DNA of 64,000 nucleotides, taken from IMG/VR virus record IMGVR_UViG_3300041411_000080, positions 124,001 to 188,000 of that record. One strand, 5' to 3'. Position numbers and translations under genes: made by a program. Of this stretch, positions 1 to 64,000 are shown piece after piece. How positions within the stretch are numbered: position 1 is the stretch's first letter; every line of letters starts with the position of its first letter. The notes under the pieces are model-generated. The model had not been told where the DNA came from and ran no database searches. It saw only the letters and a program-made list of their open reading frames with translations.

Positions 1-80
1 ACTATGCGTCTGATGACCGGTTCGAGTCGGACATTAAGGACCTGCTGGGCTTCTGTGAAGAAGCTCACAAAGCGAAGTGA
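1..80 (+). CDS. 3' end of a gene truncated by the window edge (...YASDDRFESDIKDLLGFCEEAHKAK*)
   Basis: Frame open from the edge to TGA at 78-80, followed at once by a terminator hairpin. Confidence 0.5.
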   Translation, partial: YASDDRFESDIKDLLGFCEEAHKAK

Positions 81-83
81 TGA

Positions 84-117
84 CATATTGCCCCTGCTTA
101 ATCGCAGGGGCTCTATG
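84..117. terminator. Bidirectional hairpin terminator
   Basis: CATA-TT-GCCCCTGC-ttaatc-GCAGGGGC-TC-TATG between convergent genes. Confidence 0.75.
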
Positions 118-122
118 ACGTA

Positions 123-1037
123 TTACAACTTCAGAATAGCTTTCTCGATTTCAAACAGTACGTTGTTAGTCTCGATGATCCGAGTCATCTGAGCTGCGTA
201 CCATTCTACCCAACGACCTACTTCAGTCAGTTGGTCTGCAACCATCTTAGCGAATTCGTTAGAGTTGGTTACTTTGTCTTCGGACATGCGTCGTACCAGT
301 GCACTAGCAGTCTGCACGAGAGCTTGTACAGCTTTCTTCACATCTTCGGTGCCACCACCATTCAGCATGGTGTTAACAGTCTGCATGTTACGCTCAGCTT
401 CTACAAAGTCACTGAACGAGTTGAACACTTTACCCAGTGTAGTTTGAGCTGCACGGTTACCGGTAAAGAACTTAGCTTCTTCAGCAATGAGACGATCGCG
501 GTCATCACTGATGTGTACGCCGAATTCAAAGTCACGACGTTCAGCACGATCAAACGGAACAGTCAGGTAGTGACCGAAACGAGATGTAGCTGGGCGAATA
601 ACTTCAGTCAGTACTTTCTGCATAACCTTGGCATGATCTACCAGCATGGCGGTCAGTGGAAGGATCTCACCTTTCAGACCGTTAGGTTGTGCCACTGGAA
701 GACTATCATGTTCCAAGAAATCAAGACTGTTGGTGAAGGTGTTCAGATTAGATGGATGTAGGGTTTCCATCGGATCGTAGTTGTACGTGGTCAGATACTT
801 GAAGCCTTCCTGAATAGATACACTCAGGTTATCAACCTTACGACCGAAGTACTTGGAGATGTTACCCATCACCATAGCTTCTGTAGAGATCGTACCGAGG
901 TCTTTGAAGAGTTGGTTAGACGGTGAGTCGTCTATTACTAAAGGTTCAGCTGTGGACTCCGCTGGGGCGCCCCACTCGTCCGCAATATTCTCTTTGGACG
1001 GGCGTTCTACGTATTGATCAAAAATTCCGAATTTCAT
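123..1037 (-). CDS. Putative virion/head protein (phiKZ gp153-like)
   Basis: 304-aa ORF; acidic N-terminus ending in ISTEA resembles a phiKZ S/A/G-X-E protease-processed propeptide; sits next to uvsX. Confidence 0.55.
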   Translation of the reverse strand: MKFGIFDQYVERPSKENIADEWGAPAESTAEPLVIDDSPSNQLFKDLGTISTEAMVMGNISKYFGRKVDNLSVSIQEGFKYLTTYNYDPMETLHPSNLNTFTNSLDFLEHDSLPVAQPNGLKGEILPLTAMLVDHAKVMQKVLTEVIRPATSRFGHYLTVPFDRAERRDFEFGVHISDDRDRLIAEEAKFFTGNRAAQTTLGKVFNSFSDFVEAERNMQTVNTMLNGGGTEDVKKAVQALVQTASALVRRMSEDKVTNSNEFAKMVADQLTEVGRWVEWYAAQMTRIIETNNVLFEIEKAILKL

Positions 1038-1142
1038 TTCAAGGTACCTTATAAATGTTTAAGAAACAGTCGCGACACTGTAAACATAAAATTACACATG
1101 AACCCAATGAAGTGTAGCTCCCATCCAACCAAGGAATCAAAA

Positions 1143-2597
1143 ATGTTTGCAAACCATTTTGAACGACCTGCCTTTCGTCCTGCCCTGAATATCGGGTGCA
1201 TGATGGATATTCCAACAGGCAAATATGAACAGGGTAAACACGGTGAGATGATCATGAACGGTGGCCTCGGGTCACTGACTGGTATCGCATCGCGCCCTAA
1301 CAACTTTAAGACTGCTCTTGGCGTGTACATGCTCGCTATGATCCGTCGTGCCTTTCCAGGCAGCTCTGCTCTGATCTACGATACTGAGGGTACGCTTAAC
1401 CCAGTAGCTCGTTTCAGTTCTCTGGCTAAGTCCATTGAAGAGATCCGTTCCGTAGATTGGGAAAACGATGATCAGTTCGTATTCACTGACTTGTCGCGTT
1501 ACACCGGTGATGAATTCTTCAGTATCTTCCGTAAGGCTCTTGGCGAGAAAGAGAAAGATCAGAAGTCTCACATGCGCACTACTCCATTCTTGGATATGAA
1601 CGGTGCACCACGTAAGTGCCTGTATCCAACAACTGGTTTCATCGACAGCTTCTCGAAGTTTATCGTTACTGCTGTATCGGACATGTACGAGAAGAACGCC
1701 ATTGGTGCATCGGGTAACAACACCGACGCTATGACCAACGGTAAAGCTAAGAACCAACTGTTTAACCAACTACCTCAGGTATGTGCCAAGACTGGTACTT
1801 ACATGATCCTGACTGCACACGTTGGTGATATCATCCAGATGGAGATGTATCCTACCGATAAGCGTAACCTTTCTGAGATGAAGAAAGATACCGTGCTTAA
1901 GGGTGTGTCGTCTGGTTTCTATTCTCTGCCAAACAACGTCTGGGACATTATGTCTAACAAGGTGTTGCTGAACAAAGATAAGATGCCGATCTACCCACTG
2001 GATAACTCCACTGCTATTCAAGGTGACTCTGATCTACGTATTCTCGAGATCAAGAACCTGCGTGGTAAAGGTGGTATTACTGGTCTGCCGTTTAACCTGA
2101 TCGTTTCTCAAACTGAAGGTCTGCTCCCATCGCTCTCCGAGTTCCACTTCTGTAAAGAAGCTTCGTGGGGCATTGGTGGTAACTTGCAGAACTACTACGT
2201 TGAAATGTGTCCTGACGTTAAGCTGACTCGTACTACCGTGCGTAAGAAGCTTGATGAGTCTGGTCCACTGCGTCGTGCTGTAGAGATCCAATCGGAAATG
2301 CTGCAACTGATCATGTTCCAACGTTGGACTGCCGAACAGGTATGTGATCCTAAGACGTTGTACGATGATCTGAAAGCTATGGGTTATGACTGGGATATGA
2401 TTCTGGCCGATACTCGTGGTTATTGGATGTGCGAAGAAGACGAACACTTGGACCGTAAGAAGTTCTTGTCTACCTACGATCTCCTGCGCATGCGTTCTGG
2501 CGATTACAAACCTTACTGGATGTCTGATGCTGATAAAGCCAAAATCATTCCTCTCGCTCTTGCTAAGGGCACTGCTGGTGAAAAGAAAGCAGCCTGA
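1143..2597 (+). CDS. uvsX: UvsX/RecA-like recombinase (phiKZ gp152-like)
   Basis: Variant Walker A ASRPNNFKT, YDTEG catalytic motif, Walker B GFIDS; AAGGA ribosome-binding site before ATG 1143. Confidence 0.85.
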   Translation: MFANHFERPAFRPALNIGCMMDIPTGKYEQGKHGEMIMNGGLGSLTGIASRPNNFKTALGVYMLAMIRRAFPGSSALIYDTEGTLNPVARFSSLAKSIEEIRSVDWENDDQFVFTDLSRYTGDEFFSIFRKALGEKEKDQKSHMRTTPFLDMNGAPRKCLYPTTGFIDSFSKFIVTAVSDMYEKNAIGASGNNTDAMTNGKAKNQLFNQLPQVCAKTGTYMILTAHVGDIIQMEMYPTDKRNLSEMKKDTVLKGVSSGFYSLPNNVWDIMSNKVLLNKDKMPIYPLDNSTAIQGDSDLRILEIKNLRGKGGITGLPFNLIVSQTEGLLPSLSEFHFCKEASWGIGGNLQNYYVEMCPDVKLTRTTVRKKLDESGPLRRAVEIQSEMLQLIMFQRWTAEQVCDPKTLYDDLKAMGYDWDMILADTRGYWMCEEDEHLDRKKFLSTYDLLRMRSGDYKPYWMSDADKAKIIPLALAKGTAGEKKAA

Positions 2598-2609
2598 TAA
2601 CACAGATAC

Positions 2610-2633
2610 AGATCCGCGTTTCGATGCGGATCT
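2610..2633 (+). terminator. Stem-loop after uvsX
   Basis: AGATCCGCGT-TTCG-ATGCGGATCT; no U-tract. Confidence 0.5.
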
Positions 2634-2660
2634 AACTGGTGCGAAGAAGGAAACATTTAA

Positions 2661-3287
2661 ATGATCTTAGAAGTCGGTGCTGGGGGTTGCATTATGATCA
2701 AGCCCCCAGCTAAAGGTAGTAAACTGGAGAAAGCTCTGGGCCAAGTCGTTGACATTGGGTCAGGTTGTTCAGTTTATAAATCGGAGAGAGTTATGAACGG
2801 TGAGAAGGTTGGCGGTTTAACCGTAAGTAGAATGCAACTAGAGGAATCCGGGTGTCTGCTGGTTGACTATAGTTCCGGTAGCCCGGTGTTTAAGGCGGGT
2901 GAGGAAGAGAAAGAACCTGACTATGTACGTTGGAATACCGATGTACATAAACGTGACGAGCATGGCCAGATCATGATTGATACGAATGGTAACTTTTTGT
3001 TCCTTCATCGTGCAGGCGATGTAATGCTCGATTCTAAGGGCGACCCTATTCTTGCGTCGCGTCCTACCAACTTAAAGAATTCGGCACCACGTATTGTCTT
3101 TGACGGCATTAAAGATGGTGGACTTTACCCACCATGTAAGTTGGATCATCTTGAAGACCCACGTTACATGTCCGGTAAGGATCTTAGTGCTCTTTATGAG
3201 AAGGTATCTGCTGAAGTACGTCGTCGAGTTATGGGCGGTCAGCCGCTCAGCTATGAAGATAACCCACACACGGTTGCAAGCATCTAA
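2661..3287 (+). CDS. Hypothetical protein
   Basis: 208-aa ORF with AAGGA RBS; stop overlaps the next start (TAATG). Confidence 0.7.
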   Translation: MILEVGAGGCIMIKPPAKGSKLEKALGQVVDIGSGCSVYKSERVMNGEKVGGLTVSRMQLEESGCLLVDYSSGSPVFKAGEEEKEPDYVRWNTDVHKRDEHGQIMIDTNGNFLFLHRAGDVMLDSKGDPILASRPTNLKNSAPRIVFDGIKDGGLYPPCKLDHLEDPRYMSGKDLSALYEKVSAEVRRRVMGGQPLSYEDNPHTVASI

Positions 3288-3634
3288 TGGAAGTGTACAC
3301 GTATCAGTTAGCTAACTGGCGTAAAGTGAAAGCAATGGGGGTGTTCTATATGGACACCACTATCAAGTCGGGAGATTGGATGTTAGCTCCCACTTGGGAG
3401 TTGTTAACTGCTTACCGCCATTTTGGTATGACTGATGACGAGTACGAGAAAGCCTACAATGAATTATTGGAAGCCCGTTTAATCAAATACCCAGAATACT
3501 TCAATGACCTATTTAATATAGAGGTATTGGCGGTTGGCTGTTATTGTCGACCCGGTAAGTTCTGCCATCGTCACTTACTTGTCAAATTTTTAGAGAGACA
3601 CACGGAGACTATAAACCGTGGTGAGATAAAATAA
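3287..3634 (+). CDS. DUF488-like protein
   Basis: LAPTWELL and GCYC...FCHRHLL motifs typical of phage DUF488-family proteins. Confidence 0.65.
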   Translation: MEVYTYQLANWRKVKAMGVFYMDTTIKSGDWMLAPTWELLTAYRHFGMTDDEYEKAYNELLEARLIKYPEYFNDLFNIEVLAVGCYCRPGKFCHRHLLVKFLERHTETINRGEIK

Positions 3635-3645
3635 ACAGGATTTTT

Positions 3646-3966
3646 ATGATTAACCAAACCGATTTGAAAATGCAGTTGATTTGTTCTTTGCGTGGCAAAG
3701 ATGTAGAACTATCGGAAGACCTCCATCGACGTATGGGTCCTTGCGATTCAGTGGCTCAGCTAAATTCTTTTTTTCATAGTACACTAGCTGCGTACACGGG
3801 TAACACCATTGACTTACGTTCCAGTCTTTTGGTGACTGAAGATTATCCGAGTTGGTATAGCCAATTCATTAGTAAGATCTTCCCTTTCATCTCCAAGAAG
3901 CGTCTACCACCTTGTACAGACACTTTAGCTGGAGAGATCTATAGTGGCCAGTCTAAGAGTCTGTAA
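3646..3966 (+). CDS. Hypothetical protein
   Basis: 106-aa ORF inside an operon, AGGA RBS. Confidence 0.65.
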   Translation: MINQTDLKMQLICSLRGKDVELSEDLHRRMGPCDSVAQLNSFFHSTLAAYTGNTIDLRSSLLVTEDYPSWYSQFISKIFPFISKKRLPPCTDTLAGEIYSGQSKSL

Positions 3967-3992
3967 TCGTATGACTTAAACTGGAGGCTATC

Positions 3993-4667
3993 ATGGCTAA
4001 CGACAGAAAACTGGCTGAGAAGGAAGCCATCTATTTCATTAGTAAATTCCTTCCCGGTTCTGCTAACGATCAAGTCTACATCGATATGTTCGCTGGTATG
4101 ACCGATAAAGAATTCGAAGAGTGGATTAAAGCTCTTGAAACGGACATTGAGATCATGGCTCTCTATGCTCCTAACCTTCAAGAGTACACACTCAACATGA
4201 ATCGTAACTACGAGATCGCTGATGAACTCGAGTACGATTTGTTTCAGCACGTTATCTTGACTGACCCACAAACAGGTCAAACCTATCGGACTGCTAACAA
4301 ACACCTTGTCGGTATTGTCCCTTTCCGTCGTCAAGTACAGATGCTGGTCAAGAAGGCTTCTATCCCTTCGTCTAACCACATTATCGACCAACGTACAGGC
4401 CAACCTACCGGTGACTCTAAAGGTGCTCGTCTGTCGGCTCCTGAGCTTCAGGTTAACGCCTCGAAAGGTTTGCATGACATGATCCGTGAAATGATCAAAT
4501 GTCGTGGTGGTGATGAACAAGCTTATCTTGCAATGAACCGCTCCATCATGGAAACTGGTGAAGCATCTATTAACTCCATTATGACTGAGTTCGACTCTAC
4601 CGTTAAGTCTAGCAAGACGCTATCGGTTTACTTGAAGGCTCAGCACTTGGATAACAACTTGGTGTAA
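3993..4667 (+). CDS. Virion RNA polymerase beta subunit, C-terminal fragment (phiKZ gp149-like)
   Basis: TGQPTGDSKGARLSAPE matches the beta TQQPxGG...GQRFGEME region; GGAGG RBS; synteny. Confidence 0.8.
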   Translation: MANDRKLAEKEAIYFISKFLPGSANDQVYIDMFAGMTDKEFEEWIKALETDIEIMALYAPNLQEYTLNMNRNYEIADELEYDLFQHVILTDPQTGQTYRTANKHLVGIVPFRRQVQMLVKKASIPSSNHIIDQRTGQPTGDSKGARLSAPELQVNASKGLHDMIREMIKCRGGDEQAYLAMNRSIMETGEASINSIMTEFDSTVKSSKTLSVYLKAQHLDNNLV

Positions 4668-4669
4668 TA

Positions 4670-5152
4670 ATGTCAGAACTCAACAACCAAATGAAACAAG
4701 CATTGGTTGAGACGTTAGACGAATTGTTTAACGCTGAGGATGAAGCACATGCACACGGCCTGATCAACATCATAAACGAGATTCGTGGCGATACGAATCT
4801 CATTATGTTTGCTGACAAATATGTGGTTACCAACGTCTGGAAGAAGTTGCGTGAACAGACTTCCTTTATCCAGACGCTTATGGCAACCAGCGCTACGTTC
4901 GTACAGTGTATCGATGACATCGATCTTGCTATTAAACGTTTTGTGCCCGGCTTCGTCCCTTTTACCAATAGCACCGGTATCGTAGATAACGAGACCATTG
5001 AGAAAGCAGCAGAGCATAGCGAGCTAGAAGATATCCTTAAGGCTAACTACTGGTTATTCTTTCTTATGTACGCTGCAACTAACATGCGTATCGTCAATCA
5101 TTTCCTTGCACAGTTAGTTCCAACTAAGCCAGGTAAGAAGGAAGGCAAGTAA
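4670..5152 (+). CDS. Hypothetical/virion protein (gp148-like)
   Basis: 160-aa ORF tightly coupled to its neighbours; synteny. Confidence 0.65.
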   Translation: MSELNNQMKQALVETLDELFNAEDEAHAHGLINIINEIRGDTNLIMFADKYVVTNVWKKLREQTSFIQTLMATSATFVQCIDDIDLAIKRFVPGFVPFTNSTGIVDNETIEKAAEHSELEDILKANYWLFFLMYAATNMRIVNHFLAQLVPTKPGKKEGK

Positions 5153-5937
5153 TGGGCATTAAACGCATTCTAACACCCCTAGACGCTCACTTAGACACTC
5201 GCCTTGGCACAGTTGCCCGTTTGAACCAAGACGCCGCTAAGAGGCTCCTAGCTGGCACTGACTACTGGACGCGGGAGAATGACTTCTGGTTCCAATTGAC
5301 TGGAGGTCTGATTGCCGACGATGAGTTCAAAGAAGCTTATGCTCAACGTGGTGGTCCAAACACCATGGCTACAATTGGTGCTTCAGTACGTTCGGGTATC
5401 ACCCCATTCATTATTCGTTTGTTGGCCGATGACCACATCAACCGATTGAACCAAATGGGTGAGCCAGACGACCAGATCGGATTGACCATTAACTACTGGC
5501 CATACGAATTTGATTCGGACATGGTGGAGTGGTTACGTGATATCATGCATGAACTCTATGGTCAGACTACGGTTATCGAGTTGATCAGTGTTCCTATGTC
5601 TGAGGTAACTCCTCAGTTCCTACATGAGAACTTCGCAGCTGCCATTATGTACGAGTTCCCTGAATGGATTAAGATGCATGCTGTGGAACTAGGTAAGATT
5701 CGCATTAACTGTTTCAACTTCATTGCACCTAAAATCTTTGAAGCTGATGTTAGTGAAATGTCTATCGATGCTAAGAAACAGATCCTTATGGCTTTCCGTA
5801 GGGAGAAGCTAATCCATATGGATTTCGAATTCATTGATGCTAAGTATTTCAGTGTACTTAATGTGCATGGTGGTACTCGTGAAGATAAATGGTTGACTGA
5901 TGAAGAACGTATTAAACAAGAATTAGAAGAGCCATAA
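5152..5937 (+). CDS. Conserved hypothetical protein (gp147-like)
   Basis: 261-aa ORF with LDAHLDTRLGT N-terminal motif; TAATG coupling. Confidence 0.7.
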   Translation: MGIKRILTPLDAHLDTRLGTVARLNQDAAKRLLAGTDYWTRENDFWFQLTGGLIADDEFKEAYAQRGGPNTMATIGASVRSGITPFIIRLLADDHINRLNQMGEPDDQIGLTINYWPYEFDSDMVEWLRDIMHELYGQTTVIELISVPMSEVTPQFLHENFAAAIMYEFPEWIKMHAVELGKIRINCFNFIAPKIFEADVSEMSIDAKKQILMAFRREKLIHMDFEFIDAKYFSVLNVHGGTREDKWLTDEERIKQELEEP

Positions 5938-5940
5938 CGA

Positions 5941-5975
5941 CATAAGACCCCTCCCGTTAAAGGAGGGGCTTTATG
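5941..5975. terminator. Bidirectional hairpin terminator
   Basis: CATAAGA-CCCCTCC-cgttaaa-GGAGGGG-CTTTATG between convergent genes. Confidence 0.8.
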
Positions 5976-5984
5976 ACGCTTCAG

Positions 5985-8900
5985 TTAGTAGCTAGGACCC
6001 TTAGAGATGATCCAAGTACTGATGCCGTTGTAGAAGGCAGTGATTACGGTCTGAGAACTACCGTATTCAATATCAGCCGCGGCAGTGTTGTTGTTGTACG
6101 CAACGGTAGGAGCACCGGTACCAGCAGCGAAGGACAACTTGTTAGTTGAACCAACGATGGTGAATACGCACATCATCGAGCGACCAGCAGCCAACTTAGG
6201 CAGAGTCACGGTGATACCAGCAGTAGTACCCGAAACCGAGTAGCAGTTCTGAGTTACTGGGTTAACCGTAAAGCTTGTGGTACGTGGAGTTTGGTCAGCC
6301 AGCAAAGTGTACGCATCGAAGGTCATTTCTGCCCACGAACCTACACCACTACCATCGACACTGTAACCGTACACCTTGTTAGCTGTGCCAGGAGCAGTAG
6401 CAACTTGGATTGGGGACAGAGCGAATGCACCATTCAACCACACGTATTGCTTACCAGCTGTTTGACCAGTAGGTACAGCGATTACGTTTACCCAGCCAGC
6501 CGAAGTACGACCTTGAGGAACAGTTGTGCCACCCGGAACTTCTGGAACACCGGTAGCAGGAACTACGAGTTCAGCCCAGACAGTCTTACCACCAGCAATG
6601 CCCTTACGGACGTACTGTGTATCAACCACTGGAGAAGGCACTTCATCAACCGGCAATGTTACCCAGTTGTCGCCCTCACGGACAACTTTACCAAGTGCGA
6701 TGTTAGGCGAGGAAATACCACCTGGGGTGATAGGACCGATACGTACCCAACCTGCACCCTCGTCTTTGTAGTAAGCCACAAAGTCGGTGGTAACTGCCCA
6801 GTCGCCCACGGTACCGTAGGTAGGAGTAGGAGCAGCAGTAGAGCTGAGGGTAAGCCACAGAGAACCACGATCACCTTTAACGCCCTTCTCACCTTTCAGA
6901 CCACGGATACCTTGCTCACCCTGATCACCCTTGTCGCCTTTGAACTGACCGGCGTTGTACCACTCGGTGGCACCGCCTACTGGGTTAACACCGTACAGGT
7001 ACAGATCGCCACCTACAGTGTAGGCTTCACCTGGAGAACCGGTAGGATGCGCGGCGATGAGATCACCCGCAGTTGCGTAGGAGCCTTGGATAGTGATACC
7101 TGGACCCATCACACCTTGGATACCTTGGATACCCTGAGGACCGTCTGCACCACGGATAGGAATACCTACACCGTATACACCAGCATCGTTCACTTGGTAC
7201 AGGGAACCGGTTTCTTCAACGTATACCGCATCGCCAGCATCCAAAGTGGAAGCCAGAGGACGGTCAGCCAGCAATGCGACTGTGTCTACGATGTTGATAC
7301 CTTGACCAGCAGGACCCTGAATACCTTGGATACCCTGATCACCTTTGAATTGACCAAGGTCAACCCACGTGGTGTTAATGTACATGTACAGATGACCATC
7401 AGCCAACGAGGTCCATGCATCTTGTTGAGCAGGAGTAGGCAAGGCTTGGATAGCAGCCAGATCAGCTTGAGAACCTTTAACCTGTACGTTCTTACCATCC
7501 GCGCCATCAGTACCGTTGGTACCATTAGTGCCTTTCAGAGACGCCAAGAATTCGGCTTCTGTCTTACCGGCATTACCCGGCTGAGTCAACCATAGTGCAT
7601 AGGTCGATTGACCAGCAGCACCGTCTTCACCGTCTGCCCCACGGAATGGACCAGCATCGATCCAAGTATCGGTGGCGTAGATCCACAGATTACCAGTATC
7701 ATCGGCAACCCAAGCATCTTGGTTGACAGGGGTAGGGAGAGCCTGAATGGCAGCAGCGTTAGCCTGAGTACCATTAACTTGCAGGTTCTTACCTTGCAGG
7801 GATTCGATCCACTCAGCTTCAGTGCCGACGAACCCTTCAACAACAGCCAGCTCGTAAGCAGACTGGCCGTCAGTACCATCGGTACCGTTCGTGCCGTTGG
7901 TACCCTTCAACGAAGCGAGGAACTCAGCCTCCGTCTTACCAACGTTACCGGCTTGCTCTTCCCACAGTTCGTAGGCAGATTGACCATTAGTACCGTTAGT
8001 ACCTTTCAGGCTATTGATGAAGTCTTGTGCAGTACCAGTGTTGCCCAGATCAAGCCAGACTTGGTATGCCGAAGCGCCGTCCAAAGAACCGAGGTTCTCA
8101 TAGTCGTTCTTCGAAGTGAACCAAACGAACAGATCTTTGTTAACGTAGTAAGCACGAGTAGGATCACCCGGACGTGGCAGTTGAGCTTCATCAGTCAGTT
8201 GATCGATGATCTCGAAGGCAGCAGCAGCTTCACCCTTCTCGCCTTTCAGCGAGGCAATGAATTCTACTTCAGTCTTACCGGCATTACCCGGTTGAGTCAA
8301 CCACAGCTGATAAGCTGATTGACCATGCAACGATTCGAGCCATACTTCAACAGTACCTACGAAACCGTCTTCTACAGCCAGTTGATAAGCGGACTTACCG
8401 TCTGGACCGATGTCACCGGTATCACCTTTGGTACCCTTGATGGAGTCAATAAACTCCTGCTCGGTTTTACCAGTATTACCCGGCAGTTGAAGCCAAGTCT
8501 GATAAGCCGAATCGCCTTTAGGACCCGGTACACCGATGTCTACCCACTGGCGTACAGGTTCTTCAACCAAAGTCCAGAGGGATTTATTAACATCACCAGC
8601 ACCCCAAACGTAGGTGTCACCAGCTACGTAGTTGTCACCCATAGGCAACGACAGGTTACCTGGCCACTCACCCAGATAGTTCAGACCTTTACCGTCTTTA
8701 CCACGGACGTTCGGGGATTGAACCCAGTCAGTACCGTTGTAAACGTAGATGAAGTCACCTACCCAGTAAGCATCAGCACTAACAGAGGTACCTTCCGATA
8801 CGATCTGATCGAACTCATCCTGAGTCAGGGTTGCCAGTACAGTGATTGGCTTACCATTCTGGCCGTCAGTACCATCGGTACCATTCTCGCCATCTGCACC

Positions 8901-10331
8901 TTTGAGGGACGCCAAGTAAACAGCCTGCGAACCAGTGTTACCTGCCGAAAGCCATACTTCATAAGCGGAGTCACCTTGTGCACCACGGTCACCTTTCAGC
9001 GACAGCAGGAATGCAGCAGTATCACCGGTGTTGCCCAGATCAAGCCACTCTTGGTAAGCAGACTTACCTTCAAGGCTTTCCAAGAACTCAGCTTCTGTCT
9101 TACCAACGTTAGCTGGCAGAGCTACCCAGAGGTCATACGCCGAAGCGCCGTCTTCCCCGTTCTCACCATTGGTGCCGTTAGTTCCGTCGGCGCCTTTAAT
9201 AGCAAGAATGAAATCAGCTTCTGTCTTACCGGCATTACCCGGCAAGGCTTCCCAGACTTCATATGCGGATTTACCATCTTCGCCATTGGTACCGTTAGTA
9301 CCATTGGTGCCACGCAGCGAAGTAATAAACTCTTGTTGAGTCTTACCTTCGTTACCTGGGATAGCAAGCCATACTTCATAAGCCGAGAGACCGTCCTCAC
9401 CATTCGTGCCGTTGGTACCATTAGTACCGTCTGCACCTTTCAGGCTAGCGATAAACTCAGCTTCTGTTTTGTTCTCGTTACCAGGCAAAGCTTTATAGGT
9501 GTCATAGGCAGATGCGCCATCATCACCATTAGTACCGTTGGTACCATCTTTACCCTTCAGGGATTCCAAGAACTCTGCTTCGGTCTTACCCGCGTTGGCA
9601 GGTACGGCTTCCCAGATCTCGTAAGCCGAAGCGCCGTCATCACCATCTGCGCCTTTCAGCGATGTGATGAAATCGGCTTCTGTACCCACGTTACCTTGAG
9701 CAACCCAGATCTGATAAGCAGACTTACCTTTCAGGGAATCCAGCCAAGCTGCTTCCGAACCTACGAAGCCACCTTCAACAGCAACCTGATAAGCAGAAGC
9801 ACCCACCAAGGTAGCAAGCCATTCAGCTTCAGTACCTACAGTAGGATCAATTTCTTTAGCGATCTCATAGGCAGATTTACCTTTGAGCGACGCAAGCCAC
9901 TGGGACTCGGTACCAACAAAGCCATTGGCCTTGGCGATATCGAATGCGGACTTACCTTGCAAAGACAGAAGCCATTCAGCCTCAGTCCCAACGAAACCAT
10001 TCTTAACGGCTTCATCGTAAGCAGATGGGCCAACCAGTGTGGCGAGCCATTGGGGTTCAGTACCGGTATAGCCAAGCTCTACCGCAAGTTCATATGCCGA
10101 CTTACCATTCAGTGTAAGCAACCATTCTTCTTCAGTGCCTTGATAACCGTTCTTCACAGCTACTTCATAAGCAGAGAGGCCTTGGTTGGTACGGATCTTG
10201 TTGATCAGAATGGAAAACGTTTTCCAAGTCCCGTCGCTTTGGCGAGAGGAGACTTCCATCAGCTCATCACCGGTGATGACCGCCAGTGGCGACATGCCCG
10301 AGATCATACCAGCTTTCTTTGGATCAGCCAT
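5985..10331 (-). CDS. Long collagen-like virion fibre protein
   Basis: 1448 aa; more than 20 GxSAY(E/Q)...GTEAE(W/F)LxSLxG repeats interleaved with Gly-X-Y triplets; distinct beta-rich C-terminal domain. Confidence 0.85.
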   Translation of the reverse strand: MADPKKAGMISGMSPLAVITGDELMEVSSRQSDGTWKTFSILINKIRTNQGLSAYEVAVKNGYQGTEEEWLLTLNGKSAYELAVELGYTGTEPQWLATLVGPSAYDEAVKNGFVGTEAEWLLSLQGKSAFDIAKANGFVGTESQWLASLKGKSAYEIAKEIDPTVGTEAEWLATLVGASAYQVAVEGGFVGSEAAWLDSLKGKSAYQIWVAQGNVGTEADFITSLKGADGDDGASAYEIWEAVPANAGKTEAEFLESLKGKDGTNGTNGDDGASAYDTYKALPGNENKTEAEFIASLKGADGTNGTNGTNGEDGLSAYEVWLAIPGNEGKTQQEFITSLRGTNGTNGTNGEDGKSAYEVWEALPGNAGKTEADFILAIKGADGTNGTNGENGEDGASAYDLWVALPANVGKTEAEFLESLEGKSAYQEWLDLGNTGDTAAFLLSLKGDRGAQGDSAYEVWLSAGNTGSQAVYLASLKGADGENGTDGTDGQNGKPITVLATLTQDEFDQIVSEGTSVSADAYWVGDFIYVYNGTDWVQSPNVRGKDGKGLNYLGEWPGNLSLPMGDNYVAGDTYVWGAGDVNKSLWTLVEEPVRQWVDIGVPGPKGDSAYQTWLQLPGNTGKTEQEFIDSIKGTKGDTGDIGPDGKSAYQLAVEDGFVGTVEVWLESLHGQSAYQLWLTQPGNAGKTEVEFIASLKGEKGEAAAAFEIIDQLTDEAQLPRPGDPTRAYYVNKDLFVWFTSKNDYENLGSLDGASAYQVWLDLGNTGTAQDFINSLKGTNGTNGQSAYELWEEQAGNVGKTEAEFLASLKGTNGTNGTDGTDGQSAYELAVVEGFVGTEAEWIESLQGKNLQVNGTQANAAAIQALPTPVNQDAWVADDTGNLWIYATDTWIDAGPFRGADGEDGAAGQSTYALWLTQPGNAGKTEAEFLASLKGTNGTNGTDGADGKNVQVKGSQADLAAIQALPTPAQQDAWTSLADGHLYMYINTTWVDLGQFKGDQGIQGIQGPAGQGINIVDTVALLADRPLASTLDAGDAVYVEETGSLYQVNDAGVYGVGIPIRGADGPQGIQGIQGVMGPGITIQGSYATAGDLIAAHPTGSPGEAYTVGGDLYLYGVNPVGGATEWYNAGQFKGDKGDQGEQGIRGLKGEKGVKGDRGSLWLTLSSTAAPTPTYGTVGDWAVTTDFVAYYKDEGAGWVRIGPITPGGISSPNIALGKVVREGDNWVTLPVDEVPSPVVDTQYVRKGIAGGKTVWAELVVPATGVPEVPGGTTVPQGRTSAGWVNVIAVPTGQTAGKQYVWLNGAFALSPIQVATAPGTANKVYGYSVDGSGVGSWAEMTFDAYTLLADQTPRTTSFTVNPVTQNCYSVSGTTAGITVTLPKLAAGRSMMCVFTIVGSTNKLSFAAGTGAPTVAYNNNTAAADIEYGSSQTVITAFYNGISTWIISKGPSY

Positions 10332-10404
10332 TGTGATTTCCTTTAAAAAATAGATTAACCACCCAATTTCGCCTTAGTAAAATAAGACACATACTGTTGG
10401 GTAT

Positions 10405-11199
10405 TTATTTCAAGCCGCCATGCTTCTTGAAAGCAGCTTCAAGCTTTTCATCGTACTTGTTAGCACGATAATTAGAGCCGTTGTAATAGCGGGCGAAAGT
10501 AACCCAGTCATCCTGACGAATCGCTTTCAGCAATACAGGGTTTGCCTTAATGAAACGCACGAAGCATTCCAATTGACCGCGTTCCGAAGACTTCAGCTTT
10601 TCGACGAATTCGTAAACGTCCTTGAACCCCAGTAGTTTCCAATGGTAACCCATTATCTGGTATGCACCCCACGAGCAGGACTCTAGTGCAGATACTTCGT
10701 GGATAGCCTTAGCTTGATCCAGGCGATTGTATTCAGCAGCCTTACCCAAATAACCCCCAGTTTTCTTACTGACGATATCTGGATACTTGGCCCAGTACTG
10801 TTCTGGATTAATACCGTTAGCAGCAAGCTGTCGGTACATCACGTGACGTTCGTAGAGAATGGTTACACGTCCATCTGGAAGGAAGCCACCTTGTGGAGCC
10901 TCAACCTCACGTACAGCCTTAATAGATGGTACGTCGTCAGCAAGGAACTCTGCTGCCCATTTAAAGTCTTCTTCCGTAAGCGACTTCAACGTGGTGTTAG
11001 GTGTGTTAAACACAGCCCAAGTTTTGTCACCTACAATCCCATCATCCTTGAGTTTGAATTTACGTTGTACTTCCTTAACGTAACGTTCAGTGGTATCACC
11101 AAAGACACCATCGTCTTTAAGGTCGTACCCAAGACTCTTCAGTTGACGCTGTAGTGCAGCAACCTGTTCCCCACGGGAACCATTCTTTAACAAAGCCAT
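10405..11199 (-). CDS. Modular endolysin: peptidoglycan-binding domain plus N-acetylmuramidase (DUF3380-type)
   Basis: LKNGSRGEQVAALQ...DGVFG...DGIVGDKTW binding domain; EVE...GF...ILYERH, SWGAYQIMG and FARYYNG motifs. Confidence 0.9.
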   Translation of the reverse strand: MALLKNGSRGEQVAALQRQLKSLGYDLKDDGVFGDTTERYVKEVQRKFKLKDDGIVGDKTWAVFNTPNTTLKSLTEEDFKWAAEFLADDVPSIKAVREVEAPQGGFLPDGRVTILYERHVMYRQLAANGINPEQYWAKYPDIVSKKTGGYLGKAAEYNRLDQAKAIHEVSALESCSWGAYQIMGYHWKLLGFKDVYEFVEKLKSSERGQLECFVRFIKANPVLLKAIRQDDWVTFARYYNGSNYRANKYDEKLEAAFKKHGGLK

Positions 11200-11200
11200 A

Positions 11201-11755
11201 TTAACCCCATGTCGCAGACAAGCGATGTTCAAGTTCGCGTGTCACGCCTTCTTCTGTATAGCGAATTGTTCCGGCTTCAAGATAGCGGGTCCATTGAGAG
11301 ACTGGAATCACCTCTACTTGAACAAGCGTCTTACCGATGTATGCATAGCTACCGGTCAGTGCTGTAAACTCATATTCAAAAGTGGTCCCAATAACTGGAA
11401 TCACTTCTTCAGAGAAAGATACATCACTTGGTCCAAATGTCATTCTTCGCGCCCGATTGATTTCGAGAGCGATGCTAGCCGGGGTGGGATCACCCATGAC
11501 CTTAATGCTAACTAGTGGTCCCAGACACCGGCGGTCTGAAAGCTCGAGACGACGGAATTCAAACCAGTCTTTGTGACTGGTTACTTTGTCAATCATCTCA
11601 ATGTAGCTTCGACCCGGTTCTACTTCCGTTGGAGAGAAGAACAAATCTTCAAAGGTAATGTACTCATCCTTCAGGTCAGGTCGGTTCTGGGATCGCCGGA
11701 CCAGTTCTACAAGTGCCTGACGAGAAGGCATGTTGTAGGGGAAACGATCGCTCAT
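11201..11755 (-). CDS. Putative virion structural protein with a C-terminal RYxExG repeat
   Basis: 184 aa; layout resembles the 29056 and 29933 ORFs (helix, then F/Y-x-R-L-D/E-L); ends RYLEAGTIRYTEEGVTRELE. Confidence 0.65.
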   Translation of the reverse strand: MSDRFPYNMPSRQALVELVRRSQNRPDLKDEYITFEDLFFSPTEVEPGRSYIEMIDKVTSHKDWFEFRRLELSDRRCLGPLVSIKVMGDPTPASIALEINRARRMTFGPSDVSFSEEVIPVIGTTFEYEFTALTGSYAYIGKTLVQVEVIPVSQWTRYLEAGTIRYTEEGVTRELEHRLSATWG

Positions 11756-11807
11756 GTTAAACCCTCTTTAAAAACGTGCGAAAAATCCACTTAAGTTACA
11801 TAGCATT

Positions 11808-11835
11808 ATAAAACCTCCCCTAGAAAGGGGAGGCT
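11808..11835 (-). terminator. Hairpin terminator
   Basis: CCTCCCCT-agaa-AGGGGAGG followed by TTTTAT on the minus strand. Confidence 0.65.
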
Positions 11836-11839
11836 AAAA

Positions 11840-12235
11840 TTAGGTAGCTGGTGGAGCATTAGAGGCAATGAGACTAAAGATCGACTGTGCGATTGACTTA
11901 AGTGCATCGATTGCTTCAGGGCTTAGGTGACCGCCAGTGACGACCAACCCAATTACGATCATAGCTAACAGGATTGCCCCGTACATGCTAATCCGTTTAT
12001 AATTCGAATCCCCCTTAAGATTAGCTACTGTGCGATTAAGCAAAGTAGTCTGCACGTCTATATCTTCGATGCTGTAAATGCGTTCGAGGATAATGTCACA
12101 TGGGGTATCAGGCGTGATAGGTTCAAAGCCAACCCTTTTGAGGTTAGCATTGATAAACGCGCGCAGTGGACGACCGTTGAGTTCATCCGACAAAGGATCG
12201 GTGCCCTGCTCACTAAGGAGTTGTTCGAGCTTCAT
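11840..12235 (-). CDS. Membrane protein (holin/antiholin candidate)
   Basis: One hydrophobic helix (ISMYGAILLAMIVIGLVVTGG); lies between the spanins and the endolysin. Confidence 0.45.
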   Translation of the reverse strand: MKLEQLLSEQGTDPLSDELNGRPLRAFINANLKRVGFEPITPDTPCDIILERIYSIEDIDVQTTLLNRTVANLKGDSNYKRISMYGAILLAMIVIGLVVTGGHLSPEAIDALKSIAQSIFSLIASNAPPAT

Positions 12236-12545
12236 TATTCATCTCCAGATGTTTGTCGTCCCAACTACGGATAGAATCAATCTGAAGATCACAGTTATAC
12301 AGGTTCCCTGTCTGACCTAAGTAGGCATCGTACATAATCAAGAATCTGGCTTCCCACACATTGGTAGCTGTAGGAAACAGATCAGTGGCATTTACGAGTT
12401 GTTCTTTGGTTGGCGGTGCATCAATCCTACATTTACTTTTCAGGACTGACGGCACTGCATCGTGTGTCTTGGGGGCGGGCACGACAATAGTTCTCGTGCA
12501 AGCGGTCAGCGAGGATACCAACACGATCAGCCCCATCAGGAACAT
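12213..12545 (-). CDS. o-spanin (Rz1-like outer-membrane lipoprotein)
   Basis: MFLMGLIVLVSSLTA-C lipobox, Pro-rich periplasmic part, further Cys residues; overlaps the i-spanin out of frame. Confidence 0.75.
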   Translation of the reverse strand: MFLMGLIVLVSSLTACTRTIVVPAPKTHDAVPSVLKSKCRIDAPPTKEQLVNATDLFPTATNVWEARFLIMYDAYLGQTGNLYNCDLQIDSIRSWDDKHLEMNNEARTTP

Positions 12546-12870
12546 CAGTTTTCGGAGTTGTTTCCTTAGCCGGTACCACAGGTTCGATTTTCTTAACGTA
12601 CTCATTGATTGTCTCTTTTCGGAAGTTGTCCGTAGCTAACTGGGACGTCTTGGCTTCAGTTGCGTAGTCTAAAACTACACGGTCAGTGATCTCAGCTGAT
12701 TTCTCCGCGTGGACCACATTTTGTTGTAGAGTCCCATTCTCCGTTTGTAGGCTTCCGTTCTCTACCAAGTTATTCGTGTACAGCTTCCATAATCCAAAGC
12801 TCCCCAATAAAAGTATTAGGATTACGATCACGAATATCTTAGTGCTTGCACTTTTAAACAGGGTGAACAT
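12433..12870 (-). CDS. i-spanin (Rz-like)
   Basis: N-terminal membrane helix (IFVIVILILLLGSFGLW), helical periplasmic domain, two C-terminal Cys; GAGG RBS. Confidence 0.75.
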   Translation of the reverse strand: MFTLFKSASTKIFVIVILILLLGSFGLWKLYTNNLVENGSLQTENGTLQQNVVHAEKSAEITDRVVLDYATEAKTSQLATDNFRKETINEYVKKIEPVVPAKETTPKTDVPDGADRVGILADRLHENYCRARPQDTRCSAVSPEK

Positions 12871-12880
12871 AGTCAACCTC

Positions 12881-13444
12881 TTAAAGTAGTTGCGATGAGT
12901 AGTAGTAGCCGATTGCAACCGAGTCGATAGAGTGTTCGTCTAGGGTATCGATATCGATATCATCCCATGCGAGTTCTTTCAAGTTAGCTAAGGCTCTGCG
13001 TACGTCTTCTTTGTCTGTGCCACGAATCTTAACCATCCCGATATTTGTCTTCACTGTAGTAGGATCGACGATTTGTAGGGGGAGGAATGGATCGTAGGCG
13101 TAACATGCGTTCCGTATAACTGTTACACACTCTACGAGGCTCGCAAACGCTGTTGCGAAGCGTCCTAGGTAGTTACCCTCCACGATGACACCATGTGGAC
13201 GATGCGTGCGTAAGAATAGGGTTACACGGTCATGTAGGATCATGAGCTTAGCTGCACGATTTCCGTGAAGCTCGGCCATTTCCTTATATCCGAATTCAGC
13301 TGGATTCAGCTTGACTGTTTCCGCTACCTTCACAATTGGCTTAGAACCATCTAAGTGGTTCTCGATAAGGGAAAGACCCAAGTTTGCACCTGGGTCAAAT
13401 CCAGCGATTCTAAAAGGTTCTAAACTTTTAGGCATCACTAACAT
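12881..13444 (-). CDS. ruvC: RuvC-like Holliday junction resolvase
   Basis: IAGFDPG, VIVE, PTTVK, KEDV and DEHSIDSVAIG acidic catalytic motifs. Confidence 0.85.
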   Translation of the reverse strand: MLVMPKSLEPFRIAGFDPGANLGLSLIENHLDGSKPIVKVAETVKLNPAEFGYKEMAELHGNRAAKLMILHDRVTLFLRTHRPHGVIVEGNYLGRFATAFASLVECVTVIRNACYAYDPFLPLQIVDPTTVKTNIGMVKIRGTDKEDVRRALANLKELAWDDIDIDTLDEHSIDSVAIGYYYSSQLL

Positions 13445-13453
13445 TTTAAGTCC

Positions 13454-14350
13454 TTAAACGAACTGAGCCTGTTGGACAGCGTTCGAGCCAAGGGTAGGTT
13501 CTACACCACCGATGTCGAAGGTCAGATCCAGACCACTGGAGTTATAACCGATCGGGTGGTTAGTCGAGATGAATACGTTTACTTGGCAAGCGATTACTTC
13601 GTTATACTGGAAGCCTTGACCCGGTGCAGTTACACGACGATCTACACCAGAACACAGACCCATCTCAGAGATGATCGGAGAGCGGATAGAACCAGTACGG
13701 ATACGGTGAGCATCGGTGATATCACGGATCTCTTCAGCACTCAGGCTAACCTTAACGATTGCCGAGGCCGATACAGTTTTGTTGGAACCGATTACGGTAC
13801 CACTGTTCGAGATAACTGGTGGGGTGGGGTTCAGGTCATCAACGGTAGGAGTGTAAGGCTTAGCGGTTACAACACCGTTAATAACTTCCAGTTCCAGTAG
13901 TTGTGGTTGTACACCGGTAACGTTAATACGACGACCGTAGTAAACGATGTAATTCTTACCACCGTGTGTTTCTTCAGTACGTAGACAATACTGGTCACGA
14001 CGATCCGCTGGAAGGTCTTGACTAGGCTCACGCATTACAAAAGGAATATGGTTGTAAAGAGCAGCATCGTTAGAACGGTGGATGCGGTTAGCAGTTTCAT
14101 CCGAACCGTCTGGACCTTTAACGAAGTAATGGCCCATGTTACCAATAACGAGGTAGCGAACGTTAGGCACTTCACCAGCAGCAGGAGCGATACCGTTTTC
14201 GATACCGAACTTCTCATTCAGTGTGGTGTGTGGAATAACGCGAAAAGGTGTAAGACCCAGATACTTGGTCGTTTGCAGATAAGCTGCATATGCAGTACGG
14301 GTTACGTTGATCAATTGTTGATCAATAGGGTTTGCGACAACGTCGGCCAT
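13454..14350 (-). CDS. Virion structural/baseplate protein (gp139-like)
   Basis: 298 aa; [21 protein letters not shown] and [11 protein letters not shown] motifs; synteny. Confidence 0.65.
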
Positions 14351-14392
14351 GATGAACCTCTAAGTTTGTAAATAGCATTGTAAGATTGTGCA

Positions 14393-14881
14393 TCAATCGG
14401 TTAGTTTGAGTGGGCAACCCAAGATCATGACACACGCCCAAAGCTGGCCATCCTTAGAAGGTTTCAGTTCATGCAGGGTCTGAAGGTTAAAACCTATTTG
14501 CTGACCCTTCTTAACTTTTACTTCTTTGTGATCCAGATGAATCGACTGGTTCTTCAGTGCTGTAGCAATGACTGTACCTGAAAGTGGCTTACCTACCCAT
14601 GCATCCATCAGATCCAAGAAGCCTGTACCCCGAGGGATCTCAAGGAACCAACCTTGCAGGATTTTACTTTGGATTGGAGCAGGGAACTTGATGCGATACA
14701 GTTCTCGCTGAGCATGTGTCCAATCAAACCACTTGGCTACGTTATAGCGACTAAGGGCATTAGGACCATTGACTCCACCGCGACGACGATAGCCTTCAGC
14801 TTTCTGGAACTTTACTTCTTTGCTGAGGACTTCCAATTCTTCGAGTTCTGTTTCGGAAACGTTTTCATATTGCTTGTACAT
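14393..14881 (-). CDS. Cupin/2OG-oxygenase-like fold protein, degenerate
   Basis: Beta-rich C-terminus ...KKGQQIGFNLQTLHELKP parallels the neighbouring oxygenase but has no HxD. Confidence 0.45.
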   Translation of the reverse strand: MYKQYENVSETELEELEVLSKEVKFQKAEGYRRRGGVNGPNALSRYNVAKWFDWTHAQRELYRIKFPAPIQSKILQGWFLEIPRGTGFLDLMDAWVGKPLSGTVIATALKNQSIHLDHKEVKVKKGQQIGFNLQTLHELKPSKDGQLWACVMILGCPLKLTD

Positions 14882-14889
14882 GTTAACCT

Positions 14890-15372
14890 CTATTCGTAGA
14901 GATAGATGAGTGTGTATCGTCTATGGGTTACAGGTGGAACTTCATGTGGAGGAGATTTGAATGGCATGATCAACCCAGACCCCGGTACATCCACATAGAA
15001 CTCGTCACCAACCTTTAATCCATCACCATGGTCACTGAGTGGGATTACCATGTTGTGCCGATACATTGCTATATCGACATGTTCTGGCATTCCATTTCCG
15101 ATCTCATAGCGGTTGACACACGCTTCAGCAGGTTTCTCACCATCGATGATTGGGGCTAGGGCAAACAGGTGGTCCCTTAGTTCTTTAGGCATCTGCCGAT
15201 CCCCTAGGAACCAGTAGTCTGCTGTAGGGTCACCCTTGGTAGGTTTACTGTTAATCTTGAGACGATGGAACCACCGTGTTTCAGGTAGTTCCTCCAAGTA
15301 CTCAACTACCTCAGCGGAGGTCTGAGCCGAAAATGCTACCACCGGCAACAGATCTTGGGCCAAGTGCTTCAT
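14890..15372 (-). CDS. 2-oxoglutarate/Fe(II) dioxygenase family protein
   Basis: VNRY...PEHVD (HxD), distal PHEVPPV His and RYTL Arg; start chosen at ATG 15372 after GAAGG. Confidence 0.75.
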   Translation of the reverse strand: MKHLAQDLLPVVAFSAQTSAEVVEYLEELPETRWFHRLKINSKPTKGDPTADYWFLGDRQMPKELRDHLFALAPIIDGEKPAEACVNRYEIGNGMPEHVDIAMYRHNMVIPLSDHGDGLKVGDEFYVDVPGSGLIMPFKSPPHEVPPVTHRRYTLIYLYE

Positions 15373-15916
15373 GGATACCGCCTTCCATTCGGGCGGAAGT
15401 CTCAGCTTCGATTTGTTCGTCAGTGATGTAGTCGACGTCTGGGCTTGCACTATAGAATTCCTTCTTCGCTTGGTTGGTTGCGATACATTGGTCGATGTAA
15501 GAGGTCATCTCACCCAAGGCAATAAACTCTGGGAGATCCGAGAGTTCATGTTCCTGACCCAACCGCTGTACGGCTTTAACCAACATGTTGATCTGATCAA
15601 CCAAAGGATATTTCTTGGTGATCTTACTCTCAGCCATGATGTTCAATTGCTTTTCGAAGATCTGTTCTTTCTGCTCACTACGTTTGATTACCTCGAAGGC
15701 ATCACTAAACGTACCGTCTTCATTCTTAATGAGTTTACCGAGCAGCACATCATCTGCAAAGTTAAACAGTACCGAGCGACCTACGTACAGATTTTGATCG
15801 TACTGAGAGTCGTCGTAGGGGATACCCACGGTTGTTACGTATACGCCATTCTGTTTGTTGAACAAGGCGGTAGCTGAAATGCGACCGTCTTCATGGATTT
15901 CTTCATATGCTGCCAT
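15311..15916 (-). CDS. Hypothetical protein (possible tail assembly factor)
   Basis: 201-aa ORF with GGAG RBS directly after the fibre paralogue array. Confidence 0.65.
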   Translation of the reverse strand: MAAYEEIHEDGRISATALFNKQNGVYVTTVGIPYDDSQYDQNLYVGRSVLFNFADDVLLGKLIKNEDGTFSDAFEVIKRSEQKEQIFEKQLNIMAESKITKKYPLVDQINMLVKAVQRLGQEHELSDLPEFIALGEMTSYIDQCIATNQAKKEFYSASPDVDYITDEQIEAETSARMEGGIHEALGPRSVAGGSIFGSDLR

Positions 15917-15935
15917 TTTGTTACTCCACTATTAA

Positions 15936-17282
15936 TTAGATGCGAATCGCGTATGTACCAGGACCCGTCTTCTGAGCAACTACCAAGGCGGTGTTGTAAC
16001 GACCACCGTTGAAGTTCATTGCATATTGACCGATCAACCAAGAGTTGACACCAGCTTCTGGATCATTCGCTTTACGTTGGATAGCTGCTAACGCTGCGTT
16101 ATAATCAGTTGATGCACCTTCAAGACCAACAAAGTAAACTGTACCCGCTTGAGCGTTGTAAGGTCTCAGGATATCGTCGATGTTAGCGTAGGTGTTATTA
16201 CCTGCTAACACGTAACGCCCTGGGTCCCAACCTTGTACCACTGGTGCGAAGTATGGCTCAGTAAACCGAGTATTAGGGTCGATGTTAGACGCATCCAAGT
16301 TAGCCTGAATATTACTGAACACTGTTGCTGCTGGTAATCCAGCAAAGCGTGCAGAGTCAGCTGCTGTTTGAGTGCGGGCCAGACGCAGTGCAAAGAGGTC
16401 AAGGATCTGCTGAGTGCTATACAGGTTCAACAGTGGGTCAGTCAGCAATACTTGGTGCGGGTTAGAGGTGTTAGCCACGTGTGCAGTCAAGAGCGGATGT
16501 GCGTGCGCAGCAAGCTGATTATAGATACCGCCGATTGGCTGGTATTTATTGTTAACTGTTTTAGTAGTCGACTCAGCTGTATTAGCCATTGGCCAGTTAT
16601 TCACGTTACCCAACTGGATCTTGATTTTATCGGTCTTGTGTGGATTAGCTCGATCAGCAATGTGAGCGTTAACCTGAAGTCGATATGAATCAACTGCTGC
16701 CTGCGCCAAGAGGATGTAGTTCTGATAATAGGTACGGTTCCCTTCAATCAGAGACTTACGTCCTAATGCCCACGCCTTACCCAAAGCATCCAGGTTGAAG
16801 TTAGTAGACTCCAATCCATAGAGTTGCCAGTATTCGTGTTCGTGATCATCAGGGACGTACTGAAGTGGTTTGTCAATAATGTCTTCCCACTTGATCTTAC
16901 CGGGAGCAGTCTCGGTTTCATCCAGTACAGCTTTCAGTTCTTTAAAGCTCAGCGCGTATGGTCCACCTACAGCACGATAAGTAATTCGCACTCCGGGGGT
17001 TACATCCTTGTTTGTCACCACGATGATAGCACAGACTTCTTTAGCAGTAACAGCGCCGAGGTCTTTGTAGTAATAAGTCACTACATAGTCTTTATCACGG
17101 ACCAATAACTTCCCATCGGCCTGGCGAACAACAAGTGACTCGGTGTAGAACGCACCGAAGTCAGGTGTGAACATTCGATTGACTCGACCATTAGCCTTAG
17201 TCAGTGTATGTTCCTCACCCTCTCGGTAGTTTGAAGCAAGTGTCCCCTTGAAGTCCAAGGGGAGTTTTGTGATCGTTGCCAT
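15936..17282 (-). CDS. Tail/baseplate fibre protein, gp131-135 family
   Basis: Shared N-terminal domain (LDFKG...N...GEEH, GAFYTESL, YRAVGG) and H-x5-NPH repeats. Confidence 0.75.
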   Translation of the reverse strand: MATITKLPLDFKGTLASNYREGEEHTLTKANGRVNRMFTPDFGAFYTESLVVRQADGKLLVRDKDYVVTYYYKDLGAVTAKEVCAIIVVTNKDVTPGVRITYRAVGGPYALSFKELKAVLDETETAPGKIKWEDIIDKPLQYVPDDHEHEYWQLYGLESTNFNLDALGKAWALGRKSLIEGNRTYYQNYILLAQAAVDSYRLQVNAHIADRANPHKTDKIKIQLGNVNNWPMANTAESTTKTVNNKYQPIGGIYNQLAAHAHPLLTAHVANTSNPHQVLLTDPLLNLYSTQQILDLFALRLARTQTAADSARFAGLPAATVFSNIQANLDASNIDPNTRFTEPYFAPVVQGWDPGRYVLAGNNTYANIDDILRPYNAQAGTVYFVGLEGASTDYNAALAAIQRKANDPEAGVNSWLIGQYAMNFNGGRYNTALVVAQKTGPGTYAIRI

Positions 17283-17291
17283 AATTACCTC

Positions 17292-18656
17292 TTAACGCCA
17301 ACCCGGTGAGTACCAAGTACCGTTACTGATGGTGGCCATTGCTAGGGTGGATACCGGTGTAGTGATCGCGCCGTTACTCGTACCAATACCGTAGGATGCA
17401 GTTGATCGGTAGACAGCAATCGTCCCGTTAGGCCAGTTAGTTCCTGCGATACTAGCGATCGTAGCTGGAGAAGCATTGTAATCAAGTGTACCGACGTAAA
17501 GGATCGTATTACCACGCTTAGCGAAGATATTGAAGATCGATTCAATCGAACGCCAACCCAAGATACCGAATACCGATGGAGCTAGTACGTAACCAGATCC
17601 TTGATAGATCTGACCGCAGAAGACTTGCCATGGGAAAATGCCGGTCGTAATGTTTCTTACTGGGATCGCATATCGAACGTTGCTGTAGAACGTACCGAAG
17701 CTCCGACCACCAAGAGCCAATGTAGATCGTACCGTATCTCCACGCGTGTAATACTCGTTAGCTTTCTGGTTCATTTCGACATTAGTCATCGTCCCCAGTT
17801 TAGCAGCGGTATCTTGGTGTGGGTTATTCAAGTCTTGGATGTGAGACAGTAGCTGTGGTGTGAAGTTAGTTGCAATCGACTGTGCTGCTCGTAAAGGAGT
17901 AGCATAGGCATTCATTACAGTACCCGAGGCCGTCTGCGCTTGCCCTATAGTTGCAGGAGCATTGTTATACACAAATTGCAACTGGACTTGTTCAGCCGTT
18001 ACGTCATGCGGGTCGGTCTGGTCTTGGATGTGAGAAGTCAATCGTGCTTCTACGTCCGCAAGGTCGGTCTTCACTGCATCAAACTTAGTGCTGAACTCAC
18101 CGTACAGATTATCAAACTCCCGCTTGGTCATCTTGTCTAGAGCGGTTGTCATCCGATGAATGATTGCCGTCTGTGGAGTAAACCCAAAGAGTTCCCACAA
18201 TGCGTGCAAGTGACCATTAGGTCGGAAGCTACTTGGTTTACCCGTGAGGTTCTTCCAGAATACCTTACGGTTAGCCGAACGGATAACGTTAGCGGCTTGC
18301 TCCAAGATAGCCGTGTTCAATGAGCAGTATACACCACCCACCATCTGAGCTTCGATGTACAGGAAGTTGCCGATACTTGGATTCGTAACAACCAACACAG
18401 CGCATGCAGTCAAACCACGCTTCTTAGCGATCGTCGGTTCCATCAGCAAGCACTGATAGTCTTTGTCTTCTTCGAGGACGTGACCACGGTTGTCGATGAT
18501 GTACATGTTATCGGTGTAGAAATAACCTTTCTCCATTACCACAATGCGGTAAGGTAGATCGAATTGCGGGGAAAGATCATGGACCTCCCCTTTAGTCCGG
18601 TTATCAGGGGACTCACCCGACCAATCGATCGGTAGAGCTTGTAATACAGGAATCAT
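17292..18656 (-). CDS. Tail/baseplate fibre protein, gp131-135 family
   Basis: Same N-terminal domain (DWSGESPDN...GEVH, GYFYTD, QMVGG); HIQDQTDPH and HIQDLNNPH. Confidence 0.75.
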   Translation of the reverse strand: MIPVLQALPIDWSGESPDNRTKGEVHDLSPQFDLPYRIVVMEKGYFYTDNMYIIDNRGHVLEEDKDYQCLLMEPTIAKKRGLTACAVLVVTNPSIGNFLYIEAQMVGGVYCSLNTAILEQAANVIRSANRKVFWKNLTGKPSSFRPNGHLHALWELFGFTPQTAIIHRMTTALDKMTKREFDNLYGEFSTKFDAVKTDLADVEARLTSHIQDQTDPHDVTAEQVQLQFVYNNAPATIGQAQTASGTVMNAYATPLRAAQSIATNFTPQLLSHIQDLNNPHQDTAAKLGTMTNVEMNQKANEYYTRGDTVRSTLALGGRSFGTFYSNVRYAIPVRNITTGIFPWQVFCGQIYQGSGYVLAPSVFGILGWRSIESIFNIFAKRGNTILYVGTLDYNASPATIASIAGTNWPNGTIAVYRSTASYGIGTSNGAITTPVSTLAMATISNGTWYSPGWR

Positions 18657-18665
18657 GTAATCACC

Positions 18666-20027
18666 TCAAAGTTGAATCCAACCGGATGCTGATTTATACG
18701 AGCCGAACACGATCGGGAAACTGTTGACGTATGTACCGTTACCAGCACCCCAGATGTATTGCGTTTGCACACGGTAGAAAGCGATCGATCCAACTGGAGC
18801 ACTGAATGCCCATGGTTGACTGATAACAAACTGGTGACCTTGTGCAGCTGAACCCATTGCTCCGATAGGGAATACCTGTGGAGAAGGAGGTGGGCCATGG
18901 TTGATGATAATCGAGTCCCATGTTACCCATTGACCATCACCGTTCAGTGCAGTGTTAGCACTAGGTGTGCCTCGACCGATACGACGTGGGTCAATCCAAC
19001 CTGCTGAAGCATCAGCGACGAAATTGGGAGCTGGGATATTACGCCGAGCGAACTGGTAGTACTCGTTATAGCCGTAAGCGGTTGCACCGTCTGTAAAGAT
19101 ATCGGCGTTAACAACTTGCTCGTTACGAAGATACTTAGAATTAACAGCTGCATCTACCACGGGCTTGCGTGGAGCACTGATAGTCTCAGGTGTAGTCTGG
19201 TGTGGGTTAGAACGGTTACCAATGTGCAGGTTGAGAGGCTTGATAGCTTTCTCATCAATGGTAGCCCAAGACAACAGCGGCGTCAGATACAAGTTGTTAG
19301 CTGTGGCCGCACGTGCATCGAGTTCTGTTGCCAAAGCATAGTTCTCGACAAGGTTCAACCCTACGTCGTCTTTGGTATCTTGATGAGGGTTAGCCTCATC
19401 ACGGATATGTCGTTCCAGTCGGTCGTTAAAGAGATCTAGGAACGCGTTATAATCAGCCAAGACCTTATCGCGATACTCTTGCTCGTAGTTACCGGACAGA
19501 CCTTGTACAGCCCGGCGCATCTTGTAGATTTCATTGTTGAACGGTTGGTATGTGTCTAAGGCCCATCGTTCCTTATCCAGCTCACCGGGTTTCCAGATAG
19601 GTTCATTACCCGCATAATCCTTGGACTTTGGAATATAACCATCGGGTTGTTGATTGTACCAACTAATGTAATCCTCAACTGTGGTTAAGCTGAAGGCTAC
19701 ATCACCACCGACCATCTGTGCAGACAGATATACTTGTCCAGAGAGGTTAGGGTCGAGGAACACAATTACACCTTCTACGTCCAAACCTAGTTTATCACTA
19801 AGGTTAGCGTAGCGATAAGTAAAAATGTAATCAACGCCAAGTGTCATCTTAGCATACGACGAGTTATAGACCCGAAGTGTATCAGAATAGAATCCGCCAT
19901 TGTCCATCGGCAAGATCTTGTAAGGAAAACCGTTGATCGATTGAAGATCATGGGGTTCACCGGGAATCAGGTTATCAGGGTTTCGTCCGGTGGGGTCGTA
20001 CGATAACCTTACGTAAATGTTAGCCAT
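18666..20027 (-). CDS. Tail/baseplate fibre protein, gp131-135 family
   Basis: DPTGRNPDNLIPGEPH, GGFYSD, QMVGG; HIRDEANPH and HIGNRSNPH. Confidence 0.75.
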   Translation of the reverse strand: MANIYVRLSYDPTGRNPDNLIPGEPHDLQSINGFPYKILPMDNGGFYSDTLRVYNSSYAKMTLGVDYIFTYRYANLSDKLGLDVEGVIVFLDPNLSGQVYLSAQMVGGDVAFSLTTVEDYISWYNQQPDGYIPKSKDYAGNEPIWKPGELDKERWALDTYQPFNNEIYKMRRAVQGLSGNYEQEYRDKVLADYNAFLDLFNDRLERHIRDEANPHQDTKDDVGLNLVENYALATELDARAATANNLYLTPLLSWATIDEKAIKPLNLHIGNRSNPHQTTPETISAPRKPVVDAAVNSKYLRNEQVVNADIFTDGATAYGYNEYYQFARRNIPAPNFVADASAGWIDPRRIGRGTPSANTALNGDGQWVTWDSIIINHGPPPSPQVFPIGAMGSAAQGHQFVISQPWAFSAPVGSIAFYRVQTQYIWGAGNGTYVNSFPIVFGSYKSASGWIQL

Positions 20028-20102
20028 GTCATCTCCGAAAAGGATATAGCAACAGAAGGAGACACCGGGTTGCCCAAGTGCTCCTTCTGCTGCTCGGTTT
20101 AG

Positions 20103-20426
20103 TTACAGATCATCAGCCGCGTCAGCAAAAGCGTCACCGATAACTTTGTAGATGTTTTCATCTGCATAGTCGTCGACACGTTTCGGAGTCATGAATGCGT
20201 TGTTACTCAGGCCACGCTTGGCTTGAACCAAAGAAGCTGGTAGCCAATCGGGAACGTTACCCAAACCAATATCAGCTGGTTCCATATCGTGCACGTTACC
20301 TGTCGCAGTTGTATGCGCATTCAGACGATTGCGTATTGTGGTAAACTTCTGAAGCACGCTACCGAAGTATTGTGCCATAACCGTTTTGAGTTGCGAAAGC
20401 TTGACGGTATAATCAGTCATTGCCAT
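20103..20426 (-). CDS. Short gp131-family paralogue
   Basis: AHTTATGNVHDMEPADIGLGNVPDWLPAS nearly repeats AHIQATGNVHDMVPADIGLGNVPNWLPAS of the upstream gene. Confidence 0.7.
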   Translation of the reverse strand: MAMTDYTVKLSQLKTVMAQYFGSVLQKFTTIRNRLNAHTTATGNVHDMEPADIGLGNVPDWLPASLVQAKRGLSNNAFMTPKRVDDYADENIYKVIGDAFADAADDL

Positions 20427-20440
20427 GATAGGACCTCCCT

Positions 20441-22654
20441 TTATGGACTGACAGTTTCAATGTACTTGCCACCGCGCCAGACCAACGAGTTGTCAGGAGA
20501 ATCACCCCAGAACTCAGCATAGTTTTGACTGTTGACAGTTACAGTGAAGCCATAGCCAGCAGCTACAGCCAAGAAAGGACCAGAGGCAGGAGTAATCTCC
20601 AACTGACCCATAGATTCGTCGCCAAAGGAAAGAAGATCCGACAGATCTGTATCTGGACCAATAGGCTTGGTAAATACAAAGTGTCCGAAACTACCCGCAA
20701 GACTAGACGCACCAGTAATAGTAGAAGCAGCAGCCAGTAGACCAGTCGAGTGATCGCGTACCAGTGTGGAACCAGATACGTCAGTCAGAGTGATGCTTGC
20801 CCCGTAGTTGAGTCGGTAGACCCAGATAAAGGTGTCATCATCTTTCTGTACCAATACCACCACATACTCAGAACCGATTCGCATATCAACGATTTCGAAT
20901 GCGCCGGTAGAAGCACGCGTCTTAACAGCGTTGAATGCCGTAACCCAGCTAGCGTCGCCCAAACCAGTCCATGTAGTATCACCACCAGCGTCCTGTGTTT
21001 CGATAACACAGAAAGCACGCGGATCAGTCAATCCATTATTACCGAAGAGGCTGAATACGTCGGCATGAACACCCATAGAGGTTTCAGTACCGTTGCGGTC
21101 AATCCGAACAATGGTTTCATCGTTTGCACGAATCATGTAGACGTGATCTTTCGAAGCGTAGATACTCGAGAGCTTGCCAGTGGTGTCAGAAGAACCAGCA
21201 GCATACTTAGGTGGGATAACGATTGCACCCGTACCAGAAGTCTCTACATAGCCCAGAGGGTTAATGTAGTAAGATGCATCCACTGATGTAGACCATTTAC
21301 CCGGAGCCCCTTCCAGCGCACCGGTAGGGAAGTCTTGAGCGTAAGCTGTGTCAGCAACAATGTAGCCATTACCCAACGAGTTGTACAATCCGTAAGCTTG
21401 GTACTCACCGAAACCCCAACTGATCTTAGATGCATTGCGTTCAGCAATATCACCTGGAGTTACTGGGTCTTCTACATCGAGTTCACCCAGTGAGGTGTTA
21501 GCCGACAGATAAACTTCAAACAGTTGTTGTAAGATCTCATTGATATCCCCTACAGCAGGGAACATAGAAATCCATTCGTCTGGAGTCTTACCATCGAACG
21601 TAGCTGCATCACCACCTTGTTCAAGTGCTTGAAGCTTCTCATCGATTTGTTCGGACGTATAGGTACCGATCAACTGAGGGGTGATATCGTGAGGATTCTG
21701 TGCAGTCAAGTGATTATTGAAATCAATGATCAGCTGATCTAGTCGTGGATCGTTCTGAAGCTTTTGGATCAGCAAGCTGGTCGTATAAGGCGTCATGAAC
21801 GAAGTGTTGTTCGTTGGATCAATCGCATTGACTGGCGAAGCTGGCAACCAGTTAGGGACGTTGCCCAAGCCGATGTCAGCAGGTACCATGTCGTGGACGT
21901 TACCCGTAGCTTGAATGTGTGCATTCAAAGGCACCACAGCAAACTTGTTAACCAACAGTTGTACACCACGGGGGTTCGTAAACAAATCGTTACGAGTTGC
22001 ATCAAGGTGTTGTTGGTCATTCGCCATTGCAAAGTTAGGTACGTTACCGAGACCTACTTGGATGGCAGTTACAACGTGTGGGTTGTTACGATCGTCAATG
22101 TGAGACTTGGATGTTCCTTCAGCAGTAGCTTCAAGGATCTCTGCGATTTTCTCGAGAGTAGCATTGATCTCTGCGGAACCCACCAGACTGTCGATACGTT
22201 GATCGTGCGGTAGAGGTGGGAACGAGTACGGAAGTACATCGATATCACCCCAACTACGAATGAGTGGGTTGAGATGTTTATTGGACAGTTCGCGAAGGAT
22301 AGCCTGATCGCTGAAGCCCCATGGGCCACCCAGAGTTCGATAAGTCAGACGAACTTGACCTACGATAGATGGTTTCATGAATCGAATACTACCGGCGATA
22401 GGACGACCAGTCGAATTCATTGCTTCAATGAAGAGGTGACCCACCTGGTAGTCATCACCTTCCACGTAAGGTTGCGAGGTTGCTGGGTTGACTACGATAA
22501 GGGAGTCAACAAAGAACGGCGCGGCCTTCGGGATAATAAAATAGTAATCGTTTGGACCAGGAGCCTGTAGCGTATGTGTCTCGCTAGGAATCAGGTTACT
22601 CGGCAGGGTCCCATTAAGGTCTTCTGGATACAGAAACGTGGTGCTGTAAGCCAT
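20441..22654 (-). CDS. Tail/baseplate protein, gp131-like
   Basis: 737 aa; family N-terminal domain, three His repeats, beta-propeller-like C-terminus (VAAGYGFTV). Confidence 0.75.
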   Translation of the reverse strand: MAYSTTFLYPEDLNGTLPSNLIPSETHTLQAPGPNDYYFIIPKAAPFFVDSLIVVNPATSQPYVEGDDYQVGHLFIEAMNSTGRPIAGSIRFMKPSIVGQVRLTYRTLGGPWGFSDQAILRELSNKHLNPLIRSWGDIDVLPYSFPPLPHDQRIDSLVGSAEINATLEKIAEILEATAEGTSKSHIDDRNNPHVVTAIQVGLGNVPNFAMANDQQHLDATRNDLFTNPRGVQLLVNKFAVVPLNAHIQATGNVHDMVPADIGLGNVPNWLPASPVNAIDPTNNTSFMTPYTTSLLIQKLQNDPRLDQLIIDFNNHLTAQNPHDITPQLIGTYTSEQIDEKLQALEQGGDAATFDGKTPDEWISMFPAVGDINEILQQLFEVYLSANTSLGELDVEDPVTPGDIAERNASKISWGFGEYQAYGLYNSLGNGYIVADTAYAQDFPTGALEGAPGKWSTSVDASYYINPLGYVETSGTGAIVIPPKYAAGSSDTTGKLSSIYASKDHVYMIRANDETIVRIDRNGTETSMGVHADVFSLFGNNGLTDPRAFCVIETQDAGGDTTWTGLGDASWVTAFNAVKTRASTGAFEIVDMRIGSEYVVVLVQKDDDTFIWVYRLNYGASITLTDVSGSTLVRDHSTGLLAAASTITGASSLAGSFGHFVFTKPIGPDTDLSDLLSFGDESMGQLEITPASGPFLAVAAGYGFTVTVNSQNYAEFWGDSPDNSLVWRGGKYIETVSP

Positions 22655-22745
22655 CGCGCCCTCCTAAGAAGCGCTAGTGCGCTGTTGTTAGCGTAATGAT
22701 GTGAAATTCACATAGGATTGTCCAATCTTTCTTTCGGAGGTAAAT

Positions 22746-24029
22746 ATGTACACTCTAGTGCGGGCCCGCTACCGCAGAGACCGTCGCAGTGGACGTTGGA
22801 TTGAAGCCGATCTAGCCGATGAAGCTATTGGTACTCTCTCAGCAAACTACGGTGACATTTATCTGTACATCGAATACCCTGGGGCAGGCGCACCCATTAC
22901 CAAAGCCCTTCACTGGGTTAACGTAGAACAAGACGTCAACAACTACAACCCTAGCTTGACCGTACAGCAGTGGTTGACTCAAGTCGGTAACAAGACACTA
23001 CCTTTTGACGCAAAGCTCCCTAATGAGACTCTGAGGCTCGTACGTTATGCTCAGGCATGGCATGCTGGTTATAAGATCCAAGCTAAGGGGTTCAATGGTA
23101 GTCTCAATCAAGATATCTCGGTGCATTACAAAGAAGACTTGGTACTGACTCATCCGAAACACAAACCTCAGACTATTCGCGACTATTGCATGATCTCGGT
23201 TAATGGTTACTTCCATCTAACTGACTGGACTGACGAAGGTGTTCGGATCATTGACGGTAACAAGACTGTTATTGCTTCTAACGATAACCAAGTTGGATTG
23301 TACTCTTTTGAGACGATCGGGAAGTTGAAGTATATCCCTATTGCTGATGAGATGATTCGTAAGGCTGGTACTGATATTCCATTGTGGGATTCTGCTTACC
23401 TGCAACTACCTGCTGATGTTGATATAGAGAACAAAACAGTATTACTCGTGACCGGTGGTTATCTGAACGTGTTGTCTGATGTATACGAACGTATTAATGA
23501 ACGGACGTGGCGCATTAGCTTTGGTCGGATGATGTTCCTTAATCGGTACATTCAATCTGCACAAGACATGGATCTCTCTAGCTTGGGGCTGACTCGTAGT
23601 AAAGCTGATCCAACGTTGTTCGATGCTCAAGAGCTTAAACATGATGATGTCATTAAGAAGTATCTGCAACTATCGCAAAGCTTCTTTGTGATCGTAGACT
23701 CTCCAAGTATGTTCCAGTCGTATGAACCTGTACAGTACTTGAATCTACCGGGTCGGTTTATTGATAGTAAGCAAGAACAACTTCCACTGGTTGGTGCTTA
23801 CGGTCGGATGTTGGATTACCACATCATCAAAGAACCTAACCAAGCATCGGCTATCCTCCCCTCAGACACCGCTGAATACGTTTACTGTTCAACTCTGAAC
23901 CAACGTAACGACTACGACGCACATCACCGTCCTTGGCACCAGCAGAAGGCTGTGAATGGTGGTCGTTATCCAGCGAGTCCGTTTAAGAACGAAACCGCAT
24001 ACTTCCGCATCCTTGGTGTAGAAGGCTAA
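22746..24029 (+). CDS. Virion structural protein (gp130-like)
   Basis: 427 aa; SVNGYFH and LVTGGYL motifs; GGAGG RBS; synteny. Confidence 0.65.
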   Translation: MYTLVRARYRRDRRSGRWIEADLADEAIGTLSANYGDIYLYIEYPGAGAPITKALHWVNVEQDVNNYNPSLTVQQWLTQVGNKTLPFDAKLPNETLRLVRYAQAWHAGYKIQAKGFNGSLNQDISVHYKEDLVLTHPKHKPQTIRDYCMISVNGYFHLTDWTDEGVRIIDGNKTVIASNDNQVGLYSFETIGKLKYIPIADEMIRKAGTDIPLWDSAYLQLPADVDIENKTVLLVTGGYLNVLSDVYERINERTWRISFGRMMFLNRYIQSAQDMDLSSLGLTRSKADPTLFDAQELKHDDVIKKYLQLSQSFFVIVDSPSMFQSYEPVQYLNLPGRFIDSKQEQLPLVGAYGRMLDYHIIKEPNQASAILPSDTAEYVYCSTLNQRNDYDAHHRPWHQQKAVNGGRYPASPFKNETAYFRILGVEG

Positions 24030-24040
24030 AAAAGAAACGG

Positions 24041-24074
24041 CATAAAACCCCTACCAATCGGTAGGGGCAATATG
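24041..24074. terminator. Bidirectional hairpin terminator
   Basis: CATAAAA-CCCCTACC-aatc-GGTAGGGG-CAATATG. Confidence 0.8.
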
Positions 24075-24079
24075 TTGTC

Positions 24080-26845
24080 TTACAGAGGTTTCTCTTCCTC
24101 TTCCTCTTCTTCCGCATTCTCATCAGCTTCCGCTTCACCCATTGGATCTTCTAATCCTGAGGTATCAGCTTCGTCTGGTTCGTCGGCGCTACTTTGGTCA
24201 TCCATTGACTGGTCACCATTGTTACCACCCATGTCGAAGTCCGAGTCTAGTTCGTTTTGAGTTCCCTCATCCAAACCTTGCTCATCGCCTTGGTCGTCGA
24301 ATCCTCCAGAGTCATTACCGAAGTCATCTCCACCTTCATCATCAAAGCCACCGCCGGAATCATCTCCGCCGTAGGTATCATCTGCACCCGAGTTAATCTT
24401 CTCGATCATTTCGCCGTAGATCTCTTTAAGACGATCTTTAAACTTCTTCTTACCAGCAGCGTATTCAAGGAATGCTTGAACCGATGTGGCACGAGAAACG
24501 TTGATGTGATCCAACAGACTAAATGCAGGACGGCTACCGTCCATCTCAGTCAGGATGTTGAGTTCTGGCAGGATGTTGTTAGTCGACATGAACTGTCGAA
24601 TGAACAAAGCTTTGAGGTTAACGAGTACATCGTCAGCCAGACCAGAAATCTCAGTAACGTCATCAGGGAACAGGTCAGGAGTAATGTAAGCTTCCAGACC
24701 TTTATCCAACAGACGCTCATAAGCCTCGATGGATTCCAGTTGACGTTCATGTTGGGTGTTGTCAGGTGCTGGCAGATCCACGCTCAATGCGAGAATGAAT
24801 TCATCAATCACTTGGTCAACAGTCAAGGTCTTCAGTTCAGGAGCTACCAGCATCTGTACGTTAGCTTCAATCTTCTTCTTCAACTCATCACGAATGATAG
24901 AGCTGTTTACACAGAAGACACGAATGAACTTCGACAGCATAGCACAGAGAGCTTTCTGACGTTCTTTAACTACACGCGAACTTACCAAGTCGTTATGTAC
25001 GATCGAGGTTGCAAAGTCAGGCGAAGACATCGGGTCAACTTTCTCTGGTGGGATACCGAAGGAGCTGATGTGATAACGACGCAGACGATCTTGCAGTTCA
25101 GGGTTACCAGCGTTAACGTTGGTGTTGTAGTCGTCGAATGTAACTTTGGTTTGAGCATAAGCCGAATCGTTCGAGTTGATCTCGAAGTCATAGCCCGAAC
25201 GAATCAACGCATCCATCGTCTGTGCAGGATCTGGTGCAGCCAGAGGGAAGCTCCGGTGACCTTGTTCCATAATGACGGACTGGATGTTAGAGATTGTTTG
25301 TTCTGGATCTGGATCGTCCGGGTCAATTTCGACCAGAACTTTCTTACGACCCATTGCGTTACGCATGCCACCAATGGTTTCAGCGAACAGCAGTGTAGTA
25401 CGCATAGTCGACAGCATCTTGGTACGGGCGATGAGAGTCTCACCGATACCGTTAGCGTTGAAGTCGAATGCGATGTAGGTCAGGAGTTCTTCAGGGATAA
25501 AGATCAGCTGTGTAGTCTTAGCCTTCCAGCTACGATACAACATGATCCGTTGGATTTCCTGAGTTACGCCAAACTCTACGTCTTGATCGTACATGCCATT
25601 ACGAAGACGGTTATTCAAGTCGCTCGTAAGAATAGCGTTGAATGCCGTTTGGATATGGTCAACTTCATAAGCAGACTTGTTATCGTTGTCACCCATTGCT
25701 TCACGGGTTAGACGCAAGATCTCAGAGTTACCCAAACCACCAGCACCTTGATTACCTTTCCAACCAGCTTGGAGTTCACCGTAGAAGTCACGGGTAGAAT
25801 CCTTAGACACTGGATAACCGTGATGGTCTACCAGCAGGAAGTAACCAATGTGCTCATGAGGACGACCAGCTACGAATACCGGGATAACCGATTCCGAAGG
25901 CAATGGCAGGATCAACGGGTGACCTACCGATGGACGGTTCATGTACTTAGGTGAAGTCAGTACCTGAGTTTGTTCGCTACCAGCACGAGTGTTCTGATAG
26001 AGGGCTTCAATCTCAGCGTTGTTAAACGAGTGTACTTCAGATTCCAACGATACACGGTTACGGCGCAGCTTAGCGCTAATACCGAGTTCACGTACACGCT
26101 TGGACATCTGTGGAACTTTCAAGACATCGAAGTTATCCGACACCTTAATGTAATCGAACTTACAGAGCGTGCTATCATGCAGGCCTTGTAGTGTGTTCTC
26201 ATCCCCAGTAGCTTGATAGCCTTCAAGAGAGATCTTCTTACCATCGGTACTCTTTCTCGGTGAGCCAAGGAAACCAAGGTTGTCACCAGTCGAGTTAGCG
26301 ATGCGATCACGGATAGCACCAAATGCTTCCATAGACACTTCACGACGACCGTTAACCATCTCGTCGAGTTTGTTCTCTGGTAGGACACAGAGGATCGATG
26401 AACCCTTGTTGAACAGGCAGTCTTCGATAATCAAATCGAGACGGTCGTCAATCTTATAGTCCTTCTTAAAGAAGTTCTCAATAGGCTCCATCAGTAGCTT
26501 ACCAATCTCGCTGTCGAATATAGCGGGATCAACTGAAAACGTAAGGTTAGCTTCCGACATAGACTTCGGATCTAGCGTGGTACCGACTGCAACCGTCTTC
26601 ACTAACTGAAGTTCTGGTAGCAGTTGCATCACAGCATTCGAGTCTGTAATGTCCTGCGAGGTTTGTCGAGAAACCTTATCCATAGTAAAGCGGTTAATAT
26701 CAACTGTTGGCTTAGTAGCCTCTCCTGTGGGAGTGTTGATATCTTTACGTAACAGGTTCAGCAACGCGTTAGTTGGCGTTGCATTATGCCCTAGTCGTAA
26801 AGCCGCAAGTTTTGGATAATAGTTCTCTTTTGACTTTTGAGCCAT
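24080..26845 (-). CDS. Portal protein (phiKZ gp129-like)
   Basis: 921 aa; LPSESVIPV...HIGYFLLVD and IAFDFNANGIG motifs; SME/SLE sites; acidic tail; synteny. Confidence 0.7.
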   Translation of the reverse strand: MAQKSKENYYPKLAALRLGHNATPTNALLNLLRKDINTPTGEATKPTVDINRFTMDKVSRQTSQDITDSNAVMQLLPELQLVKTVAVGTTLDPKSMSEANLTFSVDPAIFDSEIGKLLMEPIENFFKKDYKIDDRLDLIIEDCLFNKGSSILCVLPENKLDEMVNGRREVSMEAFGAIRDRIANSTGDNLGFLGSPRKSTDGKKISLEGYQATGDENTLQGLHDSTLCKFDYIKVSDNFDVLKVPQMSKRVRELGISAKLRRNRVSLESEVHSFNNAEIEALYQNTRAGSEQTQVLTSPKYMNRPSVGHPLILPLPSESVIPVFVAGRPHEHIGYFLLVDHHGYPVSKDSTRDFYGELQAGWKGNQGAGGLGNSEILRLTREAMGDNDNKSAYEVDHIQTAFNAILTSDLNNRLRNGMYDQDVEFGVTQEIQRIMLYRSWKAKTTQLIFIPEELLTYIAFDFNANGIGETLIARTKMLSTMRTTLLFAETIGGMRNAMGRKKVLVEIDPDDPDPEQTISNIQSVIMEQGHRSFPLAAPDPAQTMDALIRSGYDFEINSNDSAYAQTKVTFDDYNTNVNAGNPELQDRLRRYHISSFGIPPEKVDPMSSPDFATSIVHNDLVSSRVVKERQKALCAMLSKFIRVFCVNSSIIRDELKKKIEANVQMLVAPELKTLTVDQVIDEFILALSVDLPAPDNTQHERQLESIEAYERLLDKGLEAYITPDLFPDDVTEISGLADDVLVNLKALFIRQFMSTNNILPELNILTEMDGSRPAFSLLDHINVSRATSVQAFLEYAAGKKKFKDRLKEIYGEMIEKINSGADDTYGGDDSGGGFDDEGGDDFGNDSGGFDDQGDEQGLDEGTQNELDSDFDMGGNNGDQSMDDQSSADEPDEADTSGLEDPMGEAEADENAEEEEEEEKPL

Positions 26846-26881
26846 TTGAAAACTCCCAATTAAACAAGTGAGTATCTTACC

Positions 26882-29056
26882 ATGAGTAACGTATACTTTA
26901 ATATCTTTCGTGACGATACTATTAAATTGGTAAGGTCAGTTATTGTTAAGTTCAGTGAAACTGCGACTCAAGTCAATAATGGTCTTTACCAATTAACAGG
27001 TATTGAAGCCGATCCCCTGCGCCCTGAAACATGGAAGTACTACATGCACTTGGCGGGGGAGTACCATTCAACTGATGAAATGATGTACGTTAAGTCTGCT
27101 GACACACTCGAACAAATCGAGTTCACGAAAGCTAACCTAGAATTCCATCGCGCTACAGCTCGTGAGTACTACCCAGGTAGTACACTCTACAAGTCTCTAG
27201 CTCGTCAATATCCAAATCAAGTTGACCTAATTACTGGGATTCTTTATCCCATTGACATTCAAGTCGCAATCGATGCAGCTGATGGGAAGATCTTGTATCA
27301 CGACCCAGCATACGTTGAGCCTCAGGAAGACACGTTTATATTTGAACTACAAGATTGGGTTAACACATTCTATCTACGTTGGTACAACAAACAGTTTAAC
27401 ATCGTAGACGAGTTGTTTCACACAGCTTTCTTAGGTAACCTTTATTCCCGGATGGTACCCGCTATCATGGCAATGCGGTTAGCTAAAGCTAAGACTAATC
27501 AAGCCCATAGCTATCATATCCGTGAGTACTTGGCGTCTCATGAACATCTTGATGATTTCATCCCGTATCTCGATACCTATCAGATGCTGTGGCTTTATCG
27601 TAACATCGACTACTTACAACGTCATGCTGGTAACAAAAATACTTTCCAGCGTTTGGTTAAGAACATCCTGACTCATCGCGGTATTCCTATTCTGGAGTAT
27701 ACGCTTGAACAGAACTCTACCAACATGCTCCGGGATAATCTGGCACACGTTGAAATGGTTAAGCATGACATCAACTTCAATATCGTTCAGGAAGGGCAGG
27801 AGTCTGTGCCTGTATCCACAATCCTGACTCGTGAGCAGTTGTTGGCTCGTGATAACCCGTTGGTTGAATTTGATACAGAACGTGACATCATGCAAGAGAT
27901 GGGTTACTCCGCATCTAGTTCTTTGCCTACACGGGTATACGACTCTGAGGTAATTGACCGTTCGGTGTCTAACGTTCGTAGTCTACAATCGGTACTGTTG
28001 AATGAGTGGCTACAGCTGGCTTCCAGTGATCGCTACAGAGCGTTCGTTCAAATCCCTAACCCTAAGACGGGTGAGATGATGACGATGTCGGTAAAGGATG
28101 CTTACCTCGTTACCATGTACTGCTGGTTGAAGACTCGTGAAGTATTGCCTGAGTTCATTCCAAAGTTTACGGCATATGAAGTACTGTTGCCTAAGTCTCC
28201 TACATTCATGGAACTGCGGTGGATGTCTCCTAAGCGTATTATCCCTGATAAGGTGATTACCGCTATTCAGGATATTACCCCGCCGATGAGTAGCTATATC
28301 TCAACGGAACGTTTCTATTTGGATTGTGCTAAGGCACATGCCAACTACCTGAAACAATGGGAACTCTATTCGTTCCAAGAACACATGGTAGGACGCGGTT
28401 ACTGTGAGCAGATCGTTAAGATGCATTACATGAACCGACAGTGTACTTTGGTAGAGGGGCAGGTAACGTGGGAGGACTACTTTACATCGCAAGGCTTTAA
28501 CATCCTCGATATGTCTAACCCTGAAATGGAACAGCTTTGCCTTGATACCATCAACATCGCTACCGGTGCAAACTTGGTTAAGATCATTACCTTGGGTGAG
28601 ATCCAGCGAGAGCTTCTGCGTCTGATGTCTCGGATGTCTAGTTACATCGCTCAGTACCTGCGTAACGTTGAGTTCACTAAGTTCCACGTGTTGGGTATGG
28701 TGATGCCACGAGTTGGTGATTACTCCGCCCATTCGGAATCTGGTGATCTGGTACCAATCGTTAACGTTAACGTCCGTAACGTAGCTTCCTTGGGTAAGAC
28801 ACTTATCCCAATTAAGGAAGGTTCGATTACCCCATCGATTCTGTGGAGCTATCGTGGGTATGGTCGTTGGTGGATTGACCCATGTGTTAACATCGTTGAG
28901 ACGTCGTTCAAAGAGCATGCATATCCAATGCCTGTCTGCAATATCGGTGTAGGTGGAGTTAGTATCTCTGTACCTTCCAATCCAAACCCAGATGGGGATC
29001 TAGATTTCTATGATCTACCAACTGATCCTAACTGGCCTAAATTCGAGAAGCCATAA
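26882..29056 (+). CDS. Virion/baseplate protein (gp128-like)
   Basis: 724 aa; TWKYYMHLAGEYH, HSYHIREYLASH and LWLYRNI motifs; synteny. Confidence 0.7.
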   Translation: MSNVYFNIFRDDTIKLVRSVIVKFSETATQVNNGLYQLTGIEADPLRPETWKYYMHLAGEYHSTDEMMYVKSADTLEQIEFTKANLEFHRATAREYYPGSTLYKSLARQYPNQVDLITGILYPIDIQVAIDAADGKILYHDPAYVEPQEDTFIFELQDWVNTFYLRWYNKQFNIVDELFHTAFLGNLYSRMVPAIMAMRLAKAKTNQAHSYHIREYLASHEHLDDFIPYLDTYQMLWLYRNIDYLQRHAGNKNTFQRLVKNILTHRGIPILEYTLEQNSTNMLRDNLAHVEMVKHDINFNIVQEGQESVPVSTILTREQLLARDNPLVEFDTERDIMQEMGYSASSSLPTRVYDSEVIDRSVSNVRSLQSVLLNEWLQLASSDRYRAFVQIPNPKTGEMMTMSVKDAYLVTMYCWLKTREVLPEFIPKFTAYEVLLPKSPTFMELRWMSPKRIIPDKVITAIQDITPPMSSYISTERFYLDCAKAHANYLKQWELYSFQEHMVGRGYCEQIVKMHYMNRQCTLVEGQVTWEDYFTSQGFNILDMSNPEMEQLCLDTINIATGANLVKIITLGEIQRELLRLMSRMSSYIAQYLRNVEFTKFHVLGMVMPRVGDYSAHSESGDLVPIVNVNVRNVASLGKTLIPIKEGSITPSILWSYRGYGRWWIDPCVNIVETSFKEHAYPMPVCNIGVGGVSISVPSNPNPDGDLDFYDLPTDPNWPKFEKP

Positions 29057-29925
29057 TGCTAATGACTAGAGACTACTTGAAAGCCGACCCTTGGGACGCT
29101 CTCATTGCGCGTATAAACGACCTCTACCAAATCGAGCTGCAACCTTACACCACTAAGCTGATCGAGCTTCAGTCGCAGGGTGGGACACGTACCCGTGTGG
29201 TTATCGGTCCTAACCAAAGTGCCTCTGAGACAAACACTGCTCCTGCTGTAGAACGTACGGAATATTTCTACGATCGCTTGGATCTGGCAAGTTTCTTTAA
29301 AGGTGGAGTTAAACAAGTAGGTGGCTTTCAGCTGCCTACTGATACCTTCAAGATCTTGGATGCGATTAGTGAATTGAATGACATCACCTTCACACTGAAT
29401 GATTTCATGCATGTTCAGTATGATGCTTACGGTCAGACTTACACGCTCACGGCCAACCCTAAGTCAATGCGTTTTGTAGGTTCGGTTCAGTTCCAATTGG
29501 TTAACACCACCAAGCGACTATTGTCTGATCAAGGTAGCGTACGTGAGTTCCCTGATGCTAACCCATTTCCTTTGGGTGCTTCAGGAGATAAGCTAATCGC
29601 TCAGTACATGACATCAGGTTTTGACTTTACCGATGAACGTGAATTCTTGAAGACGCTAGATAAAGATTCTATTTGGCCTACCGGTAAGAAGCTTGCAGCA
29701 ATTCTACAGGACGTCACCAAACGTCCGTGGGTGTGCTCTGACACAGAAGTCGAGTGGAACATAGCCTACGAGGCTAAGAACGGTGAGGGGCGCTTAGAGG
29801 TGATCTACAACGGCATTGTATTGCCAAGGTTCTCTCCACGTAAAGATATCCGTCGGGTATTGGTATTGCGTACCAGTGAACTGAGTACTAACGTCGATGG
29901 CTATCTGCTGTTGCACTATAACTGA
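29056..29925 (+). CDS. Virion structural protein (gp127-like)
   Basis: 289 aa; YDRLDL motif; translationally coupled. Confidence 0.65.
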   Translation: MLMTRDYLKADPWDALIARINDLYQIELQPYTTKLIELQSQGGTRTRVVIGPNQSASETNTAPAVERTEYFYDRLDLASFFKGGVKQVGGFQLPTDTFKILDAISELNDITFTLNDFMHVQYDAYGQTYTLTANPKSMRFVGSVQFQLVNTTKRLLSDQGSVREFPDANPFPLGASGDKLIAQYMTSGFDFTDEREFLKTLDKDSIWPTGKKLAAILQDVTKRPWVCSDTEVEWNIAYEAKNGEGRLEVIYNGIVLPRFSPRKDIRRVLVLRTSELSTNVDGYLLLHYN

Positions 29926-29932
29926 GGTCATC

Positions 29933-30367
29933 ATGATTACAACTAACGTTAAGCAATCTCTGTTGAATCAATTCAACCTAGCAAACCGTATCAGTCCACC
30001 TATTCAGATGACTGATGTAAACTTTCTGACACCGGAGATCTGGTTGCAAGGTTTGTGTAACTCACGTGTGGTTATTCAAGCTGCTGCTACGAGTAATGAG
30101 TTTGCTGGCCAAGAGACTCTTTACTTTATCCGTCGTCGGATTGAAGAAGATCTGGTAGATGTAAAGGTTCCGGGTAAACCTTCCGACTATCGTCGTTATT
30201 ACGATGTGTTGAAAGTCCTACGGGAAAAGCTTGGTCTACCGTTACAGGAATCTGAATACCTGGATAAAGCCTTCTCGGCTAACGTGTTCCAGATTGATGT
30301 AACAACTGTGAGTATGGCTTACCTTCCGGGTGGGTCGATCACATTACAATTCGAAGAATCGAATTAA
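29933..30367 (+). CDS. Virion structural protein (gp126-like)
   Basis: GAGG RBS; layout similar to the N-terminal half of the preceding gene. Confidence 0.6.
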   Translation: MITTNVKQSLLNQFNLANRISPPIQMTDVNFLTPEIWLQGLCNSRVVIQAAATSNEFAGQETLYFIRRRIEEDLVDVKVPGKPSDYRRYYDVLKVLREKLGLPLQESEYLDKAFSANVFQIDVTTVSMAYLPGGSITLQFEESN

Positions 30368-30381
30368 CACAAAAAAAATAA

Positions 30382-30415
30382 CATATTGCCAGCCCCCGAA
30401 GGAGCTGGCTTTATG
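30382..30415. terminator. Bidirectional hairpin terminator
   Basis: CATATT-GCCAGC-ccccgaagga-GCTGGC-TTTATG. Confidence 0.75.
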
Positions 30416-30418
30416 TCG

Positions 30419-30769
30419 TCATTCAGTGTGCGCCATCTTTACATCACGGATGTAGGTGTTGAAGCTATTCTTCAAACCCCAACCATAAGACCAGCGCTTG
30501 TTGATGCCGCAGTTGCGACGACTTACCTTCGCTCGGAAATGGTCATGCCATTCTTTGAACGTCAGTTCATCACGCATTGCTTTCTGCATGATACTCCAGC
30601 CACCTTCGTAATGCTGAAGGTCATTCAGAATGTCAGTGGCCTTCTTGAGGATACGCTTGTTACCGTAAGCATTGCGATCCCGGTTGTTACGCAGTACCTG
30701 ACCGTAGTAAGAGGACGGTGTATTAAACCGCCCCAGCTTTGGATTGAACTGGTAGATACGTTTCGTCAT
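30419..30769 (-). CDS. Basic hypothetical protein
   Basis: 116-aa R/K-rich ORF; TAATG coupling. Confidence 0.6.
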   Translation of the reverse strand: MTKRIYQFNPKLGRFNTPSSYYGQVLRNNRDRNAYGNKRILKKATDILNDLQHYEGGWSIMQKAMRDELTFKEWHDHFRAKVSRRNCGINKRWSYGWGLKNSFNTYIRDVKMAHTE

Positions 30770-31452
30770 TACAGGTACACCTTGAAGTCATTCGTTTTGA
30801 ACAGAGGACGATTTTGTGTCTCGTCCCAAGTCAGGCTTGCTTTGTTATGGTGCAATACATCCACCACCGGTGCGAACATGTCGGTCTTACTACGAGCGCT
30901 GGAACTCAGCAGCTGATAGAGGGCCTTGTGTTCACGTTGGAACCACTCGGTAGCGTTGCGTTCTGGATCAGTGCTAGGACCACGAGACAACAGATCCTGC
31001 AAGCACATATTGTGCCCTACGACACCGAGGCGGCGAAGCATATCGAGGTCTGCACGCAGAGCGATAAGGTTGTAGTAGACCGCCAGTGAAGGAGAGCTAC
31101 CACCACGGACTTGCTCCAGGCTAAGGCTAGCCAGTTGCGCAGAGTAGTCCACGATTTGCGTGTTTGGTCGAAAGGTACGGGGCTTCTCCCAGTATTGTGG
31201 ATCAACGCCGTAAACGTATGGATTGGCTTCATGGTAGGCTCCATCTGCCCAACGCCACAAAGACATGTCAGCGGTTACGTGGTATTTGATATCGGCTTCC
31301 CCATCCACAGGGAGGTCGGTCAAATCCTTTACGTACACTTCTTCTGGCGAAATCGATTCTTCTACTTCACGGGTCCAATCTGATTCACGACCGAGGAAGG
31401 CCAACAGAGTAGACAGGGGTGCGGAAAGACGAGCTGGCATGCTAAGGTTCAT
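30769..31452 (-). CDS. Hypothetical protein
   Basis: 227 aa; AAGGA RBS. Confidence 0.65.
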   Translation of the reverse strand: MNLSMPARLSAPLSTLLAFLGRESDWTREVEESISPEEVYVKDLTDLPVDGEADIKYHVTADMSLWRWADGAYHEANPYVYGVDPQYWEKPRTFRPNTQIVDYSAQLASLSLEQVRGGSSPSLAVYYNLIALRADLDMLRRLGVVGHNMCLQDLLSRGPSTDPERNATEWFQREHKALYQLLSSSARSKTDMFAPVVDVLHHNKASLTWDETQNRPLFKTNDFKVYL

Positions 31453-31464
31453 TGGTAAATTCCT

Positions 31465-31935
31465 TTAGATAAGTGTGGTGTTATAACGACCGCGTTGGAC
31501 AGGAGTGTAATCAAGGTTATGGATGTTAGTCACGATAGGTTCACCGGACTCTTCATCTTCACCCATGGTTACACGGAAGGTTACGAACTGATCTTCTAAC
31601 GGATTCGAATCAACAGATAGCTTGAATGCAGTACCCAAGCGACCCCATGGACGAATCTTGATTTGCAGGTAGCGATTAGCAAAAGGCATTGCCTCGTACA
31701 ACATGAGGCAAGCCCGAGTTTCATCAACCTGGTTGAGTCGATGGAACGTAGCGAGTTCATTACCGACCAATGCCGAAGCATCAGGTGCATTGAATTCACC
31801 AATCGACTGACCCCGGATCAATCTACGACGAAAGCTACTGTGCTCCATTGCGTCTTCAAAGCCCGCAGGAGTATCTTCAAAGTCGATGGTGATATAGAGC
31901 GTACCATCGGCTAGCCGTTGAATGGGGAGACGCAT
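31465..31935 (-). CDS. Prohead-protease-like protein lacking the catalytic His/Ser
   Basis: GQSIGEFNAP, RLNQVDETRAC, IRPWGRLG, VTFR and IHNLDY align by eye with T4 gp21/phiKZ gp175 protease motifs. Confidence 0.5.
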   Translation of the reverse strand: MRLPIQRLADGTLYITIDFEDTPAGFEDAMEHSSFRRRLIRGQSIGEFNAPDASALVGNELATFHRLNQVDETRACLMLYEAMPFANRYLQIKIRPWGRLGTAFKLSVDSNPLEDQFVTFRVTMGEDEESGEPIVTNIHNLDYTPVQRGRYNTTLI

Positions 31936-31936
31936 C

Positions 31937-32392
31937 TTAGATCCTTACAGACTTGTAGGGGTGCTCACTTTCGAGACGCATCTGCAAACACTTGAACGCG
32001 TCTACAACGTGAGGGTAGTATTGAGAACACATCGAAGAGAAGTGTTCTTCGAGATCTTCGCTTTCACGGAAGTATTCCATGTAGCTTACACCGTATTGCG
32101 GTTTGCAATCTTCACCTTCGATGGTCTTCACACGCAGGAAGTCAGGAGCACGACCTGGAGCGACGATATCGAGTTCTTTGGTGATTAGTGCTTTCAAGCG
32201 ATCGACTGCGCGCATCTCACCAAGGTGCAGGCCGAAGGTAGTGGCCAGGCATGGGTTGATTGCTCCCGAAGGAACTGACTTCAACCACAGTACCAGATTA
32301 CGTGCTTCGGCTTCACGTGGATCAACACGTTTGATTTCGACCGATACGATCGGGGAACGGGAGCAACGACGATTCGATTTAGCAGTAGACAT
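31937..32392 (-). CDS. Hypothetical protein (first gene after an early promoter)
   Basis: 151 aa; GAGGA RBS. Confidence 0.65.
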   Translation of the reverse strand: MSTAKSNRRCSRSPIVSVEIKRVDPREAEARNLVLWLKSVPSGAINPCLATTFGLHLGEMRAVDRLKALITKELDIVAPGRAPDFLRVKTIEGEDCKPQYGVSYMEYFRESEDLEEHFSSMCSQYYPHVVDAFKCLQMRLESEHPYKSVRI

Positions 32393-32424
32393 GGTAAGTT
32401 CCTCTAGATAAGTTGGGTACTACA

Positions 32425-32458
32425 TCACGTTTGTAATATAGCCTTTAAAGGGTTTCTA
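32425..32458 (-). promoter_or_regulatory. phiKZ-type early promoter
   Basis: Minus strand TAGAA-N13-TATATTAC-N4-GTGA. Confidence 0.8.
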
Positions 32459-32917
32459 TTAAGCCCCGTTGAAAGCGTATTCCAATTTACCACGACGATA
32501 CCGACCTTTGTCAACATCAGATAGCTCAAACCCATAGCGTTTAATGAACGGACGACTATAGAGGTGGAACATTTCTTCAGAGACTGTAACACCCGGCTTA
32601 CGCGATTCGATCAGTTCAAGCATCTTGTCGATCAGACGTATACCCAAACCACCATGCTGATGATCTGGATGCACTCTTACACAACGTAACTTAGATTCAT
32701 CCGCTTCCATCTTACCTAAAGCGATACCAGCAATTCGATCGTTGTCCCGAGCAATCAACAATTTATCTTTACCGGTAATCAAACCGGGAACGACTTTGTT
32801 GACATACCAGTATTCGATGTCAGGGTAGTATTGATTCAGAGATTGGATGAAAGGTAAGACCGAGAAGGCTTCGACAAATGACGTGGTCGATTCAAGCTTT
32901 AGCATATCTGTAACCAT
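32459..32917 (-). CDS. GNAT-family N-acetyltransferase
   Basis: LRCVRVHPDHQHGGLGIRLI acetyl-CoA motif A; FIKRYGF motif B. Confidence 0.8.
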   Translation of the reverse strand: MVTDMLKLESTTSFVEAFSVLPFIQSLNQYYPDIEYWYVNKVVPGLITGKDKLLIARDNDRIAGIALGKMEADESKLRCVRVHPDHQHGGLGIRLIDKMLELIESRKPGVTVSEEMFHLYSRPFIKRYGFELSDVDKGRYRRGKLEYAFNGA

Positions 32918-32921
32918 CCGG

Positions 32922-32954
32922 TATAAAGCCCTACCCGAAGGTAGGGCGTTTATG
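32922..32954. terminator. Hairpin terminator
   Basis: TATAAA-GCCCTACC-cgaa-GGTAGGGC-GTTTATG. Confidence 0.75.
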
Positions 32955-32957
32955 TTG

Positions 32958-35063
32958 TTACTTGACCATCTTCAACAGAGTCGCCTTAGCAATCAGACGA
33001 CCTTTGATCACTTCCAGATACACGCCATCGGCAGTAATCACACGCATGGTACCAGCTACGAACTCTTCGTTGTTAACCGAACGAGTGATCATACCACGCA
33101 GGGATTCCAGCAGAGTTGGGTGAGCCGATGCAGAGATCAGCACAGCTTTACCGGAACGGATGTTCTGAGTAGACAGTTCATCCAGAGTCCAGCCCAGTTG
33201 GAAGTTGATGTAGTTATCGGCGATGTGATAAACAGGCTTAGCATCTGGATCAGTGCTTTCCACAGTTTCCATCAGGTACATAGCTTTGTTCAGTACGTTG
33301 AGATACGCACCACGCAGAACCTTAACCATGTTCTCGCCTTTCTTACGGGCCAGATAGTCTTCCAGTTCCAGATAGTCTTCACAGAAGTCAGTGATGTCAA
33401 CAGTCAGGGTCATGGCATCAGTCAGTACATCGTTGACAGCCTTAGTCAGACGGTCATTGATGAAACGATAGTAACGTACTGGCAGGATCTCTTGAGTAAC
33501 CAGTTCACGCAGCATCAGAGCTACTTGAGACAGTTCTTCTTGATCACCGATCAGACTCAGTTTATCGAAGCACTCTTTCGAGATGTTCATCGGATGTAGG
33601 AAGGTCGAACGATACTCAGCAGCAGGCATTGGAATGTCTTTGCTGAAGTCTACTTCCAACAGGTTCTGGAGTTCTTCACGGACAGTCATCTCAACTTCGA
33701 GATCAGTCGAGCCAGTGAAGGTGGTTGCCAGAATGACTGGTGGAGTAGCAGAACGTTTCAGGTGACCATCTTGTACCATCAACGCTACATCTGCTTCAGG
33801 TGCAGCATCACCACCGATGGTGGAGATTGGGGTGTCCGAGGCAACTACTTCACCATTCGGACGATACGCTTTACGACGCAGTTCTGCATCGAGTTCGTGG
33901 TCGAGGTATTTCATGTTTTGGGTCCATTCTACAAATTTCTCACGCACTGTACCGTCAGGGAACCGGACGTAGAACAGGCAGAAGCGACTTGGGTCAGCGG
34001 TTTGCTGCCAAGGCATATCATCACCGATGGTCACTTCCCAATCCACCGTTTGCGCTGGACGGGTCTCTACACCACCTGGGCTATAGATAACATCGAACGG
34101 ACGATTGATATCCAGCTTGAAGCCTGCCGGTGCATAGTAGGTTGGGTCCATGACAACTTCATCAACCGAACGTGGTGCTGGCAGATCGGTTTCTTCGATT
34201 ACTGGAGCTTGCTGTTGTTGAGTGAAGGATTGCATTGGTTTTTGTTCCTGTTGGATTGGGTTACCGAAGTAATCAGTGTTGTCGCTACTGATCTCTTCTA
34301 CTGGACGCAGTGGTTGCGTTGGAGCAGGCTCATCGTAAAAGCTATTACCGATGCTATCGCTACCACCAACCTGAGGCTGGTGATAAGACGATGGGTGAGC
34401 CATAGCAGGACCGTTACCAGACGTCTGGAAGTTATTGATCCCACCACCATAACTGTTGTTGTTATAGGTTTGCTGCGGTTGACTGAAGCTGATAGGTGGC
34501 AGTTGATTACCACCCGGAGTACCATACGCAGTCTGATGTTGGAACGTTGGCTGTTGCTGACCACCCTGACGGAAGTTGTTAATATCATTAACAACCTGTT
34601 GGTAGATCTGGAGTGCTGTTTGCAGACCAGGCCAGTACTTGCTATCCGTTACTTGTTGCAGCTGGGGGTAGGTGTTAAAGGTCATACCCAGGAATGCTTC
34701 GTACACTCGCTGAGCAGCCATTTTCTGAGCAGCGTCTGGTTGATAGTTCTTACCACGGATCAGAATCTCAGTCAGCTCTACGACCATCTGGCACCATTGT
34801 GGCCACAGCTGGTTCTGGAAGTGATTCTGAGAGAGCAAGTTATACGCGGCAACGTGAGTAGCGGAGTTGCCGATAGCACTCTGTGCAACCGACCGAAACA
34901 GACCGATGGCAAACAACCCGATCTGTTGGTTCTGATTCATCCACGGTGTCAGCTGGATTTGTGGAACACGATCATTACCCTGTGGCAGGTTAGGATTCTG
35001 GGTTGATGGATCAATGCCGTTGTAAGGAACTGGCAATTGGGCGGACTGGTTTTGCTGAAACAT
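32958..35063 (-). CDS. Conserved hypothetical protein (gp124-like) with a Q/P/N-rich linker
   Basis: 701 aa; AGGA RBS; follows the RNAP subunit. Confidence 0.7.
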   Translation of the reverse strand: MFQQNQSAQLPVPYNGIDPSTQNPNLPQGNDRVPQIQLTPWMNQNQQIGLFAIGLFRSVAQSAIGNSATHVAAYNLLSQNHFQNQLWPQWCQMVVELTEILIRGKNYQPDAAQKMAAQRVYEAFLGMTFNTYPQLQQVTDSKYWPGLQTALQIYQQVVNDINNFRQGGQQQPTFQHQTAYGTPGGNQLPPISFSQPQQTYNNNSYGGGINNFQTSGNGPAMAHPSSYHQPQVGGSDSIGNSFYDEPAPTQPLRPVEEISSDNTDYFGNPIQQEQKPMQSFTQQQQAPVIEETDLPAPRSVDEVVMDPTYYAPAGFKLDINRPFDVIYSPGGVETRPAQTVDWEVTIGDDMPWQQTADPSRFCLFYVRFPDGTVREKFVEWTQNMKYLDHELDAELRRKAYRPNGEVVASDTPISTIGGDAAPEADVALMVQDGHLKRSATPPVILATTFTGSTDLEVEMTVREELQNLLEVDFSKDIPMPAAEYRSTFLHPMNISKECFDKLSLIGDQEELSQVALMLRELVTQEILPVRYYRFINDRLTKAVNDVLTDAMTLTVDITDFCEDYLELEDYLARKKGENMVKVLRGAYLNVLNKAMYLMETVESTDPDAKPVYHIADNYINFQLGWTLDELSTQNIRSGKAVLISASAHPTLLESLRGMITRSVNNEEFVAGTMRVITADGVYLEVIKGRLIAKATLLKMVK

Positions 35064-35078
35064 GGTGATTCCTATTAA

Positions 35079-36701
35079 TTAACGATTGAAACGTTCTTGT
35101 ACACTATCCAAGAATTCTCGGTCATGATCATTACGCTTAATCAACCCGTCATGCGATACCCCCGCATACAAGTTGAGTCGGCCACGCCCATCCGGGTTAT
35201 TCTTGGGTTGGTTTTTATACTGACCGACATCCGCAAGGGATACGTGAATCAGTCGACTGGAGTCACCGATCAAGGATTTGTTATGCCCACCTTTAGTACG
35301 GGCACGATCCTGTGGTACCACCATCGAGGTTAACTTAATTGCTTTGTTGTCACCTGGATAACTGATAGTGTCGAACTCACCGTGTTCACTAGTAAGCTTA
35401 CGCATGCAGGTATTCAGTTTAAACGACCGCTTCATGGCATCGTTAATTTCTTGAGCGGTCCACTCTTTGTTTAGACGTGACTGGAACGAATAGCCGAACA
35501 TGGTAATGGCGTAGTTCAGGTCAGCGAATACATAACGCAGTACAGACAGACTCTTGTTCCACAGGCTGGTTTCATCCAGATCGGTGTCATACAAGTGGTG
35601 AGCCATGTCAGTCATGATCTTGTACATCAGTTCCCAGATTGTTGAGACTTTAATCCCAACGCTACCAAGTTCCTTAATTGTCATCTCATCGAGAGAACTA
35701 TTGAAGGACTTCAAGTGGGAATCGATGTTCTCCGCCAATTTGCCTTGGTGCTCAAAGTCACCGAAGATCATCAGGCCAAGAATGATCCTCCACAACTCCT
35801 TAGAGTCGAGGTAGTGGGGTTCTACGAAACGGCTAGGGAAAGCATCGACTACATACCAGAACCCCGCTATCAAGCGTTGTACGAAGTCTGAGTCGGATTC
35901 AATCGGTACGGCAATAGCCATATCTCCGGTAGGGTGTCGACCAACCAAGAAAGCTGATTGATAAACGTGCCACTTATCTCGAGGATAGTCAGTTGGGTTG
36001 AAGTCTTTGAAGTACCCAATCTGTACATCGGCGTTAGCCCAGCGTTTGAATGTTTCCTTCACTCCGAACTCACAGAAGAAGTATTGTGCCAGGCACGATT
36101 CAATCTGTGGACGGTTATCAAGGTCACGCTTAGTACGCTTAGACATCTCGTTATGGATCTGCGACCAGATCACGTACATGATCTCACGCTCACCATTACA
36201 AACGTAGTGATGATCAATCTGCTTGAACGTAAGCTTAGCCCGTTGGAATGGAATGAACAAGCTGTTGTTCAGTACAGAATAACCTACGTCAGTCATTACT
36301 GGTGTGATGCTGTAACGTGCGCCGTTCAGGTTAGTGGTAGCACCCTGTTCAGCAAACGGTACCAAGATGTAACGATCAAACAACGGCTCGCCTTTGAAAG
36401 AACTCTTCAATGCGATCATACGGGTGTTGGTCTTAGCGATGTTTGCATTACGCTTCGAACCGTACTCTCGTGTAATCTCGTCGAACATCTTTTCAGGACG
36501 ACACACTACACTACCTTCATACTTGAACCCTTCTGGGAACATCATGGCGTTGATAGCCCACAGTTGGTCAATGTGTGCACGCCGATTACATACCCCCGCA
36601 GAGTTAACACCCATGAGGTGTTCTAAGGCAATACCATTAGCAATCGTTTTATTGAAAGCTGGTGTACGTTCCAACATTTTGCCTTTGAGGAATTTATCCA
36701 T
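35079..36701 (-). CDS. Non-virion RNA polymerase beta subunit, N-terminal part (phiKZ gp123-like)
   Basis: 540 aa; YILVPF...LNGARY and IHVS...NPDGRGRLNLY resemble beta regions; synteny near the capsid gene. Confidence 0.75.
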   Translation of the reverse strand: MDKFLKGKMLERTPAFNKTIANGIALEHLMGVNSAGVCNRRAHIDQLWAINAMMFPEGFKYEGSVVCRPEKMFDEITREYGSKRNANIAKTNTRMIALKSSFKGEPLFDRYILVPFAEQGATTNLNGARYSITPVMTDVGYSVLNNSLFIPFQRAKLTFKQIDHHYVCNGEREIMYVIWSQIHNEMSKRTKRDLDNRPQIESCLAQYFFCEFGVKETFKRWANADVQIGYFKDFNPTDYPRDKWHVYQSAFLVGRHPTGDMAIAVPIESDSDFVQRLIAGFWYVVDAFPSRFVEPHYLDSKELWRIILGLMIFGDFEHQGKLAENIDSHLKSFNSSLDEMTIKELGSVGIKVSTIWELMYKIMTDMAHHLYDTDLDETSLWNKSLSVLRYVFADLNYAITMFGYSFQSRLNKEWTAQEINDAMKRSFKLNTCMRKLTSEHGEFDTISYPGDNKAIKLTSMVVPQDRARTKGGHNKSLIGDSSRLIHVSLADVGQYKNQPKNNPDGRGRLNLYAGVSHDGLIKRNDHDREFLDSVQERFNR

Positions 36702-36713
36702 ACTGCCATTTAC

Positions 36714-37754
36714 CTAGCTAACAAGTTTCTCTATGTTGCTCTTCAGTTTCACTGCATGTTCGAGAGTAGTTATAATCTCTTTCAAGCTGTGTCCAAAGAA
36801 ACAACGAATGTCTACCAACTCTTTCGGTCCACCTTGAGCTTGCGGTGGTATTAGATTTTGATTTAGGAACTCTTGCATACGCTTAAACATTTTGTCGACA
36901 TCAGCTTTAGGTAACGACTTGGTCTCACGATCAAAGTTGTTATTAAAGTTATCTAGTCCGCGAAAGCACAGTCGCTTGCGGAAGTCGGCAATTGGAATAT
37001 GTTCCACCTCAGACGTTCTCGTATCTCCGGGAGACCTACGACCGCCAATAGAGATTAGATGTACACCCTCGGGTAGCTCTTGGGTGCAAATCGGATCTAA
37101 CACAACTAGGCCTGTTGTTGAAACCATAAACAACGTCTCACGATCGGTTGGATCATGAACAACGTAAGCAGCCATACATGTCGCTGCTTGAGACACCCCC
37201 TCATCATCGTTAAAGTCTGCTATGCCTATTTGTGCCTGTCTTCGGTATGGAACCGCTACGTCCAGATGACGCGTCGCTACCAACTGAACATCAGCTGGTT
37301 TGATATATATTCCGTTTGGCCGATAATCTAAATCGCTGATATCGACGATGTAATAGAACTCCACCATACATGGAGCGTACGATCCATTATTAACCTCTCG
37401 GTCGAATCGTTCCTTTACTCTCTGAATGAAAGCTAGGTCTTGCTCTGGTAAGTTCTTGCTTACGTTTGCCCAGGGAATCGTAGCGCCCCCTGAAATCTCG
37501 TATCGCACTATTACGGTAGCTTCTTGTTTGAAGCTCTGATTGTCTTGTGGAATGTTGACCACCATCCCATCAGAATACATTACTGACAAAGGAATCGGAG
37601 ACGTGTTCAATACATCAACCGAACGCGGACCCCTTGGACGTGAGTTAACATTATAAATGTCTCTCGTGTCATAATGACTACCAGCATACTGCGGAGGTTC
37701 TAGGGAGGGGTTACAGTCAATCACCTTAGGTCTTTTAATACCAAGATTGTCCAT
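36714..37754 (-). CDS. Hypothetical protein (gp122-like)
   Basis: About 346-aa ORF inside an operon. Confidence 0.65.
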   Translation of the reverse strand: MDNLGIKRPKVIDCNPSLEPPQYAGSHYDTRDIYNVNSRPRGPRSVDVLNTSPIPLSVMYSDGMVVNIPQDNQSFKQEATVIVRYEISGGATIPWANVSKNLPEQDLAFIQRVKERFDREVNNGSYAPCMVEFYYIVDISDLDYRPNGIYIKPADVQLVATRHLDVAVPYRRQAQIGIADFNDDEGVSQAATCMAAYVVHDPTDRETLFMVSTTGLVVLDPICTQELPEGVHLISIGGRRSPGDTRTSEVEHIPIADFRKRLCFRGLDNFNNNFDRETKSLPKADVDKMFKRMQEFLNQNLIPPQAQGGPKELVDIRCFFGHSLKEIITTLEHAVKLKSNIEKLVS

Positions 37755-38196
37755 CAACTACTACCTTATCTAACTGGACATTTACTTTACGTCCAGCCCC
37801 TAGTTTCTTCAACGCCTTATTTCTAAGACGTTTAACTTCCCTGGCGGTCTTTTTCGTTTGATCACCACCTGCACCCTCTCTCCCGAATCGTTCACTTTCC
37901 ACATTGCGGTTTCGTGAAGCTTTTGCTTCGCGGATTGGCCGTGTATCTTCTGCCACTTCTTGAACTCGTTGGGTTGGCCTAGCTGACCCCCGTTCAAATT
38001 TAGAAGAGGGCATAGACCCATCCTGAGTAGGACGGATAGTTTCTGGTTGAGGTTGAGTTGGTTTGCGATCTACACTATCAGTCGCCTGAGTATTTTCTTT
38101 TAAGAGTTCGACATCAATACGGATGTCACCATAGTTCATACCAGTCTCGGTATGTTGACGCTGGACAGCATTCCAATAACGAGAAAGGAAACTCAT
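37735..38196 (-). CDS. Basic, largely disordered hypothetical protein
   Basis: GAGGA RBS before ATG 38196. Confidence 0.6.
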   Translation of the reverse strand: MSFLSRYWNAVQRQHTETGMNYGDIRIDVELLKENTQATDSVDRKPTQPQPETIRPTQDGSMPSSKFERGSARPTQRVQEVAEDTRPIREAKASRNRNVESERFGREGAGGDQTKKTAREVKRLRNKALKKLGAGRKVNVQLDKVVVDGQSWY

Positions 38197-38231
38197 TTGG
38201 GTAAATCCTCTAGAGAACATTAATTGTAATT

Positions 38232-38265
38232 ACCCAAGCATGATATAAATCTGAAATAAATTCTG
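38232..38265 (-). promoter_or_regulatory. Degenerate early promoter
   Basis: CAGAA-N13-TATATCAT; same spacing as the four canonical copies. Confidence 0.5.
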
Positions 38266-38281
38266 TTAAGCTATAAGACGA

Positions 38282-38314
38282 CATAAAACCCCTACCCGAA
38301 GGTAGGGGCCTATG
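38282..38314 (-). terminator. Terminator of the capsid transcript
   Basis: CATAAAA-CCCCTACC-cgaa-GGTAGGGG-CCTATG. Confidence 0.8.
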
Positions 38315-38322
38315 ACTTGGTA

Positions 38323-38409
38323 TTACCGCTCGGGTCCACGGGCTATCCCGCTTTCTTCGTACCTTAGACTTAAACCGTCTTCAGTATAGCGGGAACTACC
38401 CTCTCCATT
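38323..38409 (-). CDS. Putative readthrough extension of the major capsid protein (NGEGSSRYTEDGLSLRYEESGIARGPER*)
   Basis: In frame with the capsid TGA, no internal start codon, carries the RYxExG repeat seen in the 11201-11755 protein, ends just before the terminator. Confidence 0.6.
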   Translation of the reverse strand, partial: NGEGSSRYTEDGLSLRYEESGIARGPER

Positions 38410-40632
38410 TCATGGAGTGTTCAGACCATCAACAACTGGCTTGTTCCACTGCGAGTGACCCATTACTTCCTGGAAGCCTGTTACTTCAAATTCCAGTGCG
38501 AATGGAATGTTGTTGATGTGCAGGTTGAAAGGAATGGCTGCGATCTCGCGGGAGATCTGGTGACCGCCACGGCTGATCGGAAGATCGGCGATGATAGTCG
38601 ACACGTAGAAGAACTGACCGAAGCTCAGGATGTCGTTCTCTACCGGAGTCTTACGGGTTGGTACTACTACCAGCTTACCATCGAACAGTTCGTTGTTGGT
38701 CGACACGATGTCGTACTCGAGGTAAGCACCCAGGGTACGGTCGTCGCCTTTGGTCATCAGGTAGTTGGCGATCTCTTTGTCCGAGCAGAACAGGAACATT
38801 GGACGCTCATCTTGGTTGCCCGAGATTACTCGGAAAGCAGCTTCGATGTTCGAGTTACGGTATGCTGGGAACAGCGCACCTTTAACTTTGTTCAGGATAG
38901 CGGAGCAAACGTCGTCCCAACGGTCTTTCGACTTCAGGGTATCGATCATGTCAGGCAGGTGCATGCGTTCGAAGTAGTAGGTAGGACGCATTACTGCGGC
39001 CAGAGCACCTTCGTACACGTTGATCACTGGACGGTTGAAGCCGTTACCAGTCAGTTCACGCAGCTGAGCCAGGTAGTTCAACAGAGTCTTAACAGCGTTG
39101 TTGCTGTTACGAATGTTGGTGTTCACAGTCAGTGCTTTAACAACTTCGCCTGGACCTTCTTCTTCCATGGTGCTCAGTGGCAGAGTCACTGGAGCGTGCA
39201 TTGGGATTGGGTGACGGAATTGCAGAGCACGAGTTTGCAACAGGTGACCGCGCTGACGACGGTTAGTGTTGGTGAAACGGGTGTGCAGATCGAAACCAAC
39301 GATTTCCAGATCGGTGATCGAATCAACCAGAGTCTTACCAGCGCCAGTTTTGGTATCTACTGGACGACGGTCAGAGTTCAGGATAGCAGCAACTTCTACA
39401 TCGCCATTACCGAAACGAGAATCACCTTTCGAGGTGCTGATGTTACCGTTGAAGTCAACGCTCAGACGCAGTACCCATTCACGCTGGGCCAGTTCTGTCA
39501 TTGCAGCGGTTTGTACGCCGTCGATGGTACGGGTGATCGAACTTACGCTCAGATCATCAGTCCAGAAGTCGATACGAGCACCACGGGTATCGCCGATCAG
39601 GTCAGGTTGGAACACAGCACGTGGCATGCGGTCAACTTTGAACTTGATTACTTTACCTTGGAACTTAACGTACAGGTTCTTCAGACGACCAGCAGGGTCG
39701 ATGGTATCAGAAACTTCCAGCATGCCAGCCGAGATCAGCAGGTTAGCGTTCGAGTTACCGATCAGGTCAATACGAATACCAGGCTTCAGAGGAGCGGTTT
39801 CGATCGACAGGTTTTGTTCGTTAACGATGGTCTCAGCAGGAACCAGAGCAGGGTCAACGAAGAAGTCCAGGTTGGTACCAGCTGGATCGATCGCAGGGAT
39901 CAGATCAGTAGCGTTGTCGTCAAGAATCGACGGATCACGGTATGCTTCTACCATGTTCACTTCTTCGTTCTTCCAACGAGCACCGTTAACAGCGTGATGG
40001 ACGTCTTTCATTACAGCGATGTACGGCAGAACCTGAACTACACCACCCTCGATAGGGTTGATAACGGTAGTTGGGTAGATCCGCTCAGAGAACTCGTCCT
40101 GACGGGAAGCAGCCAGGTTATAACCAACGGTTACAACACGGAAGTCACGTTGCGATTTCTCGTTGTAGTTTTCCAGACCCATGGTCTTGGCGCCTTCAGC
40201 GTCAAACACTTGCAGGGAACCGGCAGGACCGTCGAATTTGTGTTCGATGGTTTTGATCGACTCGGTCGAAGGGATTACTTTCGACAGGCCGCGCAGAGCC
40301 TTGATGTACTGATCAGGGTTAGCAGCAGCGATGGTGCCCAGGAAGGCAGCAGTCAGCTGGTTTTCAGCAACGCGTTGATCTTCAGAGATAAACGCTTCAA
40401 AGCCGAGGTTAACGGCCATGGTACGCAGTTGCTTGTAGACGTTAGCGGCTTGACCGGCTTCATCCTTTTGACCGAACGATTCCAGACCTACAGTAGAGGC
40501 CAGACCAGCAGCGGTAGAGAACACACCGTCAGCCAGATCGTTTTCGAAGTTCAGCTTGGTAACAAATGCTTCCATGGAGAAGACTGGTTTATCTGTGGCG
40601 CTAGCCTTCAGAAGAGATTTCAAAGTTTTCAT
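38410..40632 (-). CDS. Major capsid protein (phiKZ gp120-like)
   Basis: About 740 aa with strong codon bias; propeptide with SME/GLE sites up to GLE-NYNE; YNLAASRQDEF and TNTNRRQRG motifs. Confidence 0.9.
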   Translation of the reverse strand: MKTLKSLLKASATDKPVFSMEAFVTKLNFENDLADGVFSTAAGLASTVGLESFGQKDEAGQAANVYKQLRTMAVNLGFEAFISEDQRVAENQLTAAFLGTIAAANPDQYIKALRGLSKVIPSTESIKTIEHKFDGPAGSLQVFDAEGAKTMGLENYNEKSQRDFRVVTVGYNLAASRQDEFSERIYPTTVINPIEGGVVQVLPYIAVMKDVHHAVNGARWKNEEVNMVEAYRDPSILDDNATDLIPAIDPAGTNLDFFVDPALVPAETIVNEQNLSIETAPLKPGIRIDLIGNSNANLLISAGMLEVSDTIDPAGRLKNLYVKFQGKVIKFKVDRMPRAVFQPDLIGDTRGARIDFWTDDLSVSSITRTIDGVQTAAMTELAQREWVLRLSVDFNGNISTSKGDSRFGNGDVEVAAILNSDRRPVDTKTGAGKTLVDSITDLEIVGFDLHTRFTNTNRRQRGHLLQTRALQFRHPIPMHAPVTLPLSTMEEEGPGEVVKALTVNTNIRNSNNAVKTLLNYLAQLRELTGNGFNRPVINVYEGALAAVMRPTYYFERMHLPDMIDTLKSKDRWDDVCSAILNKVKGALFPAYRNSNIEAAFRVISGNQDERPMFLFCSDKEIANYLMTKGDDRTLGAYLEYDIVSTNNELFDGKLVVVPTRKTPVENDILSFGQFFYVSTIIADLPISRGGHQISREIAAIPFNLHINNIPFALEFEVTGFQEVMGHSQWNKPVVDGLNTP

Positions 40633-40706
40633 CAATTAATTTCCTACGCAGGATGGGTTTTGGTTTTAAACGAGTATCTATTGTCCAGGACTATTTTTCA
40701 CCGGAA

Positions 40707-41243
40707 CTAGACCTTGGACATAAGATAATAGTTGAAGAGATTCGTTGATGCTACTTGCTCAAACTTGCAAGTTCTCAGCAACTCATTAATCATACTATCA
40801 AAGAACGTACGGTTACTGATCAAAGTAAACCGTTCAGGATCGCTATTGGTGATAGGCAGACTCTTCTGCACCGCAACCCAAAGATTCTCATCTACAGGAT
40901 AAAGGGAATATTCACTACAAACTTTTGGTTCATTAGCGAATCGGAGCGTAATGGTCTCAATACGTTCCTCTAAAGCATTATGCAAATCTTGCATCTTAAA
41001 CCGTTCGAGGTTATCTGCGGTAGATGCAATTGCAATGCCAGCTCGTGGGCTCACAGCCAGACTTACGCCTGTACCGGCGCCGAACACGAATGGAAATTGG
41101 TTCATAGCTAAGTCGATTTGCGCCAGGTCGTTAACCGAACTAACGCTAGCTATATAGTTGGTGTCTAAAAGACGAGTGAAGAGTACGCCATCAGATTTGT
41201 ACTGATCGAAGACTGCTTCTGGTACGACTAAGAGCTGGGCCAT
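40707..41243 (-). CDS. Hypothetical/virion protein (gp119-like)
   Basis: ORF between the capsid and helicase genes; AAGG RBS. Confidence 0.6.
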   Translation of the reverse strand: MAQLLVVPEAVFDQYKSDGVLFTRLLDTNYIASVSSVNDLAQIDLAMNQFPFVFGAGTGVSLAVSPRAGIAIASTADNLERFKMQDLHNALEERIETITLRFANEPKVCSEYSLYPVDENLWVAVQKSLPITNSDPERFTLISNRTFFDSMINELLRTCKFEQVASTNLFNYYLMSKV

Positions 41244-41377
41244 ACAGTTAACCTTTGGTTTCATCGAGGGTTAGTTAATCATTCATAAAAATAGTGATTA
41301 AAACCATCGACAATTAAATACTTACTCACAAGATGATACACGATACAATCCACTATTTTTACTATCAAGGATTTAAA

Positions 41378-42910
41378 ATGGCATCTCCAAAGCAACTCTT
41401 GGTACAATGCGTAACTCTATTGTGCCTTGAACACCGTGAAGACTCACCCGCTTCTCCTTCTACAGAATTGATCGATAAAGTGGTATCGTCTTTGGAAATG
41501 AAGGAAACAACTGTAGACCACGATCATGGTCGTCAGACATTCCTGGAATTGCGTAACCTCGTAAACGAACTTAATCAGAAACCCAAGAATGCTTTTCCGG
41601 GTTCTCAGGAAGTTCTACAGCTGGTTCGTGTTAGCTGCCGTGAGGAATCTTTCCTATACGATTCCGTTGAACAAGGCGTAATGGAAAACTTCCCAGACGG
41701 GATGAGTATCATGAAGGCTATCAATAGTCGTCGTGGTGCGCTTAATTATTATCTCAATGACACTACAATCAAAACCATTCTGAAGGAGTATTCCCAGAAG
41801 GCTATCTTTGACCGAGGCAATATCGATATCGCCAGTATGGTTAATGAGATGGGTGCAAAGCTTGAACCTTATGTAAAGGCTCGTGCTGAATCTAAGCATC
41901 CGGCAGAGATGGGAGCTATCGACTTTGATAATCCCGAAGCAGTAGAAGACTTCTTTGAAGCTGTAAAAGATACGTTGTCTTCAGATGGTGCATTCAAACT
42001 AGGTTGGAAAGGCTTTAACCGCATCCTTGGTATCTTGGGGGCATTCCGTCGTGGTGAGTTTATTATTACATCTGCACTACAGCACAACTTTAAGTCTTAT
42101 CTTGCTATGTTCTTGTTCGTTCACGTATGTTTGTTTAACAAACCCTTCCTACGAGACCGAACCAAGAAACCGTTGATTCTGTTCGTTACACTTGAGAACG
42201 AAATCACAGATAACCTTTTGACTATGTATAAGTACATCCGTGAAAACGAAACGGGTGAAGAGATCGTCGTTAAGGATATCAACAAGAAAGAAGCAGCTGC
42301 TTATGTCTGTGCTCGATTGGAAGAGAATGGTTTTAAAGTGAAGATGATTCGCTTTGACCCAACTGAGTTTACCGTAGCTGGTTTTGTAAACTACCTCGAC
42401 TCGTTGCAAGCTCAGGGCTTTGAACTTCAGTACCTGACCGTTGACTATCTCAATATGCTGCCTAAGACTGGGTTGGATGCTAAGATTGCAGGTGATGACA
42501 TTCGACTGTTGTTCCGTCGTATGCGTAACTACACTGCGCCTCGTGGCATTACTTTCCTGTCCCCTCACCAGATGTCGTCTGATGCTTTGCAACTGCAACG
42601 TGAGAACACTGAGGACTTCGTACAGGTCGTAGCAAACAAAGGTTACTATGATGGTTGCCGTCGACTGGGTCAAGAACCGGATCTGGAATTGTTCCACCAC
42701 ATTATCCGTCGTAAGGGCAAAGCGTATCTTGCTATTCAACGTGGTAAGCATCGTAACACCGTGACTCCAGTAGAGGACCAATACATTATTCTACCTATGA
42801 CTCAAATTGGCGTTATGCCGTGGGACATTGACAAAGAAGAAGATTATTCCCTCAAAGTTATTCCTGGCTCTGTGATCGGTAGTGATGACGAAAGTGGTTG
42901 GGACGCATAA
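41378..42910 (+). CDS. dnaB: DnaB-like replicative helicase (phiKZ gp118-like)
   Basis: FRRGE...ALQHNFKS (variant Walker A), FVTLEN, LTVDYL, PHQMS and GKHR motifs. Confidence 0.85.
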   Translation: MASPKQLLVQCVTLLCLEHREDSPASPSTELIDKVVSSLEMKETTVDHDHGRQTFLELRNLVNELNQKPKNAFPGSQEVLQLVRVSCREESFLYDSVEQGVMENFPDGMSIMKAINSRRGALNYYLNDTTIKTILKEYSQKAIFDRGNIDIASMVNEMGAKLEPYVKARAESKHPAEMGAIDFDNPEAVEDFFEAVKDTLSSDGAFKLGWKGFNRILGILGAFRRGEFIITSALQHNFKSYLAMFLFVHVCLFNKPFLRDRTKKPLILFVTLENEITDNLLTMYKYIRENETGEEIVVKDINKKEAAAYVCARLEENGFKVKMIRFDPTEFTVAGFVNYLDSLQAQGFELQYLTVDYLNMLPKTGLDAKIAGDDIRLLFRRMRNYTAPRGITFLSPHQMSSDALQLQRENTEDFVQVVANKGYYDGCRRLGQEPDLELFHHIIRRKGKAYLAIQRGKHRNTVTPVEDQYIILPMTQIGVMPWDIDKEEDYSLKVIPGSVIGSDDESGWDA

Positions 42911-42921
42911 AAAAGAAAACG

Positions 42922-42955
42922 ATATAAAGCCTCTCCGTAAGGAGAGGCGATTTAT
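42922..42955. terminator. Hairpin terminator
   Basis: ATATAAA-GCCTCTCC-gtaa-GGAGAGGC-GATTTAT. Confidence 0.7.
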
Positions 42956-42975
42956 TCATTCTCAGGTAATTACGA

Positions 42976-43302
42976 ATGACCCATATAGACCACATTGTTA
43001 ATGACATCATCGGTCAGATCCAACTGTCGATCACATGCAAGCACAGAGCTTATATCGGGGTATACACGGCAAGGCAGAATCTGTTGCCTGTAATCGAGAC
43101 GTTTATCTCCCGCATTAATAAGCAGTACCAAATCAATACCGAGTCCCTAGCGGATGTCCAGAACTTCCTTAAGGCCAGTGGTTTGCGTATTGACATCTGG
43201 CAGAAGCCTGATCCATTTAAAGAAAAGAATCACCTCACCCTGACCGTGGGCGGGTTGACCGCTATCATTTTTGATTACGAGGAAAGTGTCTATGTCAATT
43301 GA
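42976..43302 (+). CDS. Hypothetical protein (DIWQKP paralogue 1)
   Basis: 108 aa. Confidence 0.65.
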   Translation: MTHIDHIVNDIIGQIQLSITCKHRAYIGVYTARQNLLPVIETFISRINKQYQINTESLADVQNFLKASGLRIDIWQKPDPFKEKNHLTLTVGGLTAIIFDYEESVYVN

Positions 43303-43654
43303 AAAATTGAACAACGAAGTAGTAGAACATCTGAAGCATTGCATTAAGTGGCATCAAAGCACCGCCATCCTCGTTCAGGCAGCCGATTACAACGTAGCCC
43401 ACGTCATGGGTGCAGTTACACGTTACGTGGCTGAAATCGAATCGTGGGGCGAAACAGACTATACCAGCTATAGTTCGTTCAACGTCGCTAAGCAATCGCT
43501 TTACTTGAAGTACAACATCCTGTTGGATATCTGGCAGAAGCCACACGGTCATCCAGACTACAGTCACATCAGTTTGGAATGCCGTAACTACAATCGAATC
43601 CTGTTTGATCTCGAATTGAACAGTGATGATCCATCCAACGCACCAAAAGTATAA
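43292..43654 (+). CDS. Hypothetical protein (DIWQKP paralogue 2)
   Basis: GAGGA RBS; shares DIWQKP...H with the preceding gene. Confidence 0.65.
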   Translation: MSIEKLNNEVVEHLKHCIKWHQSTAILVQAADYNVAHVMGAVTRYVAEIESWGETDYTSYSSFNVAKQSLYLKYNILLDIWQKPHGHPDYSHISLECRNYNRILFDLELNSDDPSNAPKV

Positions 43655-43659
43655 CTACG

Positions 43660-43683
43660 GCTACCCTTCGGGGTAGCTTTATG
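43660..43683 (+). terminator. Hairpin terminator
   Basis: GCTACCC-ttcg-GGGTAGC-TTTATG. Confidence 0.8.
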
Positions 43684-44034
43684 CCCGCCAAGCCCGTGGG
43701 ACCCGTTTTAAGAGCTTTCTTTTAATAAGGGGTATCATTTAATGGATTACACTACATCACGTCATAAACGCCATCCCATGGAGGATGGCTTAGTGGGTAT
43801 ATTCAGCTAACGCTATTAGAATAAGGCATTGCTGACTAAAGAGTTTATAGACGTATTACCATTGAGGTAATACTAACTAAGGATTGATTACTATCGTAAT
43901 CGCTGTATATTACAAAATAAAGCCCTACGGGCGATCCTATGCTCTTTAGTGCTAGTCCTGTACTACATGGGGATGTCCAGTATTTTAAATCAATCGTATG
44001 TTAACAATAGAAAACCCTGATCAGGTAGACACAT

Positions 44035-45171
44035 ATGAGCGCCGAGCGTATCACTGACATGGACATTGCTAATCCTGAAGTAACTGAGGATTGGGTTAGT
44101 GTACCAGATGACGAAGCAGCACCAGAGATCTTTGAAACTGAGAAGATCCATACAGCCTTAACAGACCTCGCCAAAGACGTAGACACTGTGCGAGATCAAG
44201 TAACACTTGAAGCATACCAGAAGCGCTATCAGAGCCTTGTAGGGGTATCTGAGGTAGTAACGCTACCGACTATCACCCTAGAGTCTTTTGTAGGTGGTGC
44301 TCTGACTAAGAAGACCCTATTGGCGAAGGCTATCAGAGCCGAAGCTGATCGTGTAGGTGCACAGCTAGAAGCTGCCCTAGAGTCTTATGCCTCAGACATC
44401 AAAGAAGACTTTGGCGAGATGGTCAAAACATTCGATCAAGCTAACCGTAAGCTACGTGCTACTGATGCTGATATCGAAAACGTAGATTCCAAGAAGATCG
44501 AAGTTAACCACCAGCGTATCTTTGATATGTTCATGGTTAAGGATGTCTTCAAAGGCAAGGAACCATTGCCTACCATTCGTACTGAGACTCAACACCTAGA
44601 ACGACTCACTCAACTCGTTGGTCGTGCGGTAGAACGCATCTCCAAAGATGTAGGGATGTTAGATCAAGATGATAAGCTGGAACGTAATGGCCGCGATCTT
44701 CCAGATCAGAATTCCTTACAGCTAATGTTCAACCGAAAGGCTAAGACTAGCGGTGGTCAGTTTGAGACTGATGCTCGTAAAGTACGTGGTCCAAGGAAGT
44801 CACATAGCTGGGGACAACACTTCTGGATTGCCTTTGGTGCGATCATGTTTGGTAGTTTAGGACACTCGATTGCCAAAGCGATCAACAGTGACAAAAAGGA
44901 TACCGAAGCAAAGGTATCCAATAATTTGACTGAGATCCACAAGTTCATTCGGCATGTCGAAGGACTTGATGAAATCGTTGATGATCTAGCCGGTCATGTA
45001 CAGGACTTGGTTGATCTGTTTAAGCAAGTCAACGAACGTCAGGAATCAGCATTGAATCGCCGCGTAGTACCAGTGATGGAACTCGCAAACTTTATCATGA
45101 AGCAGATTGTCGATATCACAAAAGGAACCGACACTCTCTTTACTCGACTCGTACGAAAACACAGCAAATAA
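44035..45171 (+). CDS. Internal head (inner-body/ejection) protein, protease-processed type
   Basis: Acidic propeptide with TLE-A, TLE-S and ALE-S sites; hydrophobic segment FWIAFGAIMFG; paralogue of the next gene. Confidence 0.65.
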   Translation: MSAERITDMDIANPEVTEDWVSVPDDEAAPEIFETEKIHTALTDLAKDVDTVRDQVTLEAYQKRYQSLVGVSEVVTLPTITLESFVGGALTKKTLLAKAIRAEADRVGAQLEAALESYASDIKEDFGEMVKTFDQANRKLRATDADIENVDSKKIEVNHQRIFDMFMVKDVFKGKEPLPTIRTETQHLERLTQLVGRAVERISKDVGMLDQDDKLERNGRDLPDQNSLQLMFNRKAKTSGGQFETDARKVRGPRKSHSWGQHFWIAFGAIMFGSLGHSIAKAINSDKKDTEAKVSNNLTEIHKFIRHVEGLDEIVDDLAGHVQDLVDLFKQVNERQESALNRRVVPVMELANFIMKQIVDITKGTDTLFTRLVRKHSK

Positions 45172-45183
45172 GGTACCTTGAAA

Positions 45184-46359
45184 ATGGCCAAAGTAAACCC
45201 TGTAATGCAACACGCTCCTGTTAAGAAAACTGCTGAGCAAATTGCACTCGAAGACTTCCTGAATACCGTGCCACCAGCACTCGTCAAGGAAGGCGATATC
45301 ATGATCGACAACTCGCCAGCTGAATGGATCGAAGTTGAAGATACCAGCCTGGAACCAATTGTTGATTCCGTAGCTGTAGCCGACACACTGGACGATCTGG
45401 CTGATGACGTAGATGCGTCCACTACCGCTATCGCAATGGAATCCTATCGGCGCCTGTTTACTCAAGTAACTGAGTTGACCGGTCACCCTATTCAACCGGG
45501 TGTATCGCTGGAAAGCTTTAAGCTGACCAAAGGTGGCAAGAAGAAGCTGTCTACATCGATTCGTGAGCACGCTGCTACTATCCGCAGTTGTGTTAACATC
45601 GCTCTGGAAGACTACGTTGATTCCGTAGATGAGAAAGTAGCTAACACTATCGCGAACTACAAGCAGGTTATCGGTGATCTGAATCGTTTGGAAACTTCGA
45701 TCGACGTTCCTGATACTCCTATCCAGATCGACCACAAACAAATCTGGGATATGTTCTTCATTAACGATGAAGCAATCGATCCTACTGAAATTGGTTTGGA
45801 AGTTTCGGCAGTTAAAGAACTGGCCGAGATCGTTAGCAAAGGTGTATCGAACCTGAAGACCATGTCGAGTGGTGGCGCAGAAGGCGCTGCACTGGGTGGT
45901 AGCGAGTTCGTACAACTGATGTACAACACTGACGTTAAGATTTCCAATGGCCGCGCCAAGTTCGAGAAACAACCTACTCCTAAACCATCTAAAGAGTTGG
46001 CTAGTAAAGACTGGGGCTGGTTGGTATTCTGGGGTATCCTCGGCGGCCCGGTTGGTCTGATCACTGCTGCTATCTACCGCGGTATCGCCGGCGGTAACGG
46101 TAAAGAGAAAACCAAGAAAGAACAATCCAAAGCACAGATGCAGAACATGATCCGTGCAATCAAAGGCATGTCGTCGGTTGTTACTAAACTGGATCAAGAA
46201 GTTGACACTATCTTGAAACTGGTTGAAGCTGCTCCCGAAGAAAACAAAGCAAGTCTGAAGCGTGCCGCTTCCCCAGTACTGGAATTGGCCTCGAAGACAA
46301 TTGCCCACGTTACTGAAGTTTCTTACGGTGCTAAGGTACTGTTTAGCAAACTCGGCTAA
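45184..46359 (+). CDS. Internal head (inner-body/ejection) protein, protease-processed type
   Basis: ALE-D, AME-S, SLE-S and ALE-D sites; hydrophobic WGWLVFWGILGGPVGLITAA segment. Confidence 0.65.
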   Translation: MAKVNPVMQHAPVKKTAEQIALEDFLNTVPPALVKEGDIMIDNSPAEWIEVEDTSLEPIVDSVAVADTLDDLADDVDASTTAIAMESYRRLFTQVTELTGHPIQPGVSLESFKLTKGGKKKLSTSIREHAATIRSCVNIALEDYVDSVDEKVANTIANYKQVIGDLNRLETSIDVPDTPIQIDHKQIWDMFFINDEAIDPTEIGLEVSAVKELAEIVSKGVSNLKTMSSGGAEGAALGGSEFVQLMYNTDVKISNGRAKFEKQPTPKPSKELASKDWGWLVFWGILGGPVGLITAAIYRGIAGGNGKEKTKKEQSKAQMQNMIRAIKGMSSVVTKLDQEVDTILKLVEAAPEENKASLKRAASPVLELASKTIAHVTEVSYGAKVLFSKLG

Positions 46360-46371
46360 AAAAAAATAAAG

Positions 46372-46405
46372 CATATTACCCCAGCCATCAGGCCGGGGTT
46401 TTATG
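46372..46405. terminator. Bidirectional hairpin terminator
   Basis: CATATT-ACCCCAGCC-atca-GGCCGGGGT-TTTATG between convergent genes. Confidence 0.7.
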
Positions 46406-46669
46406 TCATGCTTTCAGTTTCACGTTATCCCAACCACTCACGATGTACGTACCCGAACCACGAGCAACATTGAAACCTTTGGCGATCAATGCGTTCGCTG
46501 TTATCATGTGGAGGTGAGTATCGCTAACCAACTCGTGTCGATCGGTGGTATTAAAGATCACCTCAGACTTACCTGAGAACATCGCCGACTCGATGGTTTC
46601 GAGTACGACCGAAAATGACTCTACCATCCGTTGTTCAGCGTTAGTAACCAAAGTAGCCAAGCATGACAT
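46406..46669 (-). CDS. Hypothetical protein
   Basis: AGGAG RBS before ATG 46669; shorter than the ORF-track call. Confidence 0.6.
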   Translation of the reverse strand: MSCLATLVTNAEQRMVESFSVVLETIESAMFSGKSEVIFNTTDRHELVSDTHLHMITANALIAKGFNVARGSGTYIVSGWDNVKLKA

Positions 46670-46679
46670 AAAAGAATAC

Positions 46680-46860
46680 TCCTGATCTAATGTTATGTAA
46701 AGTGAGTGTACAGTTTGTATCGTTCCGATTCCATCACCGGAATGACGGTCTGGTCCCACGAGGGGATCATTCTGAAATGAGGGTGATTGAGTCAACCCAT
46801 GAAAGACGACCACTAATCGTCTGACATGGTCAGCCTAAGGGGAGTAGTGCCCCCTTAGGC
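46680..46860. ncRNA. Candidate structured RNA or leader
   Basis: Non-coding gap with at least five adjacent stem-loops. Confidence 0.3.
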
Positions 46861-46881
46861 TTCCTTTCTTTATGCCGCGTT

Positions 46882-47091
46882 TTACAACCACTCGAATTTG
46901 ATGTCATCGCCTTCCCACACGTAAGTGGCTAAAACATTGGCGCAGGTCGGACTACTATAGACCTTCCCGTTTCCGATGGCGTAGTTACCTACGACACCAC
47001 AGGAACGACCTTCCTGCTCACACAGTGCATTTAATACAGCACCAATTGATCCAGCTTTGTAACTACCGAATGGACCATTGTACATTTTCAT
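46882..47091 (-). CDS. Hypothetical protein
   Basis: 69 aa; TAATG coupling. Confidence 0.6.
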   Translation of the reverse strand: MKMYNGPFGSYKAGSIGAVLNALCEQEGRSCGVVGNYAIGNGKVYSSPTCANVLATYVWEGDDIKFEWL

Positions 47092-47513
47092 TATGCTGCC
47101 TCAGCTAGTTGTGCACTGGAATGCACTTGATCTGGAGTAATACCGATCTCTTTGGGATTGATAGTAATACCCCAGTCAGGATTACCTTTACGGAGTTCTG
47201 CAACCATCTTAGCGTAGAAAGCCCGATGGATAACAATTCGCTTATTCCAACCTAACCGGGAGAACTGGTCACTCGTTTCAGTTACATACCCATCATCGTT
47301 AAGTTGAACCTGGATGTGCCAACCCAACGTAGGACGTCCACCGAGGATACGTTCAATGTGGAGGCGCGCTGCACGTTTGAATGGGTGCATTGTACGGAAC
47401 CCGAGTACTGGACAGAGGAACTTACAACGCTCGTAATACTCGGAGGCAGCAGCCTTTTCGATTTCCGCAGCTACTCGATTAAGAATTAGCTGAGCGAACC
47501 AACGCTTGATCAT
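47091..47513 (-). CDS. Hypothetical protein
   Basis: 140 aa; ATGA coupling. Confidence 0.65.
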   Translation of the reverse strand: MIKRWFAQLILNRVAAEIEKAAASEYYERCKFLCPVLGFRTMHPFKRAARLHIERILGGRPTLGWHIQVQLNDDGYVTETSDQFSRLGWNKRIVIHRAFYAKMVAELRKGNPDWGITINPKEIGITPDQVHSSAQLAEAA

Positions 47514-47908
47514 ACCAGCTCCTTACTGATCGGACCTACGATCAACGACATATACGCATCGCGGCGCCCTTCGAATTCAACCGCCCAACCCAGTGAGCTG
47601 TAGTATTTTTCGATGTAATTTTTGACGAGTTTAGGGACAAAATAGTAACCCGCACCCTTATCACGTTCTTCATCGGTACGGTCCTCGTTAGCCAGGCCGT
47701 CCAGATCAAATTGAATCTTGATCTGACCATCTTCGGTTAAGAAGTTGTAATGGCGATCTTCGGCGAACGCGTTTGTAGACAATGTGTGATCGATCTTTTG
47801 TTTCAGACGATCACCGAGTTCACGCAGTGAATTGCAAACAGCTTCGCGAACTTTACCAGCGGATACTGGATTTTCATTTGGGTTACGAGTGAGGCCATGG
47901 TGCGACAT
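47510..47908 (-). CDS. Hypothetical protein
   Basis: 132 aa; AGGAG RBS. Confidence 0.65.
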   Translation of the reverse strand: MSHHGLTRNPNENPVSAGKVREAVCNSLRELGDRLKQKIDHTLSTNAFAEDRHYNFLTEDGQIKIQFDLDGLANEDRTDEERDKGAGYYFVPKLVKNYIEKYYSSLGWAVEFEGRRDAYMSLIVGPISKELV

Positions 47909-47919
47909 TGTAAACTCCT

Positions 47920-48009
47920 TTAAAAGAAATGGATGTAGAGGAAGCCACCGGTCAACCCGATGGCTAGTCCCCAGCAGATTGTTGCAGTACCTAGTGGTAA
48001 TGCATTCAT
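47920..48009 (-). CDS. 29-aa hydrophobic peptide (MNALPLGTATICWGLAIGLTGGFLYIHFF)
   Basis: Fills the gap exactly with an ATGA overlap; below the ORF-track cutoff. Confidence 0.45.
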   Translation of the reverse strand: MNALPLGTATICWGLAIGLTGGFLYIHFF

Positions 48010-48233
48010 GTAAACGCTATCAGTAACCCTGCGGAGATTACTGCTCCGATGACCGTTGGTAGAAAGCTCACATAAAGGAAAAGTTCCCAGTAGATGGCGA
48101 GCGGTTTATTCGACGTGTCGTGGTATTGCTGGACAGCAGATGCACCGACTAGCTGTAGTACCCCGGTAAGACAGAAGACTACCAAACTAGCCAGTGCAAT
48201 GTACTCTATTTTAAACGTGAAGGTGAAAGACAT
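48006..48233 (-). CDS. Small two-helix membrane protein
   Basis: Two hydrophobic helices; starts right after the previous stop. Confidence 0.55.
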   Translation of the reverse strand: MSFTFTFKIEYIALASLVVFCLTGVLQLVGASAVQQYHDTSNKPLAIYWELFLYVSFLPTVIGAVISAGLLIAFT

Positions 48234-48234
48234 G

Positions 48235-48528
48235 TTAATCCCGGCAAAGGTCTGAGAGTAGGTAGTTCGTGGTATATTCGCAAGGCTCTTGACGCCGAGT
48301 GATTTCCCAGTAGTTGCCATACGTACCAGAGTCACTACAGCAACTGCATTCCCGGACGTGTGTCCAACGAATGAATTCAATATCAAATTCACCCAGTGAA
48401 GGTGCACCGCCGAAGTGGGCACGGATCAAGGAAAGAAGATCACCGAACGAACGACGATCCTCCGCATGTGCAATGAACAACTTCGATTCACTGTTTACCG
48501 GGAAATCCCACGCATCTGCTCTACTCAC
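48235..48528 (-). CDS. Hypothetical protein
   Basis: 97 aa with ECSCC; ATGA coupling. Confidence 0.6.
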   Translation of the reverse strand: MSRADAWDFPVNSESKLFIAHAEDRRSFGDLLSLIRAHFGGAPSLGEFDIEFIRWTHVRECSCCSDSGTYGNYWEITRRQEPCEYTTNYLLSDLCRD

Positions 48529-49022
48529 GACAACAACTCCAGATCAACCTTTTCCAGCGCCAGTGCAGGCATGTGACGTTCTGCGTCATGCAGATCGATC
48601 TTGCGCCATTTAACGATCAGCTCGTTGAGCATCTCAGCTACAGCAATAGCTGCCCCACGGAACTGAGCGCCTTCACTCGCTTTACCGACATGATGTTCCA
48701 CGAACTTTGCCATGTCATCATGGTTAGGTTTACCACACCACGGCAACTGCCGATCAACAACGATCAGTGGAACGGTCCAACCCGTGCGGTAGATAGCGAG
48801 AGATTGTACACCGATGTCGGTATTGAGTGACCACTCGTACGACAGGTTACCACCACCCATGAACGCCGTGCAGCTATGGTGGTCTTCACCCTTCGCTTTC
48901 ATTGCAGCCACGATACGATCGAGTTGGGAATTAGCCTCACGACGCATCGTTACTTCTACGCCACTAGGATCGGCGCAGTACAACGTGATGTTACTGTTAA
49001 ACTTATGCTGAAAGAACGACAT
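48525..49022 (-). CDS. Hypothetical protein
   Basis: AGGAG RBS before ATG 49022. Confidence 0.65.
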   Translation of the reverse strand: MSFFQHKFNSNITLYCADPSGVEVTMRREANSQLDRIVAAMKAKGEDHHSCTAFMGGGNLSYEWSLNTDIGVQSLAIYRTGWTVPLIVVDRQLPWCGKPNHDDMAKFVEHHVGKASEGAQFRGAAIAVAEMLNELIVKWRKIDLHDAERHMPALALEKVDLELLS

Positions 49023-49027
49023 GGTTG

Positions 49028-49564
49028 TTACTCCTGGGGATGGGTAATGCTTTCGATATCCAGCCACCCGAAACAGGTAGGTCGGGTATCTACATCGCGG
49101 ATACGAAGACAGATCGCGTCGAACACGTTGCGAGTCAGGTCTTCGTGGTACTCGTGGTTGAGCGTTTCGGCTTGGTTCTTTACTACACGTAGAGCGTAGA
49201 CCTCTTTAGGACCATCGCGCCCAACTTCGAGGGTCATCCCCAACAGCAGGGAATCTTTGTTATCCCAACGATGGATCAACAACAACCCACGTTCGTTGCA
49301 CAGCAGGTGTACGTGACGCAGCAGGACCTTTTCATAGGCCCAACGCAGACTGCTAACCGAGGTGTAGTTATGACGGATTTCTTCAGCTTCACGAATCAGC
49401 TGATTCAACTCAGCGTCATCCTTGATGAATTCCCATTCTTCATGAGAGGCCATTGCCTTGAGGATCTCAGGCAGTTGCGGCATCTTCAGAACATCCCCGT
49501 GATCCGACACCTTGGAGATGATGGTGAGCAGATCGTTGTCGTTACGCAGTTCAATGTTAGTCAT
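49028..49564 (-). CDS. Hypothetical protein
   Basis: 178 aa; ATGA coupling. Confidence 0.65.
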   Translation of the reverse strand: MTNIELRNDNDLLTIISKVSDHGDVLKMPQLPEILKAMASHEEWEFIKDDAELNQLIREAEEIRHNYTSVSSLRWAYEKVLLRHVHLLCNERGLLLIHRWDNKDSLLLGMTLEVGRDGPKEVYALRVVKNQAETLNHEYHEDLTRNVFDAICLRIRDVDTRPTCFGWLDIESITHPQE

Positions 49565-49791
49565 AGCTTGAATTCCTTTGCAATGGCACTTACGTCTACA
49601 GCGGTGGTGTCACCGACTTTAACACGTTCGTACGCTTCGATGATGGTAGCCACGCTCAGAAAACCCTCACGGGTATTGGCGTAGTCATTGGCAACGCGGT
49701 ATTCGGTTGTAGTTGGACCACCCTTCAACCAATCTTCTTGGGTGTAAGCGTGGTTCAATACAGCATCAACAATTTCCTTCGAGACCGCCAT
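49561..49791 (-). CDS. Hypothetical protein
   Basis: 76 aa; AAGGA RBS. Confidence 0.6.
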   Translation of the reverse strand: MAVSKEIVDAVLNHAYTQEDWLKGGPTTTEYRVANDYANTREGFLSVATIIEAYERVKVGDTTAVDVSAIAKEFKL

Positions 49792-49800
49792 TTTAAATCC

Positions 49801-50103
49801 TTAACGTGGTAGGTAAGCCAACATGGTGATCATGTCGAGTGGCTTGAACTTGGCATATTCGTTTGCCTGTACGTCCGTAAGTTCTTTAGCCAGATCGGCA
49901 TCGATTGCATGCAGATCAAAGAACGCTTTAGAAGCGGACTCACTAATGAAGAACTTGCCAGTGGTGTAGATCGAGTGATCGTTGTGGTAGTAGCAAACCA
50001 CATAGACCTCACGATTGTTCAACAGCACCAACTGACGTTGGATAGCCGTAACAGGGGAAACGAGTACAGCTGTATCGAGAACTTCCAGTAATTGAGGGAT
50101 CAT
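49801..50103 (-). CDS. Hypothetical protein
   Basis: AAGGAG RBS before ATG 50103. Confidence 0.6.
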   Translation of the reverse strand: MIPQLLEVLDTAVLVSPVTAIQRQLVLLNNREVYVVCYYHNDHSIYTTGKFFISESASKAFFDLHAIDADLAKELTDVQANEYAKFKPLDMITMLAYLPR

Positions 50104-50144
50104 GTTACACTCCTTGGGATTAAATAAAAGTACAGCCAACAGAA

Positions 50145-50177
50145 AATAAAGCCCCTCCCGTTAAGGAGGGGTATATG
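50145..50177 (-). terminator. Hairpin terminator
   Basis: CCCCTCC-cgttaa-GGAGGGG flanked by ATAAAG and TATATG; nearly identical to the 5941 element. Confidence 0.75.
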
Positions 50178-50711
50178 TCACGGTAGTTCTTTAACCGGCT
50201 CAACTTCAACTTCGAACTGATAAATCAGATTCGATTCAGTAGGGATACTGAAAGTGCCGAAGTTTTCCATTACTTCCCCTTCAACCCGGCAAGTGACTTC
50301 CCCGATCTGATCACCACGCATGGTGACGTCAACGAAGGTATCTTTATTGCGGTTGATACAAAGGGTCTGTTCGATGGTACCGACATCTTTGATGAACCAG
50401 CCATCACCACGCGAGTTAGCAAACTTGACCATGTGAGCTTTACCAGTCAAGGCGCTGATCACAACCCAACCCAGACCTTTCCAGTAATACAACTGCATGT
50501 CATGATGGGTGGGGGAGAGCTGAGCGTTGATGCCACGCTTGATCATACGGTCATGCCATTCCAGCGCACGAACCTTACCCAGGACAGAGACTTCGCTGTG
50601 GTTGGGATCAGTTACCCAATCTTGTCCACCAGCCCAGTACTCCTTACCGTTAGGACCATCCGAAACGAGATGGAAGTGTTCAGCGTGTTTCGACAGGTTT
50701 TCATAAGCCAT
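50178..50711 (-). CDS. Hypothetical protein
   Basis: 177 aa; AAGGAG RBS. Confidence 0.65.
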   Translation of the reverse strand: MAYENLSKHAEHFHLVSDGPNGKEYWAGGQDWVTDPNHSEVSVLGKVRALEWHDRMIKRGINAQLSPTHHDMQLYYWKGLGWVVISALTGKAHMVKFANSRGDGWFIKDVGTIEQTLCINRNKDTFVDVTMRGDQIGEVTCRVEGEVMENFGTFSIPTESNLIYQFEVEVEPVKELP

Positions 50712-50713
50712 TT

Positions 50714-50866
50714 TTATTTCTCCTTGGTGCGACGTTTCCGTTTCTTTTTGGGTTGGTGTCGAGCGAGTGCAGTCATAATGGTTTTACCCATTTCCTGCTT
50801 ACGCTCGAACTCCAGTTCTGACTTTGTCTTACGACGAGGTGCTGGCCACATACACGGTGGCAGCAT
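50714..50866 (-). CDS. 50-aa basic peptide ending PKKKRKRRTKEK
   Basis: Fills the gap between flanking genes; read manually. Confidence 0.45.
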   Translation of the reverse strand: MLPPCMWPAPRRKTKSELEFERKQEMGKTIMTALARHQPKKKRKRRTKEK

Positions 50867-50871
50867 TATAT

Positions 50872-51282
50872 TCACAGCAAGCCCAGCTTAACGAGATCTA
50901 CGATGGCTTTAGCATCTTTGATGTCAACACGAATTGGACCGAAACATTCACGGATAGCTTTCACCGCCCGTACAACATGTGGACCTTGAGCCAGCTCGTG
51001 CCAACTTACACCTTCAGCTGTAACCAGTTCACGCCTTGGATCACGAGCCTGCACGTAACCGATCAACACCATGTGTTCACAGATGTTGGTGATCTGCTTC
51101 ATACGCAGGTTCAGGACAGCCGGTTCCAGAATCGTTACCCGGTTATTGGTATCAGAAACTTCCGCAACGATCTGCGCCATATTCGGAGAGTCCATGAGAC
51201 CTTTGATGATACGTTCAGCTTTGTCCATCGCGGCTTGCAATTCGTTAACGGTGTCGATGAACAGGATCGATTGGTCGAGCAC
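50872..51282 (-). CDS. Hypothetical protein with a C-terminal ribosomal bL12-like motif
   Basis: AAGGA plus GTG start; VRAVKAIRECFG...DIKDAKAIVD. Confidence 0.5.
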   Translation of the reverse strand: MLDQSILFIDTVNELQAAMDKAERIIKGLMDSPNMAQIVAEVSDTNNRVTILEPAVLNLRMKQITNICEHMVLIGYVQARDPRRELVTAEGVSWHELAQGPHVVRAVKAIRECFGPIRVDIKDAKAIVDLVKLGLL

Positions 51283-51293
51283 GGTAAATTCCT

Positions 51294-51731
51294 TTAGAGA
51301 GTTTTGAGAAGATGTTTGATTTGTGGATGGTCTGCCAGAGCCAACACTTTCTGCAACCGAGGACCCCAAACATCAATAGGGTCCACAGCCGCAGGTTTAA
51401 GACCCATAGCTACCCGATTGGCATTACAGTCAGAACAGAACTTGTGGATAGTACCAGCTACGATCAGGTGGTTGAAGAGCAGTTGTGTAGACCAGGCACC
51501 GCGGGAGTCATAAGCAACACGACTACCCGTAAGAGTAAGGTCAGCTTCTTTGGCAAGCTCTCGCAGGCTAGCGAGTTCTCTGACGAATAACTCCATGTCC
51601 TTTAATTCGCCATCCCACCACCATACACCCACAGGGGAATAATTGATGAACTCCAGAAGATGGTGCGAAACGTAAAAATCACGTTTACGCTCCAGAGCTT
51701 CTGCACGTTTTACTTCTTTAGACTTGGCCAT
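51294..51731 (-). CDS. Hypothetical protein
   Basis: 145 aa. Confidence 0.6.
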   Translation of the reverse strand: MAKSKEVKRAEALERKRDFYVSHHLLEFINYSPVGVWWWDGELKDMELFVRELASLRELAKEADLTLTGSRVAYDSRGAWSTQLLFNHLIVAGTIHKFCSDCNANRVAMGLKPAAVDPIDVWGPRLQKVLALADHPQIKHLLKTL

Positions 51732-51740
51732 CGTGAACCC

Positions 51741-52031
51741 TTAACGGAAAGAAAGATCGACTTTAACTTCCAGACCGTTTTCTTTGCAGATGGTCAGGAT
51801 ACGACGCAGAGCATGCTTGTACGGCAGGCGCAAAGCATAGTCGGTGTCGTAGGTGTTGTCGATCTCTTTTACTTCGATCAACATGTTTGGCAGATAATCA
51901 TCAGCCTTGAACTTTTCCGAGAGTGGATGGGTATCCAGCATTTCGAACAGGTCTTCATGTTTTGGCAGATCAAGACCGCCACCCATGCGTTGAGTCGATT
52001 TGTACCAGTCTTCCAAAGTTGGGATAAACAT
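51741..52031 (-). CDS. Hypothetical protein
   Basis: AGGAG RBS. Confidence 0.6.
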   Translation of the reverse strand: MFIPTLEDWYKSTQRMGGGLDLPKHEDLFEMLDTHPLSEKFKADDYLPNMLIEVKEIDNTYDTDYALRLPYKHALRRILTICKENGLEVKVDLSFR

Positions 52032-52055
52032 ATTCAAACTCCTTTAAAAAGAAAA

Positions 52056-52091
52056 TATAAGACCCCACCTCCTTTCGGAAGTGGGGGTCTC
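52056..52091 (-). terminator. Hairpin terminator
   Basis: AGACCCCAC...GTGGGGGTCT imperfect stem followed by a T-rich tract on the minus strand. Confidence 0.6.
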
Positions 52092-52093
52092 GT

Positions 52094-52432
52094 TTAGGCC
52101 TTGCGAATATCTTTCATCAGCTTCTTGACTTGCTCGTCGAAACGTGCGAGCCACTCGTTCAGCTCCTTCTCGTGTTGGGAGTTAAGCTCCACGAAGGTCT
52201 TACGGATTTCAGCCGCGGCCAGCTCGAAGGTGAAACGTGCTCTCTCACGATCGTTCGGGTGATCCTTCATCGCAGCATCAAACGCATGAATCATGGATTC
52301 ATACGCGGTGTCAGCATGCTTAGGGCACCACTTCTTACGCGTGGTCAACATAACCACACCCACAACAGCCGCAGTTGCTGCAACTGCGATACCAGCGGCG
52401 ATAAGGATGTTTTTCTTGTTGAACTCGATCAT
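52094..52432 (-). CDS. Membrane-anchored early protein
   Basis: N-terminal helix ILIAAGIAVAATAAVVGVVML; has its own promoter and terminator. Confidence 0.7.
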   Translation of the reverse strand: MIEFNKKNILIAAGIAVAATAAVVGVVMLTTRKKWCPKHADTAYESMIHAFDAAMKDHPNDRERARFTFELAAAEIRKTFVELNSQHEKELNEWLARFDEQVKKLMKDIRKA

Positions 52433-52481
52433 TTTTGAAACTCCTGTAGATATGTTTGGATAGGTGATACCCAGTTGAATA

Positions 52482-52515
52482 TCACCTTTGTAATATAGCC
52501 TTAAATGAGGTTCTA
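52482..52515 (-). promoter_or_regulatory. phiKZ-type early promoter
   Basis: TAGAA-N13-TATATTAC-N4-GTGA. Confidence 0.8.
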
Positions 52516-52839
52516 TTACAGCTTGTTGCGGTTACGGCAAATGGCTCGCTTCAGATAACGCTTGAAACTGGCCTTGTGGATGTACAGGTGTTCGTCAACA
52601 ACGACGTAAACCTTTTCTTTGAGTTCCATCAGACGGAACGCAACCCCGGTTACACTAATCCAGGCGTTTTGTCGCAGCTGAGGATACATCTCGTCGATCT
52701 TACCCGAGATGAATTCCAGGATGGCATCAGGCATGTGTCCGGTGTAGAGAGCGTAATACTCTTTACCGAAACCATGATGCCGTTTCATTGCATTACCACT
52801 TTCAATGGCAACGCCCAGCTTAGCTTTTTCAGATACCAT
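52516..52839 (-). CDS. Hypothetical protein
   Basis: AAGGA RBS before ATG 52839. Confidence 0.6.
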   Translation of the reverse strand: MVSEKAKLGVAIESGNAMKRHHGFGKEYYALYTGHMPDAILEFISGKIDEMYPQLRQNAWISVTGVAFRLMELKEKVYVVVDEHLYIHKASFKRYLKRAICRNRNKL

Positions 52840-52850
52840 GATTGTATTCC

Positions 52851-53315
52851 TTACAAGGCTACAAAGAGTGAGTCGAAATGGTCGATACCAGCGAAGGCCT
52901 CCCAAGCGAAATGGAAGACCTCTGTTGCAACGATGGAACCGTCAGGTCGTACCACCATTACGTGGTACTTCTTATCGGCCCCGAGCTTAACATCGATGGC
53001 GAAACCATTTTCTTGCTCTTCGCTGTAGCCGAACTCGAACAGTACGTGGAGAATGCATTGCTCGAACAAATCACGACAAGCCATCCCATAGTGGCGACGG
53101 CGATCACGATTCGGTTCGTTGTAACGCATCTGGAAACGTTCCCAGAGGTTGTCTTCACGAATCTTTCTTGCAATGCCTAGAACCGTACACTCGAGGTGAA
53201 TCATGAGGGCACGGATGTTGTCGCCATATGGCAGACTCTTTTTGTCACGACGGTTGATTTCTCGAACCATAGCAACAATCAGAGCCATTCCGGTTTTGTC
53301 AGTGATTTGCAGCAT
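52851..53315 (-). CDS. Hypothetical protein
   Basis: 154 aa. Confidence 0.65.
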   Translation of the reverse strand: MLQITDKTGMALIVAMVREINRRDKKSLPYGDNIRALMIHLECTVLGIARKIREDNLWERFQMRYNEPNRDRRRHYGMACRDLFEQCILHVLFEFGYSEEQENGFAIDVKLGADKKYHVMVVRPDGSIVATEVFHFAWEAFAGIDHFDSLFVAL

Positions 53316-53320
53316 TTCTG

Positions 53321-54634
53321 TTAACTCTCCAGTTTGATAGCATGACGCTCGGCGAGGTCAGTGCGATGGCGGTCGTGGTCGATATAGTCGCCGGTGAAGA
53401 AGTTACGGATAACCCACGAACCCATCAATGGGTTACCTTCAGGGCTTTGACCGTATTCACGAGCGATTACGAATTGAACATCGTTACGGGTATAGCGGTA
53501 GTGATCGTCAACCTCGAAAGCTTTGACGGGTTCTTGTAGTGCAGTGTTCTCTAAGCTGATGAGGGCATTGAGTGCATCCACCCCCGAGTACCGGCTATTA
53601 ACTACAACTTCAGCTTCACCGATGTTACGGGTAATGCTTTGTTTAGTGTCACCCATTTCGAGTGCTACCAGAACCTGTTCAGCAATGTACTCGCAAGTCG
53701 GCCAGCCGTTCTTTGCATTGGCGTCCCACAGCTTACGACTGAACTCACGGATCTTGCCCATGGTCCAGGATTCACCTTGAGCAGCGAGTACCCGACGGAC
53801 TTCTTCGGCTACAGCTTTATGTTCAGGGCTCATATCTGCAAATGGATCAGGCTTTTCACCGATGGCAATAATCCCGCGGGCCGTTTCAGATTCACGTGCG
53901 ATAATACCACCCAATGAGTTGTAGATATCACTATCACTCAGCCATTGCCCACGCTGATTGCTGCTGAAGATCGCATCCGCATAGTTACGGCACTGCCATG
54001 CCATACGAACTAAACCATTTCCCTCGATATGACGGGTCACCTCACGCAAGATCCGACTGTGTTGAACCGCATCACCAATGCTGATCTCGTAACCGCTTGG
54101 ATTTAATTGGCCCAGACGGTGGTTGAGATAGGTGAGCGACTCTTCAAAAGATGTTGCCCCATGGTCAAGCGCTTCGGCAGCGTAAATCTCAGCGTCTTTC
54201 ATGCTAAGGGGTACGCATGCCTGGTGTGCGATCGACATGAATCTTTCCGGTACGCTTAGTCCGATCTTGCAACCCGCCGACCAATTAGCGAGCAGATTGA
54301 AAAAGGAACGGACATCAAACCCAGATTTAGGTAGGGGGTCCATGTCTTTGATTGCTTTCTGGCGTACGCGTGCCAACTGGCCCTTCTCACCATATCCCAC
54401 AGTCTTACCAGTGTTGTCGATCTTACCTTCCAGGTACATCGCCATGTTGTGGGACGCCGAGCCGAATGCCGAGATATCCGTCAGATGGAGGATTTCACTG
54501 ATCGCAGTTTTTTCGATCGCCATTGCTTCTTCAGCAGAATTGCACTGAAGATTCAATTTGGATAACCACTGACCTACGGCCTGTGCAACGGCTTCGTAGT
54601 TTGGGTGAGTGGTCATGCTATCTTTTACAGACAT
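53321..54634 (-). CDS. Multi-domain hypothetical protein
   Basis: 437 aa; no family recognised. Confidence 0.7.
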   Translation of the reverse strand: MSVKDSMTTHPNYEAVAQAVGQWLSKLNLQCNSAEEAMAIEKTAISEILHLTDISAFGSASHNMAMYLEGKIDNTGKTVGYGEKGQLARVRQKAIKDMDPLPKSGFDVRSFFNLLANWSAGCKIGLSVPERFMSIAHQACVPLSMKDAEIYAAEALDHGATSFEESLTYLNHRLGQLNPSGYEISIGDAVQHSRILREVTRHIEGNGLVRMAWQCRNYADAIFSSNQRGQWLSDSDIYNSLGGIIARESETARGIIAIGEKPDPFADMSPEHKAVAEEVRRVLAAQGESWTMGKIREFSRKLWDANAKNGWPTCEYIAEQVLVALEMGDTKQSITRNIGEAEVVVNSRYSGVDALNALISLENTALQEPVKAFEVDDHYRYTRNDVQFVIAREYGQSPEGNPLMGSWVIRNFFTGDYIDHDRHRTDLAERHAIKLES

Positions 54635-54921
54635 TTAAAAAGCCTCTTGTGGAAACGAATTGAAAGAACTGTACCCAGTGCACCACCAGTCATTGCGGTG
54701 AGCAATGCCGGTAGACCCGCTAGGACCAGAAAGGAAAGGTTAGCTGCAAAGGTCAGCGTAACGGCGCAGGATGTAATACCCGCTGCCAGTTCACGACCTT
54801 GTGCAATGTTCCGGGATTGGAAGCACTTCACGAATGCTTCACCGAAGTTGGATAGTAAACTACCCAACAACAGTATCCAGATCGGGATAACAGGTAACCC
54901 GAGGATTTCAGCGATGCTCAA
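54625..54921 (-). CDS. Small multi-pass membrane protein
   Basis: Three hydrophobic segments ending GGALGTVLSI. Confidence 0.55.
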   Translation of the reverse strand: MSIAEILGLPVIPIWILLLGSLLSNFGEAFVKCFQSRNIAQGRELAAGITSCAVTLTFAANLSFLVLAGLPALLTAMTGGALGTVLSIRFHKRLFKCL

Positions 54922-55183
54922 GGATCAACCCCATAGCTTCAGGTTCGGTGTACACCAACTCGCCGTTAACGAACTTACAGCTCTGAAGATGCAAATGCGC
55001 TTTACGGAAACCGTAGTTACGGCTAGCTGGATCACGTACGATCTCTTCGATCTTAGCAGCGACGATGTTGATTGCCGCTTCACGAGTAACCAGATCAGAC
55101 TTGACATGTTGATCAACCCACTGGGTCGCATTCTCACGTGCAGTGGTCACTAAAAAGTGTTCCAACTTCTCTTTGTTGTTCAT
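54908..55183 (-). CDS. Hypothetical protein
   Basis: 91 aa; AAGGAG RBS. Confidence 0.6.
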   Translation of the reverse strand: MNNKEKLEHFLVTTARENATQWVDQHVKSDLVTREAAINIVAAKIEEIVRDPASRNYGFRKAHLHLQSCKFVNGELVYTEPEAMGLILEHR

Positions 55184-55193
55184 GTACTACTCC

Positions 55194-55352
55194 TTAACGA
55201 GAAGTTACGAGTACAGGTTCGCCAGTAGGACCGATGCGATGACCGTAAACGATTTCAGTTTTGTTTTCTTCAGCCTGCGGAGGAGTGGTCAGCTTTTCGT
55301 TAGCGAACATTGCACCGAGGATGATACCAGATACCAGAAGCATAGCTTTCAT
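55194..55352 (-). CDS. 52-aa signal/membrane peptide (MKAMLLVSGIILGAMFA...)
   Basis: AAGGA RBS; read manually. Confidence 0.55.
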   Translation of the reverse strand: MKAMLLVSGIILGAMFANEKLTTPPQAEENKTEIVYGHRIGPTGEPVLVTSR

Positions 55353-55393
55353 TTTTAGATTCCTTCAATTAATGAATTTAGGGTTGAGGCTCC

Positions 55394-55654
55394 TTAGAGC
55401 CCCATGGTAGGTTGTTGGAAGTGTGCCAGTACATCGTTCAAAGAAACGTTGGAGGGAAGCTCCAGCGCTTCAGCAAGCCCTTGTGTCAGGCTTACTGTAC
55501 AGAGATCATCATGAACACCATTGGTGTCCAGCAGATAGAACGCACGATCCATTTCACTGAAGGGATCATGGATGCAATATTCGTTGTCATCGAGGATATG
55601 ATCGATGTGGTGAAAGTTGCGGGTCAAGATTTCGTTAAGTGTTACACGACGCAT
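55394..55654 (-). CDS. Hypothetical protein
   Basis: 86 aa; AGGA RBS. Confidence 0.6.
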   Translation of the reverse strand: MRRVTLNEILTRNFHHIDHILDDNEYCIHDPFSEMDRAFYLLDTNGVHDDLCTVSLTQGLAEALELPSNVSLNDVLAHFQQPTMGL

Positions 55655-55678
55655 TGTTTTAATTTCCTATTGGTCAGA

Positions 55679-55849
55679 CTACTGTTTTATTAGTTTACGT
55701 ATTGCTTTAACGCCCCAGCAACCTAGTTCCCAGATACCCCAAAGCGAAGCTAGTATTGCAAAAAAACTCAAAGTAAAAATTACCATACTAGTGAAATTAT
55801 CACTACTGGTATCAGTATAAGAAAATAAAATGTATTGTGTGGTGGTCAT
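55679..55849 (-). CDS. 56-aa membrane peptide
   Basis: Helix MVIFTLSFFAILASLWGIW followed by a basic tail; read manually. Confidence 0.45.
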   Translation of the reverse strand: MTTTQYILFSYTDTSSDNFTSMVIFTLSFFAILASLWGIWELGCWGVKAIRKLIKQ

Positions 55850-55870
55850 GGGTATGGTCCATCATAGGGG

Positions 55871-55897
55871 AATAAAAAGGGAGTCCGAAGACTCCCC
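55871..55897 (-). terminator. Hairpin terminator
   Basis: GGGAGTC-cgaa-GACTCCC followed by TTTTTATT on the minus strand. Confidence 0.75.
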
Positions 55898-55904
55898 TTG
55901 GGTA

Positions 55905-56180
55905 TTACAGCCAGGCACCATAAAGCAGTTGGGCCTTACGACCGGTATCTGCCATGGTGTAGGAGTGATCCCACGAATCACGATGTTGACGGATGAATGC
56001 AATCATCTCGGTCTTCAGGTCTTCATCAGACAGACCCTTGGCACGAGAGATGGCTTCATGAGCTGTGATCATATCTTCGATATGAGTCAGAGCTTCTTCG
56101 TCAGCGACATGCATGCAGGTAGCGAAGATAACCGCACCAGCAAATGCTGCCAACGAATATTTGATAATAGACCCGATCAT
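55905..56180 (-). CDS. Small membrane-anchored protein
   Basis: N-terminal hydrophobic helix; AAGGAG RBS. Confidence 0.6.
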   Translation of the reverse strand: MIGSIIKYSLAAFAGAVIFATCMHVADEEALTHIEDMITAHEAISRAKGLSDEDLKTEMIAFIRQHRDSWDHSYTMADTGRKAQLLYGAWL

Positions 56181-56210
56181 TTAAATTCTCCTTAAAGACC
56201 GTTACCGCGA

Positions 56211-56369
56211 TTAAATGTTTGCTGCGGACTCTTCGGCTTCGGCAGTTGCTTCAGCACGTTGAGCGTTAGCCTGATCTTCTGCGGCTTTACCATCTTTGTC
56301 TTGCAGGTAGAAGTAAGCAGCAGTACCAACAGCAGCCAGAACAGCAACACCAGCGTATACGAATTTCAT
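56211..56369 (-). CDS. 52-aa membrane-anchored peptide (MKFVYAGVAVLAAVGTAAYFY...)
   Basis: GAGGA RBS; ATGA overlap; read manually. Confidence 0.6.
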   Translation of the reverse strand: MKFVYAGVAVLAAVGTAAYFYLQDKDGKAAEDQANAQRAEATAEAEESAANI

Positions 56370-56713
56370 GTTGTTTCCTCAGAGCAGATTTGGATTAGGT
56401 CGTTTAGAGCGAAGTCTTTAGCAGTTCCCCGATACATCAGGTCAACTTGCTCAAGCATTGAATTTACCACAAGTGTAGCGATGTCTCTGATCTCGTCAGC
56501 TCTCTCCTCAGGAAAGAGTCGACGGTAGTTATCACATTGCATGAGACACAGATGCAAACGCCTCACAGCGCTTCGTGCGCGGTTTGAGTGATATATCTGT
56601 AACTCTCTGACATCACCTAAGCGAGCAGAGACCAACAAAGCTACGGAAGCCACTACAGCTACCGATGCCGCACAGCCTACGGCCATGCCTTTCATCATCC
56701 GACCGATGTTCAT
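56366..56713 (-). CDS. Membrane-anchored protein
   Basis: N-terminal helix AVGCAASVAVVASVALLVSA. Confidence 0.6.
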   Translation of the reverse strand: MNIGRMMKGMAVGCAASVAVVASVALLVSARLGDVRELQIYHSNRARSAVRRLHLCLMQCDNYRRLFPEERADEIRDIATLVVNSMLEQVDLMYRGTAKDFALNDLIQICSEETT

Positions 56714-56805
56714 GGGTCAACCGCGTCGACTACAACTTCGTAGACGACACGCACCACGATTACAACAGTCATGATGCTGATCAAACCCTTGACCACTTCA
56801 CGCAT
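56710..56805 (-). CDS. 31-aa hydrophobic peptide
   Basis: AAGGA RBS; overlaps both neighbours; read manually. Confidence 0.45.
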   Translation of the reverse strand: MREVVKGLISIMTVVIVVRVVYEVVVDAVDP

Positions 56806-57121
56806 CGTTTGTTTCCTTTTGTCGCATCATTGGGGTAACAGCACCCCACAGACCGTTATCAGTTTTCTCTTGATCCGCAGGTCGCTCCACGATCCGATAG
56901 ATCGAGTTCAGAGTTTCCACCTGACCTTCTTCGATACTACCTGCAATGATCGGGGAAGTCCGAGTATCGCCGCCCAGGATGGTACCGTTAGCCAGAACCA
57001 TAATGCCGACAGCGACATTACGACCCACGGCTTGTTCATGACCAGGCCAGAAAGTTTCAGCCGAGACCAGTTCAACGTCACAGATTTGGTAAACAGGTTT
57101 AACGCGTTCTTGATTAGACAT
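56798..57121 (-). CDS. Hypothetical protein (first gene after an early promoter)
   Basis: 107 aa; AAGGA RBS. Confidence 0.65.
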   Translation of the reverse strand: MSNQERVKPVYQICDVELVSAETFWPGHEQAVGRNVAVGIMVLANGTILGGDTRTSPIIAGSIEEGQVETLNSIYRIVERPADQEKTDNGLWGAVTPMMRQKETNDA

Positions 57122-57146
57122 GGTAGATTCCTTCAGGTTGGTTAAT

Positions 57147-57180
57147 TCACAAAAGTAATATAGCCTTGAGTTGGCTTCTA
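57147..57180 (-). promoter_or_regulatory. phiKZ-type early promoter
   Basis: TAGAA-N13-TATATTAC-N4-GTGA. Confidence 0.8.
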
Positions 57181-57570
57181 ATACCAGCTTGCTTGGTTAA
57201 AGGCATCCCGATACGACATGTGGTCAGGTACACCCAGATTTTCTTTTACAGCGTCTTGTATTACAGTAGTCTCGGCTTCGTAGAAACACTCAAAGCGTTC
57301 CAACGGTACACCGATACGTTCTTCTTTGATCGCACGAGCAATCCCCATTCCTTTAGGATATACATAACCCTTTGGCCATGGTCGAGTCGCCGGTTGGTGA
57401 AACCAACTAGGACGTTCTTCTGGTTCAGACCGGCGCCTTACTACAGCGTCGATCTCTTGGAAGTCTTTAACTGCTTGGTTAGACGCACTGAATGCGCCGA
57501 CACCCATTGTTTCTTCGATCTCAGCCAGCATCTGACTGATTCGGCTAATTGGTGTAATACCTATTCGCAC
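57178..57570 (-). CDS. Hypothetical protein
   Basis: 130 aa; GAGGAG plus GTG start. Confidence 0.6.
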   Translation of the reverse strand: MRIGITPISRISQMLAEIEETMGVGAFSASNQAVKDFQEIDAVVRRRSEPEERPSWFHQPATRPWPKGYVYPKGMGIARAIKEERIGVPLERFECFYEAETTVIQDAVKENLGVPDHMSYRDAFNQASWY

Positions 57571-57589
57571 AACTATCTCCTCGTAACGT

Positions 57590-57623
57590 CATAAGACCCC
57601 TGCGGTTAAGCAGGGGCTTTATG
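57590..57623 (-). terminator. Hairpin terminator
   Basis: CATAAGA-CCCCTGC-ggttaa-GCAGGGG-CTTTATG. Confidence 0.8.
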
Positions 57624-58106
57624 TTAATCCCACGCGTTAGTGGTTTCCATCCATGGCGGATAGACCACTACCACTTCATTCGGCATGTGCTCAGCAAAGA
57701 GTTTAATGCTTTCTTTTACATCCGAAAAACTAAGCCCACCGTTTGCACAGCCCAGAGGAGGGACAATGATTTTCCACGTTGGGTCGATATCACCTTCTTC
57801 ACCAACTGAGTCTACCATCCACTGTAAACCAGCAGATATGTATTCGGTCAATGATGGATCTTGCCAGCGATCCTTAGTAGGGAACATCATGTAGTGCTTG
57901 CCGTTATCAGCTTTGTAGATTACAGGATTACCGATTGTAATAATCTTCATCCGACAATCATGACGATAGCGTTCATATAGGTCGGGATGGGCGTCTTTGA
58001 AAGATTTGGCTAATCCTTTGCCCATCACGCCTACACAGTTAACGGTGATTAGATAAAGATCACCTTCTTGACGAAAGATGTCTTGTCCAATTACGAATTC
58101 AACCAT
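57624..58106 (-). CDS. Macro-domain ADP-ribose-processing protein (DarG/TARG1-like)
   Basis: TVNCVGVMGKGLA, FPTKDRW and PPLGCANGGL signature motifs; GGAG RBS. Confidence 0.85.
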   Translation of the reverse strand: MVEFVIGQDIFRQEGDLYLITVNCVGVMGKGLAKSFKDAHPDLYERYRHDCRMKIITIGNPVIYKADNGKHYMMFPTKDRWQDPSLTEYISAGLQWMVDSVGEEGDIDPTWKIIVPPLGCANGGLSFSDVKESIKLFAEHMPNEVVVVYPPWMETTNAWD

Positions 58107-58160
58107 GGTAGGTCTCCAAGTAGATGTGTGTAAATTCACTCATCTAATTGGGCACAATGG

Positions 58161-58334
58161 TTATCTTACTTCTTCGTACACCTTCTTAGCACCAACGATT
58201 GCTGCACAGATACCGGTGAACAGTGCTACAGCGATTACATAATGCTGCGTCACTTCTTTGTTGTGGTGTGCTTTCGCGAATTCTTCCGCGTTAGCTTCTT
58301 TGGACTTCTTTGGATCGTAGAATTTACCGAACAT
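58161..58334 (-). CDS. 57-aa membrane peptide
   Basis: GAGG RBS; helix YVIAVALFTGICAAIVGA; read manually. Confidence 0.55.
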   Translation of the reverse strand: MFGKFYDPKKSKEANAEEFAKAHHNKEVTQHYVIAVALFTGICAAIVGAKKVYEEVR

Positions 58335-58344
58335 ATTGCGTACC

Positions 58345-58512
58345 TCAAAAACCGTTTAGACAGAAAGTTATTAACAGTGTCACAACAAACGTTACAGCTA
58401 TTCGCATTGGTGTTATCACGCGGACCGCAGGGTCATGCATGATGTTCTCTTTCCAATATTTCTCGACAGCCTTTTTATGGGCTTTATCGTAAGCAAATGT
58501 AGCCTTATCCAT
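58345..58512 (-). CDS. 55-aa peptide with a C-terminal hydrophobic helix
   Basis: AGGAG RBS directly after an early promoter; read manually. Confidence 0.55.
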   Translation of the reverse strand: MDKATFAYDKAHKKAVEKYWKENIMHDPAVRVITPMRIAVTFVVTLLITFCLNGF

Positions 58513-58532
58513 TGGTTATTACTCCTGTAGGT

Positions 58533-58566
58533 TCACGATTGTAATATAGGCGTTAAAACGCTTCTA
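58533..58566 (-). promoter_or_regulatory. phiKZ-type early promoter embedded in the 3' end of a gene
   Basis: TAGAA-N13-TATATTAC-N4-GTGA. Confidence 0.75.
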
Positions 58567-58946
58567 ATCTCAATAGTGACTACGATGGCGGTCAGTATAC
58601 CCGTATCATCGCAAACAGTCTGTATCTTCGTTATAGGTCCTTGTAGGGCACCCAAGGATGGTCGGTGGGTCTGGTGTAAATCAATGAATGCCTGAGTGAT
58701 CTTATTTGCAAGTTCTGGGTAAGTATTGCACAGAGCCATAGCCTGACTAATCGAGGCATGATATTCGGTAGAACATTTACTGTAATGGTAATTGCATTGC
58801 GTCTGAAGGTAGAGCATAGCCGAACTATAGAACGTATCCAAGAAAGCCATGAAGTCTACCTTACCGATGGCAGGCTTATTGAACTCGAAGAAGTGATATG
58901 ACCACGACGGATCAATGTGAATCAATATATTCATCGTGGTCTCCAC
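58533..58946 (-). CDS. Hypothetical protein
   Basis: 137-aa ORF. Confidence 0.55.
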   Translation of the reverse strand: METTMNILIHIDPSWSYHFFEFNKPAIGKVDFMAFLDTFYSSAMLYLQTQCNYHYSKCSTEYHASISQAMALCNTYPELANKITQAFIDLHQTHRPSLGALQGPITKIQTVCDDTGILTAIVVTIEIRSVLTPILQS

Positions 58947-58947
58947 G

Positions 58948-60327
58948 TCAAGCGATAGTTACACGTTCATTTTCAGTAGCCCGTACCAAGAACAAACTCA
59001 GGTTGGCGATACCGTCATATTTGGATGTGTTGTTACCGCCGTCCGTAGGGATGCGGTTATCGTTCACACCCAATAGCGTACCGTAGTAGGTCTTAACGGT
59101 ATTACCATCTAGCGTCTGATACTTAACTGGCATACCCGGCTCTAAGAGATCGGGGTTAGATCTGAACCATTGTACGTCAAGCTTCTGGCCACGCTTCTGA
59201 GCCATTGTAGTGTATTGCTTCAATGGGTTACCAGTAAACCGATCTGCTGCCCAACGTACGTTGTTAATACCTTCTGCCAGTGCTTCACTAGCAACCTCAA
59301 AGAGACTGGTAGCTCGATCAATCAACATCCGGTTATCTTTAACCACACCCATTTGCAAAAGCTTCTTGGCATCACCAAAGCGGAAACCGTTGCCCTCTTG
59401 AATATTCTTAGAGGTAGACTGATCTTCACTTAGGTTGTCACCAGTACAAATAATCGTTAGGGATCTTGGGGTATCGAGGAAAGTCTTTTCAGTACCTTTG
59501 AAACGTTCATTCGGCATGTTGATGATGTTAAGCACTTTTGAATGCTTTTGGTATCGTGTTGTATCAAACAGGGGATAAACGTAGAATTGACTGTTCTGAA
59601 TGTACCGCCCCAATCCGGTTGGGTAGACTCCAGCTTCATCGTTCTGTAGGAACCTTGGGACATCCTTCAACATCATCCCATCTGGGAAAGCAATCTGATG
59701 CTGAATCTCTGGGTTAAAGTCTTGTCGCCAAACGTTCATAGTTTCGATACGTTTGTTAGAACCTTCGAAGACTTGGTCAAAGTAATACTTGTGAATCCAA
59801 GTCAACATATCTAACGTGGTCATCTGCCGAAGCGTAACTCCCACAGTGGCCATCATCAGTTTATAACACAACTCATCCACCAGAGTGAACACAACGGATT
59901 TCATACCAACTTGGTTCATCTGTTCACGTGTAGACATGGCAGCAGATTTGTTCGTCAGTGTAGTGTTGTCACCACCCTTAAGATCTAATACCGCCTTAAA
60001 GCGTTTAGTACCTGCAAAGCGTTCCCAGTTACGAGCACTAGAACCCTGCATCAGTGGGGTTTCATTTATGTCAACTTTTAGGTTATCCCGGTAAGGTAAG
60101 ATGTCGTAGGTGTAATCACCCAGCAACATCAGTACCTCAATCTGACGGATATCCCCCAAAGCACCAGTACCGTAGTCGCGTGCCAAGTGAATGTGATCAA
60201 AGCGGTTAGGTTTAATCCACTTACCATTCGCAAGAATGTTAATACTCATACGAGTACTGTGGTAACCTTCACCCGCCGTGACGACACGTTCGGCAGCTTT
60301 ATTAAGTAGCGTTGCATCATAAGACAT
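58948..60327 (-). CDS. Virion/baseplate hub-like protein (gp101-like)
   Basis: 459 aa; GVYPTGLGRY, YVYPLFD and LLEPGMPVKY motifs; synteny. Confidence 0.6.
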   Translation of the reverse strand: MSYDATLLNKAAERVVTAGEGYHSTRMSINILANGKWIKPNRFDHIHLARDYGTGALGDIRQIEVLMLLGDYTYDILPYRDNLKVDINETPLMQGSSARNWERFAGTKRFKAVLDLKGGDNTTLTNKSAAMSTREQMNQVGMKSVVFTLVDELCYKLMMATVGVTLRQMTTLDMLTWIHKYYFDQVFEGSNKRIETMNVWRQDFNPEIQHQIAFPDGMMLKDVPRFLQNDEAGVYPTGLGRYIQNSQFYVYPLFDTTRYQKHSKVLNIINMPNERFKGTEKTFLDTPRSLTIICTGDNLSEDQSTSKNIQEGNGFRFGDAKKLLQMGVVKDNRMLIDRATSLFEVASEALAEGINNVRWAADRFTGNPLKQYTTMAQKRGQKLDVQWFRSNPDLLEPGMPVKYQTLDGNTVKTYYGTLLGVNDNRIPTDGGNNTSKYDGIANLSLFLVRATENERVTIA

Positions 60328-60920
60328 TAGTAAAGGTCCGCCATGTAACGTTCAATGTCATCCACGATGGATACATATGGACGTAGTTCTTCTTCACGAG
60401 CATCCAGCGACGTAACGTATTTGTTGGTAGCCATCAAGTTACGTCGTCTGGACATCTCAACGAAAGAGTCAAAGATACTGGATCGTACCTCAGCTCTAGG
60501 CTCTAGCTTTTTAGCAACACGATAAACTTCCAGAGCCAATGCTTCAAATGAACGGAGGTCTTCCAGTGGCGGCAAATCATTCAAATGAAATGCCTGCTTA
60601 GCGGCCTGTAACATATCTCCCAAGTGATCCTGAATATCAGCGTACATCTGAATGCAGTCAGTCAGGTTCGTGATAGCGAATGAGTGGCCCTCAGCCATGA
60701 GCATAGCTAGGGCAGCGGCTGTGAAGTTTTTATACTCCATCCGACCCATCGCTAGGGTGTCGACTTGTTTGTTACCAGTGACGTTCATAATAGCTTTGCC
60801 ACTGGCAAGGTATTCAGTAGAGACCTCGGTCAAACAACTTGCCATACACTTGTATCGAAGGTTAAATAAGCGCCATGCAGGAGTGTAGCGTTTGCATAGT
60901 TTGAATGGTTCACCGGACAT
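60327..60920 (-). CDS. Conserved hypothetical protein (gp100-like)
   Basis: 197 aa; PPLEDLRSFEALA. Confidence 0.6.
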   Translation of the reverse strand: MSGEPFKLCKRYTPAWRLFNLRYKCMASCLTEVSTEYLASGKAIMNVTGNKQVDTLAMGRMEYKNFTAAALAMLMAEGHSFAITNLTDCIQMYADIQDHLGDMLQAAKQAFHLNDLPPLEDLRSFEALALEVYRVAKKLEPRAEVRSSIFDSFVEMSRRRNLMATNKYVTSLDAREEELRPYVSIVDDIERYMADLY

Positions 60921-60921
60921 G

Positions 60922-62334
60922 TTATTTCCTCAATGTGTAGCCCAGCAAAAGAATCAGAGCAGGGTGGTAGTAGAAGCGTTCAAGGTTATCCCAAGAAAGG
61001 CAGCACTTAACGACAGCCAACAGTTGTTCCTTGTTGATGTCTTCACCACGAATCATTTGCCAAACCAATAGTTCCAGTTTACTTTGAAGCTTAGCGTCTT
61101 CGTAATAGAAGGCTTCAGAGAAAACGTAATAGTCGTCGATTACAACAGGTTTGATATCAGGAGGGAAACTCCATGCCTTGTTGAGATCGAGTTGTTGTTC
61201 AGGTGGTACACGTTGGAACCACTTCTCGTTACGTTGAGCTTGAGTCTGATAAGGACCCTTTGGTGGACGACGTGGTTTACCGGCTTGGTATGGAATACCT
61301 TCAGGACGGCAACGATTCGATCCATCGTAAGCAGAGTCAACATCAGTAGGTGCATCGATTGGATACACCATGCGTGGAATACCCGAGTAACCGATTGCTT
61401 GGAGTTCAGGTTTCCACCGAGAGATCATGGTCATCACAAGATGAGCACGCTCAGTAGCACCGCACCCAATAGCTGGGTTCTGTCTCACCAGCATATCCCA
61501 CACTGTAGGTTCAGACATTACACGTTCAGACTGCACGTTAAGGATTCTTGCTCGACGTAGTGTCCAATCGCGACTGGTATCCAGAATGCTCAGCAACAGT
61601 TTCGTTACAAAGTGATCGTACGTGTGGTTCAGTTGATCTGGTACCAAGAATGTGTAGAACTGAGTGGAGAAGAAGTCTGCGATATAACGCCGAATGATTT
61701 CAGCTCTTACCTTTGCAAACTCTTGTGCCATAGCTTGTTCAGCTTCTGTGACAAAAGGGTTGCAACCGTTAGCGAGTTTATCAGACGACCAGTAATAGGT
61801 AATCTGAGTCTTACGTTCGAGGTCATCGATTTGCTGTTGAGTTAGGAACCCAACCATCTTCCATTCGATAGCGTACGTGGAGTCCCGCATGAATGTTTCA
61901 CGCCGAGCGCTGGTGATCGTAAATATACCGATACGACCATCGCCGATGTTACCAAACATCATGTCCCCTTGGTTAGGGGTAAGTGCTGGATACGTGTGAC
62001 CACTGCCTGTAACACTGAACGTACGAATACGTTCATCTTGGGAGATATCCAAAGGTTGGTTAACCTTAATGTCAATCCCCATGATCCGTTGGTACTGTTG
62101 ATACGGTGGTTCCCGATCTAGGGCCAGCGGAGTTGGTTCTTGTGTGGGTGCCAGGATCTGAGAGAAATACGTTACTCGCCAGTTAGAACCATTGATCCAA
62201 GCCAACATGCTCGATTGAGGCATGTACTTAGTATCAATGGCAATACCCCGATAAGCTTCAGGATAAGCCTTTACCTTGACGGGGTTTACCTGCTCAGAGA
62301 CTGCTACACTCTCATCTTCTTCGTACAAAGGCAT
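60922..62334 (-). CDS. Virion structural protein (gp99-like)
   Basis: 470 aa; GSNWRVTYFSQ, PNQGDM and LERFYYHP motifs; synteny. Confidence 0.65.
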   Translation of the reverse strand: MPLYEEDESVAVSEQVNPVKVKAYPEAYRGIAIDTKYMPQSSMLAWINGSNWRVTYFSQILAPTQEPTPLALDREPPYQQYQRIMGIDIKVNQPLDISQDERIRTFSVTGSGHTYPALTPNQGDMMFGNIGDGRIGIFTITSARRETFMRDSTYAIEWKMVGFLTQQQIDDLERKTQITYYWSSDKLANGCNPFVTEAEQAMAQEFAKVRAEIIRRYIADFFSTQFYTFLVPDQLNHTYDHFVTKLLLSILDTSRDWTLRRARILNVQSERVMSEPTVWDMLVRQNPAIGCGATERAHLVMTMISRWKPELQAIGYSGIPRMVYPIDAPTDVDSAYDGSNRCRPEGIPYQAGKPRRPPKGPYQTQAQRNEKWFQRVPPEQQLDLNKAWSFPPDIKPVVIDDYYVFSEAFYYEDAKLQSKLELLVWQMIRGEDINKEQLLAVVKCCLSWDNLERFYYHPALILLLGYTLRK

Positions 62335-62345
62335 TTAAGTGTCCT

Positions 62346-64000
62346 CTATGTTTTCGGTTTACGTTCAGCAATGATGCCAGCGTAAAGCACGTTGGTTGGA
62401 CCCCAGTTATCACGTCCGATCATCCCACCCCCTGGACCATTAGGACCTGTCTCATCAGGGTTGGTATCACCACGTTGAATCTTGGCGCAATGGATATCGG
62501 ACATCTTAACGATACCAGTACGGAATGTAGGTACGTCTTTAGTCCAATCGGTAGTACCTTCGCCTGGCCACTTAGGATCAACTGTCCTTGGGCGACCTAC
62601 ACCGAGTAGTTGCATTTTCTCGATAGGCTCACGACCAAAGCATGTAAAGAACATTCGAGCCAGTTGCCACAGTACAGTTGGATAACGACGCATCCCTTGC
62701 CAATAGTCGTTAGGGATAGTCAACCAGTCACCATTAACAGAGATCTGAATATGGTAGTAGTAATGTGGATCTAGATCAGTCAACGTCTTAAGCTTGAGTG
62801 TTCCGGGTTCCATTACCAAAGGTACTTTATGGCGTTCACCATTACGGTACAGTCGGATATTAAACAACCCACCGTCAATGAAAGCTTCTGTCCCTACAGT
62901 ATCGAAGAACTCCAATACGTGTGGACTGAACGAGAAACGACCTAACGACTTAAAGTCCATGACGTATTTAAGGTCTTCACAGTCTAGTGCGATCAACCCA
63001 GTAAAGAATGTCAGATGCTCAGGGAACTCATCGGGTGCAACCCATTCGTCTACGTCTGGATACTGGATGTAAGGTAGTCCTCGACGTTGGGCTAGAATGA
63101 AAGCATGTTCCAACGATCCACGTAGATTGGTAGTCTTACGATCCACTTGCTGGTAGTTGTGATACAGGGGAGCCTCAGGACGGAAGATCTTAGGGATAGG
63201 GCATTGATGCACTACCATTGGATATTCAACGTACAAATGAGTAGGACGATCGTAACGACAGATATAACTGAAGTTAACCTCATAGGCACCAGATTTATCT
63301 GAGACCGGCTGTGGCGTCTCTGGAGTGTTGATGAAGTCGAAGTGACCCACGACATCAACTTGACGTTCATAGATCGACAGCTGACCGTGTGTGCCCGTCA
63401 TGGTGGTCATATCAGTAGTTGGTTGAATAAACCGTTCGTCCAACCAATCTTTAAACTCTTTCCCACTAGGCCAAGCTGATTTCTCCATCGTATCGTAGAG
63501 ACCTCTGAACAGAGCCATCAATGGATGTGGAATGTTGTAATGGTACTCGAGGAAGAATGTGAGATCACCTACACCTTGAGACAACCGGATACGCATGTCA
63601 TCAAGCCAACGCTGTGCAATAACAACGTTAGGGGCTTGGTAACGGATATCAATACGGAAGTCAACAAAGCGACGTACTGGACGAACTACAATCCCACGAG
63701 TCTCATCGATAAAGATCGGAAAGTTCTCTTGACACTTAACGGCTGTGGACAAAGTGAAGTTCTCTTCGGCCAGTTCTTCGTAGGTTACTTCCACACGGGT
63801 TTCTGGATCGAAGTGAACGGCGTTAGCGGTATCACAGCAATTACCGAACATCCCGTTATTCATAGGAACTGTTTCAGAACGTCCGGGGAAATATACATTA
63901 GTATCTTTAGGCAGACCCATGAAGTTAGCGATCTGGCTCACGGCACTTACAGATACGGAACGCATGATGGTTTCGTATACGTCTGGTAGAACAATAACGG
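62346..64000 (-). CDS. Virion structural protein (gp98-like), 5' end probably outside the window
   Basis: Frame stays open upstream of ATG 63965 to the edge (...VIVLPDVYETIMRSV...). Confidence 0.65.
   Translation of the reverse strand, partial: VIVLPDVYETIMRSVSVSAVSQIANFMGLPKDTNVYFPGRSETVPMNNGMFGNCCDTANAVHFDPETRVEVTYEELAEENFTLSTAVKCQENFPIFIDETRGIVVRPVRRFVDFRIDIRYQAPNVVIAQRWLDDMRIRLSQGVGDLTFFLEYHYNIPHPLMALFRGLYDTMEKSAWPSGKEFKDWLDERFIQPTTDMTTMTGTHGQLSIYERQVDVVGHFDFINTPETPQPVSDKSGAYEVNFSYICRYDRPTHLYVEYPMVVHQCPIPKIFRPEAPLYHNYQQVDRKTTNLRGSLEHAFILAQRRGLPYIQYPDVDEWVAPDEFPEHLTFFTGLIALDCEDLKYVMDFKSLGRFSFSPHVLEFFDTVGTEAFIDGGLFNIRLYRNGERHKVPLVMEPGTLKLKTLTDLDPHYYYHIQISVNGDWLTIPNDYWQGMRRYPTVLWQLARMFFTCFGREPIEKMQLLGVGRPRTVDPKWPGEGTTDWTKDVPTFRTGIVKMSDIHCAKIQRGDTNPDETGPNGPGGGMIGRDNWGPTNVLYAGIIAERKPKT

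Follow-up and report, generated by a model that had tools for sequence, protein, structure and literature searches.

Two proteins encoded at one locus of a giant Pseudomonas phage, a small virion protein with a repetitive C-terminal tail and a long tail fibre with a distinct N-terminal module, raise the question of whether the tail peptide serves as the attachment point of the fibre. The window, which comprises the 64,000 nucleotides at positions 124,001 to 188,000 of the record IMGVR_UViG_3300041411_000080, lies in a 320-kb 201phi2-1/phiKZ-like jumbo phage. An earlier note, based on the sequence alone, proposed that the fibre N-terminus binds the repeat peptide and that one fibre could thereby be mounted both on the small structural protein and on read-through capsid subunits. 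As described below, the observation behind this proposal holds and is stronger than stated. The central inference is supported in silico by two independent computational lines, whereas mounting on the capsid by read-through is plausible but untested. We refer to the repeat peptide as the plug, defined as R-x-[TL]-E-[DEN]-G-x-x three times at a protein end, and to the fibre module as the socket. The relevant features of the window are:

5985–10331 (-), tail fibre of 1448 aa, orthologue of 201phi2-1 gp230 and related to phiKZ gp145
10182–10331 (-), socket, the N-terminal module of about 50 aa of the fibre
10405–11199 (-), endolysin (PG_binding_1 and N-acetylmuramidase) between the plug and fibre genes, with a likely ATG at 11199, 1 nt after the upstream stop
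11201–11755 (-), 184-aa virion protein, orthologue of phiKZ gp143 and 201phi2-1 gp228, with a folded N-domain (aa 1–153) and a disordered C-tail
11228–11287 (-), plug 1, three 8-residue repeats at aa 157–176 of the 184-aa protein
11840–12235 (-), orthologue of the phiKZ gp142 holin, upstream of the plug gene and partner of gp143 in the published lysis-regulator model
29056–29925 (+), orthologue of phiKZ gp127 (DUF7941), an outer-baseplate protein whose N-domain fold matches that of the plug-bearing protein
38283–38310 (-), GC-rich hairpin plus T-run, terminator-like, directly after the stop codon of the capsid extension
38326–38409 (-), plug 2, 28 codons in frame after the capsid TGA (repeat core 38329–38391), ending in TAA at 38323–38325
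38410–40635 (-), major capsid protein gene, phiKZ gp120 orthologue, ending in TGA at 38410–38412

Two plugs and one socket in the genome

The 184-aa protein belongs to the phiKZ gp143 family, as seen from its match to phrog_2935 (E 7.7e-41 over aa 1–177) and from tblastn identities of 72% to 201phi2-1 gp228 and 45% to PHIKZ143, with 69 Pseudomonas jumbo-phage records matched in total, all covering at least 80% of the query. The gene order of the window (spanins, holin-like protein, 184-aa protein, endolysin, fibre) is shared with 201phi2-1, Phabio, PhiPA3, PS119XW and phiKZ. The holin-like protein was identified by phrog_14484 (1.4e-33), its position and a single C-terminal hydrophobic helix, the endolysin by PF11860 (1.6e-63), PF01471 (1.8e-16) and its position, which is that of phiKZ gp144 and 201phi2-1 gp229, and the fibre by phrog_3904 (4.8e-181), other tail-fibre PHROGs and synteny. 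The major capsid protein matches phrog_3231 (9.2e-249) and gp120 of PDB 8y6v (1075.6 bits, E given as 0).

The C-terminus of the 184-aa protein comprises, after QWT, the three repeats RYLEAG-TI, RYTEEG-VT and RELE, running from R157 to E176 with units at 157, 165 and 173, followed by H and the terminal RLSATWG. This matches the position of about 11225–11285 given in the earlier note, although the third unit is R-x-L-E rather than a full RYxExG, and the conserved pattern is R-x-x-E-x-G with a period of 8 rather than RY specifically. Residues R157, E160, R165, E168, G170, R173 and E176 are invariant, or nearly so, in 6 named phages and 28 metagenome homologues. In an AF2 model of the monomer the pLDDT is 85–93 for aa 1–153 but below 50 for the tail, as expected of a docking peptide, and the tail does not dock on its own domain.

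The fibre lies two genes downstream, as had been noted, and begins with a unique module of about 50 aa that precedes its SAYE/GTE repeats. The earlier note began this module at the second Met. However, homologues conserve the upstream start (MADxKKAGMISG...) and residues 5–11 lie in the predicted interface, so the start is the ATG at 10331. No Pfam family covers the socket, and Pfam and PHROG scans of the isolated peptides gave no family beyond the parent PHROGs.

The second plug follows the TGA of the capsid gene in frame, where a linker (NGEGSS) leads into RYTEDG-LSL-RYEESG-IA-RGPER, i.e. three units with 9- and 8-residue spacing. Chance occurrence is ruled out by scans of all six frames of the 320,858-bp genome, in which a plug profile hits only the 184-aa tail (E 5.7e-13) and the 28 codons after the capsid TGA (E 1.1e-10), with the next hit at E 0.11, and a socket profile hits only this fibre (E 2.7e-30, next 0.13).

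The same arrangement after the capsid gene is present in 10 of 10 Pseudomonas chimalliviruses examined, all with TGA and with a frame open for 25–30 codons, and the extension shows protein-level constraint, with 4–5 synonymous codons at invariant R and G positions. In addition, a gp143 profile reaches the end of the phiKZ capsid gene through its TGA (E 1.4e-4). In these comparisons the trailer was always handled as its own reference piece, and no alternative genetic code was applied. We considered whether the trailer could be a separate small gene, but no conserved in-frame start lies before the repeats, and the short CDS annotated in Viktualia is in another frame. UGA read-through itself has not been demonstrated, neither production of the extended protein nor its presence in virions was measured here, and literature searches on phiKZ read-through found no report of a capsid extension. 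A hairpin is also present at the same place after the extension in the relatives. The socket, gp143 tail and capsid extension are all present in phiKZ and Noxifer, whereas the socket profile finds nothing in Goslar or LucasX. This co-occurrence within chimalliviruses is largely that of one clade.

Predicted docking of the tail on the fibre trimer

Modelling a fibre trimer with the peptide against controls had been suggested beforehand as a test of the inference, with absence of predicted binding counting against it. We predicted the complex of three copies of fibre residues 1–110 with residues 151–184 of the tail, which gave ipSAE values of 0.68, 0.81 and 0.76 (median 0.76), compared with 0.00 for the best of 3 controls, with a partner pLDDT of at least 62 and at least 67% of contacts shared between runs. 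This mark was reached by 58 of 80 solved complexes and by 2 of 110 mismatched pairs, although these counts hold only roughly here because we supplied our own alignments and used a design of 3+1 chains, which differs from the calibration. The score is the model's own confidence, and no measurement of binding exists. Sequence searches of the PDB with the 184-aa protein, the fibre N-terminus, the socket profile and the plug profile gave nothing meaningful, and thus the result is not recall of a solved complex.

The predicted geometry is pseudo-threefold, with each repeat located at one of the three subunit interfaces. Residues 154–179 of the tail form the predicted interface with all three fibre chains, and the contact residues of each chain are 5–11, 28 and 35–38. 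Repeats 1, 2 and 3 contact residue 9 of chains 2, 1 and 3, and residue 38 of chains 3, 2 and 1, respectively.

An alternative is that the tail is a head-to-tail docking element of DUF7941-type proteins, which binds the N-domain of another gp143/gp127-type protomer and builds filaments, such as the "fiber cloud" proposed for Goslar, in which case the capsid extension would anchor such filaments and the long fibre would attach by other means. The Goslar preprint reports AlphaFold head-to-tail models for gp22 and gp23 as well as EM filaments of gp22, lists phiKZ gp143 as DUF7941, and predicts that the tails of gp143-like DUF7941 proteins dock on the N-domain of the next protomer rather than on a fibre. 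Goslar gp23 is the positional orthologue next to the endolysin, and its tail shares DNVADGF with the in-frame extension after the Goslar capsid TGA. Consistent with a relationship to this family, the best Foldseek match of the N-domain is PHIKZ127 in the phiKZ outer baseplate (9xqd_0, E 8.3e-7, TM 0.59/0.71, 14% identity), the identity of the gp127 orthologue in the window being supported by PF25613 (87 bits) and PHIKZ127 of 9xqd_0 (3.5e-61). By sequence, gp143 homologues match only weakly to the first half of PF25613, with 29.3 bits for homologue P0034 (profile positions 4–152 of 276) and 18.3 bits for phiKZ gp143 against a gathering score of 27 bits, whereas the window protein gives no hit even at E 10. 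The fibre/tail pair is the only complex that was modelled, and head-to-tail oligomers were not examined. The fibre trimer with the capsid extension, gp143 with gp143, the gp143 tail with the gp127 N-domain, the gp143 N-domain with the gp139 orthologue, and J-like tails with their downstream proteins from the survey loci were not modelled. We consider this alternative unlikely, because the triple tail of R-x-T-E-D-G type occurs on many carriers with no DUF7941 domain (see below), what those loci share is the socket-bearing next gene, and the fibre/tail model passes its controls, but the two readings can coexist.

Plug and socket genes in other phages

The earlier note had stated that socket-type N-termini and such repeats often co-occur in phage fibre loci, and had named co-occurrence as a further check. 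This co-occurrence is real. A survey of IMG/VR that asked only for two TEDG units returned 38 loci, of which 26 carry the motif at the C-terminus of a protein. Of these 26, 22 have exactly three units and none has four, and in 22 the protein ends 0–3 residues after the last unit. The carriers are mostly lambda-J-like tail proteins (phrog_1101/6284), but include a wedge-like protein and small ORFs. In 20 of the 26 contigs the next gene, 0–46 nt away on the same strand, starts with the ISxL...LxGxE module by regex, or in 22 when two seen by HMM or by eye are counted, compared with 21 of 1833 ORFs overall (about 1%), most of which are those same genes. The downstream proteins include pectate-lyase-like, YadA-head-like and fibritin-like proteins, which are trimeric receptor binders. 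Clustering of the carriers by BLAST was confounded because short ORFs joined through the shared tail, and we therefore give no count of independent lineages and refer only to the distinct PHROG families.

In Erwinia phage RAY, a gp143-like protein with an L-type triple tail is directly followed by a collagen-like fibre with the socket. The socket profile missed this fibre, which was found by reading the DNA downstream of the RAY plug. A search with a single narrow peptide pattern from the socket alignment returned six loci, five of them close relatives, and only the remaining contig (L034) was informative, as it also carries a triple repeat. A large representative protein search and read data were not used. 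In the window itself the socket gene is the next gene but one after plug 1, with the endolysin between, and lies 27 kb from the capsid plug, an arrangement that leaves it undecided whether the direct adjacency seen in RAY and in 20–22 of the 26 survey loci applies here.

These data also bear on the possibility that there is no functional pairing, such that the complex score is a false positive, the gene order reflects a mobile two-gene cassette or a shared junction sequence (for example a recombination seam), and the frame after the capsid TGA is not translated. In favour of this view, 2 of 110 mismatched pairs reached the mark, short charged repeats can dock promiscuously in models, no extension peptide has been reported and a hairpin terminator follows the region. 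However, the conservation is at the protein level, with exactly three units and the stop right after, the controls scored 0.00, and the carriers and downstream proteins are otherwise unrelated, so only the two short modules travel together. Moreover, the Goslar tail and capsid extension changed motif together. We therefore regard this possibility as improbable.

Interpretation and comparison with known systems

We suggest, with moderate confidence, that the three-repeat tail is a docking peptide and that the first 50 or so residues of the fibre, assembled as a trimer, are its receptor. In this view, each unit (R-x-x-E-x-G-x-x) lies in one of the grooves between neighbouring subunits, between the residue 5–11 segment of one chain and the residue 35–38 segment of the next, such that a single asymmetric chain satisfies a three-fold symmetric fibre. 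The phage would offer this plug twice, first at the end of the gp143-type protein, whose folded domain has the fold of the outer-baseplate protein gp127 and probably acts as an adaptor, and second on the rare capsid subunits made when the ribosome reads through the UGA. In phiKZ the capsid C-termini meet at the centre of each hexamer, so this plug would project from there. What the analysis establishes is that both plugs and the single socket exist and are conserved, that the tail is disordered when modelled alone and that the plug-then-socket gene order occurs across unrelated phages, whereas the binding and its geometry rest on a model only, and translation of the capsid extension, the presence of fibres on the head and the location of gp143 on the baseplate are inferred. 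Double mounting is consistent with a genome that holds one socket and two plugs, but remains an inference.

Some published findings do not fit readily with this interpretation. phiKZ gp143, as the earlier note did not know, has a demonstrated effect on holin timing (PMC12894885) and is dispensable by TnSeq, whereas gp145 and gp146 tolerate no insertions. gp143 therefore cannot be the only mount of an essential fibre. The 2026 cryo-EM atlas of phiKZ shows neither gp143, gp145/146 nor capsid fibres. The Goslar preprint, as described above, predicts a different docking partner for the tails of gp143-like proteins; Goslar itself has a different tail motif and no detectable socket. It could be argued that gp143 is only a cytoplasmic holin regulator with a regulatory or turnover tag as its tail, the likeness to the capsid trailer reflecting coupling of lysis timing to capsid output. 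Indeed, the gene sits inside the lysis cassette, and gp143 advances holin triggering by about 10–15 min and can block a truncated holin (PMC12894885), an activity known only from expression experiments with phiKZ genes and not assayed here. However, the published model places the holin contact on the first globular domain rather than the tail, orthologues are virion proteins by mass spectrometry (201phi2-1 gp228), and the same tail ends tail-hub proteins of phages with no such cassette, directly before fibre genes. We consider this explanation very unlikely.

A broader reading, which is possible but tentative, is that of a general docking code for phage receptor-binding proteins, where one chain with three R-x-T-E-D-G-type units fills the three-fold N-terminal socket of a fibre or tailspike trimer. 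Many tailed phages would use it on tail hubs, and Pseudomonas chimalliviruses, including phiKZ, would also display it at capsid hexamer centres through programmed UGA read-through, such that the same fibre would decorate head and tail. If the plug-and-socket reading is right, it would name the unknown attachment site of the essential gp145-type fibres, show a recoding event at the end of the capsid gene of a much-studied model phage, and give a short sequence rule (a three-unit tail on the platform and an ISxL...LxGxE start on the fibre) for pairing receptor-binding proteins with their platforms across many unrelated phages, which would help in annotating fibre loci and in understanding how receptor-binding modules are exchanged. 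It would also offer a simple structural answer to symmetry mismatch, because one pseudo-threefold chain serves one trimer. We found no Pfam family, PDB entry or paper describing the pair, and literature searches with the motifs returned nothing relevant.

The closest relatives of the 184-aa protein are the phiKZ gp143 lysis regulator and the 201phi2-1 gp228 virion protein, which are orthologues by sequence (45–72% identity), length and position between holin and endolysin and carry the same C-terminal triple repeat, although the published function concerns holin timing, and neither the tail nor its copy after the capsid gene is discussed in the two papers on gp143 that we read (PMC12894885 and the Goslar preprint). 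The DUF7941 proteins of chimalliviruses (phiKZ gp126/gp127 and Goslar gp22/gp23) are likewise virion-associated, and the architecture of a short globular domain plus a disordered tail is that of Goslar gp23, but the tail motif differs from that of Goslar and the partner proposed here is a fibre trimer rather than another DUF7941 domain.

Minor capsid species with a C-terminal extension made by recoding at the end of the major capsid gene are represented by Qbeta A1 (UGA read-through of coat) and T7 gp10B (-1 frameshift). Here, by contrast, the phage is a 320-kb dsDNA jumbo phage and the extension, for which read-through is inferred, is only 28 aa and consists of a docking motif also found on a tail-associated protein. 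In T7 gp17, the P22 tailspike head-binding domain, the anchor-branch depolymerases of Klebsiella phages and the adenovirus fibre on penton base, a short N-terminal module of a trimeric fibre fixes it non-covalently to a virion platform and allows modular exchange of the distal part, and in adenovirus the symmetry mismatch is solved by flexible peptides. No sequence or Pfam relation to those anchors was found, and in the arrangement proposed here the platform supplies one peptide with three internal repeats that fills a trimeric socket. Lastly, lambda gpJ-like tail tip proteins (phrog_1101/6284) are the commonest carriers of the same C-terminal plug in our survey and are followed by a separate receptor-binding gene, whereas the window phage places the plug on a small gp127-like protein and on the capsid protein instead of a tail hub.

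A conserved three-unit tail and the N-terminal module of the fibre

The window is bases 124001–188000 of a 320,858-bp virus record with terminal repeats, which DNA and protein matches place next to Pseudomonas phages 201phi2-1 and Viktualia within the phiKZ-like nucleus-forming jumbo phages. The genes of interest all lie on the minus strand of the window, in the same order as 201phi2-1 gp224–gp230 and phiKZ gp139–gp146:

13454–14350 (-), gp139-like DUF7208 protein
next in order (-), RuvC-like protein
12213–12918 (-), two overlapping frames (161 aa and 130 aa) matching Rz-like spanin PHROGs, corresponding to the i-spanin/o-spanin pair described for phiKZ gp141 and gp141.1
11840–12235 (-), gp142-like holin
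11201–11755 (-), 184-aa protein
10405–11199 (-), endolysin
5985–10331 (-), 1448-aa fibre

The 184-aa protein ends with three 8-residue units, RYLEAG-TI, RYTEEG-VT and RELE, at aa 157–176 (window 11228–11287), and the repeat tail described in the earlier note is therefore confirmed. The pattern R-x-x-E-x-G with a period of 8 is kept in 201phi2-1, Phabio, PhiPA3, PS119XW, phiKZ and Noxifer, as well as in 28 metagenome homologues, and most family members stop right after the third unit. In an AlphaFold2 model built with a 28-row alignment, residues 1–153 fold confidently, whereas the tail has a pLDDT below 50, so that it is a conserved but disordered end.

The fibre begins with a module of about 50 residues that precedes its SAYE/GTE repeats. 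The start is the ATG at 10331, eight codons upstream of the Met chosen in the earlier note, and this start is conserved by homologues. One or two fibre genes per phage at this locus share the module, including phiKZ gp145. A laboratory stock of 201phi2-1 has lost residues 248–541 of the orthologous fibre gp230 (9420–13862 of L001, the 201phi2-1 locus) without visible effect on plating (PMC11512511); much of the repeat shaft is therefore dispensable, and the N-terminal module is retained. The endolysin at the gp144 position (window 10405–11232 (-)) has PG_binding_1 plus an N-acetylmuramidase domain (PF11860), as in 201phi2-1 gp229. phiKZ gp144, at the same position, is a lytic transglycosylase, so the catalytic module appears to have been exchanged. 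In phiKZ the endolysin is also a structural part of the neck whisker ring (PMC13250141).

An open in-frame trailer after the capsid gene

A second copy of the tail follows the major capsid gene (38410–40635 (-), phrog_3231, PDB 8y6v gp120), which ends in TGA and is followed in frame by 28 codons encoding a short linker and the same three units, then TAA and a terminator-like hairpin (TGA to TAA, window 38323–38412 (-)). The arrangement was found in all ten Pseudomonas chimalliviruses examined, namely the window phage, 201phi2-1, Viktualia, PS119XW, Phabio, PhiPA3, phiKZ, Noxifer, D6 and RVTF4 (relatives' loci L002, L003, L008–L011 and L014–L016). The stop is TGA in all ten, the frame is always open, for 25–30 codons, and a purine-rich GGAAAGGG-like stretch sits 4–12 nt after the TGA in most of them. 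The invariant R and G positions use four or five synonymous codons, which indicates selection on the peptide. No conserved in-frame start lies before the repeats; if the trailer is translated, it must be by read-through. Read mapping and alternative genetic codes were not applied. A profile of the gp143 family reaches the end of the phiKZ capsid gene through its TGA (E 1.4e-4). In the window phage's own genome, a profile of the three-unit tail (the plug) hits only the 184-aa protein and the capsid trailer (E 5.7e-13 and 1.1e-10, next hit 0.11), and a profile of the fibre N-terminal module (the socket) hits only the fibre.

In phiKZ the capsid C-terminal arms form a six-helix bundle at each hexamer centre, and in pentons they touch the outer protein gp244 (PMC11297242). 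An extension would therefore start at the capsomer centre, and we infer that it points outward. Elsewhere in the window (31465–31935 (-) and 32459–32917 (-)), a 156-aa ORF gives a weak Peptidase_S80 (prohead protease) hit (E 0.0037) and may be the diverged protease paralogue noted for 201phi2-1 gp206 (PMC5694885); two genes upstream of it lies a GNAT acetyltransferase among the structural genes.

Predicted fibre–tail complex and gene neighbourhoods

The earlier note inferred that the fibre N-terminus binds the repeat peptide, and had named modelling of a fibre trimer with the peptide against controls as a way to check this. Three copies of fibre residues 1–110 were modelled with tail residues 151–184, each chain with its own alignment. 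The scores (ipSAE) were 0.68, 0.81 and 0.76 (median 0.76), whereas the best of three controls scored 0.00; the partner pLDDT was at least 62 and the runs shared at least 67% of contacts. The mark used was reached by 58 of 80 solved complexes and 2 of 110 mismatched pairs, counts that hold only roughly for our design. In the model, tail residues 154–179 touch residues 5–11, 28 and 35–38 of all three chains. Unit 1 meets residue 9 of chain 2 and residue 38 of chain 3, unit 2 meets residue 9 of chain 1 and residue 38 of chain 2, and unit 3 meets residue 9 of chain 3 and residue 38 of chain 1, so that there is one unit per subunit interface. This supports binding but does not show it. As neither part has a PDB relative, the pass is not recall of a solved complex.

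The earlier note also stated that such fibre N-termini and TEDG-type repeats often co-occur in phage fibre loci, and had proposed a survey of co-occurrence. IMG/VR was scanned for DNA able to encode TEDG-x-x-R-x-TEDG, which returned 38 loci (L035–L072). In 26 of these the motif is at the very end of an ORF; 22 of the 26 have exactly three period-8 units, although only two were asked for, and none has four. In 22 of the 26 the protein ends 0–3 residues after the last unit. The carriers are mostly lambda-J-like tail proteins (phrog_1101/6284), with other tail proteins and small ORFs. In 20 of the 26 by regex, or 22 counting two seen by HMM or by eye, the next gene on the same strand starts 0–46 nt downstream with M..KKISxLxxAxxLxGxELxEV, whereas the same regex hits 21 of 1833 ORFs of 80 aa or more in these loci, most of which are these same genes. 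The downstream proteins include pectate-lyase-like, YadA-head-like and fibritin-like proteins, and no Pfam family covers their N-terminal module. The co-occurrence is therefore real and strong.

The remaining twelve loci carry the repeat internally, for example near the N-terminus of a baseplate-wedge-like protein (phrog_180) and in a loop of phrog_3287 virion proteins. Several very short ORFs (42–95 aa) consist of little more than the tail and might be extensions of upstream genes or small adaptors. Two further cases fit the pairing. A contig found from the socket side (L034) carries an internal triple repeat in a virion protein. In Erwinia phage RAY (L026, record 254213–257578), a gp143/DUF7941-like protein of 198 aa ends with an L-type triple repeat (LLTESG-QW-LTTEDG-QP-LKLES), and about 60 nt later a collagen-like fibre begins, whose first residues carry the ISGLP...GTELVPVVQ socket motif. 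The RAY capsid gene ends in TAA without an extension.

The plug-and-socket interpretation is thus supported by a model with clean controls, by the match between three units and three subunits, and by a very non-random gene order across unrelated phages. The tail, its second copy and the gene order are read from the sequences themselves, whereas it is unproven that the proteins bind, that the capsid trailer is made and that fibres sit on the head. No Pfam family, PDB entry or paper describing the pair was found in the resources consulted, which did not include a large representative protein search, and this is not proof that none exists. We consider the plug–socket pairing moderately likely, whereas the full picture, with the plug also displayed on the capsid, is only tentative.

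The carrier protein and its counterparts in phiKZ and Goslar

The best structural match of the folded domain of the 184-aa protein is chain 0 of 9xqd, PHIKZ127 (Foldseek E 8.3e-7, TM 0.59/0.71). The Goslar preprint lists phiKZ gp126, gp127 and gp143 as DUF7941 proteins and proposes head-to-tail filaments; Pfam support for gp143 members is marginal, and there is none for the window protein. An adaptor role, with the domain on the baseplate rim and the tail holding the fibre, is our inference.

Published experiments give phiKZ gp143 a different, demonstrated role, in that it advances holin triggering, with a predicted contact between its first globular domain and the holin N-terminus (PMC12894885). 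In addition, gp143 tolerates transposon insertions, while gp145 and gp146 do not. These facts do not contradict a docking tail, but they do mean that gp143 cannot be the sole mount of an essential fibre, which leaves room for the capsid plug or for a mount not yet seen. The phiKZ atlas models neither gp143 nor gp145/146, and its twelve peripheral baseplate fibres are formed by gp131–135 paralogues. The corresponding genes in the window are four paralogous fibre/baseplate genes (15936–22654 (-); 448, 454, 453 and 737 aa; phrog_2163/13857), whose N-termini differ from the socket module.

Goslar gp23 (2863–3405 of L028, its Goslar locus) is an abundant DUF7941 protein and the positional orthologue of gp143: it is 181 aa long, lies next to the endolysin, aligns over its full length and is reported at about 2,140 copies per virion. 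It ends with a different motif containing DNVADGF. The Goslar capsid gene (its end is locus L017) also ends in TGA, followed by 28 open in-frame codons that contain the same heptad, so that the pairing of capsid trailer and tail exists there with a different motif. The tail of the gp143-type protein and the capsid trailer have thus changed together in two distant lineages, which argues that both are translated and share a partner. No socket was detected in Goslar, where the models of the preprint suggest that the partner is a DUF7941 N-domain; this is the main support for the rival reading, in which the tail docks head-to-tail on such a domain rather than on a fibre.

Follow-up and report, generated by a model that had tools for sequence, protein, structure and literature searches.

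The locus described here lies in a 64,000-nucleotide stretch of DNA (hereafter the window) from the dsDNA genome of a giant, nucleus-forming Pseudomonas phage (320,858 bp, 321 kb). The minus strand of the window carries, at positions 38413..40635, the open reading frame of the major capsid protein (taken from the ORF listing with Pfam and phrog support, its true start being unchecked), which matches PhiKZ_MCP (Pfam PF25620, E = 1e-220) as well as phrog_3231 and is a homologue of phiKZ gp120 and 201phi2-1 gp200. The 3' end of this frame reads AAC ACT CCA TGA A, with the TGA at 38412-38410 on the minus strand, and it is this UGA with its following A (stop codon 38410..38412) that we propose, from the sequence and its relatives, as a site of readthrough. 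The same frame stays open past the stop for 28 codons (38326..38409, minus strand), which encode a G-x-G lead and then 2.5 copies of an eight-residue unit R-x-x-E-[D/N/S]-G-x-x, the last unit being R-G-P-E-R here where the usual form is R-R-L-E-R, and is closed by a TAA at 38323..38325 (minus strand). A terminator-like hairpin with a T run follows at 38285..38310 (minus strand; 8 G+C-rich pairs in the fold, TTCG loop) and is likely the 3' end of the capsid mRNA. The hairpin is missing from the output of a simple terminator scan; we accept it as a terminator nonetheless because of its fold and because of where RNA contigs end (see below). There is no in-frame ATG, GTG or TTG among the 28 codons, and the other two frames past the TGA close early, after MERVVPAILKTV and after WRG. 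The original prediction, made from sequence alone, had claimed the capsid identity, the end of the ORF, the 28 sense codons with their TAA and a terminator behind it, the absence of an in-frame start and the shortness of the other frames, and all of these claims held.

The length of the tail is not used as evidence in what follows, since 28 or more open codons past the stop are found for 27% of the ORFs of at least 150 aa in this genome. UGA is also an ordinary stop here, as TGA ends 78 of the 298 long ORFs (26%). The weight of the evidence therefore rests on comparison with relatives and not on the window alone.

That the extension lies on the capsid mRNA is shown by RNA contigs in a phiKZ-like genome, which continue across both stop and extension and break off directly behind the corresponding hairpin, in one case with an adapter joined on. 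These are contigs assembled from RNA runs, and they mark the end of the mRNA rather than its translation.

Ten named phages of the phiKZ type, as well as 17 contigs from IMG/VR, have the same arrangement: past the TGA the frame stays open for 24-30 codons, which carry the motif. A second IMG/VR scan seeded with distant capsids gave just one more contig. The capsid stop is TGA in 22 of 22 distinct tail-bearing phiKZ-like capsid genes (a 21-sequence set plus Noxifer, at 59% capsid identity), and TAA in 13 of 13 relatives without the tail (L026, L029-L031, L033, L049, LucasX, RAY, DT01, RSL2, FBKp24, SPN3US and Yong MS32). The second stop, at the end of the tail, varies over the 21 tails (14 TAA, 5 TGA and 2 TAG). 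On the capsid tree the stop state switches four times, at least three of these switches being forced by well-supported branches, and each switch coincides with gain or loss of the long in-frame ORF. It is clear that frame, UGA and motif are conserved and that stop type and tail change together.

One could suppose that the TGA is a recent nonsense mutation or sequencing error in a once longer capsid gene, whose tail is now decaying. Nothing speaks for this beyond the open frame itself, whereas purifying selection acts on the tail (see below), the same TGA recurs in 22 distinct genomes whose synonymous divergence is about 0.6, no relative has a sense codon at the position of the TGA and the phiKZ capsid models end at residue 747. 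We regard this explanation as all but ruled out. The original prediction had named a sense codon in relatives as grounds for refutation and conservation of TGA, open frame and motif as a check; the former was met by no relative and the latter held in all 22 distinct sequences.

The substitution pattern in the tail is that of a protein-coding sequence. Its dN/dS is 0.39 in frame 0 as compared to 0.84 and 1.13 in the other two frames, with a value of 0.19 for the last 60 capsid codons, aligned as a control. Nine independent sister pairs give a pS of 0.42, a pN of 0.20 and a pN/pS of 0.48 in frame 0 (p = 2.5e-8). Variation is greatest at third codon positions, indels come in threes, and a wide range of synonymous codons serves for the conserved Arg, Gly, Glu and Asp residues, one conserved Arg being written AGG, AGA, CGA, CGG and CGT among the relatives. 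Stops interrupt frame +1 in 20 of the 21 tails and frame +2 in 17 of the 21, and conservation starts at the very first codons past the TGA. Purifying selection on the tail at the protein level in frame 0 is thus shown, and the synonymous-biased substitution that had been put forward as a check held in this frame only. Selection demonstrates translation of this frame but does not establish fusion with the capsid protein.

With this in mind, we considered that the 24-30 codons might be translated separately, by non-canonical initiation or reinitiation, and that the free peptide might cap or regulate polymerisation of the DUF7941 protein discussed below. Such a reading is consistent with selection, which proves translation of the frame and not fusion, and in one subgroup there are G-rich, Shine-Dalgarno-like strings 3' of the stop. 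Against it, 13 of the 21 tails have no ATG, GTG or TTG and in the remainder, which have one, its position varies; conservation begins immediately after the stop; and a separate gene has no need of an upstream TGA, yet the TGA is invariant and is TAA whenever the tail is absent. A conserved start codon with a ribosome-binding site, as would befit a tail that is its own gene, was not found, and the phiKZ RefSeq record annotates nothing here. Separate translation therefore seems unlikely. A CDS annotated in the +1 frame of Viktualia was also tried as a candidate and rejected, as this frame is interrupted early on in the window as well as in phiKZ and D6 and has the dN/dS of 0.84 given above.

A further possibility is that conservation here reflects an element acting as RNA or DNA (a 3' UTR structure, a small RNA, or part of a terminator or promoter) in which the open frame is incidental. 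In its favour, four short G/C strings with the capacity to pair (GGG/CCG/CGG/CCC) show no variation, not even at third positions of codons whose amino acid varies, and the stretch in the window, terminator hairpin included, folds with a z-score of −3.1. Set against this, RNAalifold gives a covariation term of −0.11, the pairs of the putative downstream stem never varying, an Rfam search of the extension returned sub-threshold noise alone, and the indels in threes and the synonymous codon diversity are not those of an RNA element. Moreover, dN/dS falls clearly below 1 in frame 0 only (0.39), and the protein tail elsewhere in the genome that matches the extension is written in other codons. As a sole explanation an RNA element is very improbable, although one may coexist with the coding function as a stimulator of readthrough.

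The manner in which the UGA would be decoded was considered next to the tRNA content. This genome encodes tRNAs for Tyr, Asn and Trp(CCA) only, the last of which is near-cognate for UGA. Special decoding of the UGA, whether as selenocysteine, by a phage suppressor tRNA or under an altered code, could draw on this tRNA-Trp(CCA). However, it is present in the window phage only among the six genomes checked, the five relatives being without it; no tRNA with a UCA anticodon was found in this genome or in the five relatives; and neither Rfam nor RNAalifold gave a SECIS-like match or a conserved hairpin beside the UGA. The use of UGA as an ordinary stop in this genome likewise speaks against it. Special decoding is, in our judgement, very unlikely.

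Ordinary readthrough of the UGA is the route by which we think the tail is probably translated, with the caution that this is inferred and the extended protein has not been seen. The base after the TGA is A in 15 of the genes, G in 6 and C in Noxifer. In E. coli, UGA-A ranks as a context of no more than moderate weakness, the weakest being UGA-C, so the description of UGA-A as leaky in the original prediction is corrected to moderately weak. No conserved readthrough-stimulating context has been shown, as the fourth base varies and the stem is without covariation, and the literature searched holds no report of a peptide, band or footprint from the extension. The programmed UGA readthrough that had been predicted is accordingly supported by comparison of genomes, while its product is unseen and its rate unknown.

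The peptide encoded by the tail has a single partner in the genome. The two-unit motif pattern (R-x-x-E-[D/N]-G-x-x) occurs in exactly two places in the six frames of the 320,858-bp genome, where shuffles lead one to expect 0.1-0.8, and these places are the capsid tail and the C-terminus of a 184-aa homologue of phiKZ gp143 and 201phi2-1 gp228 (11201..11755, minus strand). The latter is a virion protein and "lysis regulator", built from an N-terminal domain of the DUF7941 type and a flexible tail behind it. The match to this protein had been predicted and held. The repeat shared with the capsid extension lies in the C-terminal tail of the homologue (residues 157-184, 11204..11287, minus strand), and the two places differ in their codons. 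All gp143 homologues end in this repeat, and a profile of gp143 picks up the capsid extension in another genome with E = 0.007. The gp143 tail is present also in phages that have no capsid tail, which makes the capsid tail an accessory feature. The gene for gp143 adjoins that for the gp144 endolysin.

An AF2 model of the 184-aa protein has a pLDDT of about 90 or above at residues 11-150 and below 50 at residues 162-184. The sole significant PDB match from Foldseek is 9xqd_0, a phiKZ peripheral baseplate chain (E = 7e-7, TM 0.71), whose 150 residues equal the modelled length of the gp127 N-terminal domain, and the globular domain of the gp143 homologue is thereby predicted to share the fold of phiKZ gp127. 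Sequence searches of the PDB gave no chain matching the phiKZ extension or gp143, and Pfam and the other profile libraries searched gave no family, and no DUF7941 match, for the 184-aa protein or its tail. The assignment of gp143 to the DUF7941 family is that of a 2026 preprint on Goslar (10.64898/2026.04.21.720040), in which members of the family are reported to form head-to-tail polymers, each subunit being predicted to dock by its flexible tail on the N-terminal domain of its neighbour (10.64898/2026.04.21.720040). The filaments so formed are placed at the peripheral baseplate and not at the head (10.64898/2026.04.21.720040), and neither readthrough nor the capsid is mentioned in that work (10.64898/2026.04.21.720040).

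The same arrangement with a different peptide is found in E. coli phage Goslar, where the capsid gene ends in TGA-A and is followed by 28 in-frame codons and then a terminator. The core of this extension aligns with the C-terminal tail of gp23 from the same phage at 10 identities in 19 residues (E = 4e-6); gp23 is a 180-aa DUF7941 protein that is very abundant in the virion at about 2140 copies (10.64898/2026.04.21.720040). A degenerate DNA pattern for the seven shared residues occurs in exactly two places in the 237-kb Goslar genome, namely the capsid tail and the gp23 tail, and 4 of the 7 codons differ synonymously between them. The three substitutions seen here among three Goslar-like genomes are each synonymous; a scan seeded with Goslar found just near-identical genomes. 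The neighbour of gp23 is annotated as a putative peptidoglycan-domain protein similar to lytic transglycosylase, to be compared with the position of gp143 beside the gp144 endolysin. Goslar is thus an independent replicate of the match between capsid tail and DUF7941 tail with an unrelated peptide, and the match is shown in two distant lineages.

The published structures of the phiKZ capsid bear on where such a tail could be. The C-terminal arm of the capsid protein (residues 728-747) sits at the capsomer centre, the arms form a six-helix bundle with a 9-Å pore, and in pentamers the arm contacts gp244, on the outer surface. The published models stop at residue 747, which means that an extended form must be in the minority or disordered.

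We propose that a few ribosomes read through the capsid UGA, most likely through near-cognate decoding by tRNA-Trp, and would go on for 28 codons to the TAA just ahead of the terminator, such that a minority of capsid subunits would gain a flexible C-terminal tail of roughly 3 kDa. Given the shared repeat and the docking of tails in DUF7941 chains, the capsid tail would imitate the DUF7941 tail and may act as a docking site or seed for subunits of the gp143 type on the outside of the capsomer centre, with the leakiness of the stop setting the number of anchor sites per head. If the tail is translated, we favour by a modest margin a function in which it binds the N-terminal domain of the DUF7941 protein, and this is inferred without binding data. 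As for the reading as a whole, in which UGA readthrough equips a minority of capsid subunits with a docking peptide of the DUF7941 kind, the balance in our view tips in its favour, there being no direct data on either the protein or its binding. The original prediction had guessed at a docking tag for accessory fibres or decorations, and this guess now has an independent basis in the assignment of gp143 to DUF7941 and in Goslar, with the binding itself inferred.

It is also possible, though we consider it fairly unlikely, that readthrough is real and the partner or role is another one, the shared peptide binding the holin system (thereby tying lysis timing to capsid output), the docking machinery of the phage nucleus, a chaperone or a protease, or plugging the pore at the hexamer centre. 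In support of this, gp143 is described as a cytoplasmic holin regulator that alters holin timing in E. coli and Pseudomonas, and by TnSeq it is not essential; the six-helix bundle of the capsid arms does have its 9-Å pore; the DUF7941 filaments of the preprint are anchored at the baseplate; and gp143 is not listed in the phiKZ structural atlas. On the other hand, in the sole available model the DUF7941 tail is the very part that docks on the next subunit, the published AF3 model has gp143 holding the holin by its first globular domain and not by its tail, and the replicate in Goslar involves gp23, an abundant virion protein.

Returning to capsid tails that dock DUF7941 proteins, a bolder reading is that the error rate at a stop codon serves as a counting device in chimalliviruses. 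Readthrough subunits would seed chains of the gp143 or gp23 type so that the head as well as the baseplate bears a cloud of filaments, and, because gp143 also tunes the holin, new capsids drawing off free gp143 would tie lysis timing to head production. We offer this only tentatively and would sooner expect it to fail than to hold.

Were the proposal true, model phages with capsids solved at 3.5 Å would have an unannotated protein form, and a concrete point of attachment would be at hand for DUF7941 proteins, which are very abundant and whose location in the virion is not settled. The proposal may also help to explain how gp143 can be both a virion protein and a lysis regulator. A change of one codon should then tune the anchor sites per head from none to all, giving an experimental and engineering handle. 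The signature itself, a stop type that co-varies with a conserved in-frame ORF whose peptide is copied elsewhere in the genome, can be screened for in phage genomes.

Readthrough of a coat stop to make a minor capsid protein is textbook knowledge for Q-beta and some plant viruses. We found no case for a tailed dsDNA phage, including phiKZ, 201phi2-1, PhiPA3 and Goslar, in the literature searched, in agreement with the original prediction, whose author was not aware of a description for phiKZ-like phages. The closest likeness is the A1 protein of Q-beta, which arises by UGA readthrough of the coat gene as a few per cent of ribosomes insert Trp: in both systems the gene of the major coat protein ends in a UGA that is leaky, or here is proposed to be, and the longer in-frame form is, or here would be, a minor, surface-exposed subunit. 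Q-beta, however, is an ssRNA phage whose extension is a 196-residue globular domain needed for infectivity, while here a 321-kb dsDNA phage has a flexible tail of 24-30 residues that copies the tail of another virion protein. Luteoviruses and poleroviruses likewise read through the coat stop to give a minor subunit with an exposed extension that mediates interaction, but these viruses infect eukaryotes, have RNA genomes and read through a UAG into a large domain.

Among dsDNA tailed phages, T7 gene 10A/10B (−1) and Cps and Tsh of Listeria phage PSA (+1) make a minority, C-terminally longer capsid form by recoding, as is proposed here, with the difference that they shift frame at slippery sites; in the present case the ribosome would stay in frame and the stop codon itself would be the signal. 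Ig-like domains are reportedly joined to phage structural proteins by recoding, through frameshifts (Fraser et al., 2006). In one relative, L028, the TGA of the capsid gene leads into an in-frame ORF with a Big_2 domain at its start, although the ORF has an ATG as its third codon and may thus be a gene of its own. The logic of an optional surface module would be the same as in the Ig-like cases, those described using frameshifts instead. With respect to the polymerisation of DUF7941 proteins (10.64898/2026.04.21.720040), the likeness is that the capsid tail resembles the flexible C-terminal tail of the short DUF7941 protein encoded by the respective phage, gp143 for phiKZ and gp23 for Goslar, and the difference is that the filaments of the preprint are anchored at the baseplate, such that a copy of the tail borne on the capsid would be a second, undescribed anchor.

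The window covers positions 124001-188000 of the 320,858-bp genome of a phiKZ-like jumbo phage. Its major capsid gene lies on the minus strand at 38410-40635 (Pfam PhiKZ_MCP, E = 1e-220; phrog_3231) and ends in ...Thr-Pro-TGA-A, beyond which another 28 sense codons lie in frame before a TAA at 38325-38323. Next comes a G+C-rich hairpin of 8 bp, looped by TTCG, and then a T run. ATG, GTG and TTG are all absent from the 28 codons, and the two alternative frames close after 12 and 3 codons. Length alone does not set the open stretch apart, since 27% of the ORFs of at least 150 aa in this genome have one. The original prediction described this arrangement correctly in every detail, and the observation is confirmed; its interpretation, that UGA readthrough produces a minority of capsid subunits carrying a tag, is supported, with readthrough inferred and the extended protein itself not seen. 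A 6-bp hairpin enclosing the UGA (CUCCAU-GAA-AUGGAG, 38403-38417, minus strand) occurs in the window only and is not conserved in relatives.

The extension is conserved well beyond this genome, whose closest GenBank phages are Viktualia, 201phi2-1 and Phabio. All nine named relatives compared (these three, PhiPA3, PS119XW, Psa21, D6, RVTF4 and the phiKZ strain KTN4) have a capsid gene ending in TGA plus a purine, then 26-30 open in-frame codons up to just before the terminator. It is the peptide itself that is conserved, beyond the mere open frame, with a short G-x-G or P-G lead followed by 2.5 copies of an 8-residue unit, R-x-x-E-[D/N]-G-x-x. With IMG/VR contigs included the set comprises 21 distinct sequences, or 22 with Noxifer (59% capsid identity). 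The phiKZ RefSeq record has no annotated feature in this interval, and our search of the literature on readthrough in phiKZ-like and jumbo phages, phiKZ ribosome profiling and DUF7941 found no description of it. The GenBank record of Viktualia does annotate a hypothetical protein in the +1 frame spanning the capsid stop and extension (L001:1967-2065); we rejected this as a real gene given that in the window, phiKZ and D6 this frame soon breaks off, and the annotation is probably a gene caller's response to the conserved open region.

The extension codes for protein in the frame of the capsid gene. Its pooled Nei-Gojobori dN/dS is 0.39 in frame 0 and 0.84 and 1.13 in the other frames, compared with 0.19 for the last 60 capsid codons, and variation is highest at third codon positions. 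Over 9 phylogenetically independent sister pairs, pS is 0.42 and pN 0.20 (Fisher p = 2.5e-8). All synonymous codons are in use for the conserved Gly, Glu and Asp, one conserved Arg is spelled AGG, AGA, CGA, CGG or CGT among relatives, and indels come in multiples of three. Stops interrupt frame +1 in 20 of the 21 sequences and frame +2 in 17 of 21, while 13 of 21 lack a canonical start codon throughout. Against the nearest relative, L010, the window differs at 21 of 660 bases (2 residues) in the last 220 capsid codons and at 23 of 84 bases (12 of 28 residues) in the extension, a divergence exceeding by eye, without a count, that of the downstream non-coding DNA. The motif positions are kept, with the changes falling between them.

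The identity of the capsid stop follows the presence of the tail. This first stop is TGA in 22 of 22 tail-bearing sequences, while the second stop, that of the extension itself, is TAA in 14, TGA in 5 and TAG in 2, which means that unconstrained stop codons drift freely at this divergence; TGA ends 78 of the 298 long ORFs of the window phage. Capsid genes of the same family without a tail all end in TAA (the compared sequences L026, L029-L031, L033 and L049, and LucasX, RAY, DT01, RSL2, FBKp24, SPN3US and Vibrio phage Yong MS32). Mapped on a maximum-likelihood tree built from 35 capsid C-terminal domains, the stop switches state 4 times, of which at least 3 are forced by well-supported branches, and each time a long in-frame ORF is gained or lost in step. 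One of the four is in L028 (IMGVR_UViG_3300043122_000192, 1972-2583), where ...TTTP-TGA-A precedes 203 in-frame codons beginning with a Big_2 immunoglobulin-like domain (E = 4e-9), a domain type that is a typical optional module of capsid surfaces; its nearest relatives have TAA and no such ORF. With an ATG at its third codon, this ORF could possibly be a separate gene. A leaky stop kept where a conserved in-frame ORF follows, and the tightest stop elsewhere, is the hallmark of programmed readthrough, which is itself inferred here.

RNA runs holding a phiKZ-like genome give contigs unbroken through the capsid stop and extension that terminate just past the hairpin, one run still showing the sequencing adapter there; being assembled contigs, these have no bearing on translation. 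The analysis found neither a suppressor tRNA nor a SECIS-like element, and no hint of an altered code; the simplest route would be near-cognate decoding of UGA, classically by tRNA-Trp. The phage does encode a tRNA-Trp(CCA), a near-cognate reader of UGA, outside the window (G000:C1:310449-310524, next to tRNA-Tyr and tRNA-Asn; D-stem pair 11:24 C-G). It can be no more than a local enhancer, being absent from Viktualia, 201phi2-1, Phabio, PhiPA3 and KTN4, five relatives that have the same tail. Within the extension, four short G/C strings hardly vary, third positions of codons with a changing amino acid included, and they can pair in a stem beginning about 10 nt past the UGA; the pairs never vary, hence there is no covariation. 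Taken as a whole, the evidence makes it likely that readthrough yields the extension fused to the capsid protein, with no extended protein, rate or inserted residue seen. Beyond the gene, TTTATG(C/T)CGT directly follows every capsid terminator hairpin (38278-38287, minus strand), and an A/T-rich motif of ATCTATAT type lies about 35-50 nt further (38239-38252, minus strand). Both occupy the same places in L001-L034, L067, L069 and L081 and are kept in very distant relatives, Goslar and RAY included; by appearance they might be promoter or start-site motifs of the next gene.

The two-unit motif occurs at only 2 sites in all six frames of the genome, namely the extension and the C-terminus of a 184-aa protein (11201-11755, minus strand) homologous to phiKZ gp143 and 201phi2-1 gp228. 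Its gene adjoins that of the endolysin, and it is annotated as a virion protein detected by mass spectrometry. The same repeat closes every gp143 homologue, and a search with the family profile matches another genome's capsid extension (E = 0.007). Between the window and L010 genomes, the gp143 homologues share only 84% identity. In one paper gp143 is presented as a holin regulator acting in the cytoplasm, and TnSeq finds it non-essential. A Goslar structure preprint (10.64898/2026.04.21.720040) assigns it to the chimallivirus-specific DUF7941 family, reporting that purified Goslar gp22 forms filaments, that AlphaFold predicts head-to-tail chains in which a flexible linker or tail docks on the next subunit's N-terminal domain, and that gp23, an N-terminal domain plus linker, is present at ~2140 copies per virion. 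Our AF2 model of the window homologue, confidently globular over residues 11-150 with a motif-bearing tail of pLDDT < 50, agrees with this description. Its sole significant PDB structural match is a 150-residue chain from the outer peripheral baseplate of phiKZ (E = 7e-7, TM 0.71), which likely corresponds to the gp127 N-terminal domain of the preprint. The gp143 profile also has a weak match (E = 0.006) in a 289-aa ORF at 29056-29925 (plus strand), probably a gp127-type DUF7941 protein; KRLLSDQGSVREF, a single degenerate copy of the tail-motif unit, opens its linker. The genome of L049, with a TAA capsid stop and no tail, carries two gp143 paralogues (L076 and L078), the motif being intact in one and degenerate in the other.

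Residues 728-747 of gp120, the final ones before the stop, make up a C-terminal arm that in the phiKZ capsid structure (3.5 Å) forms six-helix bundles ringing a 9-Å pore at hexamer centres; in pentamers the arm touches gp244, which tops the capsomer on the outer surface. This would place a tail on residue 747 at the capsomer centre, and most likely on the outside, as inferred from a structure without the tail. No residue past 747 is built in the capsid models, so the extended form must be disordered or limited to a minority of subunits, which is what readthrough predicts. The full model, in which DUF7941 subunits would dock on the readthrough tail, seems to us modestly favored, binding being inferred. 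Against it, DUF7941 filaments are anchored on the baseplate in the Goslar preprint (10.64898/2026.04.21.720040), gp143 has no entry in the phiKZ structural atlas, and phages without a capsid tail still keep the gp143 tail, so that a capsid anchor would be an accessory rather than a necessity.

Goslar itself provides an independent case. Its capsid is distant from that of the window (36% identity between Goslar and RAY, about 30% between RAY and the window), and its gene too has a TGA-A ending, with 28 in-frame codons beyond it and then a terminator; the encoded peptide has nothing in common with the phiKZ motif. Similarity is found instead between its core and the C-terminal tail of gp23 from the same phage (10 of 19 residues identical, E = 4e-6). 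As a degenerate DNA pattern, the seven shared residues occur at exactly 2 sites in the 237-kb genome, the extension and the gp23 tail, with 4 of the 7 codons differing synonymously between the copies, and all three substitutions in the extension among three Goslar-like genomes are synonymous. Translation and binding are both inferred; what we regard as the strongest evidence that the extension is translated, and for its role, is that in two lineages with different tail peptides the capsid tail after the UGA tracks the tail of each phage's own short DUF7941 protein.
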